Assembly (NCBI GenBank): GCA_017554565.1
Contig: JAFZID010000201.1
Location: 1-44,711 of the forward strand
Direction: 5' to 3'
DNA from: a bacterium
Lineage (GTDB): Bacteria; Auribacterota; UBA3054
DNA: 44,711 nucleotides
A model generated the notes under the pieces. The model made no database searches. It worked only from the letters and a program-made list of their open reading frames with translations, and had not been told where the DNA came from. Position numbers and translations under genes: made by a program. This document shows positions 1-44,711 of the stretch, piece after piece (positions within the stretch are counted from its first letter, which is position 1; every line of letters starts with the position of its first letter).

Positions 1-368
1 ACAGTGCGGGCGTTGAGGTCTTTCATTTTCTGTTCAGCGATCTTGCGCACCTGGCTCTTGGTGATGCGCCCGGCTTTCTCGCGGTTCGGGACGCCAGAGG
101 CGGTCTCGATGCCGGCGGCTTTCTTGATAAGAACGGCCACCGGGGGCTCCTTCATGATGAAGGTGAAGGACTTGTCCTGATAGACGGTGATGACCACCGG
201 GGTCAGGAGGCCGGGCTCCTTGTCCTTGGTCTGAGCGTTGAACTCTTTGCAGAATCCCATAATGTTCACGCCGTGCTGACCGAGGGCGGGGCCGATGGGG
301 GGCGCCGGGTTAGCCTGGCCGGCTTTGATTTGCAGACGGATAATACCGGTTACTTTTTTTGGAGGCAT
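1..368 (-). CDS. rplK: 50S ribosomal protein L11, N-terminal part (3' end lies beyond the window edge)
   Basis: Not in the ORF track because it runs off the left edge. The reverse complement from ATG at 366-368 reads [55 protein letters not shown]..., the canonical L11 N-terminus. It lies directly downstream of nusG, as in the conserved secE-nusG-rplK order. Confidence 0.9.
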
Positions 369-420
369 ATTTTATCTCCTGTAAGGATTGCTTTGTTCTT
401 TATTTATTAAATAAGTTGGA

Positions 421-972
421 TCAGGCTTCGCTTTTTTCCACCTGCCAGCTTTCCAGCTCCACCTTGGTGCTGCGGTTGAAGACCATGACGGAAACGGAAA
501 GTTTGCCCCGTTCCTCGTCGATCTCCTCCACAAGGCCGTCGCACCCGTCGAAGGGGCCGTTCACGACCTTGACTCTGTCGCCAACTGAGAAAGCGATCCT
601 AGGCGCGATACGTTCCTTAGAGGCCTCGATCTGAGCGAACATCTCCTCCACTTCACTGTCCGTGAGAGCTTTGGGTTTTTCGCCGCCGAGAAAGCCGATC
701 ACACCGTTGGTCTTCTTTACCAATTGCCAGGCTTCGCCGGTCATTTCCATTTGAATAAGGATATAGCCCGGATAGAATTTGCGCGTGAAGACGCGCTTCT
801 TGCCGTTCCTGATATCCTGGACTTTTTCCGTGGGCACGACCACCTTCTTGATGACGTCGCCCATGTTGTACTGCTGGATCCTTTCGTTAAGCTGCAGTTC
901 GGCCTGGAATTCCTGGCCGGACAAGGTGTTCAGCACATACCAGCTGTATTTGTGTTCTTCCTGAGGAGCCAT
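421..972 (-). CDS. nusG: transcription termination/antitermination factor NusG
   Basis: 183-aa ORF with an NGN-type start (WYVLNTLSGQE) and a C-terminal KOW motif (GDRVKVVNGPFDGCDGLVEEID). It sits between secE and rplK. Confidence 0.95.
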   Translation of the reverse strand: MAPQEEHKYSWYVLNTLSGQEFQAELQLNERIQQYNMGDVIKKVVVPTEKVQDIRNGKKRVFTRKFYPGYILIQMEMTGEAWQLVKKTNGVIGFLGGEKPKALTDSEVEEMFAQIEASKERIAPRIAFSVGDRVKVVNGPFDGCDGLVEEIDEERGKLSVSVMVFNRSTKVELESWQVEKSEA

Positions 973-978
973 AAAAAA

Positions 979-1185
979 TTATTTGGCGAATTTGAGGATC
1001 CAGGAGAAAAGGGTGTCGAGCGCGAAAAGATAAGCGGACATCACAAGAGAGCTTATGATGACGATCTTGGTGGCCTGCCAGAGCTGTTCTCTGCTGGTCC
1101 AGTCGACTTTCTTCAGTTCCTCGACGACTTCGCGCCAGAAGTTCACGAACTTCTGCCAAGCGGAAACTTTGACTTCTTCTTTCAT
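979..1185 (-). CDS. secE: preprotein translocase subunit SecE
   Basis: The 87-aa ORF-track version starts inside tRNA-Trp. The ATG at 1183-1185 gives a 68-aa protein, MKEEVKVSAWQKFVNFWREVVEELKKVDWTSREQLWQATKIVIISSLVMSAYLFALD..., with a single C-terminal TM helix. It lies immediately upstream of nusG. Confidence 0.85.
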   Translation of the reverse strand: MKEEVKVSAWQKFVNFWREVVEELKKVDWTSREQLWQATKIVIISSLVMSAYLFALDTLFSWILKFAK

Positions 1186-1212
1186 ATTTTTAAGCTTGCG
1201 TGTGATCCAGGA

Positions 1213-1289
1213 TGGCGAGGCAGGAGAGACTCGAACTCCCAACCGACGGTTTTGGAAACCGTAACTCTAACCAATTGAGCTACTGCCCC
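1213..1289 (-). tRNA. tRNA-Trp (anticodon CCA)
   Basis: Cloverleaf folded by hand on the minus strand. Acceptor GGGGCAG/CTGCCTC, D arm GCTC-AATTGGTTA-GAGT, anticodon arm ACGGT-TTCCAAA-ACCGT, T arm GGGAG-TTCGAGT-CTCTC, discriminator G and encoded CCA. Confidence 0.9.
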
Positions 1290-1304
1290 GCACCCTAAAG
1301 ATTA

Positions 1305-1460
1305 TTAGCTGCGCGTTTCGCGATGAAGAGTATGCTTGCGGTCAAAGGGGCAGTATTTGCTGCGTTCCAGACGACCGGTGGTCTTCTTACGGTCTTTTTT
1401 GGTGGTGTAGTTGCGGCGGCCGCATTCGGTGCAGGCCAGCGTGATGATTTCTCTTGCCAT
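1305..1460 (-). CDS. rpmG: 50S ribosomal protein L33
   Basis: 51-codon ORF, below the ORF-track cutoff: [59 protein letters not shown] 7 nt upstream. The second zinc knuckle reads CPFD rather than CxxC. Confidence 0.9.
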
Positions 1461-1566
1461 GGTCTTAACTCCTTTAATTAAAAAATCCGTGAACGCACCT
1501 TATGCCATGACAGAATCTAGGAAAGAGGCTTTTCCTTTACTCCGGCGCATGGAGGCAATCCCAAGA

Positions 1567-1642
<76 letters not shown>

Positions 1643-1705
1643 ATCCTGTTGGGTTGCGCCTGTTACCGTACATCGCTTTTTGAGGGCGCAATTCAAGGAA
1701 ACACT

Positions 1706-1734
1706 ATTGTATGAAATGTCGGTTCTAAAATCAA
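1706..1734 (-). promoter_or_regulatory. candidate sigma70 promoter upstream of tRNA-Thr
   Basis: Minus strand reads TTGATT - 17 nt - TACAAT, about 60 nt upstream of the mature tRNA 5' end. Confidence 0.35.
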
Positions 1735-1829
1735 TACCCCCTGCCGCGGCCACCCGGCAAAAAGCGTAAACAAGCAGTTAAAAAATATTTATGCCAGCAT
1801 CAGAGAAGGCATTAAACTAGCCAAATGGA

Positions 1830-2378
1830 TCAATGCACTCTCTTGGCTTTCTTAAGAACGAATTTTTCTCCGGAAATATCCTTCTTTACTTCGGTCGGCA
1901 GTTGCGCTTTTATGCCGCTTATTGAGTTGGTAGTCCCCTCTTCCGGATAAGGAAGCTTTACAGCGTCAAAAGAATCGTTAAGCGAGAACTCGGCTTTCGC
2001 TACGCTATTCTCGAAAATGAAACTTCTGCAGAAGCCTCTCGGGAAAAACTTATGGGTGAATTCAGATCGCAGATAATAGGGCGACTCGTCCTTTTCCACC
2101 AAACCTATGCCGAAAGCTTTCCAGTAATTTTCGTCAAAAAGATCTCTGCTCCTTCTCAAAGCATTTTCTACCCTCACGCTTTCGCTGTCGATAAGTTCGG
2201 CTTCAAACACAACAATCCCAACCTCTCCCTCAGGCAACTTGGCTGAGCAAATGTGAAGATCCTGATCCAAATTATAGTCCAATTTGTTCCCGTTGAAAAG
2301 CAGGAGAGAGACGCTTTTGATAGGCCAAGTCCGTATAATGGTGTAAATTTGTAAAGGGGTGAGCCAAAAGCGCCTCAT
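1830..2378 (-). CDS. hypothetical protein (possibly the 3' part of a frameshifted secreted-protein gene)
   Basis: 182-aa ORF of intermediate GC with no motif I recognise. Its frame stays open upstream to 2486 with no further ATG and overlaps the signal-peptide mini-ORF at 2408-2470. Confidence 0.5.
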   Translation of the reverse strand: MRRFWLTPLQIYTIIRTWPIKSVSLLLFNGNKLDYNLDQDLHICSAKLPEGEVGIVVFEAELIDSESVRVENALRRSRDLFDENYWKAFGIGLVEKDESPYYLRSEFTHKFFPRGFCRSFIFENSVAKAEFSLNDSFDAVKLPYPEEGTTNSISGIKAQLPTEVKKDISGEKFVLKKAKRVH

Positions 2379-2407
2379 CGGGTATAATGTTGTCGAAGAA
2401 AAATAAC

Positions 2408-2470
2408 TTATAACCCCGCACAGCGAGTCATCAGAGAAATGAGAAATAAAATACTGATAATGTTGCTCAT
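2408..2470 (-). pseudogene. orphan 20-codon signal-peptide-like mini-ORF, probable 5' end of a frameshifted gene continuing in 1830-2378
   Basis: MSNIISILFLISLMTRCAGL*. It is preceded by GGAG and a full promoter copy, and is homologous at DNA level to the start of the 687-aa gene (MRNIFNMLFLVLLIACCAFA). Confidence 0.45.
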
Positions 2471-2526
2471 ATCGTGGCTCCGATTGTTAGGTGCATTTTC
2501 TCAAAATTTGCAAGGATTGTCAAATC
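2418..2526 (-). repeat. copy 1 of a duplicated promoter + 5'UTR + signal-peptide cassette
   Basis: Hand alignment to 9590-9697 gives about 90 identical positions of 109, including a perfect 19-nt core attttctcaaaatttgcaa. Confidence 0.85.
2495..2523 (-). promoter_or_regulatory. sigma70-type promoter (TTGACA - 17 nt - extended -10 TGAGAAAAT), copy 1
   Basis: Minus strand reads TTGACAatccttgcaaattTTGAGAAAAT, followed by a GGAG RBS and ATG at 2470. Confidence 0.5.
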
Positions 2527-2751
2527 ACGAAGAATGATCAGGTGGCTTCTGCTAATTGATAAATAACTTACAGGCGAATATCGATCATAGTGATTTCTGT
2601 TGGATTGCAAAAGCGCAGATAAGGCTTGCCCAATCCCCTGCTTATGAGCATGACGCTGCCGTCTTTGGAAAGGACTCTCTCCGCCATCATGGCGCCGTAT
2701 TTGGAGGGCAGGATCATCAAACTCCCAAAAACCGAAGTGGAACTTGAGAGC

Positions 2752-4950
2752 TTAATCCAAATCATAAACCTCATAAACCGCAGGTTCCTTCTTGATCCTG
2801 AAAATATGCTTCCTCTCAAACTCCTTCCCGTTTTCTTTATATTTGATCACTGTAGTAAAAACTCCCTCTTCCTGTGGCTCGCCGCAAATTGAAATAAGCG
2901 GCGGAAGCTTGTAGTGATCGTATCTTTTGTCTGGTTCATGCATCGCTATCTTCAAGCCCTTTGGCAGTTCGTTTAGCAGCTCATATTGGAATTCCTTGGT
3001 GAATTCTTTTGGCTTATACCAAAACACATCGTTGGCAAGGCAATAATATGTCTCAATTCCTATGTAGCAGTTATGATAAATTATTCTGCTCTGATCGTAC
3101 CAATCGTTCTCGATGCTGTCTTGTTTCCTTATCTTTTTCTGCGCCGGAGGCTCACCGATATCCTGAATTCTAAATATATGTTTTTGCTCAACAGATGAAC
3201 CGTTGCTGATTATAACTAAAACATTGGTAAAAGTTCCGCTCTCTTTGGGCGTGCCGATGATCGCAAGATCTCCGTCCGCCTTTCTCTCCTCGCTTAATCC
3301 CAACGGTAAAGGAGACTGGAATTTTGTTTCCGTCTTCGAATCGAATGCAAGACCGTCCATTTTATAGAATTCGTCATAATATTCTTTCGTTTTGAATTTG
3401 AAAGGAACATTTACAGTAAGATCATGAACGATCGCACCCTTGTTCAAATGATAAAACGAGCGAGACACTATCTTATTCTGATCGTTGTGCACAACAAAAA
3501 TATACTTCTGCGTCTCTACATTACAAAAACTGTTTCGATTAATGCCTATCCAATAATTGGTAAAACGGCCGATTTCTTCCGGAACACCTTTTAAAAAGCC
3601 GCCATACTTTTTAGGCTCCAATTTTATTCCTTTGGGCAAAGGGAAAGCAAAATAAGCGTTGCTTAGCGAGGCCAGGCTCATATTATTTCCCTCCAAGGCA
3701 ATGTCTTTTGTATATTCTTCGATACAAAAGAAATATTTATATTTTTTTGAATATTGTAGCATGTTTTTGGCAATTGAACGCCCTTTGGGCGGCCTTTCTT
3801 TTGGTTTAGATATCTTTTCTCCAACGGAAAGCCACCCCCAGTCGGAAACAACGGTTTTGTCATCAAAGCTCTGTTTAGTAATTCTCCATATGTAATTACC
3901 CGGACTAACATTACGATTTTTGATAAAGAAAAATTCATCATCTTTATTAATTTTGTTGTATTTTTTTAAAGCTGCCAATTCAGCGCTAATATCATTCAGG
4001 TAAGGAGCAACTAAATTTAAATTAATTGAGTCATTTGAATTTATTTTATAAAGAGTCCCATTCAAATCAATTCTTTCTCCTTTACCATTAGGTTCAGCAA
4101 TATATCTTGACTTGTTTTTAATATTGCTTTTAAAAACAAATTTGACATCTTTCAAAGTTGTAAAACGACTACCGTTTGAAGGAGAAATTATAATAGGTGA
4201 TTGCGGAGCTTTATAATTTTCGTTCTTAATAAAAGGCATAATTTCTCCAACTTTCAAATTTCCAAACATATGATTATGAGGATAATAATAGCCAATATAT
4301 AAAGCAACATCAAATCTGCTTTTCTCAACAAAATTAGGCAGTTCAAGGAAATTAAATATCAAGTAAAATTTAGCTGTTTGTTTGGGTTTCAGCATAAAAA
4401 AATACATGTTTCCCTTGCGATCTAAATCCGTGTTTAAAAATAAAATTTGGGGGCCGCGATTTGAAGCGACAAGAGTATATAAAACATTTGTTTCAGTAAG
4501 ATTTGAAATGAAAAAAGCATTTGATGTTATAAATTTAGGGGTATATTTAACCTCCATAAGCTTCGGTGCCATTGAAACACAATTAGTAATAATTATTGCG
4601 TTGACGCCATTTTTCAATATCTGGTATTCGCTTTGCCTTGAATCATTCAGCGCCTGAAAATAGTTGGGAATTTTTGCGTTTTCAAGCAACATTTTATTAG
4701 TAGCTAAACCTGGCATCAAGCCATATTGTTTAAAAACGTAACCGTTTTCGCCTTTTCCGCTTTGATAATAATCACCCGGCTGCAATATCTGTTCCTGGAG
4801 CGCATACCCTTTTTTCACATCATCATAATTGGGAACATCTATGACAACCGGCAGCTTGTAATCGTTTTGAAAGTCATTTTTAGTTATCTTTGCACCGTAA
4901 GCTGACAAGACCGCTAAAAAATAAATAAATAATAAAACATTACATTTCAT
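2752..4950 (-). CDS. large secreted protein with three putative-Ig (He_PIG-like) modules; paralog of the 4955-6100 product
   Basis: 732 aa. Signal peptide MKCNVLLFIYFLAVLSAYG/AK. Three C-terminal modules of the type LPKGIKL...GVPEEIGRFT, LPLGLSE...GTPKESGTFT and LPKGLKI...GEPQEEGVFT, each closing with an IFRI/IFVV strand. AAGGAG RBS; start lies 4 nt after the upstream stop. Confidence 0.65.
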   Translation of the reverse strand: MKCNVLLFIYFLAVLSAYGAKITKNDFQNDYKLPVVIDVPNYDDVKKGYALQEQILQPGDYYQSGKGENGYVFKQYGLMPGLATNKMLLENAKIPNYFQALNDSRQSEYQILKNGVNAIIITNCVSMAPKLMEVKYTPKFITSNAFFISNLTETNVLYTLVASNRGPQILFLNTDLDRKGNMYFFMLKPKQTAKFYLIFNFLELPNFVEKSRFDVALYIGYYYPHNHMFGNLKVGEIMPFIKNENYKAPQSPIIISPSNGSRFTTLKDVKFVFKSNIKNKSRYIAEPNGKGERIDLNGTLYKINSNDSINLNLVAPYLNDISAELAALKKYNKINKDDEFFFIKNRNVSPGNYIWRITKQSFDDKTVVSDWGWLSVGEKISKPKERPPKGRSIAKNMLQYSKKYKYFFCIEEYTKDIALEGNNMSLASLSNAYFAFPLPKGIKLEPKKYGGFLKGVPEEIGRFTNYWIGINRNSFCNVETQKYIFVVHNDQNKIVSRSFYHLNKGAIVHDLTVNVPFKFKTKEYYDEFYKMDGLAFDSKTETKFQSPLPLGLSEERKADGDLAIIGTPKESGTFTNVLVIISNGSSVEQKHIFRIQDIGEPPAQKKIRKQDSIENDWYDQSRIIYHNCYIGIETYYCLANDVFWYKPKEFTKEFQYELLNELPKGLKIAMHEPDKRYDHYKLPPLISICGEPQEEGVFTTVIKYKENGKEFERKHIFRIKKEPAVYEVYDLD

Positions 4951-4954
4951 ATTA

Positions 4955-6100
4955 TTAATTCTCCTTGTTAGTGTAAGCTCCCACGCCGCTTTTTATTTGA
5001 GACTGATTAGGATCTTTTATATTCATATAAAATCTCTTTATGTCTCTTTTCCCAATTTCGTTTAAAACCTCGACATCAAAAAGGAAAACTCCGGTTTCTC
5101 TTGGAATGCCAAACAAAACTCCTTCTTGAGACAATATCAAACCCGAAGGAAGAATACCTGGAGCGTTCCAATAAACCCTATTTTGCTCGTCATTAACTTT
5201 CAAAATGTTGTAATACTGCTGACCATAATACGAATTTGAACAAACAGGATCGGAAATTATTATCAATGGAATATCCCTAGGATCATAAGGATTGGAATCT
5301 CTGGCAATTTCCACTGTATCGTTGTAACCATCCGAATCAGAATCAACACTATTAGAAATATAAAAGCATCTTTTTTCCGAGCAAATAATGCAATCGATGT
5401 TATCCTCTACGCTTATCATCCACCAATATTTTCCGCACGGGAAAACATCCTCAGACATATTAATGCTATACCCAGACAAACCAGTCACGTTTGTTTTTGA
5501 CAAAATGGTGTCGTTGTCATTTAAAATTATTAAAAACAAACTTGCATTTTCAATATCACAATTAATAAGTTCCCAAGTAAAATTCATGATAGAATTAGGT
5601 GTCAGCAAATCATACATATAAGGGAATATTAATCTTATCAAATTTACCCAAAAATTATTTTTAGGTTTTACATGAAAATAGATTTCACTATATGGCAAAT
5701 TATTAGTATGTCTTGAATATACTTGAGATGAAAAATTAGTGCCATTCTTTAAGGATATTTTAATAAATGTAGTAAGTTCTGGAACAATGTTAATATAATG
5801 AACATCGCTAACGTTAAAATTATTTACCAATCTTAATGCAACGCTTTTGTTTGTTAAAACAGAGTCAATAAATAAACCGGAGGCAAGATATTTAATATTT
5901 CCTTGTTTTTCTGAATTATTATAAGAAAAATTATTCCAAGATATTGGATCTTTATCATCCAAATTATATTGCAATTTATAATCATCAATATTATTGTCCA
6001 AGATCTCCTGGATTTCAATAGCGGCGTTATATTCTATTTCATATAAACCGTAAATTAAATTACAGGTTATTATCACAAAAAATAACAATTTGTTTATCAT
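4955..6100 (-). CDS. secreted protein with a Ca-binding DxDxDG-type motif and one putative-Ig (He_PIG-like) module
   Basis: The ORF-track start at 6109 is a TTG; the first ATG at 6098-6100 gives MINKLLFFVIITCNLIYG... Motifs are DSDSDGYNDTVEIARDSNPYDPRD (thrombospondin-type-3-like) and LPSGLILSQEGVLFGIPRETGVFLFDVEV. Confidence 0.6.
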   Translation of the reverse strand: MINKLLFFVIITCNLIYGLYEIEYNAAIEIQEILDNNIDDYKLQYNLDDKDPISWNNFSYNNSEKQGNIKYLASGLFIDSVLTNKSVALRLVNNFNVSDVHYINIVPELTTFIKISLKNGTNFSSQVYSRHTNNLPYSEIYFHVKPKNNFWVNLIRLIFPYMYDLLTPNSIMNFTWELINCDIENASLFLIILNDNDTILSKTNVTGLSGYSINMSEDVFPCGKYWWMISVEDNIDCIICSEKRCFYISNSVDSDSDGYNDTVEIARDSNPYDPRDIPLIIISDPVCSNSYYGQQYYNILKVNDEQNRVYWNAPGILPSGLILSQEGVLFGIPRETGVFLFDVEVLNEIGKRDIKRFYMNIKDPNQSQIKSGVGAYTNKEN

Positions 6101-6105
6101 AATTA

Positions 6106-7566
6106 TCAATTAATATGACTTTTTAATTTATTGTATATATCTAAATAATCACCCGAAAGTGGAAACACTAGTTCTTTCATTTCGGTATGATTATAGTTAA
6201 CTTTTATGCGTTCGTTTAACCTATGCATTGTCCCGGATAAATTGGCTGATGATATAGAAACAACACCATCACAATCTTTTCCGCCATTTTTATGCCAACT
6301 AATTCCATAATCTTTTCCTCGTAAAATATTATCTGTTCCTATAAAAAAAGTTGAATAGGAATTTAAAAAACTTGTAGGTATTTTGCTCATAAAATCCCAC
6401 ACATCCTTGGTCCCTCTTCTTAAACGGTCAATGTTATCGCTAGAAGTGTTTGAAAAAAATCCAGCGAACGGATAAGAAGCAGCATCGGAGCCGCAAAAAG
6501 GCGTACCAAAAAACACATAATTCCTAATTAGACTTACAATGCTTTCTCTTTCTTCTATTTGACAAACAGTTAATATTCCCCCCATTGAATGAGAAAAAAC
6601 AATTGGTTTTAATTTGTAGTTAATGAAAATATCATAAATATAACCATACAATATATTTTTATCCAAATTGTTTTCCCCTATATATTGGTCATATTTTGTG
6701 TTTTTGGGATTCCAAGGAAAGTCAAAAAAAACTATTGGACGAAGATCATCTGCATGTGGTAAAACTCTTTTTATTTCTAAAAATGCTGTTTCGGGATCTC
6801 CAGGAAATGTCGGATGCGAATTTATTCCGTGAATCAACACAATAGGTTGTACATTTCTAATTGTAAAAACATAATTTTGATCGTCACTATAGTAATCGTT
6901 GGTGCTAGAACAATAGAGTTTTATATAGTATTTTTCGCCAATTATCCAATCATCTTTATAGCATCTTTTAGTAGATCCTTGCAAACAGCTATAAACATTT
7001 GTTGTCCATTCAAAACTTATATTTGAAAAATCCGACATGTTTAAGCCTACTGACATTTTCACCCGTGAATTTGTAGGCATTTCAATGCAATAAACACGAT
7101 TGGTTGGCAGAAATGTATATATGTCAATATCATTATCCATTTGAATCCCTTCAAATGAACGCAAAATACGATTGGTAATCGTTTGGTCGGCTTCAACCGG
7201 CGTACAGTTAGTCACATCCCATTGGCAATAAATATAACCGTTCATTTGGGGCTCATATTGAAATGTATCTGGATCCTGATGAGCTTCCGGTGTTGGCCAA
7301 GTCCCGCTGTAACTAACCAAAAATTTATTTTCAAGATTTTCATTATCATTGTCTGCAATAAAATAAAACATATTTTCATCTTTATTTATAGTTATCCAAT
7401 CGTCATTATCAAGATTTACAGAACTATGAATGGTTACGTCGTCTATCATATGATTTAAATCAAATCTTAAACAACGACGAAGCGTTGAAATTACTTCAGC
7501 ATCGGCACAAGCTGATACAAATGTAAACAACAATACTATTACGATATTTATAATATTTTTTCTCAC
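6106..7566 (-). CDS. secreted lipoprotein: PPC-like N-terminal domain + lipase/esterase-type alpha/beta hydrolase
   Basis: 486 aa with an apparent GTG start. Lipobox FVSAC. The N-terminal half has the D.DIYTF...YYIKLY...YVFTI pattern of pre-peptidase C-terminal domains. The C-terminal half has VLIHGINS (oxyanion-type), the nucleophile elbow FSHSMGG (compare AHSMGG of Bacillus LipA), then CDGVV and NHTE as Asp/His candidates. Confidence 0.65.
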   Translation of the reverse strand: MRKNIINIVIVLLFTFVSACADAEVISTLRRCLRFDLNHMIDDVTIHSSVNLDNDDWITINKDENMFYFIADNDNENLENKFLVSYSGTWPTPEAHQDPDTFQYEPQMNGYIYCQWDVTNCTPVEADQTITNRILRSFEGIQMDNDIDIYTFLPTNRVYCIEMPTNSRVKMSVGLNMSDFSNISFEWTTNVYSCLQGSTKRCYKDDWIIGEKYYIKLYCSSTNDYYSDDQNYVFTIRNVQPIVLIHGINSHPTFPGDPETAFLEIKRVLPHADDLRPIVFFDFPWNPKNTKYDQYIGENNLDKNILYGYIYDIFINYKLKPIVFSHSMGGILTVCQIEERESIVSLIRNYVFFGTPFCGSDAASYPFAGFFSNTSSDNIDRLRRGTKDVWDFMSKIPTSFLNSYSTFFIGTDNILRGKDYGISWHKNGGKDCDGVVSISSANLSGTMHRLNERIKVNYNHTEMKELVFPLSGDYLDIYNKLKSHIN

Positions 7567-7578
7567 GGGGATTGTTCT

Positions 7579-9642
7579 TTATTTTTTCAGTATGGAATAA
7601 TAAAAATACAGATTAGTATTACATGTGTCTGAAATATTGATTGTGGCCTGTCCTGAAACGTCTATATCAACCCAATATCTAAGTAAAGTATCTTGGGCCG
7701 GCGTTATGTTTATAACAGCATTCGAAGATAAAGTTTCGCTAATAATTGCATAATTGTCCCCGGCAGGGATCGCTATCTTGCCACATTGCCCCGGATAATT
7801 GACTTGAAGAAAACTTAATGCTTTTATGCTTTTATTATTTCCGTTTGCAATTAAATTTAAATCGCCATCAAGTGTTGCGATATTTCCTTCTTGATTGTCA
7901 ATAATCAGATCTGTCCGATTTGTTTCCGTACCGATATGCCAATTACCAGAATTTCTAATTATAAAATCTGTTACTTCTAATTTCCCGGTCACAACACCTC
8001 CGGAAGACAAAACAATATTGCTCTTTAGCGTTTCCGTAAAATGAAACAATTGGACGGAATTAGTTGCGATTTTCTCTTCCGTTATCGCCTGCGCCGTTAT
8101 ATGCGATGAAGATATGGCGTTTGATTGTATTTTGTTTCCGGATATTGCGCCGTTGCCTATTTTGGCGGCGGTTACTGCGTTGTCGTTTATTTTAGACGTT
8201 GTGACAGCGCTGTTTGAAAGTTTGCTCTCGGTTATGGAACTGTCTGCTATTTTGCCTGATGTGATGGCGCCGTCTATGATGTGAGCAGTGTTTACAGCGC
8301 CGCTGGAAAGTTTGCTTCCCGTAACCGCGCCGTCTTCTATTTTGCCTGTGGTGATCGCGTTGCTGTTTATCTTGGCGCTTGTTACAGCATTGGTGGACAG
8401 TTTGTTTTCAGTTATTGCTCCGTCCGCTATCTTGGTTGTTCCTATTGCATTGTTTAAGATCTTTTCCTCCGTTACCGCGTTGCTGGCTAGCTTTTCTGCC
8501 GTTACCGAGCCGTTCGCTATGGATGTTGTCCCGAAGACGTGGTTGCTCAAGGAATGGTATATGCTTTGGCAGTTTTCCGCTATCCTGCTGTTTATTTCAG
8601 GGACTGTCGCGACGTCCTGGCCGTCTATTTTTAAGCTGGCGTCGTTCTTTATCTCGATACCGTCTTTGCTGACTATGAGATTAGTGATACTAGTAAAGCT
8701 TATGTCGAAGCAAAGATCATAATTTGGCTGTGCGGTCAGGTCGAATTCTGAGAGAGCGTCTAAGCTGTATCTGCTGCCTGTGCCTGTCCAGAGGCAGTTG
8801 GTTGCCCCTGTGTAAGCGTCACTGCATTTGTTCAGGCAGATCTGGGAGTAGGAGTTCCTTCCTCTCACGCCGAATATGTAAATGGAATTCGTGGAAACCG
8901 GATAATCGCTGAAACTGTACGAATAAATGTTATTGCCTTCATTGATTCTGGAATCAGCGTAAACAAATGTGTTTGTAGTAATGGTTGGGCTGTAAGGGGA
9001 AAGGAATACGCAGTTATAGGGAGGAGCGGATAATTCCGCCTTGATCTTGATCTTTCTGATGTTAGAGATGTTTTTGACCTGGAAAGTCTGGCCTATAAGC
9101 ACTGTGCTGCTTATTGAGGAAGAATTAGCGGACATAGTCGCATTTGTTCCCAGGAGAGCGCCGTCTATGGTGAAGTACCATGTTTCTTCTTCTGCTTTAA
9201 GATGGCCAAGGTATGTACGGACGTAGTTCTGAAGAGACAGGAGTTCTGACGCGAGCTCTTCCAGATCGGATTGGAGAGCGTATGTTTCGCCGGTCCTGTT
9301 TCCTTGGTTTTCGGCGCTGGATATGGATACTAGCTCGGAACTGATCTTGGAATAGTCTTCAATGATCTTATTTAGGTCTTTTTCCCTTACTATGCGCTCC
9401 TCGTGGCTTAGGGTGGAAAGTCCAAGCTGAAGATCGACTATGCCGTCAGCGCAGGCTTCGGCGCTGCTTTTGAGTTTTTCTATGGTGACTTTCAGGCTTT
9501 CAAAATCGTTGGTGGTCATGAAAGCGGAAGAGGTTAGGCCCTGGAGGGTGTCGGCATTGATCAGTCCTTGCGTTTCTTCGCTTGCAAAGGCACAGCAAGC
9601 TATCAGCAAAACGAGAAATAACATATTGAAAATATTGCGCAT
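7579..9642 (-). CDS. tail-fibre-like surface lipoprotein with coiled coil and 16 x 10-aa repeats
   Basis: 687 aa. Signal peptide with lipobox LIAC. NADTLQGLTSSAF motif right after the signal peptide, recalling the A-D-x-L-D-G-x-x-x-S-x-F motif of phage tail fibres. Heptad-like region at aa 45-150. Repeat block at aa 378-537 with consensus x-A-[IV]-T-x-x-K-[IL]-x-x. Confidence 0.6.
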   Translation of the reverse strand: MRNIFNMLFLVLLIACCAFASEETQGLINADTLQGLTSSAFMTTNDFESLKVTIEKLKSSAEACADGIVDLQLGLSTLSHEERIVREKDLNKIIEDYSKISSELVSISSAENQGNRTGETYALQSDLEELASELLSLQNYVRTYLGHLKAEEETWYFTIDGALLGTNATMSANSSSISSTVLIGQTFQVKNISNIRKIKIKAELSAPPYNCVFLSPYSPTITTNTFVYADSRINEGNNIYSYSFSDYPVSTNSIYIFGVRGRNSYSQICLNKCSDAYTGATNCLWTGTGSRYSLDALSEFDLTAQPNYDLCFDISFTSITNLIVSKDGIEIKNDASLKIDGQDVATVPEINSRIAENCQSIYHSLSNHVFGTTSIANGSVTAEKLASNAVTEEKILNNAIGTTKIADGAITENKLSTNAVTSAKINSNAITTGKIEDGAVTGSKLSSGAVNTAHIIDGAITSGKIADSSITESKLSNSAVTTSKINDNAVTAAKIGNGAISGNKIQSNAISSSHITAQAITEEKIATNSVQLFHFTETLKSNIVLSSGGVVTGKLEVTDFIIRNSGNWHIGTETNRTDLIIDNQEGNIATLDGDLNLIANGNNKSIKALSFLQVNYPGQCGKIAIPAGDNYAIISETLSSNAVINITPAQDTLLRYWVDIDVSGQATINISDTCNTNLYFYYSILKK
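8032..8511 (-). repeat. 30-bp periodic coding repeat (16 units) inside the tail-fibre-like gene
   Basis: GSVTAEKLAS NAVTEEKILN NAIGTTKIAD GAITENKLST NAVTSAKINS NAITTGKIED GAVTGSKLSS GAVNTAHIID GAITSGKIAD SSITESKLSN SAVTTSKIND NAVTAAKIGN GAISGNKIQS NAISSSHITA QAITEEKIAT NSVQLFHFTE. Confidence 0.85.
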
Positions 9643-9697
9643 AGCGTAGCTCCGATTGTTGCATGTATTTTCTCAAAATTTGCAATGATTGTCAATC
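9590..9697 (-). repeat. copy 2 of the duplicated promoter + 5'UTR + signal-peptide cassette
   Basis: See copy 1 (2418-2526). This copy is attached to the intact 687-aa gene. Confidence 0.85.
9667..9695 (-). promoter_or_regulatory. sigma70-type promoter (TTGACA - 17 nt - extended -10 TGAGAAAAT), copy 2, probable promoter of the island operon
   Basis: Minus strand reads TTGACAatcattgcaaattTTGAGAAAAT, then a GGAG RBS and ATG at 9642. Confidence 0.5.
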
Positions 9698-9842
9698 TGT
9701 AAATGGAAAAATCAGACCGCAGGATTATGTTTGACATACCGTATTTTTCGAATTTAAAACGTGAAGGCCGCGTTAGGTTGGCATATATTAAGATCCTATT
9801 ATGAATCTAAACGGCCGGCTAGTTTGCGCTCCCACCTTCACT

Positions 9843-9871
9843 TTGATAAAATAAAGCGGTTTATTTTTAAT
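9843..9871 (+). promoter_or_regulatory. candidate sigma70 promoter for the 9900 gene
   Basis: TTGATA - 17 nt - TTTAAT, about 28 nt upstream of the GGAG RBS and ATG at 9900. Confidence 0.3.
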
Positions 9872-9899
9872 CCACAATTACCAACTTTACGGAGCGAAT

Positions 9900-10586
9900 A
9901 TGAAAAACACTTTAGTTTTATCGGCCGCCTTATTTTTCTTCGCGGCCTCTTTGGCCCAGGCCACTCTGACCGTGTATCCCATTGCTGAAAAAGGCAACAC
10001 TTCCTACTCTTTCAGCCTGAAGGGCGAAGACCGCGGCTACGCCATTGAAAACATCGACGCCAGGGAAGGCGAATTCTACATCCGCCTCTGCTACGACTAC
10101 ACGGTCGTAACGAAGGGCTACATAATGAAAGCCGACAAGAAAGGCAAGACCTTCACCGGCGGCAACAGCTCCGAATCCTTCTCCTTCTCCGCGAAGAAAG
10201 GCTCCTGGAAATACAGCGCCAGCAATGTGAACTCTTCTTTCACGCTCGGTTACTTCGGCAGCAACGGCAACCCCTCCTACGACAATCTGTTCGACACCAA
10301 GGGCAAAGCCAGCGCCAAGGGCGTCGTCGATGAGGACGTCGTTCCTACGTTTGAAGAAGGCAAGAAGTATTTCGGTCTCTTCTGCGACACCACAGAGCCC
10401 GCCATGCTGATCCACGCCCAGGCCACCGGCAAAGCCGGCAAGAGCTGGAAATATTCCGATACCCTGGAGGACGGCTCCAAAGTGAAGTTCTCCATGAAGA
10501 TCAGCAAGAAAGGCGACACCGCCGCCGTCTCCATGTCCTTCAAGACTTCCAAGTACGTGCATCCCGCCTTCATCACCGAACCGTAA
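9900..10586 (+). CDS. secreted hypothetical protein
   Basis: 228 aa. Signal peptide MKNTLVLSAALFFFAASLAQA/T. Host-like GC. No recognisable catalytic motif. Confidence 0.7.
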   Translation: MKNTLVLSAALFFFAASLAQATLTVYPIAEKGNTSYSFSLKGEDRGYAIENIDAREGEFYIRLCYDYTVVTKGYIMKADKKGKTFTGGNSSESFSFSAKKGSWKYSASNVNSSFTLGYFGSNGNPSYDNLFDTKGKASAKGVVDEDVVPTFEEGKKYFGLFCDTTEPAMLIHAQATGKAGKSWKYSDTLEDGSKVKFSMKISKKGDTAAVSMSFKTSKYVHPAFITEP

Positions 10587-10607
10587 CAGCGCGCTTAGAG
10601 TGAAATG

Positions 10608-10646
10608 AAAAAGGCCGCGGTTTTTCCGCGGCCTTTTTGTTTTTTT
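10608..10646. terminator. bidirectional intrinsic terminator between convergent genes
   Basis: An A-run, then stem GGCCGCGG, loop ttttt, stem CCGCGGCC, then a T-run (tttttgttttttt). Confidence 0.8.
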
Positions 10647-10664
10647 GGCTTTTTACTTTTTCGC

Positions 10665-11813
10665 TTATTTCTTCACGAACCTGGTGAAGTCCATAGTGAG
10701 AACTTCCTCCAGTTCTTTCTGATCGTCTTCTCTGGTGGCGGTCAAAATGATCGCGAAATCGTCCGGCACCGGCTGGTTGATCTTTCTCACTGAATAGACC
10801 TTCTGGAAATATCTGACCATCGCGTCGTAGTCGAACTGCTCGCTGGGAATATGCGTCCCGCATTTGTCGATGATGATGAAGCTGTAAACGTAGCCCGCGG
10901 CTTTTTTCATTATCTCCGCGAAATCGGGCTTCACTTGCTGCAGATAGACGTCGGGGGGCCAGAAGCCGTAGGCATAGACCGCCACTTCGTTGGTGGAGAT
11001 GCCGGCGAAGCGCAATGGGTTGAACTCGATGGGAATGACGGTGTCCTTGTAGGTCCTCAGTTCCGCATGCAGGGGAAAATCTTTTATGTCGAGCTTCTTC
11101 CCTACTTCCGCAAAATAGGCCGTCAATTTGTCGTACCATTTTTCCATCAGCGAAGGTCCGCAGCAGTAGAGGCGGTCGGAGACGTCGCGGGCGGAGGCGA
11201 AGCGGTGCTCGTAGATGTTAAGTATGACGGGCTCTCCCAGAGTATCGTAATAAACGTCCACCGCCAGTTCGGTGCCGTCCACGAGTTCCTCTAAAAGGAA
11301 GCTGGAGCCCACCACGCCTTCCGTATAGGAAGTGCGCCATTCCTCATAATGGGCCTCGATGTCGGCTTTGGCGTTGGCAAGATCCTGGGGGCCGAAGAGC
11401 GTATAGACGCCCAGGCTGCCGAAGCCCACGTTCAATTTCAGGATAAGAGGATATTTGAGATCTTCGGACTTAAGGGCGAAAAGCTCTTCCTTAGTAAGGA
11501 CCTTGTAATAAAAATCCGGGTAGAGATAAGCCAGCTTGTCCCTCAGGGCAGCCTTGTCTTTCATAAGGTCGGCCTTCTCAACAAGAGGCGAGCCTTTCAG
11601 GTTCTCATAGACCCAGGTGAGGGCGTCCTCGTTGGTGGTGTAAAGCCTCTCCCCCGCCAGGATGCGGGCTTTCGCCTCATCGGAAGGCACGAGATTAAGT
11701 TTGAAACCCGCTCCGCGTTCCCTGGCGTACTCGTTGTCCAAAACGGGCTGCTGAGTCTCCTCCAGATGGCGGAGCAGGTCGTCGGAAATAATTTTTCCAG
11801 CCAAAATGATCAT
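10665..11813 (-). CDS. ATP-grasp domain protein (unknown ligase)
   Basis: The ATG at 11811-11813 (MIILAGKI...) follows AGGAGG; the ORF-track N-terminal extension is unlikely. ATP-grasp motifs are PLILKLNVGFGSLGVY, LLEELVDGTELAVDVYYD and HAELR...IEFNPLRFAG. Confidence 0.7.
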   Translation of the reverse strand: MIILAGKIISDDLLRHLEETQQPVLDNEYARERGAGFKLNLVPSDEAKARILAGERLYTTNEDALTWVYENLKGSPLVEKADLMKDKAALRDKLAYLYPDFYYKVLTKEELFALKSEDLKYPLILKLNVGFGSLGVYTLFGPQDLANAKADIEAHYEEWRTSYTEGVVGSSFLLEELVDGTELAVDVYYDTLGEPVILNIYEHRFASARDVSDRLYCCGPSLMEKWYDKLTAYFAEVGKKLDIKDFPLHAELRTYKDTVIPIEFNPLRFAGISTNEVAVYAYGFWPPDVYLQQVKPDFAEIMKKAAGYVYSFIIIDKCGTHIPSEQFDYDAMVRYFQKVYSVRKINQPVPDDFAIILTATREDDQKELEEVLTMDFTRFVKK

Positions 11814-11882
11814 ATTTGTCCTCCTATAAAAAAGGGAAGGAAGTCGCCTTCCTTCCCATGCGTTAAACATGTTTATAAGGCT

Positions 11883-13826
11883 TTATTTTTCCCTTAGCCA
11901 AACTATGACGCTGCCCGGTCGTCGGTTGTCCCAGGCGTAATACGGCACCGCTTTGAACTTCACGACGCGCTGTCTGGGAGGCTTGATCTGATAAAGGGTC
12001 TCGTCGGGATCGCCGTCCACGTTCTTCAGAGCTTTGCCGGTTATGGCGTACACTCCGCCCAAAAGCCTCTTCTCGAATTTGCCTTTCAGTTTGGCGGTCT
12101 GCTTGATGGAGAGAAGCTCCAGGTTGTTGGTGACGTTGTCAACGGTCTCCAGGCAATAGACCAGGGGCCCGCGCTGCAGGGCCACGCGGCCCTCCAGTTC
12201 CTTGACCTTGGTGGTGGCGTAAACTCTCTGGATGGGCATGTCCATTTCATAGATCAGCTGGTCGCCTTTGCGCCACTTGCGGGTGATGCAGAGATAGCCG
12301 TCCTTTTCTTCCACCGGGCCTTCCTCGTTGAAGTGGCTCTTCACCCTGAGGGAGGTCTGCTGGCACCAGCCGGGAATGCGCACTTTAACGGTGAAGACCG
12401 CGCTCTTATTCAAACTGAAGGTCATGACAGACCTGCCCTTCCAGGGGTATCTGGTCCTCTGGCTGATCCTGACGTCCTGACCGCCGAGATTGACTTTCGT
12501 GGTGCTGCCCACGAAAAGATTGACCCAGAGCGTGTCTTCGCTGGTGGCGTAGATGTAGCCCGGCACGCTGGCGATGAAGCGGGCGATGTTGGGCGGGCAG
12601 CAGGAGCAGCCGTACCAGCCCTGGCGGTGCAGAGCGGCGCCGTCCCACTGGTAGTGCTTGTTCTCGACCTTTTTGTCGGTCTTCTTGTCGGCGTCCGGAT
12701 CGTAGGTGTAGAGCTGGTTCGAATAGAAGAACTTTTCGCCGTCCATCGAGACACCGGAAAGTCCGCTGTTGTACATGATCCTTTCCATGACGTCAGCGTA
12801 CTTGGATTCGCCGGTCAGATAAAGCATGCGCTGACAGAAGAAGATCGCGGCCACGGAAGCGCAGGACTCTGAAGAGATGTTCCCCACCGGGAGCATGTAG
12901 TCTCTCACGAAGCCTTCGTTGCTAAGCGACGGGCCGATGCCGCCGGTTATGTACATCTGGCGTTCGCAGACGCTTTCCCAGAGGCGCTTGCAGGCTTTGG
13001 CCAGCTCTTTGTCGTCGGTTTCCCTGGCGCAGTCGGCCATGCCGGAATACATGTAGAGGGCCCTGACGGAGTGGCCCACGGCGTCCTTCTGTTCCCTGAC
13101 GGGCAGATGCGCCTGGCAGTATTCGTAGGTCTTGGCCCACCATTTCTTGGGATCGTCGCCTCTCTTGACGGCTTCCTCGTCGTAGTAATGGGGCTGCTGT
13201 CCTCTCTGGTTGATGAAGTAGCAGGCCATGTCGAGATAGCGTTTCTCGCCGGTGGCTTCATAAAGCTTCACCAGGGCCAGCTCGATCTCCTGGTGGCCGG
13301 GATAACCGTGAAGCTGGTTTTCGCCGGGACCGAAAGTCTTGCAGATGAGATCCGCGTAGCGGCACATGGCGTTCAGGAAATTGCGGCGTCCGGTGGCGTA
13401 GAAATGGGCCACCGCGGCTTCCATCAGATGGCCGGCGCAATAGAGCTCATGGCAGTCTCTGAGGTTTTTCCAGCGCATCTCGGGCTTGACGTAGATGAAG
13501 TAGTTGTTCATGTAGCCGTCGGGCTGCTGCATCTTGATGATGTCGGAAATGACTTTCTCCAGCGTCTTCTCCAGCTTTTTGTCATAGTTGGTGGCGAGGG
13601 AATAGCAGCCCGCCTCGATCCATTTGGCTACGTCGGAATCCCAAAAGTAATGCCTTTCGCCCTTGTAGTCGGGCTTGAAACAGTCCAAACGTCCGGTCTC
13701 GCGGCACTGTTTTTCGTTGGCCGGGATCGTTTTCAGACGATTGGTCTTCATTTTCGGGGCCCAGAAGATATCCGTGACCTTGACTTTGTTGAAAGGCACG
13801 CCCTTTTGCTTGATGTTCATGCTCAT
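11883..13826 (-). CDS. glycoside hydrolase family 127 (beta-L-arabinofuranosidase-like, DUF1680)
   Basis: 647 aa. GH127-type motifs include YPGHQEIELALVKLYEATG and the Cys cluster GCSCCPPNIARF. Confidence 0.8.
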   Translation of the reverse strand: MSMNIKQKGVPFNKVKVTDIFWAPKMKTNRLKTIPANEKQCRETGRLDCFKPDYKGERHYFWDSDVAKWIEAGCYSLATNYDKKLEKTLEKVISDIIKMQQPDGYMNNYFIYVKPEMRWKNLRDCHELYCAGHLMEAAVAHFYATGRRNFLNAMCRYADLICKTFGPGENQLHGYPGHQEIELALVKLYEATGEKRYLDMACYFINQRGQQPHYYDEEAVKRGDDPKKWWAKTYEYCQAHLPVREQKDAVGHSVRALYMYSGMADCARETDDKELAKACKRLWESVCERQMYITGGIGPSLSNEGFVRDYMLPVGNISSESCASVAAIFFCQRMLYLTGESKYADVMERIMYNSGLSGVSMDGEKFFYSNQLYTYDPDADKKTDKKVENKHYQWDGAALHRQGWYGCSCCPPNIARFIASVPGYIYATSEDTLWVNLFVGSTTKVNLGGQDVRISQRTRYPWKGRSVMTFSLNKSAVFTVKVRIPGWCQQTSLRVKSHFNEEGPVEEKDGYLCITRKWRKGDQLIYEMDMPIQRVYATTKVKELEGRVALQRGPLVYCLETVDNVTNNLELLSIKQTAKLKGKFEKRLLGGVYAITGKALKNVDGDPDETLYQIKPPRQRVVKFKAVPYYAWDNRRPGSVIVWLREK

Positions 13827-13861
13827 ACTGTGTGCATCCTTAAATTTTATAATTATCGATC

Positions 13862-13890
13862 GCGGCGGCGTCTCCCCTGGACGCCGCCGC
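13862..13890 (-). terminator. GC-rich 11-bp stem hairpin between kbl and GH127 (terminator/attenuator-like, no clean U-run)
   Basis: GCGGCGGCGTC - 7 nt - GACGCCGCCGC. On the minus-strand RNA it is followed by the AU-rich GAUCGAUAAUUAUAAAAUUU. Confidence 0.4.
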
Positions 13891-13903
13891 AGATCAGATC
13901 ATG

Positions 13904-15103
13904 TCAGATCAAACCGACTTCCTTGCCGACTTCCTTGAACTGCTCAACGGCCCAGTCGAGGTCCTTGAGCTCCAGGGCGTCGGAGACCTGGCAGCGGATG
14001 CGGGCGGTGCCGCGCGGGACCACCGGGAAGCCGAAGCCGGTCACGAAGAGACCCTTCTTCAGAAGCTTGTTGCTGATAGAGATGGCGAAGGCGTCGTCGC
14101 CCACGATGATGGGCACGATGGCGCCGTCGCCGTCCAGGGGCTTGAAGCCCGCTTCTCTCAGTTTGTTCCTGAGGTAAGAGGCCTTGTCCCTAAGACGCTG
14201 GGCTCTTTCCGGCTCGCGTTCCAAAACGCGCAGGGCCGCCAGGGCGGAGCAGGCCACCGTGGGAGGCAGAGCGTTACTGAAGAGCTGCGGACGGGATTTC
14301 TGAATGAGGGCTTCCACGAAGCACTTCTTGCCGGCCACGAAGCCGCCGGCCGCGCCGCCCAGGGCTTTGCCCAGGGTGCCGGAGATGATGTCGATCTGGC
14401 CTTCCAGACCGTAATATTCCGCGGTGCCGCGGCCGGTCTTTCCGATGACGCCGGTGGCGTGGGATTCGTCCACCATGACCAGCGCTTCATATTTCTTCGC
14501 CAGAGCGACGATCTCGGGCAATTTCGCCACGTCGCCTTCCATGGAGAAGACGCCGTCCGTCACGATCAGTCGGACAGGAGCGTTGGGATACTGCTGAAGC
14601 TGGGCTTCCAGATCCGCCATGTCGCTGTGTTTGTAGCGGGCTTTCTGCACGCCCTTGGCAATCAGACGGCAACCATCAATGATGGAGGCGTGGTTCAGCT
14701 CGTCGGAAATAACGACGCCCTCCGCGCCGCAGGCCACCGGGATGGCGCTCTCGTTGGCGCTCCAGCAGGAAACGTAAGTAAGACAGGCTTCCGTCTTCAA
14801 AAAGGAAGCGATCTCCTGCTCAAGCTCTCTGTGAATGTCAAAAGTGCCGCAGATGAAGCGGACGGAAGCGGTGCCGGCGCCGTACTTGTCGATACCGGCC
14901 TTTCCGGCGGCCTTGACCTCGGGATGATTGGAGAGACCAAGGTAGTTGTTGGAGGACATGATCATGGTGCGGCCGTAGCCTTCCATGTCCGTATAGGCGT
15001 CCATGGGAGTCTGCAGATACCTGAGTTCCTTGTAAGTTCCGGCGTCGCGCAGAGACTGCATCTCGGCGGCCAGTTTCTGATAATACTCGGCGACTGTTGA
15101 CAT
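13904..15103 (-). CDS. kbl: glycine C-acetyltransferase (2-amino-3-ketobutyrate CoA ligase)
   Basis: 399 aa, colinear with E. coli Kbl. Shared motifs are ASVRFICGT, SDELNHASIIDG, TDGVFSMEGD, VDESHATG, the PLP lysine in SGTLGKALGG, and ARIRCQVS. Confidence 0.85.
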   Translation of the reverse strand: MSTVAEYYQKLAAEMQSLRDAGTYKELRYLQTPMDAYTDMEGYGRTMIMSSNNYLGLSNHPEVKAAGKAGIDKYGAGTASVRFICGTFDIHRELEQEIASFLKTEACLTYVSCWSANESAIPVACGAEGVVISDELNHASIIDGCRLIAKGVQKARYKHSDMADLEAQLQQYPNAPVRLIVTDGVFSMEGDVAKLPEIVALAKKYEALVMVDESHATGVIGKTGRGTAEYYGLEGQIDIISGTLGKALGGAAGGFVAGKKCFVEALIQKSRPQLFSNALPPTVACSALAALRVLEREPERAQRLRDKASYLRNKLREAGFKPLDGDGAIVPIIVGDDAFAISISNKLLKKGLFVTGFGFPVVPRGTARIRCQVSDALELKDLDWAVEQFKEVGKEVGLI

Positions 15104-15154
15104 AAAATTTCTCCTGATTTATTTGTTAAATTTTTTATTTTTTTCTGAAAAAGA

Positions 15155-15163
15155 ATTATAGCA
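15155..15163 (-). promoter_or_regulatory. candidate extended -10 promoter element (TGCTATAAT) for kbl
   Basis: Minus strand reads TTTGCTATAAT, about 50 nt upstream of the kbl ATG; the -35 is weak. Confidence 0.35.
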
Positions 15164-15184
15164 AATTCCGTGTATGAAAAACTT

Positions 15185-15562
15185 TTATGTATTTTCCAAA
15201 ACTACGAAAGCCATGGCCGTCTCGGGAGTATGCGTCAGGCTCAAACTGATTTTCCCGAGGCCGAGGCCCTCGAAATATTCCTTCGTGGCGCCGTGCAGGA
15301 CTATAGCCGGCTTCCCGGAAGCCTCTTTCACGACCTCCACGTCCCTCCAGGTCATCTTTCCCGCGACGCCGGTCCCCAGCGCCTTGAAGAAGGCTTCCTT
15401 GGCGCAGAAGCGGGCGCAGAGGCGCTGCTCGGGAAAGCGGTAATCCAGGGCATACTTCAGCTCGCTTTCCGTGAAGATCTTCTCCGCCATGGCCCTTTTC
15501 TCTTCGGAGACTTTGAAGCGCTCCGTTTTCTCAATGTCGCAGCCTATTCCGAAGATCGCCAT
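15185..15562 (-). CDS. acpS: holo-[acyl-carrier-protein] synthase
   Basis: 125 aa. Motifs are GIGCDIE, RFCAKEAFFKALG and SLSLTH. Confidence 0.9.
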   Translation of the reverse strand: MAIFGIGCDIEKTERFKVSEEKRAMAEKIFTESELKYALDYRFPEQRLCARFCAKEAFFKALGTGVAGKMTWRDVEVVKEASGKPAIVLHGATKEYFEGLGLGKISLSLTHTPETAMAFVVLENT

Positions 15563-15563
15563 A

Positions 15564-16799
15564 TCATTCGTAACGGAGAGCCTGTACCGGCTTCATCCTG
15601 GCGGCCAGCAGCGCAGGGAAGACCGAAGCTAAAAGACACAAGACAAAAGCGCATCCGGCGATAAGCGCCACGTCGACCGGCACCACCTGGCTGGGGATGC
15701 CGTCCAGGTAATAGACGTTAGCCGGGAAAAGATCGATGCCGAAATGCAGCCGCAAGAAATGCAGAATGGGATTGACGTTGTAAGCGATCAAGGTTCCGCC
15801 CACCACGCCCAGGAAAAGCCCGGTCAGGGCGATGAAGAGACCCTGGATGGTGAAGATCAGCCCCACCGACCTGCTGGTGGCTCCCAGCGCCCTCAGAATG
15901 CCGATGTCCTTGGTCTTCCCAAGAACCACCATCACCAGCGTCGAAACGATGTTCAAAGCCGCCACCAGACTGATCAGAAGCAATATCAAGAACATCACGC
16001 GCTTTTCCAGCTGCACCGCCGCGAAAAGGTGCGCGTTCTGCTCCATCCAGGTCTGGACCGCGCAGCGGCCCCTGAGCTGTTCGCTCAGCTCCGCGGCCAC
16101 CGCCGCGGCGTTGTCCACGTCGTCCAAGGAGACTTTCAGCGCGTGCACCGCGCCGTGCATCTGGAAAAGATGGTTGGCCACCGCCAGAGTCGTGAGCCCG
16201 AACTGGGAGTCGTATTCGAAATTTCCGGAATGAAAGATCCCCGCCACTTCCAGCGTTTTCTGCACAGGGACCCTTCCGCCCGGCGTCTGCACAAAAGCCG
16301 GGGAAGTCAGGACGACCTTGTCCCCTTTCATGACGCCCAGATTCCTGGCGTAGGTGTCGCCCAAAATGACCTGGCTGTCAGTCAGAGTCCCGCCGGCGTC
16401 CTGGATGTAACTGTGCAGTTCCGAAGCCGAGTCCTCCAGACTGGGATCTATGCCCAGGACCACCAGAGGATGCCCCTTGTCCCTGGTGGAGAGAAGCACC
16501 GGGCCCCTGATATAGGGCGCCGCGCCCTTAACGTGGGGATTCTTCTTCACGATCTCCATAGGCTCCTCCCAATTGGGCAGGATAAACCTGACAGGGCCCG
16601 TGACGGTAACGTGGGCGAAAACGCTTATGACCTTCGTCTTCATCTCCTTTTCGAAACCCGTCATCACCGACAGCACGATGATCAAAGCCGCCACGCCGAT
16701 AATAACGCAGACGACTGAGATCAAAGAGAAGAAGGAAACGAACCCTCTGTGGCTCTTGGAGCGCAAAAGATAGCGCAAAGCTAAAAACACTTCATACAT
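15564..16799 (-). CDS. LolC/LolE-family lipoprotein-releasing ABC transporter permease
   Basis: The ORF-track start at 16808 is a TTG. The ATG at 16797-16799 gives MYEVFLALRYLLRSKSHRGF..., the typical LolC/E start. FtsX-type C-terminal TM bundle. 1-nt gap to acpS. Confidence 0.85.
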   Translation of the reverse strand: MYEVFLALRYLLRSKSHRGFVSFFSLISVVCVIIGVAALIIVLSVMTGFEKEMKTKVISVFAHVTVTGPVRFILPNWEEPMEIVKKNPHVKGAAPYIRGPVLLSTRDKGHPLVVLGIDPSLEDSASELHSYIQDAGGTLTDSQVILGDTYARNLGVMKGDKVVLTSPAFVQTPGGRVPVQKTLEVAGIFHSGNFEYDSQFGLTTLAVANHLFQMHGAVHALKVSLDDVDNAAAVAAELSEQLRGRCAVQTWMEQNAHLFAAVQLEKRVMFLILLLISLVAALNIVSTLVMVVLGKTKDIGILRALGATSRSVGLIFTIQGLFIALTGLFLGVVGGTLIAYNVNPILHFLRLHFGIDLFPANVYYLDGIPSQVVPVDVALIAGCAFVLCLLASVFPALLAARMKPVQALRYE

Positions 16800-16832
16800 A
16801 ATGGTCAATTATACCATTTATGAAGAGACGCT

Positions 16833-17363
16833 CTATTTGATGATCCTGTAGTAGTTTTCTTTCCTGGGTTTGGGGGGAGCCGCCTCCTTGTCTATGTAGC
16901 CTAAGGATATGCTGCCGATGCCTATCAGTCCTTCCGGGAGCCCCAGCTTCGCCATAAGCTCCTTGCCTTCCTCGGTGGCGAACATTTCCCTTTCCCTGTT
17001 GATCCAGCAGGAGCCCAAGCCTATGGCGTGGGCGGCGTTCATCATATTGCCGAGGACAAGGGAGCCGTCGCAGACGGAGTTTCCCCATTTTTCCAAAGGA
17101 GAGCCGAAGACGAGCACGATGGTCGGCGCGCCGTAATACGGATTGCCTTTGCTGTTCATCACCGCCGCGTTCATCCTGACGAGCTGTGCGATTATCTCGG
17201 GGTCCTGCACGGCCACGATCCAGGGATCCTGGTAGCCCATGCCGGTGGGCGCATACGTTCCGGCCTCGAGCACGGCCTTCAGTTCTTCGTCCGTGATCTG
17301 TTCTTTTTTAAAACTGCGGATGCTGCGGCGTTCGCGCAAGGCTTTCAAGATCTCGTTGTCCAT
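16833..17363 (-). CDS. nitroreductase family protein
   Basis: 176 aa, with RRSIRSFKKEQITDEELKAVLEAGTYAPTG typical of the FMN-dependent nitroreductase fold. Confidence 0.85.
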   Translation of the reverse strand: MDNEILKALRERRSIRSFKKEQITDEELKAVLEAGTYAPTGMGYQDPWIVAVQDPEIIAQLVRMNAAVMNSKGNPYYGAPTIVLVFGSPLEKWGNSVCDGSLVLGNMMNAAHAIGLGSCWINREREMFATEEGKELMAKLGLPEGLIGIGSISLGYIDKEAAPPKPRKENYYRIIK

Positions 17364-17485
17364 AATTGCTCCTGATTGGGGAATGCGGTTTTATTGGTTA
17401 ACACGGCTTCGGCTTCCGCTTCGTCTCTTTAGGCGGTCATGATCGCAAGCAAAACAAACAAAGCGCCGCGCATATTGTCTCCCGT

Positions 17486-18256
17486 TTATCTGTTCAGATT
17501 TATCGTCTTCGGCATGGCTATGCCGTTCCTTACGATCGTCAAGGTCAGGCTGGCGCCGCGATTCCCCGCCACCATGGAGTTGAAGGAGACGGTGTCGTAA
17601 ACAGGGCTGCCGTTGAATTCTATGATGACGTCGTCTTTCAGGATGTCGGCGTAGAAGGCCGGGGTGTTCCTGACGACGGTGTCAACGATTATGCCTTTGT
17701 TGGTGCCCAGCCTGGCGTGGGCGTCGGAATTAAGATCGGAGCAGGCAAGGCCGATGCCGGCGTTGCCGGAGCGCTTGAAGAAAAACGCCGCGTAGGAATA
17801 GATGTCCACCAGTTTCTGGACGTATTTCGTCTGGGTGGTGTTGATCTCCGTGTAGGAGGACTTGCCGTTGGAATGGCGCGTATAGGCGGTGGTCTTGACC
17901 GGCTCGTCCTCGTAGTAGCTCTGGTCGTCGGTCCTTTCGAAGGTCACGTAATAGAGCGCAATGTCGGCGTAAACGTTGGTGGCCTGCTGCCAGACGTAGG
18001 CTTCGCTGGAGGAGATATACCTGTCGTCCTGAGAGAAAGCGGAGCTGCCGATGACGGAATAGCCCCTTTCCAGTATCCCGTTGTAAGTGTTGTCAAAATT
18101 CGCCCTTTCGCACTTTATGACCTGAGGGTGCGGATTGAATTCCGACGCCGGCACCCGGTAATAGGAGGTGTAGGCGTCCGCGAAAGGATTGGCGCAGCCG
18201 GCAAGGAACGAGACGGAAAGCAGAATAAGCAACTTGAAAAAATAATGTTTTTTCAT
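17486..18256 (-). CDS. lipoprotein with C-terminal PDZ domain
   Basis: The ATG at 18254-18256 gives MKKHYFFKLLILLSVSFLAGC (lipobox LAGC). The C-terminus (GIIVDTVVRNTPAFYADILKDDVIIEFNGSPV...LTLTIVRNG) is PDZ-like. The ORF-track N-terminal extension is rejected. Confidence 0.75.
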   Translation of the reverse strand: MKKHYFFKLLILLSVSFLAGCANPFADAYTSYYRVPASEFNPHPQVIKCERANFDNTYNGILERGYSVIGSSAFSQDDRYISSSEAYVWQQATNVYADIALYYVTFERTDDQSYYEDEPVKTTAYTRHSNGKSSYTEINTTQTKYVQKLVDIYSYAAFFFKRSGNAGIGLACSDLNSDAHARLGTNKGIIVDTVVRNTPAFYADILKDDVIIEFNGSPVYDTVSFNSMVAGNRGASLTLTIVRNGIAMPKTINLNR

Positions 18257-18269
18257 AGCTAGCCAAAAG

Positions 18270-18298
18270 TAATTGGTTAAAGGTCTTTTAACCAATTA
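18270..18298. promoter_or_regulatory. perfect 12-bp inverted repeat (TAATTGGTTAAA-5 nt-TTTAACCAATTA)
   Basis: Lies between the stop of the 884-aa gene (18322) and the start of the PDZ lipoprotein gene (18256). It could be an operator or an AU-rich terminator hairpin. Confidence 0.4.
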
Positions 18299-18321
18299 TA
18301 GCAATTTTTGCCAAAATTCGT

Positions 18322-20976
18322 TTATTCGAAGGGCTTGAAAAAATGGCTCTTGGCGGCGAAGAAGCTCTGGGGGCGCTTTTCTCCGCGGCGCCAGCGGCGC
18401 TGGATGAGGAAGGAGCCCTGTCTTTTGGCAGAGGAGTTTTCCGCTTTTTTTCCGCTCTTGGCTTCCACTTCGTAATAGACGACAAAGCTGTCGCAGCGGT
18501 CTTCGGCGTTTTTCCTGACAAGGTTGTCCGAGACCAGGAAGGGCTGCCGCAGCCATTCGCCTCCGTCTAATTTGATTTTAATAAACCCGCCTTTAAGTCT
18601 GTGCTCTTCCCCTACTCTTCCGAGATGCAATACGCCGCCCTCGGGGAATTTCGCAAATTTCAAACGCGGCTCCCAAAGATCTAATTCCCTGTTGTAAACA
18701 CTGGCATTGTACTTGGGAACGGCCTTTCGGGGGAAGGGCGCATGCCCAGGAAGATAAAGATCGCCTGGCAAAAGGGCTTCGGGCGGCAATTTCAAAAGCC
18801 AAACGCTCTCGTCATAACTTTGATTTAGAAGATAGATCTCTTTACCGTCAGGGGCGACGATCACTTCTTCTCCGCCTTTAAGGCCATGGTTTCTGTCCAG
18901 GGTGACCGTCGCTCCCGTGGAGGCGGTTATCCTGAAAACTTCGCCGTCTTTCGTTATGAGGTCGCAGCCTTTCAAAAGATCCTCCCGGAAGGAAACGCCG
19001 TCTGTGAAAGTCAGCTTGTCGTCGGCGACAGGCTTGACTTTGAATTTTGTTTCGGTACAGTTTTCGGCTTTTTCAGCGAAAGGCAATATGATCTTGTCGC
19101 TGTGCATGCTTTCCATTAGCTCCGCAATATCCTTGCGTTCGATCTTGTTGTCCTCCGCCCTGTGATAGCCGGGCGAATTGGGGATCTCGCTAAAAGAATT
19201 GAAGAGGGCGGTCTTCTGGCCCCATTGGTCGAGGATATAAACTTCGTTCCTGAGGGACTCCAGGGCGAAATCTCCCAGATAGACCGTCTGAGATCTAAGA
19301 TATTTATAAGCATTATCACGATTTCCCACGAAAATCGTGATATGGTTTCCTTCCTGAGATAGAACCGGGAAAGGGGTCAAGCGCTTCCCTTCCTGATCAG
19401 CTGGCAAATAAGCGATAGAATATTCCAAGTGTCTGTTGGAACGCGGATGTTGCCTTCTGGTATCCAGACCAATTGAGAAGGTCCAGCCTCTCCGGTCTCC
19501 GCCGCCGCCTATTTCCCGGATCTTAATCGGCACGGCCCAGGAGGAAGGAATAGCGTAGCCGGTCACATCGTCATTCCCGTTGTCTTCAAACCAGGAAGCG
19601 ACGGTGGCGGTGTCGCCCGGCTGCAGAAGCGGCGTTCCTTTCCATTGGGGCGTTACGGCGTGTTTCTCCCCCTCCGGCGTTTCGCAGAGGATCGCCCAGG
19701 AAGCAAGGTGCAGCGCGTTGGAAGAAACGTTCTCGAAATGATAATAACTTGGGCTGTAGGCTTCCATGCCCATGATGAGCGCTGATCTACCTTTGCTGTT
19801 CACAGCAAAAGGCAGGCTGCCGTATTTTCCGCTGACGACGCGATAATAGCCGCCGGTCAACGCGCTACCTGCGGAAAAATCCGCTTCGGCGCCGCCTTTT
19901 AGAACGCCGAGCTTCACGCGGTAGGAATAGTTTGTCTGCAAACCTTCCAGAAGCCAAAGATCTCTCTTTTTAAGCGTCAGAACACCCCTTTCTTCCCTAT
20001 CGTTGCACCAGCTTCTCGTTACGGTGGAACCCATGGTGACTTCCGGCTTGCCCTCCAGAAGGAAACCGTCTTTCCTGGCTTCCAGGATCTTGGCGGATAC
20101 GTATTTTCCGCCGCAGGAGGAAAGGAAGCTTACGGTCTCGCCGACCCAATCCCAATCCTGCCAGAGGCTGCCTATGCGCTCGCGGCCCGCCTTGTCAGCA
20201 AAATTATCCCACTCCGCCTTTTCCTCTTTGCCGTAAGGTTTTTCTGTTAGGGTGACGAAAAGGTTGGTCTCCCCTCCTGTTTCTTCATAGGCCGTTTTCG
20301 TGACCATGAAGCCCCGGTAAGGCTCCAGGGTTTTCGTGTCCAGGTCGAAAAAAGCGCTCAGACGGCCGATCTTCCAATAGGGAAGAAATCTGTTGTCGCC
20401 TTTTGTCAGGCCGGTAAATCTCAAACTCTCCCCTGTTAGCGAAGCGCTTCTTCGCGTACGGTCCACGTCGATCTCGTCCAAAAGCGCGGCGGTCAGCTCC
20501 GGGGCGAGTTCCTCATCGCCTCTCGCCTTAAGAAACTCTTCGCATGCTCCCTGGATCCGCTCGCGGTTCTCCTCCTCGGCGTCCAGGACCGCCAGATTAG
20601 CCCTTTCTCTTCCCAAAGCGTCCCTGGGGGAAGTCAGAGGAGGGAAGCCGGCGAAGGGATCTTCCGCATCCTTCAGCTGATCCTCGAAACGAAAGCGGTA
20701 AGTGACTTCACCTTCGGCATCGTTCTGCCAGCCGGAGGAAAATGTCTTATAAAGCCCTTCGTTGGAGGTCGCGGCGTCGCAGAGGGCCAAAGCGTGAGCC
20801 AGAGCCGCCTGCTCGCCGTTTTCCAGGAGATTGTCGCAAAGATAATTCCTGCTCTGCCCCAAATGCAGGCTGAGCATGGCGCAGAATACAAGCGCCATGA
20901 GAGAAAAAAAGCCCAGGAGCAGCACCGTCATAACGAGCGCCGCTCCCTTGGCTTTTATTTTCCGGTTTAGGATCAT
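18322..20976 (-). CDS. large membrane-anchored/secreted protein with GspK/minor-pseudopilin-like N-terminal segment
   Basis: 884 aa. The N-terminus KGAALVMTVLLLGFFSLMALVFCAML resembles the hydrophobic start of T2SS GspK-type proteins; the rest is unassigned. GGAG RBS. ATGA overlap with the upstream gene. Confidence 0.55.
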   Translation of the reverse strand: MILNRKIKAKGAALVMTVLLLGFFSLMALVFCAMLSLHLGQSRNYLCDNLLENGEQAALAHALALCDAATSNEGLYKTFSSGWQNDAEGEVTYRFRFEDQLKDAEDPFAGFPPLTSPRDALGRERANLAVLDAEEENRERIQGACEEFLKARGDEELAPELTAALLDEIDVDRTRRSASLTGESLRFTGLTKGDNRFLPYWKIGRLSAFFDLDTKTLEPYRGFMVTKTAYEETGGETNLFVTLTEKPYGKEEKAEWDNFADKAGRERIGSLWQDWDWVGETVSFLSSCGGKYVSAKILEARKDGFLLEGKPEVTMGSTVTRSWCNDREERGVLTLKKRDLWLLEGLQTNYSYRVKLGVLKGGAEADFSAGSALTGGYYRVVSGKYGSLPFAVNSKGRSALIMGMEAYSPSYYHFENVSSNALHLASWAILCETPEGEKHAVTPQWKGTPLLQPGDTATVASWFEDNGNDDVTGYAIPSSWAVPIKIREIGGGGDRRGWTFSIGLDTRRQHPRSNRHLEYSIAYLPADQEGKRLTPFPVLSQEGNHITIFVGNRDNAYKYLRSQTVYLGDFALESLRNEVYILDQWGQKTALFNSFSEIPNSPGYHRAEDNKIERKDIAELMESMHSDKIILPFAEKAENCTETKFKVKPVADDKLTFTDGVSFREDLLKGCDLITKDGEVFRITASTGATVTLDRNHGLKGGEEVIVAPDGKEIYLLNQSYDESVWLLKLPPEALLPGDLYLPGHAPFPRKAVPKYNASVYNRELDLWEPRLKFAKFPEGGVLHLGRVGEEHRLKGGFIKIKLDGGEWLRQPFLVSDNLVRKNAEDRCDSFVVYYEVEAKSGKKAENSSAKRQGSFLIQRRWRRGEKRPQSFFAAKSHFFKPFE

Positions 20977-22211
20977 CTTCTCCTAATGAGCGCCGCCAAA
21001 ACAAGGGCGAACGCGAATACGCAGGCCGGTTCCGGAATGGGAGCCAGCGCGCCTAAGTAATAGCCTTCCCTCTGCGCGTCGGAATCGAAATTCGGCCTCA
21101 GGAAATCGGGATCCTCAGGATCCGTGGAGACGAATTTCGCCTCGCCGACCACGGGATAATCGCCGTAGGAGGCAACCTCTTCGAAAAGGTTGTCGCTGAA
21201 TTTGACCTTTTCGCTCCAGGACGCTTCCGCGAACTGCACGGTCTCGTCGCCCTTCTGGAAAATGTTGTCATTGACGTACGTCTTGGACCTGGGGTCGAGC
21301 CCGGTGTCGGTCAAAGAAACGTGCGTGCCGGAATTCAGAACGCAGGTGTTGTGGCTGAATTCCAGATCGTCGCAGACGCCGGAATACAAGACCGCTTGCT
21401 GCTGACCGAAGAAAAGGTTCTGCTTGATCTTGACGTTTTCCGTAAGCCTGGAATAGACCGCGTTGGTCCAGCCTTCGAAGACCATGGCTCTGCCGCCGCC
21501 CAGGAAGGTGTTGCTGACGACCAAAGCCTTTTCCTGGGAGGAAAGGTGCATAAGGTCGCCTTCGCCCTGGAACTTGCAGAGGGAGACCATGCTCCAGTGG
21601 TCGGCTTCCACAAGAGATTGGTTGTGGCGCTGGTCAAGGTCCCTGAGCCTGAAGCAGACGCAGCCGTTGGAGGCGTAGAATTCGCAGTTCTTAACGCCGA
21701 AGCGCATCTTTTCAGGCGTTTCCCTGACGGATTCTTCCCAGGAGACCCAGGTCTGAATATCGGCGCAGTAAAAGACGCCCGCCGGGCTGGCGATGTCGTT
21801 TTTAACGATCAGGTCCTCAAGGCCGACCTGAGCCGGGGGCATGCAGGCGTAGAAAGGACTGGCGTAGTTGTCGCCGCTCTTTATGACGGTCTGCGCCACT
21901 TCCCCGGTGACGGTGATCTCCGGCTTAACGTCGCCGTAGCCCTTCAAACGCATGGCGTTTTTATTGGGGATCTCGATTGGGCCGTAATAAGGGGTGCCGG
22001 TGCCCTTGATCCAGATGGTGTCCGCCGAGAAAGTCGCGTTGCTGGCGACGGAGGCCGCCACGGCTTCCTGGATGGTCTTGAATGGCGCCGCCTCGGTGCC
22101 GACGGAGTCGCCCTCGAAGGTGTTGTCCACATACCAGTCGATCCAGCCGCCGGCATGCAAAGTCAAAGCGATAGAAAGGACAAAAAGAGTTGCTAAGAGT
22201 GTCTTGCGCAT
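20973..22211 (-). CDS. PEP-CTERM-anchored secreted protein, probable right-handed parallel beta-helix
   Basis: 412 aa. Signal peptide MRKTLLATLFVLSIALTLHA/G. Repeated PbH1-like N-x-F rungs (VKNCEFYASNG, VSNTFLGGG, KQNLFFGQQ, SHNTCVLNS, NDNIFQKGD, SDNLFEEVA). C-terminus PIPEPACVFAFALVLAALIRRR. Confidence 0.7.
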   Translation of the reverse strand: MRKTLLATLFVLSIALTLHAGGWIDWYVDNTFEGDSVGTEAAPFKTIQEAVAASVASNATFSADTIWIKGTGTPYYGPIEIPNKNAMRLKGYGDVKPEITVTGEVAQTVIKSGDNYASPFYACMPPAQVGLEDLIVKNDIASPAGVFYCADIQTWVSWEESVRETPEKMRFGVKNCEFYASNGCVCFRLRDLDQRHNQSLVEADHWSMVSLCKFQGEGDLMHLSSQEKALVVSNTFLGGGRAMVFEGWTNAVYSRLTENVKIKQNLFFGQQQAVLYSGVCDDLEFSHNTCVLNSGTHVSLTDTGLDPRSKTYVNDNIFQKGDETVQFAEASWSEKVKFSDNLFEEVASYGDYPVVGEAKFVSTDPEDPDFLRPNFDSDAQREGYYLGALAPIPEPACVFAFALVLAALIRRR

Positions 22212-22233
22212 AGTTTTTGGGGTTGTTGGTTAT

Positions 22234-22264
22234 ATCGTGTTACATTTTATCTAAATCGTGTTAC
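22234..22264. promoter_or_regulatory. direct repeat ATCGTGTTAC x2, 21 bp start to start, in a divergent intergenic region
   Basis: Perfect 10-mers at 22234-22243 and 22255-22264, between the divergently transcribed 412-aa and 584-aa genes. Confidence 0.4.
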
Positions 22265-22323
22265 TCAATCAAGGACGCAACTTTTTCGCTTTTTTGTCCG
22301 TTAGATATTAAGGAGGTACACAT

Positions 22324-24078
22324 ATGAAAAAACATCCGATCTTCGTCGCCGCTTTTTGCGCGCTTTTGAATTCTGTTTCCCTTTTCGCGGAAAACATAAC
22401 CATCGCCCAGTCGTCCTTCGGGGACACCTCCCTTTGGGAGTATGTTTCCAATCCGGGCCAGTACCAGGAGGAAAAATCCCATTGGGGCGTCCTGGAGGAG
22501 CTGAACGGGCATGCGGCGGAGGGCAGCGCTCTCTTCTGGGGCATCGGGGGCCTCGCCAAAAACAGCGAGGGCAAAAGCTATTACCACACCCTAAGCTTTC
22601 TGCCGCAGCAACTCGTCGGCGTGACAAATGTCTCGTTGGAATTTTCCTATTTCGCCGAAGGACTCGACCAGGGCGAAAACATCCAGTGGTGTCTTTTCTG
22701 CGACACCACCAATCTTTTCGGAAGCCTCACGCGCTCCCGGCTGGACACGAGCAACGAGTGGGAGACTGTTTCCATCGCCGTTCCTCAGGACGCTGATTCC
22801 GCCGGGATAATCTTTAGGATCAAGCAGCAGGGGGCCTCGGATTTCGCCGGGATCGGAAACGTTGCCCTAAGGGGCGAAACGTGCCCGGAGCGCGGAACGT
22901 TCCCTACCCTGGCGATAACCACCGCCAACTGGGACAGGGTAGAGATCAGCCTTGACCTCAGCGAGGACATGAACCTGCTCTGCCGCGCGGAAAACAAAAA
23001 CTATTTCGTCACCAACCGTCCGCAGAACGAAAGTTCTTACGAGATCGGCGCCGGTCTGGGGAAAACGGTAGTGGTGTCCGTCAATGAAAAAGAATTCAGC
23101 GACGAAAATGTCGCTCCCGGGAACACCTATTACTACAAAGCCTGGGGCCTCTCCCCGGAGGGAGCCTATTCCTGCGGCAGCCCCATAAAGGAAGTGACTG
23201 TTCCGGACCTTCCCGTTATCGACGTGGCGGTCCCCAGCGTGGAAGCCGGAACATTGACCGACGAGTGCGCCGTCATCCTAAGGCCTGATATCGACGAAAA
23301 ATTAACGGTCCTGGTGGACGTCGCCACCAGCAGGGATTTCCTGCCGAACCCGGGACTCTTCTTTTCCGAGTACGGCAAAGGCTCGGGGAACAACCGCTAC
23401 CTGGAAATTTACAATCCCTGCCCGGAAGCGATAGAGCTTGACGATATGAGCGTCTGCATCTTCAAGAACGGCTCGGAAGTCGCCGGACAGACGCTAGAGC
23501 TCTTCGGCTCGCTCCCCTCTTATGAGACGCTTTTGATCTGCAACAACAAGGCGGACGCCGTGCTGACGAACGCAGCCGACCTTGCGAGCGCCAAGCTAGA
23601 CTTCACCGGCAACGACGCGGTGGCCCTGATAAAGGGAGACGAGATCCTTGACATCATCGGCGTCATCGGCGAAGACCCCGGCACGGCCTGGCCCATCGGC
23701 GGGTACGCGACCGGCACCGCCAACCACACCATCATTAGATACCCCTATGTCAACCGGGGTTCCGCGACTTGGAAGAGCTCTCAGTGGGAGGTCCTGGAAA
23801 AAGATTACTTCAGCGACCTTAAGCGCCACGACTGCTCCGAACTGCGGCCCGGAACTTTGGTCTATGAAGGGCTCGCGGTCCCTGAGGACGGCCTGACGCT
23901 CACCAACCTCTCATCCTGCACCTTATACTACCTGCGGGCCAAAACCGCCTACAAAGGCGTCACAGGCGCCCAGGGAGGCGTTTGCGGTCCCTTCCAGCTG
24001 ATCCCCGAACCCGGCGCGCCGCTTTATCTGGCGCTTCTCCTTATCGGGGCTTCTTTCTTGCGTTCCTTTCCCCTTTAA
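22324..24078 (+). CDS. secreted protein with lamin-tail-domain (LTD)-like module and PEP-CTERM-like tail
   Basis: 584 aa with AGGAGG RBS. Signal peptide MKKHPIFVAAFCALLNSVSLFA/E. LTD-like segment FFSEYGKGSGNNRYLEIYNPCPEAIELDDMSVCIFKNG...NDAVALIKGDEILDIIG. C-terminus LIPEPGAPLYLALLLIGASFLRSFPL. Confidence 0.65.
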   Translation: MKKHPIFVAAFCALLNSVSLFAENITIAQSSFGDTSLWEYVSNPGQYQEEKSHWGVLEELNGHAAEGSALFWGIGGLAKNSEGKSYYHTLSFLPQQLVGVTNVSLEFSYFAEGLDQGENIQWCLFCDTTNLFGSLTRSRLDTSNEWETVSIAVPQDADSAGIIFRIKQQGASDFAGIGNVALRGETCPERGTFPTLAITTANWDRVEISLDLSEDMNLLCRAENKNYFVTNRPQNESSYEIGAGLGKTVVVSVNEKEFSDENVAPGNTYYYKAWGLSPEGAYSCGSPIKEVTVPDLPVIDVAVPSVEAGTLTDECAVILRPDIDEKLTVLVDVATSRDFLPNPGLFFSEYGKGSGNNRYLEIYNPCPEAIELDDMSVCIFKNGSEVAGQTLELFGSLPSYETLLICNNKADAVLTNAADLASAKLDFTGNDAVALIKGDEILDIIGVIGEDPGTAWPIGGYATGTANHTIIRYPYVNRGSATWKSSQWEVLEKDYFSDLKRHDCSELRPGTLVYEGLAVPEDGLTLTNLSSCTLYYLRAKTAYKGVTGAQGGVCGPFQLIPEPGAPLYLALLLIGASFLRSFPL

Positions 24079-24111
24079 GGTAGAATTATAACTACCAAAT
24101 CGAGGAAAACC

Positions 24112-24462
24112 ATGCAGCTGACATTACTGAAAGGCAAAATACACCGCGCCAGGGTGACGGAATGCGATCTCCACTACGCCGGCTCCATCGGCATAGATGA
24201 AGATCTCTTGTCCGCCGCCAACATTCTCCCCTACGAGAGAGTCTCCGTAGCCAACGTCACCAACGGATCGCGCTTCGACACCTACGTTCTGCCCGCCCCC
24301 AAGGGCAGCGGGACCATCGCAATTTACGGTGCGGCCGCTCACCTGGCGAAAATGAACGACATCATCATTATTTTCGCCTGGGCCAATATGGACGAAAAGG
24401 AAGCCCAGAGCTTCAAGCCTTCTATCTGCCTGGTGGACGAGAACAACAAGATCAAGTTCTAA
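24112..24462 (+). CDS. panD: aspartate 1-decarboxylase
   Basis: 116 aa. LLKGKIHRARVTECDLHYAGSIGID contains the Gly-Ser self-cleavage site; colinear with E. coli PanD. Confidence 0.92.
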   Translation: MQLTLLKGKIHRARVTECDLHYAGSIGIDEDLLSAANILPYERVSVANVTNGSRFDTYVLPAPKGSGTIAIYGAAAHLAKMNDIIIIFAWANMDEKEAQSFKPSICLVDENNKIKF

Positions 24463-24480
24463 AAAAGTTTTCTCGCAGCA

Positions 24481-24516
24481 AAAAAAGGGCGGGCTTAATG
24501 CCCGCCCTTTTTGTTT
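24481..24516. terminator. bidirectional intrinsic terminator
   Basis: An A-run, then GGGCGGGC, loop ttaat, GCCCGCCC, then a T-run. It lies between convergent panD and the 874-aa gene. Confidence 0.8.
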
Positions 24517-24532
24517 TGGCTTTGCCGGATCG

Positions 24533-27157
24533 TCAGCGCCTGCGCATGGCGAGAGCCAAAGCGACGGCCAGAAGTCCGACCGCTATGGGTTCGGGGATGC
24601 TGGCGTCGTGGGCGCTGAGCTTGGAGAACCAGACGCCGGTGGCGTACATTTCGTCCGGGCCGTCGTTCTGAGTCTTGATGCCGACGCTCGTAAGCGGCTG
24701 ATCGTCGAAGCCCTGGTTAAGGGGCACTTCGCCTTCCGCGAAGTTGGTCACGATGCCGTTGACGGAAGCGCTGAGGGCGCAGGAATAGGCCACGTCGGTG
24801 TCGAAGGTGAAGGAGAGGGTGTTCCACTCGTCCAAGGGAGCCCTGAACCATTCCTGAAACTCTTCGCCGGACATGTAGCCGATCAAGGCTTCGTTGTTTT
24901 CCTTGTCGCGGCGGATCCTCACGGGCAGGAAGCCTGTTTCGCCGTTCTGGATGATCTCAGCGTAGGTGGTGTTCTCGTTCTTTTCCATCAGGAATTCCGC
25001 CTCAATGGTGAAGACGAAATTGCTGGGTCCGAGGGCGGGCACGGTGGCCACGGAAGTCTCGGGGAAATACACGGCGCGTTTGCCTTGCTTTTCGCCCACA
25101 GAGGGCGTCGTGGACTTGTCCTGGACTTTCCAGTAATCCTGGCCCTTGAGAGCGCCTTCGGTGTAGAAGGGAGCGCAGAAGTCGGTGGCGTAATACCAGC
25201 CGCCTTTGCTGAAGGTGACCAGGGAGGTGATGGCGTTGTCTAAAGCGCCGCCCACGGCGCCGTAGGCGTAGCGCATCCTGGAGCGGAAGAAGCCGTCCTG
25301 CAGTCCGTCTCTCTTGACGCTGACGCTTAATTTGCCGCTTTCCTCAATGACGCCGGTGGCGTTGGTGGTCGCGAAGACGTTTTCAGGATAATCAAGGAAA
25401 GTCACTTCATATTGGAAGGGCACGGAACCGCCGTTCACCACGGTGTCCTCGATGACTGACTCGCTTTCGCCGAAGGCGTAAACGCCGTTCAGCTGAGGTT
25501 CAAAGGTCTCGGGACGCGGCATATCCTCGAATTTAAGATCGTCAATAAGCAGCATGGCGTTCTCGGAATTGCCGCCGCAGCTTACGCAGAACTTGGTGAA
25601 GCGCTTGATCTGATCGACCCAGGCAGAGGCTTTCTTGGAGAGCTCGACGCTGGTGCCGAAGTTCGTGGTGAAGTCGCCCAGGGTAAGATCCGTCATGAGA
25701 TAACGCCTGTAATCCACCGTGAAGGAGAAGTCCAGCCAGGTGTCCAGGGGGAACTTTTGATCGCCAAGAATGTTCTTTTTCTGGGCGGGGCCAAGGCCGA
25801 ATTCATAGAGATAGAAATAGTCCTGGCCTTCTTCCCTGACAAACCAGAAGTTCACGCTTCTGTACCAGTAGTCGTTCTGGATGTAGAAATAGTCGGCGTC
25901 TTTATCGGCTTCGCTGCCCTTGTAGAGCTTCATGCTGACTTTCAATATGCCGCCGGTGGGAGAATAGACGTCGCACATATAGCCTTCGTAGCCGCCGGCT
26001 CTCACAATGTAGCCGCAGTTGCCTTCATAGCCGTAAGAGACGTTGGTGACCACCATGGAGTTGCCTTCGTGCTGATAGTCGCCGATCCAGGTGTTCTGAC
26101 CGTCGATGCCGCCGATCTGCATGAAGGGCGATTCGAAATTCTCAGCATAGATCACGCTGCCGTTGGGAACGCAGACCGGGATGGTCTTGGAGCCGTATTC
26201 GCCGCCGTCCACGGTCACCATGGCGCGATGGTAGCCGTTGGTCATAAGGCTTCTGTCAACGCTTAGGGTAAGTTCTACCGCGCCTGAGCAAGTGCCGGAA
26301 GCGGGAGTGATGGAGATCCATTCCGGAGAATCCTCTATGGTCGCGGTATATTCGAAGGAGCCCGTGGTCTTGTTGGCGACCGTCAGTTTCATTTCCGTGG
26401 CGGTGCGGGAGAAGATGGGCTTAATAGGACTAAGATCGAATTCCTTTTTCGGGGGAAGCGGACAGGTGGCGATCTGGAAATTGTCCAGTTTGCCGGTGTG
26501 CATGACTCTGACGCCGTCCGGCAAGGTCCCGCAGCCGTCCGTCTTGGCGCTCTTGTAATACATGCCTTCCTCTTCAAAGACCTGGTCGGCAATGCTGAGG
26601 CGCTCGATGCTTCTGGTGGCGGGAGAAATGATCAGGCTGAAGGGCTGATAGGTGTCCGCGGGAAGTTCGTTGACCTGGAAGGTCTTCTGGGAACCGTCGG
26701 CGGAGGAATAGGCGAGCGTCGCCTTGCCGTCGGCGTAGCGGATGAATTCCGTAATTTCCACATCGTAATTCTTGCCGCTCGTTCCAAGGGCATGGATCTT
26801 GGTGTAGAAAGGATTGGACGCTTCGCTGGAAACGTAAGTGTAGCCGGAGACCAAAAGCTTGACGTTGCCGGGGCACTGCTCGGAGATGTCGAAGCTGGTC
26901 TGGTGGTTGATGCCGTACTGACTGTCGGCGTCGTCGCAGAAAAGGAACTGCGAGCCGCTCTGGGCAGCCGCGGCGTTGTTGGAAACGATTATCACTCCGC
27001 CGGCCCCCCACCAGCTGCCTTTCCAGTTGTTCTGATCGACAACGTCGCCGGGCGTGTAGCCTTCGCCGGTCTCGAAATCAATCGTGAAGATCGTGTTGGT
27101 CTCCCCGGCCAAAACGCTCATTGCCGCGAGGGCAAACAGTAAAAGTAATTTTTTCAT
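24533..27157 (-). CDS. PEP-CTERM-anchored secreted protein with three repeated lectin-like modules separated by BACON-like Ig modules
   Basis: 874 aa. Signal peptide MKKLLLLFALAAMSVLA/G. Three module starts: IDFETGEGYTPGDVVDQNNWKG, YAENFESPFMQIGGIDGQNTWIG and YATDFCAPFYTEGALKGQDYWKV. BACON-like PEWISITPASGTCSGAVELTLSV. C-terminus IPEPIAVGLLAVALALAMRRR. Confidence 0.65.
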   Translation of the reverse strand: MKKLLLLFALAAMSVLAGETNTIFTIDFETGEGYTPGDVVDQNNWKGSWWGAGGVIIVSNNAAAAQSGSQFLFCDDADSQYGINHQTSFDISEQCPGNVKLLVSGYTYVSSEASNPFYTKIHALGTSGKNYDVEITEFIRYADGKATLAYSSADGSQKTFQVNELPADTYQPFSLIISPATRSIERLSIADQVFEEEGMYYKSAKTDGCGTLPDGVRVMHTGKLDNFQIATCPLPPKKEFDLSPIKPIFSRTATEMKLTVANKTTGSFEYTATIEDSPEWISITPASGTCSGAVELTLSVDRSLMTNGYHRAMVTVDGGEYGSKTIPVCVPNGSVIYAENFESPFMQIGGIDGQNTWIGDYQHEGNSMVVTNVSYGYEGNCGYIVRAGGYEGYMCDVYSPTGGILKVSMKLYKGSEADKDADYFYIQNDYWYRSVNFWFVREEGQDYFYLYEFGLGPAQKKNILGDQKFPLDTWLDFSFTVDYRRYLMTDLTLGDFTTNFGTSVELSKKASAWVDQIKRFTKFCVSCGGNSENAMLLIDDLKFEDMPRPETFEPQLNGVYAFGESESVIEDTVVNGGSVPFQYEVTFLDYPENVFATTNATGVIEESGKLSVSVKRDGLQDGFFRSRMRYAYGAVGGALDNAITSLVTFSKGGWYYATDFCAPFYTEGALKGQDYWKVQDKSTTPSVGEKQGKRAVYFPETSVATVPALGPSNFVFTIEAEFLMEKNENTTYAEIIQNGETGFLPVRIRRDKENNEALIGYMSGEEFQEWFRAPLDEWNTLSFTFDTDVAYSCALSASVNGIVTNFAEGEVPLNQGFDDQPLTSVGIKTQNDGPDEMYATGVWFSKLSAHDASIPEPIAVGLLAVALALAMRRR

Positions 27158-27187
27158 AACTTATCTCAGTGGTTTGGATTATTTGGT

Positions 27188-28405
27188 TCAGAACAAGTAA
27201 ATGGGATGGGAATCCGGATTCTTCCCGAAGAGCGTGACGTCGTCGATCTTCTGGATGACCGGGCCTTTCAGGAGCGCGTAGAGCAATCTCTCCACGCCGA
27301 TGCCGCCGCCGAAGGTGGAGGGGAAGAGGTCGGAGCCGTCTTCGCCCTTCATGGCTGCCGCCGCCAGGAAGGGGGCGTAGCCGCTCAGTTCCTCGACGTT
27401 GGTGATTTCGCCGTTGCGGTCGAAAGCGGGGCGGCACATTATGATCTTGTTGTCAATGAGACGCTCGATAATAGGTTCGTAGAGCCATTCCCTGATGGCG
27501 CCGGACAGAACTTCCAAGGCTCCGCCCATGCTGCCGTCAGTAAGTTGGCTTTGCGCGCAGAGGTCGTAGTTGTAGATGTCCCTGGAGGGAACTTCTTCCA
27601 AATTCCTCTTAGTACCGTCGGCTTTGAGATACGGATAGACCAGGTCGTAGTTTTCGCGCATGATGCCCTTGATCCAGAAGAACTGGCTTTTGGCGGAATT
27701 GCCCAGTTCCTGTTCCGAGGCGTCCCCCGCTTCGTCCCTGAAGAAGGACGGGAAGGGCTTTTCAGGCGCCGTGAGCGTGACGCCCAGGGCCTTGAGATCC
27801 TCGGAATTCTTTTTTATCAGCGCTTTCACGGTGAAGATGATCAGGTCCTCGAAGAATCCCAGCGCTTTTTTGTAATCCTCCGCCAGGATGGCTTTGACTT
27901 TTTCCTCTTCGTTGAAATATTCCTTAAGCGTCACGAATCTTTCCCGTCTAAGCTCCACGTCCATCTGGGAGAAATCGATGAGATAGCGGCCCCTCTGCTC
28001 GCCTATGGGGCTCTCAAGCTCCAGCCTGATGTTGGGAGAGTCGATATAGACGCCCTTCAGCATAGGGTTGGTGCAGGCCAGGAACTTGGAATAGATCATG
28101 GAGTGGGTGGTCTTGTAGGGCTGGCCTTTGTAGCGGATGGTGGGAGAATACTCGATGTCGTGGGCCAGAGGGTCCGTCACCGGGGAAAGGGAAACTCGCT
28201 CCAGATTCAGAAGGCCGTTGTCGCTGAGGAAATTCTGCATGGCCTGGACCATGGTCGTTCTGATCCTCAGAACATGGAAGATATGTTCGCTCCTCCATTT
28301 CTCCATGTACTGCTTTCTGGTGAAAGCCTTGAGCCCGCTGCCCGACTGTTTCAGCGCTGCGTGAAAACGCGCCAGACTGGCGCCGATCTCGTCTCGTTCC
28401 TGCAT
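27188..28405 (-). CDS. stand-alone class IIb aminoacyl-tRNA-synthetase catalytic-core paralog (AsnRS/AspRS/AsnA-like), no anticodon-binding domain
   Basis: 405 aa. Motif-2-like NIRLELES...GRYLIDFSQMDVE and motif-3-like GGGIGVERLLYALL. There is no N-terminal OB fold, only about 35 aa before the core. Confidence 0.55.
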   Translation of the reverse strand: MQERDEIGASLARFHAALKQSGSGLKAFTRKQYMEKWRSEHIFHVLRIRTTMVQAMQNFLSDNGLLNLERVSLSPVTDPLAHDIEYSPTIRYKGQPYKTTHSMIYSKFLACTNPMLKGVYIDSPNIRLELESPIGEQRGRYLIDFSQMDVELRRERFVTLKEYFNEEEKVKAILAEDYKKALGFFEDLIIFTVKALIKKNSEDLKALGVTLTAPEKPFPSFFRDEAGDASEQELGNSAKSQFFWIKGIMRENYDLVYPYLKADGTKRNLEEVPSRDIYNYDLCAQSQLTDGSMGGALEVLSGAIREWLYEPIIERLIDNKIIMCRPAFDRNGEITNVEELSGYAPFLAAAAMKGEDGSDLFPSTFGGGIGVERLLYALLKGPVIQKIDDVTLFGKNPDSHPIYLF

Positions 28406-28449
28406 AAGCTTGCGATTTCTTTCCTAGATTGTTAAAGAGATAGGAAAGA

Positions 28450-28458
28450 ATTTTACCA
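28450..28458 (-). promoter_or_regulatory. candidate extended -10 element (TGGTAAAAT) for the aaRS-like gene
   Basis: Minus-strand TGGTAAAAT, about 45 nt upstream of the ATG at 28405. Confidence 0.3.
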
Positions 28459-28484
28459 TAATTGGGCCTTTATGTGGGATATGT

Positions 28485-28510
28485 AAAAAAAGAGGCGCTT
28501 TCGCGCCCCT
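28485..28510 (-). terminator. intrinsic terminator after the RGG-tail lipoprotein gene
   Basis: Minus-strand RNA forms GGCGC-GAAA-GCGCC followed by UCUUUUUUU, immediately after the stop at 28513. Confidence 0.65.
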
Positions 28511-28512
28511 TT

Positions 28513-29484
28513 TCAGCGGTTGTTCATCTTTTCGTTCAGCTTGTTGAGGGCCTGGTTCTTGGAGATGAGATTGTCTTCCATTCTGCCGGGTCCGCCGGGG
28601 CCGCCGCCTCTGCCGCCTCTGCCTCTGCCCCTGCCGCCGCCAAAGCCTTCGAAGGCCATGACCATGTCGTCGCCGCTGGATTCCAGGTCTTTCATGATGC
28701 TGCGGGCGGTGGCGTAATCGCCTTCCTCAATGGCCTTGTTGGCGAGAGAGTACTGCAAGCCGGTGGCGTTGCGCATGCCGAAATCGTTGACCGCTTCCGT
28801 TCCCTTGCCGGAGTCCATAAGCTCGCGGTAAGTCTTAAGGGCTTCCTGATAGTTGTTCTGCATGAGGTTCCAGGCGGCGGATTCAGCCCTCAGCTGGGCC
28901 GCGGCGTAGGAATCGGGATACTGCCTGATGAGGTCTTCCCTGGCCTGAACCATTTCCTGCATGCGTTTCTCGCGGTCTTCCTGGCTCTCATTGCGGTTGC
29001 CGCCCCAGCGGAACCTGGTCTTCTCCTGAAGCTCCGTGAACTGCTGGCCGTATTTTTCCTGGTCGCTCTGGCGCTGGGTGTCCCTAAGCTCACGCATGGC
29101 GGTCTGGTATTTTTCCCGGCGCATCGTCATGGTCTTCTCCTCCACCAGCTCCGCCATGGCGGAGACTTCCAGATCCTCGTTGGTGGAGATGACGTTGAAG
29201 CCCGCGGCCACCATCATCTGCTCAAGGTTGTAGAGTTTTTCGTTGAAAGCCGCCAAGGTCTCCTCCACGGCGCTGTCGCCGGAAGCGACCGCGGCCGCGC
29301 CGACGGAGGCGGGTTTCTTCTCGATCGCTGCCAGGCGCTTTTCCAGCTTGTCCAGTTTGGTCTCGAGACTTCTCACGGACATGGAAAGATTCTTGGCCTC
29401 CTCGTTGGAGGTGTCGCTCTTCTGACAGCCCAATAAAGCCAGGCCGAAAACAAAAAGCAGCGTCATAGGAATGCTGTGTTTCAT
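28513..29484 (-). CDS. lipoprotein with coiled-coil/TPR-like body and Gly-Arg (RGG) rich tail
   Basis: The ATG at 29482-29484 gives MKHSIPMTLLFVFGLALLGC (lipobox LLGC). The C-terminal tract is FGGGRGRGRGGRGGGPGGPGR. The ORF-track N-terminal extension is rejected. Confidence 0.7.
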   Translation of the reverse strand: MKHSIPMTLLFVFGLALLGCQKSDTSNEEAKNLSMSVRSLETKLDKLEKRLAAIEKKPASVGAAAVASGDSAVEETLAAFNEKLYNLEQMMVAAGFNVISTNEDLEVSAMAELVEEKTMTMRREKYQTAMRELRDTQRQSDQEKYGQQFTELQEKTRFRWGGNRNESQEDREKRMQEMVQAREDLIRQYPDSYAAAQLRAESAAWNLMQNNYQEALKTYRELMDSGKGTEAVNDFGMRNATGLQYSLANKAIEEGDYATARSIMKDLESSGDDMVMAFEGFGGGRGRGRGGRGGGPGGPGRMEDNLISKNQALNKLNEKMNNR

Positions 29485-29632
29485 AATATCTCCCGAGTTG
29501 AAATTAACGAATATAGATTTCAAATAATTTTAGCATTTTTAAGGAGCGAAAAACACAAAGCAACATTTTTCCCCTTCGCAAAAGGGAAAAACAAGCGTGG
29601 AAAAGGCCTTCGCCGGGAGAGTCAAAAAGAGA

Positions 29633-30499
29633 TCAGAGCTCTTTGAGGTAGCGGATAAGCGCTTCCCGCCAGTCAGGCGGCTTCAGGCCCGTAAGGCGGG
29701 TGAATTTTTCCAAAGAGAGGACGGAAAAAGCCGGACGGGGCGCCGGACGGGGGAATTCCTTAGTGGTTACAGGCTTGACTTCGATTTTCTTGCCGGCGGG
29801 AAGAAGGCCGAGCTTCTGCGCTTCCTCAATGGTGGCGCAGGCCAGGTCGAACCAGCTTATGCCGCCGCCGCTGTCGTTGGTGAAATGCACGAAACCCCTG
29901 GCGCCGGCGGCGATGAGGTTCTTTAAGGCCCAGGCCAGGTCGTTGGTGAAGGTGGGAGAGCCGACCTGGTCGTGGACCACCGTCAGAAGATCCCGATCCT
30001 TGGCAAGGTTCAGCATGGTGAGGGGGAAGTTTTTACCGCCCACGCCGTAGAGCCAGGCGGTCCTGACTATGAGATATTCGCAGCCGCTCTTTTCAATAAG
30101 CTCCTCCCCTTCCCTTTTCGTCACGGCGTAAACGCCCTTGGGGGAAACGGGGTCGTCCTCCCTCATGGGATGGCTGCCGTCGCCGAAAAAGACGAAGTCC
30201 GTGCTGATGTGGACCAGGGGGATGTTTCTTTTAGCGCACTCATGCGCGAGATTAGAGGGGCCCTCCGCGTTCAATTTCCTGGCGAAGGCCTGGTCTTCCT
30301 CGGCCTTGTCCACCGCGGTGTAGGCGGCGCAGTTAAGGATCAATTCCGGCTTTACGAGATCGCAGACTTTCTTTATTTCTTCCCTGTTGAGGATGTTCAT
30401 CTCGCCCACGTCGGTCAAAAAAAGCGTATGCTCGCCGGACAAGGTCCTTCTGACAGCCCGCGCCAGCATGCCGTTCGCTCCCGCTAAAAGTATTCTCAT
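29633..30499 (-). CDS. rfbD: dTDP-4-dehydrorhamnose reductase
   Basis: 288 aa. Motifs are MRILLAGANGMLA (Rossmann), NCAAYTAVDKAE, HISTDFVF and YAVTK; typical RmlD. Confidence 0.85.
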   Translation of the reverse strand: MRILLAGANGMLARAVRRTLSGEHTLFLTDVGEMNILNREEIKKVCDLVKPELILNCAAYTAVDKAEEDQAFARKLNAEGPSNLAHECAKRNIPLVHISTDFVFFGDGSHPMREDDPVSPKGVYAVTKREGEELIEKSGCEYLIVRTAWLYGVGGKNFPLTMLNLAKDRDLLTVVHDQVGSPTFTNDLAWALKNLIAAGARGFVHFTNDSGGGISWFDLACATIEEAQKLGLLPAGKKIEVKPVTTKEFPRPAPRPAFSVLSLEKFTRLTGLKPPDWREALIRYLKEL

Positions 30500-30500
30500 T

Positions 30501-32186
30501 TTATTTCCTTTCGCTGATTACTATCCTTTGCCCGTTGTTATCGAGGCGGGCCTCCGCCCGCTTCGTCTCGACTTTAACTTCCAGGTACATTTCTCTTTTC
30601 GCCCTCCCTTCCGGAAGCGTCAGGTCTTCCCTCACTTCGTAGGAGGCTCCGGGATCCAGGGCCGGCAAGGGTATCTCTTTGACTCCGGAATCCACCTTAA
30701 TGATAGCAGAACCGTCGGAAACGCGCTCGGTCCCCTGGTTCTGGAAGACCGCCACCATGGTCACGCTTTTCCCCTGCACCAGATCCGGAGGATCGAAATA
30801 CAGGGAAGTGAGCGCCATGTCGTTCTCTTTCGTTTTTCTTCTGGCGCGGTGCATATTAACCAAGCCGCTGCCGTACCAGTCGTCCGCGCCGGGGGAAACC
30901 AGGTCGTCCGCCTCCGCCATGAGTTTGTCGGCCACTTCGGCGGCGCTCCAGTTGGGATTTTCCGACCAGAGACTGGCCGCCGCGCCGGAGACAAGAGGCG
31001 CCGCGCTGCTGGTGCCGCTCATCAATACCGTTCCGCCGTTGGGATAGGCCGCAGCCACCAAAACGCCCGGAGCCACCAGATCGACCTTTGGACCGTAGTT
31101 GGAAAAAGACGCCTTCCATTTTTCGCCGTCCACAGCGCCCACGCACAAGACGCCCTCCAGGTTGGAGGGGTAGTTCTCCCCTTCCTTTCCCTCGTTGCCG
31201 GAGGCCGCCACCACGAGGCATTCGTGATCCATGGCGTAGTTCAGGGCCTCGTCCAAAAGATTTGTTTCCGAGGAGGTGCCCAAACTCATGTTGATGATCC
31301 TGGCGCCTTTTTTCACGGCGTAGATTATCCCCTGGGCCACGGAGAATCCGTCGCTTTTCCCTTTGTCGTCCATGACCTTCACGGGAAGGATCTTCGCCAT
31401 GGGCGCAACGCCGGCCACGTTTTCTCCGCCCCGGCCGGCGATAAGGGAGGCGCAGGCGGTGCCGTGGCCGTTGAGGTCTTTCTGATAAGCCATGTCGCTG
31501 ACGAAGTCATAGCCGGAGATGGTCTGCCCGGCCAGGGCTGGATGCGTCTCGTCCACGCCGGTGTCGAGGACCGCCACAAGGATCCCCTCGCCGTTGCGGA
31601 AGGTCCCGCTTTCGTTCGCGGACATCATGCCGAGGGCCGAGCTGCCCACCGCCTTCGCCTGCATAAGCTCCTGATTGCCGGGCAAAGGATCCAGGGAGAC
31701 CGGGGCGTTCCTCACGGTGTCGGCGATCTCGTCCTTGCCCTGCAAGAATTTTTCCGCCTGAGGAACGCTCAGATCCTCAGGCAGAACCACTCTTATGAGT
31801 CCCAGCTCCGGGATGTCCCCTATGACCGCGATGCCTTTTTCCTTGAGGAAAGCGATCAGCTGCGCCATGGAAACGCCTTCCTTGGGACGCAGTATCAGCT
31901 CCCCTTCCAGATAGGCGGATCCGGAGGCCCCGCTTTGGTTCCCGTTGACAAGTTTTTCCTCGGAAGAACTGTCTTCCGGCACGCTTTTCGCAGCGGCCGC
32001 GGAGGCCGCGGCTTCCTTTTTGGCGGAGACCTTAGGCGCAGCCGGAGAAGCGGCGCTTCGGGTTTCTTCGCTCAGACGCGCTTCGCGCAAGGGCGGCCTT
32101 TCCTCCCCGGAGCTTCGGCGTCCCAGAAGGAAGCCTACCGCCAGAAGGAAGGCGCAAAGGAGAAATATGAAAACCGTGCGGGACAT
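30501..32186 (-). CDS. membrane-anchored subtilisin-like (S8) serine protease
   Basis: 561 aa with an N-terminal TM helix. Catalytic triad motifs are VLDTGVD (Asp), NGHGTACAS (His) and SGTSSAAPLVSG (Ser). C-terminal beta-sandwich-like extension. Confidence 0.85.
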   Translation of the reverse strand: MSRTVFIFLLCAFLLAVGFLLGRRSSGEERPPLREARLSEETRSAASPAAPKVSAKKEAAASAAAAKSVPEDSSSEEKLVNGNQSGASGSAYLEGELILRPKEGVSMAQLIAFLKEKGIAVIGDIPELGLIRVVLPEDLSVPQAEKFLQGKDEIADTVRNAPVSLDPLPGNQELMQAKAVGSSALGMMSANESGTFRNGEGILVAVLDTGVDETHPALAGQTISGYDFVSDMAYQKDLNGHGTACASLIAGRGGENVAGVAPMAKILPVKVMDDKGKSDGFSVAQGIIYAVKKGARIINMSLGTSSETNLLDEALNYAMDHECLVVAASGNEGKEGENYPSNLEGVLCVGAVDGEKWKASFSNYGPKVDLVAPGVLVAAAYPNGGTVLMSGTSSAAPLVSGAAASLWSENPNWSAAEVADKLMAEADDLVSPGADDWYGSGLVNMHRARRKTKENDMALTSLYFDPPDLVQGKSVTMVAVFQNQGTERVSDGSAIIKVDSGVKEIPLPALDPGASYEVREDLTLPEGRAKREMYLEVKVETKRAEARLDNNGQRIVISERK

Positions 32187-32193
32187 AAAAAGA

Positions 32194-33378
32194 TCACTGC
32201 GCCTGCTCCTGAGGCTGTTTCGTTTCTTTCTTTTTCTTCTTCGCGAGTACGATCAAAATCACGGCGATCACTATGAGCGCGATGCCGATGACGGGCCTGA
32301 CCGTCAGCCAGGCGATCGCCACCGTAATGAGCGTCAGTATGAGCGCGATGAGGAAAGTCGCCGTGCCCGTCACGAAATCCATGATGTTGCCGAAGAAGGG
32401 AAGGATGTCCGCCAGCACGTTGAGGGGGCCGACGATCAGCTTGAGGCCGATGAAGAACATCAGAAGCGCCGCCACCCTGAGAAGCCAGGTGAGGATGGTG
32501 TTGTCGCGGTGGGCCGCCGCGAAGATATCCTCTTTGGTCATGGTCCCGTTGTACTGCAGGAGGATGGTGCCGAATTTCGTCTGGTAAGGAGCGATGGAGC
32601 TGCCGGTCTGGGCGCCGGCCATGCTTATGGCGCAGACCGGCGTCACGGCGAAAGCCACTTTGATGTCGCCGATCTTGGGAGATCCGGGATTGACGCTCTG
32701 GGGATCCGCTCCGCGGTAGAAGCCCTCGGCGGTCCTGACATAAGAGGCGTCGAGGCCCTGGGGGAGCGGCATATTGTTAGTGACAAAAGGCTTGAAGGGC
32801 TCTTCTTTCCCGGCTCTCTCTATCTGCTCCGCGGAAAGCGCGAAGGCGCCCAAAGAGGCGTTGCCGACCTGCCAGGTCTCGCCCTCCACCGGCCATTCCG
32901 TGGGATTTTCGTGACCTTCCTCTTTTTCAAAGGAAGAGGAGGAGACGGGATGATCCACCCACTCCTTGGTGTAGGTGTAAGTGGTCTTGGTTTCCGTGCT
33001 GCCGCCGGTCTTCTTCTTGGTCTCGCTTTTCTCGTGCTCCTGCCACTGGTACATCATGACCGTCCTGGAGAAACTCAAAGCGTTGGAAACGGTCTGCCCG
33101 AACATGGCGTCGGAGAGAGTCTCCCCGGTCTTGACCGTGCCGGAAGTGTGGATCAGTTTGCCTTCGTTCTCCGGTGAGACCTGGGCGCTGTCCACAGTCA
33201 CGCAGACCTGCTGGCCTTCGTTAAGAGTCTTCGTCCTCTTGATGGCCCGGCCTTCGTTCCAGAAGATCAAGGGAAAAGCCGCGATGAAAAGGACGATGCC
33301 GACTATGACGCCTATCAAAGACGAACCGAGTCTGGAGCCCAGGGAGGTGGTGGTGGTTTTGGTGTAGCTGTCGGACAT
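32194..33378 (-). CDS. TMEM43/DUF1625-family membrane protein
   Basis: 394 aa. Has an N-terminal TM followed by FWNEGRAIK, the signature start of TMEM43-like proteins. C-terminal cluster of TM helices and a Lys-rich tail. Confidence 0.65.
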   Translation of the reverse strand: MSDSYTKTTTTSLGSRLGSSLIGVIVGIVLFIAAFPLIFWNEGRAIKRTKTLNEGQQVCVTVDSAQVSPENEGKLIHTSGTVKTGETLSDAMFGQTVSNALSFSRTVMMYQWQEHEKSETKKKTGGSTETKTTYTYTKEWVDHPVSSSSFEKEEGHENPTEWPVEGETWQVGNASLGAFALSAEQIERAGKEEPFKPFVTNNMPLPQGLDASYVRTAEGFYRGADPQSVNPGSPKIGDIKVAFAVTPVCAISMAGAQTGSSIAPYQTKFGTILLQYNGTMTKEDIFAAAHRDNTILTWLLRVAALLMFFIGLKLIVGPLNVLADILPFFGNIMDFVTGTATFLIALILTLITVAIAWLTVRPVIGIALIVIAVILIVLAKKKKKETKQPQEQAQ

Positions 33379-33513
33379 AATGTATCCTCCGGATTAGTTA
33401 AAGGAATATATTCAATTTTATCAAATCCGCATATTTAAATCTCCCGAATGACCGCCTTGCCTTTCTGCGGCAGGAGCGGCCGCCGGCAAAGGATTTAAAG
33501 GATCGGTCAATAA

Positions 33514-33522
33514 TGCTAAAAT
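33514..33522 (+). promoter_or_regulatory. candidate extended -10 element (TGCTAAAAT)
   Basis: Lies about 43 nt upstream of the ATG at 33565. Confidence 0.3.
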
Positions 33523-33564
33523 AGAGTTGAAAAACACGTATTTTAATTCTTTGCGGAGAAAATT

Positions 33565-34179
33565 ATGTCCCTTGTCATCACCATCGGAAGAGAAAACGGC
33601 AGCGGCGGCCGGGAGATCGGCAAAAGACTGGCCAAGGAATTGGATCTGGACTTTTACGACAACAACCTCATCGCCATCACCGCCCAGCGCACCAATTTCG
33701 ACAAGGAATACATGGAAAAAAGAGAGGAGCAGGCGCCGGGCTTGTGGGCTTCCTTCGCCCTGGGCTTCCCCGCGGCGGGGTTGTCCTCCCCGATGGTTCC
33801 CGACTCCGTTTTCCAGGAGCAGGCGGAGACCATCCTGCAGGTCGCCAAGAATGGGAACTGCGTCATCGTGGGCCGGGCCTCCAATTACATTTTAAGAGAC
33901 CTTCCCACCGTGGACGTTTTCGTTTACGCGCCCATAAGGGACAGAGTGGAGAGAAAGCTCTCTTTGCTGCCGCCGGAAGAAAAATGCTCCTTTGAGGAAA
34001 TGCAGAAAAAACTGTTGGCGGCGGACAAGGCCAGGGCGAAATTCTACAGCTATTACACCGGATCCGGCTGGGGGCCGGGGCCGGCCTTCGACCTGAACGT
34101 CAACACTGGAAAGGTCGGCGTGGAAGGCGCCGTGGAGGTCATCAAAACTTACGTTGCGAATTTAAAAGACGGCGTCTAA
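33565..34179 (+). CDS. cytidylate-kinase-like family protein (P-loop)
   Basis: 204 aa. ITIGRENGSGGREIGKRLAKELDLDFYD is typical of the Cmk-like AAA family. Confidence 0.75.
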   Translation: MSLVITIGRENGSGGREIGKRLAKELDLDFYDNNLIAITAQRTNFDKEYMEKREEQAPGLWASFALGFPAAGLSSPMVPDSVFQEQAETILQVAKNGNCVIVGRASNYILRDLPTVDVFVYAPIRDRVERKLSLLPPEEKCSFEEMQKKLLAADKARAKFYSYYTGSGWGPGPAFDLNVNTGKVGVEGAVEVIKTYVANLKDGV

Positions 34180-34189
34180 AGCCCGCTCT

Positions 34190-35194
34190 TTATTTTTCAA
34201 AAGATTTTACCCAGCCAGCGGTGGCTTTCCTTTCAAGCGCACCGCCTTTATCGATTAGAAAAAGCGCTTCTATGCCCTCCGTTTCCTCCGCCAGTTTCAA
34301 GCCTTCCTCAGGCGGCAGACAGAAAAGCAGGGTGGAGAAGCCGTCGGCGGTCATGGCGTCGGAAGCCGTGACCGAAACGGAAAGCAAACTGTTCATGAAA
34401 GTCCCGCCGCTTACGGGATCCACGATATGGGTGAAGCGCACTTCCCCTTCCTTGAGATTGTTGGAGTAGCTGCCGGAAGTGGAGACGGCGAAATTTTGAA
34501 GTTTCAGGCTTTCGTAAATAGCCGCGGCGTCTTTCCCCAAAGGATCCCTTATCCCGATCGCCCAGGAATGATCTTTTCCGGAAGCCACGATCTCTCCGCC
34601 GGCATCCACCAAAAAAACATCATAGCCAAGCTGCCGCAGCACGGAAGCCGCCCTGTCCGCGGCGTAGCCCGCCGCCAGGGCGTTTAGATCCAGCTTCATG
34701 CCCTCCGGCAGCATGATCCAATCGTTGCTTCTCATAAGCTTATCGAAGCCCGTGACCGCCAAAGCCTTTTTGATCTCCTCCTCCGAGGGCGTTTTCCTTT
34801 TGCCCTCCGGGCCGAAGCCCCAGAGGCTTATCAATTGACCGGCTGTGACGTCGAAGCGGCCCCGGGAAAGCTTATAAAGCTCCTCCGCTTTCTCCCAGGC
34901 GGGCAGGAACAGGGGAGAAAGCCGTCGCCAGTCTTTTCCCGCGCTTTTGTTCAGAAGATTTATTTCGCTATCAGGGATGAAGCGGCTGAAGGCCCTCTCG
35001 ACCTCGTCAATGGCCTCAAAAGCCTCTTTGAAGGCCCGGGCGTTGTCTTTGCCCTCCGGAAGGGTGATCATGGTCCAGGTGGCCATCTGGAAGCGTTTTT
35101 CGCTGACGAAACGCTCCTTCTTGGGCGCAAAAACAATGACCGCCGCCGCGGCCAAAATAAAAAAGGCCACGGTTATGATTGTGGCCTTTTTCAT
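34190..35194 (-). CDS. apbE: FAD:protein FMN transferase (ApbE family)
   Basis: 334 aa with an N-terminal anchor. Motifs are FSRFIPDSEI, LAAGYAADRA, VDAGGEI, AVSTSGSY, HIVDPVSG and AMTADGFST. Confidence 0.85.
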   Translation of the reverse strand: MKKATIITVAFFILAAAAVIVFAPKKERFVSEKRFQMATWTMITLPEGKDNARAFKEAFEAIDEVERAFSRFIPDSEINLLNKSAGKDWRRLSPLFLPAWEKAEELYKLSRGRFDVTAGQLISLWGFGPEGKRKTPSEEEIKKALAVTGFDKLMRSNDWIMLPEGMKLDLNALAAGYAADRAASVLRQLGYDVFLVDAGGEIVASGKDHSWAIGIRDPLGKDAAAIYESLKLQNFAVSTSGSYSNNLKEGEVRFTHIVDPVSGGTFMNSLLSVSVTASDAMTADGFSTLLFCLPPEEGLKLAEETEGIEALFLIDKGGALERKATAGWVKSFEK

Positions 35195-36259
35195 TCAGAT
35201 GATGATGAGATCTTTGCTGAAGTGGTTAAGAAGCTCGACTCCCTCGTCGGTGATCATGACGAGGTCCTCTATCCTGACGCCGCCCAGACCGGGAACGTAG
35301 ATGCCGGGCTCGACACTGAAACACATGCCGGGTTCGGCGTGAAGTCCGTTGGGCAGGCCGATGGAGGGCTCTTCGTGCACTTCCAGACCGATGCCGTGGC
35401 CCAGGCGGTGGGTGAAGTATTCTCCGTAGCCCGCTTTTTCAATGTATTCGCGGGCCACCGTGTCGATGTCCTTCAAAAGCACTCCGGGCTTGATGAAATC
35501 AAGGGCGGCCTGCTGGGCGCCTTTCACGATCTCGTAGATCTTGCGCATTTCCGGGCTCGGTTCGCCCAAAAAGACCGTTCTGGTCATGTCGGAGCAGTAG
35601 TCGTCCAGGACGCCGCCGATGTCAAGGACCAGGCAGTCGCCTTCAGAGGGCATGGTGTCGTCGGGGACGTGATGCGGCTCCGCGGCGTGGGGGCCGTAGC
35701 CCGTGATGGGATCGAAGGAAAGGGCGCTGCCGCCTCTTTTCAGGTACATGTGCAAAAGTTTGTCCGCCAGAGCCTTTTCGGAAAGGCGGTTCTTGGCCAG
35801 CTCGATCAATTCGCCCATCACTTCGTCGTTCTGCAGCGAGGAGGCGCGCATCTTGGCCTGCTCCACCCTGTCCTTGTACATGCGGACTTTCGCAGTGAGA
35901 GCGCCGCCGTCCGTAAACTTAAGGTCATTGCGCAAGTCCATGAGCCTCAGAAGAAGCTTCGCCGGCATAAGGCCGTCCACGCCGCAAAGGCTGTTTTCCG
36001 GGAAAGCGGCGGCCGCTTCCTTCAGGGGATCGTCGCCGTCCTTATAGCTGATTATTTCCGCGTCTTTGCATTCCGTTACGGAAAAGAGCACGTTGACGAA
36101 AAGCTTGGCGCTCTTCTCGTCGACGTAGAGCGCGAAGAACCTTTCCCCGGGCGCGACTTTGACGCCGGTGAGATAAGCGATGGACATGGGCTGGGTGAGA
36201 AGCAAAGCGGAAATTCCGCTCTTTTTCATTTCAGCTCTTAATTTTTCTATTCTGCTCAT
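35195..36259 (-). CDS. M24-family Xaa-Pro aminopeptidase/dipeptidase
   Basis: 354 aa. Metal-ligand motifs are DIGGVLDDYCSDMTRT, HRLGHGIGLEVHE and VEPGIYVPGLGGVRIED. Confidence 0.85.
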   Translation of the reverse strand: MSRIEKLRAEMKKSGISALLLTQPMSIAYLTGVKVAPGERFFALYVDEKSAKLFVNVLFSVTECKDAEIISYKDGDDPLKEAAAAFPENSLCGVDGLMPAKLLLRLMDLRNDLKFTDGGALTAKVRMYKDRVEQAKMRASSLQNDEVMGELIELAKNRLSEKALADKLLHMYLKRGGSALSFDPITGYGPHAAEPHHVPDDTMPSEGDCLVLDIGGVLDDYCSDMTRTVFLGEPSPEMRKIYEIVKGAQQAALDFIKPGVLLKDIDTVAREYIEKAGYGEYFTHRLGHGIGLEVHEEPSIGLPNGLHAEPGMCFSVEPGIYVPGLGGVRIEDLVMITDEGVELLNHFSKDLIII

Positions 36260-36267
36260 AAAATTCC

Positions 36268-38622
36268 TTACTGTTTTTTCTGGATCTTGCCCCAGCTGTC
36301 TTTCAGAGTGGCGGTGCGGTTGAAGACCGGCGCTTCCTTTGTGGAGGTCCGGTCGGGCGTGAAATAGCCTATCCTTTCGAACTGGAGGGGCTCCAAGGGC
36401 TTCGTCTCCGCGGCGGCGGGCTCCGCCAGAGCTTTGTCGTTGACCGTCAGGGAATCCTCCGCCACGTTCACGGTGAAGTCCTGGCCTTCCGGCACGTTCT
36501 CGGGATCGTCCACTTTGAAGAGCGCCGAGAAATTGTTCAAGGTCACCTTGACGGCGGTGTGCGCCGCCACCCAGTGGATGGTGCCCTTCACTTTGCGGCC
36601 GTCGGGGGATTCGCCGCCTCTGGTGGCGGGATCATAGGTGCAGCGGAGCTCCGTGATGTTGCCGTTCTCGTCTTTTATTACTTCCTGGCAGGTGATGAAG
36701 TAAGCGTATCTCAATCTCACTTCGCGGCCCGGGGCGAGGCGGAAGAACTTGTTGGGAGGATCTTCCATGAAGTCGTCCCTTTCGATGTAGAGTTCCCTGC
36801 CGAAGGGCACTTCCCTGGTGCCGGCGGATTCGTCTTCCGGATTGTTGATGGCCGTCAAAGTTTCCGTCTGCCCTTCCGGATAGTTGGTCAGGACCACCTT
36901 CAGGGGATCCTGCACCACCATAAGGCGCTGCGCCGTGCGGTTCAGCTCGTCCCTGACGCAGTGCTCCAGGAGCGCGAAATCCACCACGCTGTCAACTTTG
37001 GCGATGCCCACTCTCTTGATGAATTCCCTGATGGCCGCGGGCGGATACCCTCTGCGGCGCATGCCGGAAAGGGTGGGCATCCTGGGGTCGTCCCAGCCGG
37101 AAACATAGCCGTTGTCAACCAGCGTTCTCAGTTTTCTTTTGCTCATGACGGTGCCCGTCAGGTTCAGCCTGGCGAATTCCGTCTGTTCCGGATGATGGAT
37201 GTTGTCCAGCTGATCCAGGAACCAGTTGTACAAAGGCCTGTGGTTCTCGAATTCCAATGAGCAAAGGGAGTTGGTGATGCCCTCGATGGAGTCCTCCAGG
37301 CCGTGGGCCCAGTCGTACATCGGGTAAATGCACCACTTGCTGCCCTGGCGGTGATGTTCTTTCCTCACGATGCGGTACATGACGGGATCGCGGAAGTTGA
37401 TGTTCTGGGACTTCATGTCTATCTTGGCGCGCAAAACTTTCGAGCCGTCGGGGAATTCGCCTGCGCGCATCCTTTGGAAGAGGTCAAGGTTCTCCTCCAC
37501 GCTGCGGTTGCGGTACGGGCTCTCGACGCCCGGCTCCGTCAGCGTTCCGCGCATTTCCCTGATCTCCTCAGGCGTGGAGTCGTCCACGTAGGCTTTGCCT
37601 TTCCTGATCATCTCAAGAGCCCACTCGTACATCTTCTCGAAATAATCGGAAGCGAAATAAAGATGAGGTCCCCAGTCGAAGCCCAGCCAGTGGATGTCCT
37701 CCTTGATGGCCTCCACGTATTCGTCGTCCTCCTTGGAAGGGTTGGTGTCGTCGAAACGGAGGTGGCATTCAGCGTCCGGGTATTCCTGGGCCAGGCCGAA
37801 ATCAAGGCACAAAGCCTTGGCGTGTCCGATGTGCAGATATCCGTTGGGTTCCGGAGGGAACCTGGTCACCACTCGTTTGAATTTGCCGCTGGCCAGATCG
37901 TTGTTGATCTTCTGGCGGATGAAGTCCAGGTGTTTTTCCTCATTGTTTGCGAGCTCTTCTGTCATAATTTTTGCCGCTGTTTGATCGTTAAGATATTTTT
38001 TTAATTCTTCCACTGTTTTGAAAATAACTTCGGGTCCTTCTTTCCTGACGCCCTCCTCGTCCACGATGGAGCTCCATAGAACCGAGACCGCGTGCACTCC
38101 CGCGGCCTTGGCTTCCCTGACGTCGCTGGGGGCGTCGCCCACGTAATAAACGTCTTCGCGGGCGATCCCGGTCTCCCTGATGAAGTCCTCTATGCAATCC
38201 TTCTTGTTCAAGCCGAATTCCGAACCGGTGCGGAGGAAGTCGAAGGCGCCCTGCAGGTTTGTCATCTCCAGCGAGATCGCGCAGCTGCCCTCGGCTTTGC
38301 CGGTAACAAGGGCGATCTTCACGCCCTTCTTCCTAAGATCCTCCAAGAGCTCCCTGATCCCGGGATAGGGCTCCCTCAAGGGCGCGTGCAGCTCCCTGTA
38401 ATGGCGGTCGTATTCCTCCAGCGCGGCGTCCCACTCCGCTTCCCTGCCGGGCATCTTCAGCATGATGATGCCCTTTTCGTTCACGCCGAAATGCTCCATG
38501 ATCTCGGCGTCGGACAAATTCCTGCCGAGATAATGCTGCATGGTCAGGCGGAAAGCCCCCACGCAAACGGGCAGCGTGTCGCAGAGCGTGCCGTCCCAGT
38601 CGAATATGACGCCTTTGAGCAT
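36268..38622 (-). CDS. glnS: in-frame fusion: HAD-superfamily phosphatase domain (aa 1-~215) + glutaminyl-tRNA synthetase
   Basis: 784-aa uninterrupted ORF. HAD motifs are DWDGTL (I), LVTGK (II) and GDAPSD (IV). From aa 220 ([28 protein letters not shown]...) it is colinear with E. coli GlnRS, including HIGH (LHIGHAK) and VMSKR. Confidence 0.8.
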
Positions 38623-39692
38623 TATTTCACCGCCAGCAAGCCGTCCGGGGAGAAGTAGTCGATCTTCATGGAACGCTTGACTTCGGACAGCGTCTGGTTG
38701 GCCACCGCCGCGGCTTTTTCGCTGCCGGTCTTCAGGATCTCGCAGACTTCCGGAATGCGCGCCTCCCAGTAAGCCCGGCGCTCCCTGATGGGCCTCAGTT
38801 CCGCCTGCAGGACGTTGTTCAGGAATTTCTTGACCTTCACGTCGCCCAAACCGCCCCTGCGGTAATGGTCCTTCATCTCGTCGAGATTCTTGTACTCCAG
38901 GCCGTATTTTTCGAAGTCTTCGTCTTTCGCGAAGGCGTCGAGGTACGTGAAGACAGGGTTCCCCTCCACCTGGCCGGGGTCTTCCACTCTCAGGTGGTTC
39001 TGGTCGGTGTACATGGTCTTCACTTTCTGCCAGACTTCCTCTTCCGTGTCCGAAAGGTAGATGCAGTTGCCCAGCGATTTGCTCATCTTCGCCTTGCCGT
39101 CGGTTCCGGGGAGCCTCAGGCAGGCGGCGTTGCTGGGCAGAAGTATTTCAGGCAGGACGAGCGTTTCGCCGTAGATGGCGTTGAACTTCTCGACGATGTC
39201 CCTGGTCTGCTCCAGCATGGGCTTCTGGTCTTCGCCGGTCGGGACCGTCGTGGCCTTGAAGGCCGTGATGTCCGCGGCCTGGCTCACGGGGTAGGTCAGG
39301 AAGCCTATGGGGATGCTGTCCTCGAAACCGCGCATCTTTATTTCCGCTTTCAGCGTGGGATTGCGCTTCAGCCAGGCCTCGGAAAAGAGGTCCATGTAAT
39401 AGAAGCACAGTTCGCAAAGCGCCGAGACCTGGGACTGGATGAAGATGTTGGAGATCTTGGGGTCTATGCCGCAGGAGAGGTAATCCAGCGCCACGTTCAT
39501 GACGTTCTCCCTGACCTTCTCCGGATGCTCCGCGTTGTCCGTCAGAGCCTGGGCGTCCGCGATCATAATGTATATTTCATCGTACTCGCCGGAATTCTGC
39601 AGCTCCACGCGGCGGCGGAGGCTGCCGACGTAATGGCCGATGTGCAGTCTGCCCGTCGGCCTGTCGCCTGTCAAGATTATTTTTTTTGTCAT
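38622..39692 (-). CDS. trpS: tryptophanyl-tRNA synthetase
   Basis: 356 aa with HIGH-type GRLHIGH and KMSKS. ATGA overlap with cysNC and TAATG overlap with the next gene. Confidence 0.92.
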
Positions 39693-41611
39693 AGTTTTCC
39701 TTCTTTGCGCAGTTTCTCGAAGATCCTGAAAGCGCAGGCTTCCTTGCCCTCGTTTTCGGGTTCAAAGGTTTCCCAGGGAGCGGCGGGCGCTTCGTAGGGC
39801 GCGTTGACGCCCGCCAGGCCCTTCACGCCGCCTTCTTCGGCGCCCTTGTAAAGGCCCTTGTCGTCATGCTTGGCGCAGTATTCCAGGCTGGCCTTGACGT
39901 AAACTTCCTTGAAACGATCCTTGCCGATAATTTCCGCCGCCTGCGCCCTGGCCTTCCTGAAGGGCGAAACGAAAGCGCAGATGGCCGTGACGCCGGCCTC
40001 GTTGAGGAGCTTGGCGGCCTCCGCCACTCTCCTGATGTGCTCGGCCTTGTCGCAGGCCGTGAAGTCCAGGTCCCTGCAGAGGCCGAGGCGCATGTCCTCG
40101 CCGTCCAGAACATAAGCCAGGCCGCCCTTTTCAAAGATCTCCTTTTCCAGGGCGTAAGCCAGGTCGGACTTGCCGGAGGCCACCAATCCGGTCACCCAGA
40201 TGGTCTGGGCGATCTGGCCGAGGCGCTCGCTTCTTTCCGCCGTTCCCACGGCGTCCGGATGACGGCGCAGCCTTTCGTCGGTCGTCTTGCCGTTCAGCTC
40301 CGGCGTGTCGTCGGCGCTTTCCCTCCTGATTATCATGCCCGCCGCCACCGTGTTGTTGGTGATGGCGTCGATCAGGATGAAGGAGCCCGTGGCCCGGTTC
40401 TGCTCGAAGGGGTCGAACATCAGCTTCCGGTTGGAAACAATGGAGACGCGCCCTATTTCGTTAAGTTCCAGATGGTCGGCTTTCTCACGGTGCAGCGTGT
40501 TGACGTCTATCCTGTAGCGCAGTTTTTCAAGGCGGCAGCGGGAGGTCATGGTGGTCTGCTTGATGAAGTAGCTGCCGTTGGGGTCCATGGGCTGCTCGCT
40601 CATCCAGATCAAAGTCGCCTCGATGTGGCGGTCCGTCTGGGGCAGATTGTTCGGCCTGACGAGCATGTCGCCGCGGCTGATGTCTATCTCGTCCTCCAGC
40701 GTCACCGTCACCGACTGCCCGGGGATGGCGTGATCCAGGTCCCCGTCCATGGTGACGATGGCTTTCACATGGCTGCGCTTGCCGCTGGGCAGCGCCATGA
40801 CTTCGTCGCCGACTTTTATGACGCCGGAAGCCACCTGTCCGCAGAAACCGCGGAAATTCAGGTTCGGCCGCAGCACATACTGCACGGGATACCTGAGGTC
40901 CACCATGTTCCTGTCGCTGCCGATATAGACGTTCTCCAGCAGTTCCAGAAGGCTCTCGCCTTCGTACCAGGTCATGTGCTCCTTGTCCCTAGCAGCCACG
41001 TTGTCGCCCACGAGGGCGCTTATGGGCACGAACCTGAGGTCCTTGATGTTCAGCTTCCTGGCGAAAGCGCTGAAGTCCTTTTTGATCTTCGCAAAGACTT
41101 CCTCGGAATAATCCACCAGGTCCATTTTGTTGACCGCCACGATGATGTGGGGTATTCCCATGAGGGAGGAGATGAAAAGGTGGCGCTTGGACTGCGTGAG
41201 GACGCCCAGGCGGGCGTCTATCAGTATGACCGCCAGCTGCGCCGTGCTGGCGCCGGTGGCCATGTTCCTGGTGTACTGCTCGTGCCCGGGAGTGTCCGCC
41301 ACGATGAACTTGCGCTTGGGCGTGGAGAAATAGCGGTAGGCCACGTCGATGGTGATGCCCTGCTCTCTCTCCGCCTTCAGGCCGTCCGTGAAGAGCGCGT
41401 AGTCTATCTCGCCCTTGGCCATTTGCTTGCTGGCGTTTTTGATGGAGGCCAGCTGGTCTTCGTAAACGCCCTTGGCGTCGTGCAGAAGATGCCCTAACAT
41501 CGTGGACTTTCCGTCGTCCACGCTGCCGGCGCTCGAGAAGCGCAAAAGCTCCTTCTGCTCGTTCTCCTTCAGGAACGCTTCTATCGTTTTGCCTTTATTC
41601 ACTTTTTTCAT
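39689..41611 (-). CDS. cysNC: bifunctional sulfate adenylyltransferase subunit 1 / APS-kinase-like domain
   Basis: 640 aa. GTPase motifs are [14 protein letters not shown] and NKMD. The C-terminal 170 aa are colinear with CysC ([22 protein letters not shown]) but have several substitutions at conserved positions. Confidence 0.85.
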
Positions 41612-41612
41612 C

Positions 41613-42515
41613 TTAAAAATAACCTTCCCTTTTCTTGATCTCCATGGAGCCTTCCGTATCGTGGTCTATGATGCGCGTCGATCTTTCGGAAATGGTGACG
41701 ACCATCATTTCCTCGATGATCTCCGGGACCGTTTTGGCCGTGGAGCGGATGGCGCCGGTGCAGGGATAGCAGCCCAGCGTCCTGAAGCGGCACATGACCT
41801 TCTCGGGCTTTTCGCCCTTCTTGAGAGGGATGGGGCCGTCCAAGGGTATCAGCATGTCGTCCCTTACCACCATTTCCCTTTCCTTGGCGAAATACATGGG
41901 AACTATGGGAATGTTCTCCTTGTAGATGTACTGCCAGACGTCTAATTCCGTCCAGTTGGACAAGGGGAAGACGCGGATGGACTCGCCTTTGTTTATCTTG
42001 GCGTTGTAGAGGTTCCAGAGCTCGGGGCGCTGGTTCTTGGGCTCCCACTGCCCGATCTCGTCGCGGAAGGAGAAGATCCTTTCCTTGGCGCGGGATTTTT
42101 CCTCGTCCCTTCTCGCGCCGCCGAAAGCCGCGTCGTATTTGCCGATCCTGATGGCGTCCACCAGCGCCTGGGTCTTAAGGAGCGAACAGCATTTCTGCGT
42201 GCCCAGGTCGAAGGGGTTGGTGCCGGCCGCGATGGCTTCCTCGTTGCGGTAGATCCTCAACTCCGCGCCGATATCCTTGCAGAATTTGTCCCTGAAGGCG
42301 TACATGTCGTGGAATTTGAAATTGGTGTCCACGTGCAGCAGGGGGAAGGGTATCGGCGCGGGATAGAAAGCCTTCTGGGCCAGCCTGACCATGACGGAGG
42401 AGTCTTTGCCGATGGAATAGAGCATCACGGGATTGGCGAACTCCGCCGCCACTTCCCTTATGATGTGGATGCTCTCAGATTCCAGTTCTTGCAGATGCGT
42501 CAGCCTGTCTTCCAT
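41613..42515 (-). CDS. cysD: sulfate adenylyltransferase subunit 2
   Basis: 300 aa. [12 protein letters not shown], the PP-loop-type YSIGKDSSV and the C-terminal GYF are typical of CysD. Confidence 0.92.
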
Positions 42516-42520
42516 TCAGT

Positions 42521-44711
<2,191 letters not shown>

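Follow-up and report, generated by a model that had tools for sequence, protein, structure and literature searches.

The O-antigen rfb and capsule loci of enterobacteria are low in GC, hypervariable and exchanged by recombination in their flanks. The AT-rich island described here, found within a window of 44,711 nucleotides (the whole stretch of DNA that was analysed), resembles these loci in its GC deficit, in deep allelic divergence between conserved flanks, in its mosaic structure and in the absence of mobility genes. It differs from them in that it encodes secreted proteins instead of glycan synthesis, in that this type of cassette occupies many alternative loci and may be absent, and in that a GC-normal paralogue resides in the same genome. 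With the integrative islands associated with tRNA genes it shares deviant GC, a tRNA neighbour and presence or absence among relatives; unlike them it has no integrase, it lies upstream of the tRNA promoter, and its sister copies are found away from tRNA genes.

The four products of the cassette, P1 to P4, also have described counterparts. P1 shares its repeats with phage tail fibre and host-specificity proteins (PHROG 28766 and 892; lambda-J-type annotations), together with a coiled coil, a fibre architecture rich in beta structure and a repeat number that varies. However, P1 carries a Sec signal peptide, its operon is chromosomal and contains no other phage gene, and its conserved part is the C-terminus, not the N-terminus. 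P2 has motifs and a fold in common with small secreted alpha/beta-hydrolases, e.g. Bacillus LipA, LCAT/PGAP1-like enzymes, Legionella PlaB and feruloyl esterases, but differs from the named lipase and esterase families in passing no Pfam or NCBIfam cut-off and in carrying an extra N-terminal region of ~230 aa. The TSP3_bac and He_PIG domains of the P3 family and the He_PIG-like modules of P4 are those of bacterial TSP3-repeat and He_PIG surface proteins, although the P3 and P4 of the window fall under the Pfam thresholds and their N-terminal domains are without any match. The island is one copy of an undescribed, lineage-specific cassette family that is endemic to this lineage; the hosts are uncultured ruminant-gut bacteria, probably of candidate phylum UBP3.

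Extent and composition of the island

The island spans positions 1746 to 9823 and amounts to 8.08 kb of inserted DNA when set against the nearest empty site, that of relative L031, in which homology to the window halts at 9824 and restarts at 1745. The flanks of the two are 92-98% identical, and L031 has at the position of the island a spacer of ~170 nt of unrelated sequence. GC is 0.374 over 1746-9823 and 0.364 over 2752-9642, as compared to 0.566 in the remaining window (10-44.7 kb). One-kb windows outside the island average 0.565 (sd 0.024, minimum 0.502), and those inside average 0.353 (-8.9 sd) with a maximum of 0.468 (-4.1 sd). GC3 is 0.24-0.36 in P2-P4 and 0.49 in P1 against 0.63-0.80 in host genes, and the fraction of FYMINK residues is 0.37-0.42 in P2-P4 and 0.31 in P1 against 0.21-0.30 in most host genes, a 228-aa gene flanking the island reaching 0.34. 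The collapse of composition within a high-GC chromosome, proposed from the letters by an earlier sequence-only reading, is thus borne out by sliding-window GC and GC3. The 13-15 G+C per 60-nt line that was quoted there is too extreme: lines in 2752-7566 have a mean of 19.9 (range 9-35), only 15% of them fall at 13-15, and the flanks average 33.9, not 35-42.

A mis-join during assembly, by which DNA of an AT-rich organism was attached to a GC-rich chromosome, has a practically negligible probability. Several metagenome contigs do end near the island edges, but both junctions recur in L006, L034 and L037, which were assembled independently from different samples, and again in L001, so that the chimera about which the sequence-only reading had been concerned is rejected.

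Gene arrangement and control signals

Four reading frames lie on the minus strand: P1 at 7579-9642, P2 at 6106-7566, P3 at 4955-6109 (or from an ATG at 6100) and P4 at 2752-4950. The gaps between them are 12 nt (P1/P2), -4 or +5 nt (P2/P3) and 4 nt (P3/P4). They stand behind a promoter-like site on the minus strand at 9667-9695, TTGACA-17-GAAAAT with an upstream TG (extended -10) and 10/12 matches, as the earlier reading had it. GGAG precedes P1 and P4, and the absence of a Shine-Dalgarno sequence (SD) before two frames likewise holds, these being P2 (GTG) and P3 (TTG/ATG). With no SD of their own, and with starts that adjoin or overlap the stop codon before them, P2 and P3 probably depend on translational coupling, and a single sigma-70-type promoter would, from the spacing, transcribe P1-P4. 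Judged by eye, all four proteins begin with a Sec-like signal peptide, as had been claimed. The two lipobox cysteines of the same claim are not conserved in the families: they occur in the window proteins, but alignments A1 and A4 show that most homologues lack them at that position, so that lipoprotein status of P1 and P2 is not supported.

The promoter belongs to a 106-nt repeat with two minus-strand copies of 83% identity. Copy 1 (9590-9695) comprises the promoter, a leader with GGAG, the ATG and the first 17 codons of P1; copy 2 (2418-2523) holds a second TTGACA-17-GAAAAT (2523-2495) with GGAG and ATG. The latter leads into a truncated minus-strand frame at 2408-2470 that stops after 20 codons, MSNIISILFLISLMTRCAGL, which is what is left of the start of a second P1-type gene. 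ORF5 (182 aa, minus strand, 1830-2378) has no signal peptide and is out of frame with the truncated start upstream of it. No relatives of it were found beyond this locus; it matches nothing in Pfam, NCBIfam, PHROG or PADLOC, and is probably a decayed remnant, in agreement with the broken fifth gene behind a second promoter copy that had been read from the sequence.

At the right edge of the island a terminator-like hairpin (minus strand, 1736-1765) adjoins the promoter of tRNA-Thr, TTGATT-17-TACAAT (minus strand, 1734-1706), which lies just beyond it. The tRNA-Thr (GGU) gene itself (minus strand, 1567-1642) is a landmark outside the island, which ends ~100 nt upstream of the tRNA 5' end and before the tRNA promoter. 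Synteny comparison places other copies at non-tRNA loci, and the tRNA-Thr neighbourhood that had been stressed earlier proves incidental. No integrase, transposase or other recombinase domain was found in the island reading frames with Pfam, NCBIfam and PHROGs. Neither terminal repeats nor conserved 3' ends were found, the only long direct repeat being the internal 106-nt promoter duplication. These domain and repeat searches uphold the stated absence of integrase, transposase and att repeats, and as integrase is absent and the 3' end of the tRNA is not duplicated, an integrase-mediated, tRNA-linked island is rejected.

Predicted properties of the four proteins

P1 (687 aa) consists of a signal peptide, a coiled coil, a beta-sandwich domain, ~15 tail-fibre-like repeats of eleven residues and a C-terminal domain. 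The beta-sandwich and the C-terminal domain of ~150 aa are the conserved regions (family alignments A4 and A6), and the number of eleven-residue repeats varies across the family from 0 to about 25. Matches to tail-fibre PHROGs are confined to the repeat region, aa 340-560 (phrog_28766, E = 4e-38; phrog_892, E = 1e-34), and identity to phage fibre and host-specificity proteins is 30-42%, with tblastn matches in 116 phage records. The description of P1 as a tail-fibre-like repeat protein is therefore sound, whereas the accompanying statement that no phage structural genes are present stands only for genes other than P1. The C-terminal domain matches no family and occurs in 73 clusters among 1.84 billion proteins. 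The AF2 model has a pLDDT of 56 overall and is confident only at aa 170-320 and 620-687, and structure searches with it gave nothing significant in the PDB. A weak CBM32-like signal in the beta-sandwich is below significance. PADLOC reports a partial match of aa 328-454, within the repeat region and at repeat level only, to PD-Lambda-5_A; no second component and no methyltransferase of the PD-Lambda-5 system was found (PADLOC; PMC9519451).

P2 (486 aa) has a signal peptide, a collagen-binding/PPC-like beta-sandwich region and an alpha/beta hydrolase domain with a Ser327-Asp433-His460 triad and an HG oxyanion motif. Its nucleophile elbow HSMGG (H326-S327-M-G329-G330) is of the GxSxG class, and 20 sequences all agree at H246, G247, H326, S327, G329, G330, D433 and H460. 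In the AF2 model (pLDDT 81.5) S327 lies between strand 322-326 and helix 328-339. Foldseek returns many hydrolases at probability 1.00, among them PlaB, esterases and monoacylglycerol lipases (MGL) with LCAT further down the list, and the ColG collagen-binding domain (CBD) at TMt 0.73. By motif and modelled fold P2 is a predicted serine hydrolase of the alpha/beta-hydrolase fold. No Pfam or NCBIfam lipase or esterase model scores above cut-off (LCAT 13.5 bits vs a cut-off of 21), and other members of the family have only sub-threshold matches to LCAT, PGAP1 and Abhydrolase_6. The unique N-terminal region contains the ColG-CBD/PPC-like sandwich, and the family is restricted to ~50 clusters, all from uncultured bacteria. 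The earlier assignment of a PPC domain joined to a lipase-type hydrolase is thus correct as to the domains; the lipid specificity is not supported, the fold fitting esterases, lipases and phospholipases alike.

P3 (384 aa) consists of a signal peptide, an N-terminal domain, an FN3-like domain, one TSP3 calcium-binding motif (DSDSDGYND..E) and a He_PIG-type Ig domain. D256, D258, D260, D264 and E267 are invariant in alignment A5, and of 14 family members 10 have TSP3_bac and 3 have He_PIG. P4 (732 aa) has a signal peptide, an N-terminal domain, an FN3-like domain (PGNYxWR) and three He_PIG-like modules of the pattern LPxGL..GxPxxxGxFTN..KHIF; it is 24-38% identical to the fourth genes of L014, L015, L025, L027 and L028 (alignment A7). 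Of the two paralogous Ig-module proteins that had been proposed, the He_PIG-type modules are confirmed in both, but close paralogy is not: the two proteins have modules in common but are not closely related paralogues.

The cassette family and its evolution

The order P1-P2-P3-P4 is kept, with pairwise homology confirmed, at at least seven unrelated chromosomal loci: the window site, BrkB/Mfd (L007), psd (L025), MutL (L027), znuABC-Fic (L013 and L028), L014 and L015, in the last of which P2 is fused to P3. The four families are therefore not unlinked elsewhere, which the sequence-only reading had named as counting against it. Of 10 related contexts, 8 carry no insert at this site, in keeping with its view of a horizontally gained, co-expressed toolkit as far as this means an accessory cassette under one promoter that is exchanged horizontally. 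That the combination matches no named system also holds, since no curated family in Pfam or NCBIfam names the four proteins and PADLOC gives only the partial match to the P1 repeats. Across loci the cassette proteins fall into two deep clades and are only 32-45% identical, yet all copies are rich in AT, with a GC3 of 0.23-0.34. In a deeper paralogous clade, which sits at a fixed locus and coexists in the same genomes, GC3 is like that of the host (0.61-0.79).

Cassettes are mosaics. Between the window and L006, at the same locus, the edges are 100% identical and the interior falls to 60%, with a dS of 1.6 for P3 and 0.10 for P1. Between the window and L013, at a different locus, P3 is 99.6% identical and P1 83.5%. 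The L037 cassette is 100% identical to that of the window and its flanks drop to 77-98% identity within a few kb; one near-identical cassette copy occupies a different locus. Selection on each of the four genes is purifying, with a dN/dS of 0.14-0.17 for P1, 0.23-0.24 for P2, 0.14 for P3 and 0.13-0.20 for P4 (0.13-0.24 overall). In P2 and P4, polarised by parsimony with three sequences, 78 GC-to-AT and 67 AT-to-GC substitutions fit a 1:1 ratio (p = 0.41) and reject drift toward host GC (p = 5e-10), differences that may stem from recombination with other AT-rich alleles and not from in-place mutation. Recent substitutions are thus compositionally stationary, not ameliorating.

Alternative explanations

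The composition might suggest a classical foreign island, i.e. recent independent imports from an unsampled AT-rich donor pool (bacterium, plasmid or phage) whose low GC has not yet been ameliorated. Its sharp GC boundaries, presence and absence among close relatives, an amino-acid composition shifted as in AT-rich genomes, cassettes that are 100% identical between strains with differing flanks, and the phage-like repeats of P1 agree with such an origin. We nevertheless consider it unlikely, because each of the 12 loci examined is surrounded by housekeeping genes in a GC-rich chromosome, ~100 protein clusters revealed no AT-rich native context or donor, no P2 relative was found among IMG/VR viral contigs, and integration machinery is lacking. 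The stationary substitutions and the GC-normal sister clade in the same genomes also oppose it, and the foreign origin advanced by the sequence-only reading is not demonstrated for this endemic family. The missing viral relatives of P2 tell equally against a decayed prophage or tailocin that kept only its tail-fibre end, to which the matches of the P1 repeats to tail-fibre PHROGs and phage host-specificity proteins might point. Signal peptides on all four proteins, a conserved gene order under purifying selection, and the lack of any other phage gene (virion, baseplate and lysis genes were sought in the island and 12 related loci) make this reading most improbable and already largely refute it.

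Two functional alternatives turn on what P2 would cleave. In an antagonistic module the fibre would bind a competitor or prey and deliver P2 as a membrane-damaging lipase or phospholipase, and an arms race would drive diversification. The receptor-binding-fibre-like P1, rapid allele turnover, the presence of Legionella phospholipase PlaB among the best full-domain structural matches of P2 and its weak LCAT/PGAP1/LipA matches are consistent with this. But P2 fits feruloyl/cinnamoyl and carboxyl esterases equally well, dN/dS is well under 1, variant cassettes gain glycosidase-like or peptidase-like genes and not toxins, and no immunity-like small gene, secretion-system gene or lysis gene lies in or near any cassette. 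An attack function is therefore unlikely, and the lipid and attack reading made from the sequence is not sustained. A T6SS Tle-type lipase effector or toxin-immunity pair does not fit either, there being no immunity gene and no T6SS or CDI in the cassette and flanks of any locus. The esterase matches, which include rumen and lactobacillus feruloyl/cinnamoyl esterases, would suit a cellulosome-like surface display for breakdown of plant polymers, in which P1 would be a scaffold or lectin-like fibre, P2 a feruloyl/acetyl-type esterase, and TSP3/Ig modules the means of calcium-dependent assembly. UBP3 genomes are rich in CAZymes (PMC9765126), the flanks include genes for GH127, GH36 and a sulfatase maturase, and the larger variant cassette has a Melibiase-like gene. 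The Melibiase signal is below significance, as is that of the CBM, and no cohesin, dockerin or CAZy family exceeds threshold, the TSP3 motifs and the sub-threshold Melibiase match being all that recalls a cellulosome. Nutrient-acquisition loci are moreover not normally hypervariable, multi-copy and AT-rich, and enzyme display is likewise unlikely.

A proposed fibre-led surface cassette

The best explanation, in which we place middling confidence, is a lineage-specific, Sec-exported, fibre-led cassette that makes a surface fibre carrying a hydrolase, spreads by recombination and gene conversion and is stably AT-rich. All four genes encode large secreted modular proteins. P1 would be a tail-fibre-like and probably trimeric fibre whose length is set by repeat number and whose C-terminal domain identifies the family; P2 is a predicted active serine hydrolase of the esterase/lipase class behind its collagen-binding/PPC-like beta-sandwich; and P3 and P4 are predicted calcium-binding and Ig-module proteins. 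The conserved linkage and one fusion suggest that the four may assemble in one structure outside the cytoplasmic membrane.

The mosaic patterns indicate that homologous recombination and gene conversion, acting between alleles and between paralogous copies in several chromosomal slots, spread and diversify the cassettes; site-specific integration would not be their mode of spread. AT-richness would be a lasting feature of the pool of cassette genes, not the fading trace of one recent import. The most likely function, as judged from sequence and models, is that of a hydrolase-bearing surface fibre, which would attach to a substrate or cell outside, with the predicted hydrolase cleaving ester bonds on this target.

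The insertion site

The AT-rich island of the window (1746-9823) is a true insertion that is not targeted to a tRNA. Ten distinct contexts of its site were found in public assemblies by way of the exact L33 protein; eight are empty, the 228-aa gene (window 9900-10586) directly adjoining tRNA-Thr/rpmG, and two (L034, L037) carry the cassette between these genes, as does a further related locus, L006. The closest empty site is that of L031, with 92-98% identity to the window in the flanks; homology ends at 9824 and restarts at 1745, and L031 carries ~170 nt of unrelated spacer where the island sits. tRNA-Thr, rpmG and tRNA-Trp come after the island, and an Rfam scan returned two tRNAs and nothing else. 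The right border lies ~100 nt upstream of tRNA-Thr, just before the tRNA promoter TTGATT-17-TACAAT and beside a terminator-like hairpin, and neither a tRNA-end repeat nor a target duplication is present at the island borders; the association with tRNA-Thr drawn in the sequence-only reading is thus to be dropped. The spacer at empty sites is hypervariable among relatives, which makes this position a hot spot even in genomes without a cassette. The empty-site spacers of L029 (9390-9714), L030, L036 and L038 have ~330 nt in common, with long inverted repeats; those of L031 (9545-9716) and L032 are unrelated.

Base composition and operon layout

The GC content is 0.364 in 2752-9642 and 0.374 in 1746-9823, against 0.566 in the remainder of the window (10-44.7 kb). 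Non-island 1-kb windows have a mean of 0.565 (sd 0.024, minimum 0.502) and island windows a mean of 0.353 (highest 0.468), i.e. -8.9 sd, so that the composition drop first seen by eye is real and well outside local variation, although the 13-15 G+C per 60 nt then quoted was too extreme (mean 19.9 in 2752-7566; flanks 33.9). The bias reaches every codon position and the encoded proteins: GC3 is 0.24-0.36 in P2-P4 and 0.49 in P1 as compared to 0.63-0.80 in host genes, and the FYMINK residue fraction is 0.37-0.42 in P2-P4 and 0.31 in P1, with most host genes at 0.21-0.30 and the flanking 228-aa gene at 0.34. Within P1 the GC content is uneven, 0.44-0.52 across the 5' two-thirds and 0.33-0.39 in the 3' third.

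The four minus-strand genes P1 (7579-9642), P2 (6106-7566), P3 (4955-6109) and P4 (2752-4950) follow one another with junctions of 12 nt, overlapping, and 4 nt, confirming the closely packed layout reported from the sequence. Positions 9695-9667 hold a promoter-like site, TTGACA-17-GAAAAT with an upstream TG, whose previously noticed second copy is indeed found at 2523-2495, within a duplicated segment of 106 nt (83% identity between copies) that spans GGAG, ATG and 17 codons. In the second copy a stop follows after 20 codons, and then ORF5 (1830-2378) in another frame; this remnant promoter suggests a former tandem or replaced cassette. GGAG is present before P1 and P4 and absent before P2 (GTG start) and P3, whose starts overlap or adjoin the stop of the preceding gene, so the two starts described as lacking a Shine-Dalgarno sequence stand. 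ORF5 has no significant Pfam or NCBIfam match, and relatives of ORF5 and the tail 1746-2750 were found only at this locus. The stretch 2556-2751 (~200 nt), which separates the P4 stop from the second copy of the promoter, has a GC content of ~0.49 and no relatives found outside the locus; a short ORF (2568-2819) overlaps the P4 end. DNA-level tandem repeats and phase-variation tracts were sought and none found beyond the 106-nt promoter duplication, nor were paralogues of cassette genes found elsewhere in the window. Other large genes in the GC-normal stretches 18322-27157 and 30501-33378 encode proteins of 884, 412 and 584 aa without a Pfam match, an 874-aa BACON_2 protein, a subtilase (S8) and a TMEM43-family protein, none related to the cassette proteins.

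The cassette family

The island is a copy of a new cassette family and is not a member of any named system. The P1-P2-P3-P4 order, with homology checked for every gene position, is found again at BrkB/Mfd (L007-L009), psd/AP-endonuclease (L025), MutL (L027) and znuABC-Fic/NUDIX (L013, L028) loci, and at two sites in one genome (L014, L015). At one BrkB/Mfd locus the place of the fourth gene is taken by L007:12648-14063, whose 471-aa product matches the caspase-like Peptidase_C14 weakly (19.5 bits vs a cut-off of 21.4). A deeper clade (L010, L016-L023; 26-29% identity in P2) occupies one fixed locus and consists of P1', P2' and a longer P3'. In L010 a 93-aa Gly/Ser-rich secreted protein (7888-8169) precedes this GC-normal cassette, and 13218-17146, after it, encodes a conserved 453-460-aa protein without a signal peptide, an HTH_3 regulator and an opposite-strand TSP3 protein. 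A third, larger variant (L039-L041) comprises P1, a 685-718-aa hydrolase, two TSP3 proteins and a Melibiase-like protein. It covers 11-15 kb (L039:6458-20893, L041:10001-20949); the Melibiase-like proteins (726-732 aa) score 22-26 bits, slightly below the cut-off, and L039 has a P4-like and P3-like pair upstream of P1.

Host genomes comprise MAGs named "Bacterium isolate RGIG...", which come from yak, buffalo, sheep and goat, and "bacterium UBP3_UBA3054". In one of these, RGIG8200, a single contig carries both the fixed-locus cassette and an empty site at tRNA-Thr, with flanks 83-88% identical to those of the window, which makes it most likely that the window belongs to this uncultured lineage, candidate phylum UBP3. 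A distant P2 homologue (26% identity) in a lake-water MAG from Lac Pavin (L024:44-1381), in a region of GC 0.47-0.49 vs flanks of ~0.60, extends the family beyond ruminant guts.

The encoded proteins

None of P1-P4 has a significant match in Pfam or NCBIfam. P1 (687 aa) is similar to tail-fibre PHROGs (E = 4e-38, 1e-34) and to 116 phage records over aa 300-600 only, where 11-residue repeats follow one another. Across 14 aligned homologues the protein is made up of a signal peptide, a coiled coil, a conserved beta-sandwich, the repeat block, which varies from 0 to ~25 units, and a conserved C-terminal domain of ~150 aa (GGxVTGxL...NGNWxIGT...QCG...TPxQ...YWV). Among 1.84 billion representative proteins, just 73 clusters contain this last domain, in every case at the C-terminus, and Pfam assigns it to no family. 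The AF2 model of P1 has a pLDDT of 56 and is better solely at the sandwich and extreme C-terminus; Foldseek comparison with the PDB gave nothing at E <= 0.001, with weak matches to CBM32, phi812 baseplate and diphtheria toxin, and comparison with BFVD gave phage fibres at TM 0.1-0.16, consistent with a fibre and not probative. P1 is described as a predicted tail-fibre-like fibre with a variable repeat number. Searches of PDB sequences with the single protein and a profile returned P22 gp26 (E = 0.006), judged to be coiled-coil noise. PADLOC gave a single match, PD-Lambda-5_A on aa 328-454 within the repeats (E = 5e-10), probably a repeat-level match or profile artefact, and this assignment is rejected because that system is described as RM+Abi-like.

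The P2 (486 aa) family comprises ~50 clusters, all from metagenomes or MAGs, in which H246-G247, H326-S327-x-G329-G330, D433 and H460 are invariant. In the AF2 model (pLDDT 81.5) S327 lies at a strand-turn-helix elbow. By Foldseek the N-terminal part resembles the ColG collagen-binding domain of PPC type (TMt 0.73), and the C-terminal part resembles PlaB, carboxyl and feruloyl esterases and monoacylglycerol lipases, with LCAT further down the list; PDB sequence searches with the single protein and profiles gave LipA below threshold. P2 is thus a predicted serine hydrolase whose catalytic residues appear intact. The lipobox-type cysteines seen in P1 and P2 are not conserved among homologues, so that cleavage by signal peptidase I is more likely and the lipobox label is to be dropped.

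In P3 (384 aa) the TSP3 calcium motif is invariant and a He_PIG-type Ig domain lies at the C-terminus; of 14 family members, 10 give a TSP3_bac hit and 3 a He_PIG hit, a single-sequence search having yielded only 6 close relatives and the distant ones having been taken from the loci. An FN3-like domain and three He_PIG-like modules are recognised in P4 (732 aa), whose identity to the fourth-gene products of six other cassettes is 24-38%. P3 and P4 had been called paralogous Ig-module proteins; they do have module types in common and are not close paralogues. P2 and P3 are fused in one 857-aa reading frame in L015 (9821-12394), a Rosetta-stone type of fusion that hints at joint action of the hydrolase with the TSP3/Ig protein.

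Selection and recombination

The dN/dS of P1-P4 is 0.13-0.24, indicating purifying selection, with 0.04-0.09 for the enzyme and nusG flanks. The island is an accessory, single-promoter cassette under selection that encodes four predicted exported proteins.

Comparisons among loci show the cassettes to be recombinational mosaics. The window and L006, at the same locus, are 100% identical at the island edges on both sides and 60-90% in the interior (~8200-4000). The window and L013, whose cassette sits at the znuABC-Fic locus, have in common the segment 9709-2753, from 14 nt upstream of the -35 to the P4 stop, in which P3 is 99.6% and P1 83.5% identical. The occurrence of such a promoter-to-stop unit at two loci would be explained by inter-locus gene conversion. 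Within P1 the identity to L013 is 84% on one side of 8360-8400 and 94% on the other, a switch that points to a breakpoint of recombination inside the gene. L028, also at the znuABC-Fic locus, has a cassette with only 34% identity in P2 within flanks 80-83% identical. The cassette of L037 is 100% identical to that of the window, while identity in the flanks drops to 77-98% over a few kb. Several cassettes have promoter, leader and signal-peptide sequences in common, and this stretch could act as a 5' recombination handle. Pfam, NCBIfam and repeat searches found no integrase, transposase, terminal repeat or conserved 3' end for the cassettes, in agreement with the absence of integrase and transposase from the island in the sequence-only reading.

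Persistence of the AT-rich composition

The AT-richness of the cassette family is persistent. All copies of the short clade, to which the window's belongs, have GC 0.29-0.42 and P2 GC3 0.23-0.34 inside genomes of GC 0.53-0.60, and the long variant is likewise AT-rich (0.32-0.45); the fixed-locus clade has a host-like GC3 of 0.61-0.79, and AT-rich and GC-normal cassettes occur together within single genomes (RGIG9765, RGIG10100). The P2 tree (NJ) places the AT-rich copies in deep clades, with branches longer than those of the GC-normal clade, and synonymous sites are saturated between alleles (P3 dS 1.6, window vs L006). Differences in P2+P4 between the window and L013 were polarised by three-taxon parsimony with L006 as outgroup; the P1 C-terminal segment was left out because d(A,B) > d(A,O), contrary to the assumed tree. 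The resulting 78 GC>AT vs 67 AT>GC differences, some of which may be recombination imports, fit stationarity (p = 0.41), whereas drift toward host composition predicts 71% AT>GC, with which the counts are incompatible (p = 5e-10). Flanking genes are also stationary, each at its own GC.

Function and significance

The linkage of P1-P4 is conserved, with the one P2-P3 fusion, and the four proteins may form a surface fibre bearing the hydrolase, which would act on an external substrate or cell. Tentatively, they would constitute an undescribed UBP3 surface organelle, a Sec-exported, tail-fibre-derived fibre with an esterase and calcium/Ig partners, its AT-richness held by a locus-specific force (silencing or switching selection, or biased mutation/repair) and its genes shuffled among several chromosomal slots by gene conversion to give a changeable strain surface repertoire. 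Repeated import from an unseen AT-rich donor is a rather unlikely source of the composition, the AT-rich copies lying in GC-rich genomes and their substitutions being stationary.

An antagonistic lipase module, which would be in line with the lipase matches of P2, is unlikely, and the "lipid/attack" label is to be dropped since P2 matches esterases as well. Candidate phylum UBP3 is recorded in the ruminant forestomach and as CAZyme-rich (PMC8831627, PMC9765126), a setting in which display of a plant-polymer enzyme can be considered, at a probability that we place low. A phage remnant is highly improbable; tail-fibre similarity is seen in the P1 repeats, and a viral-contig scan for P2 relatives found none. 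An assembly chimera, finally, is excluded because both junctions recur in independent assemblies. What the sequence-only reading observed holds, and its interpretation holds in part: a single-promoter cassette of secreted proteins stands, the tRNA, lipobox and lipid/attack elements do not.

The surface-fibre reading apart, a phylum without a cultured member gains here a conserved secreted module of four genes under selection, some of whose domains (P1 C-terminus, P3 and P4 N-termini) are missing from current family libraries. The cassettes change locus with no mobility genes that can be recognised. Should P1 be a tail fibre domesticated for the cell surface, it would add to the few known phage receptor-binding proteins taken over by cells. 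The chief interest is evolutionary: a multi-locus, recombining, stably AT-rich family beside a GC-normal paralogue in GC-rich genomes, with saturated synonymous sites and stationary substitutions, is a natural case of long-lived compositional deviation that bears on the old question of whether the low GC of variable surface loci reflects foreign origin or local maintenance.
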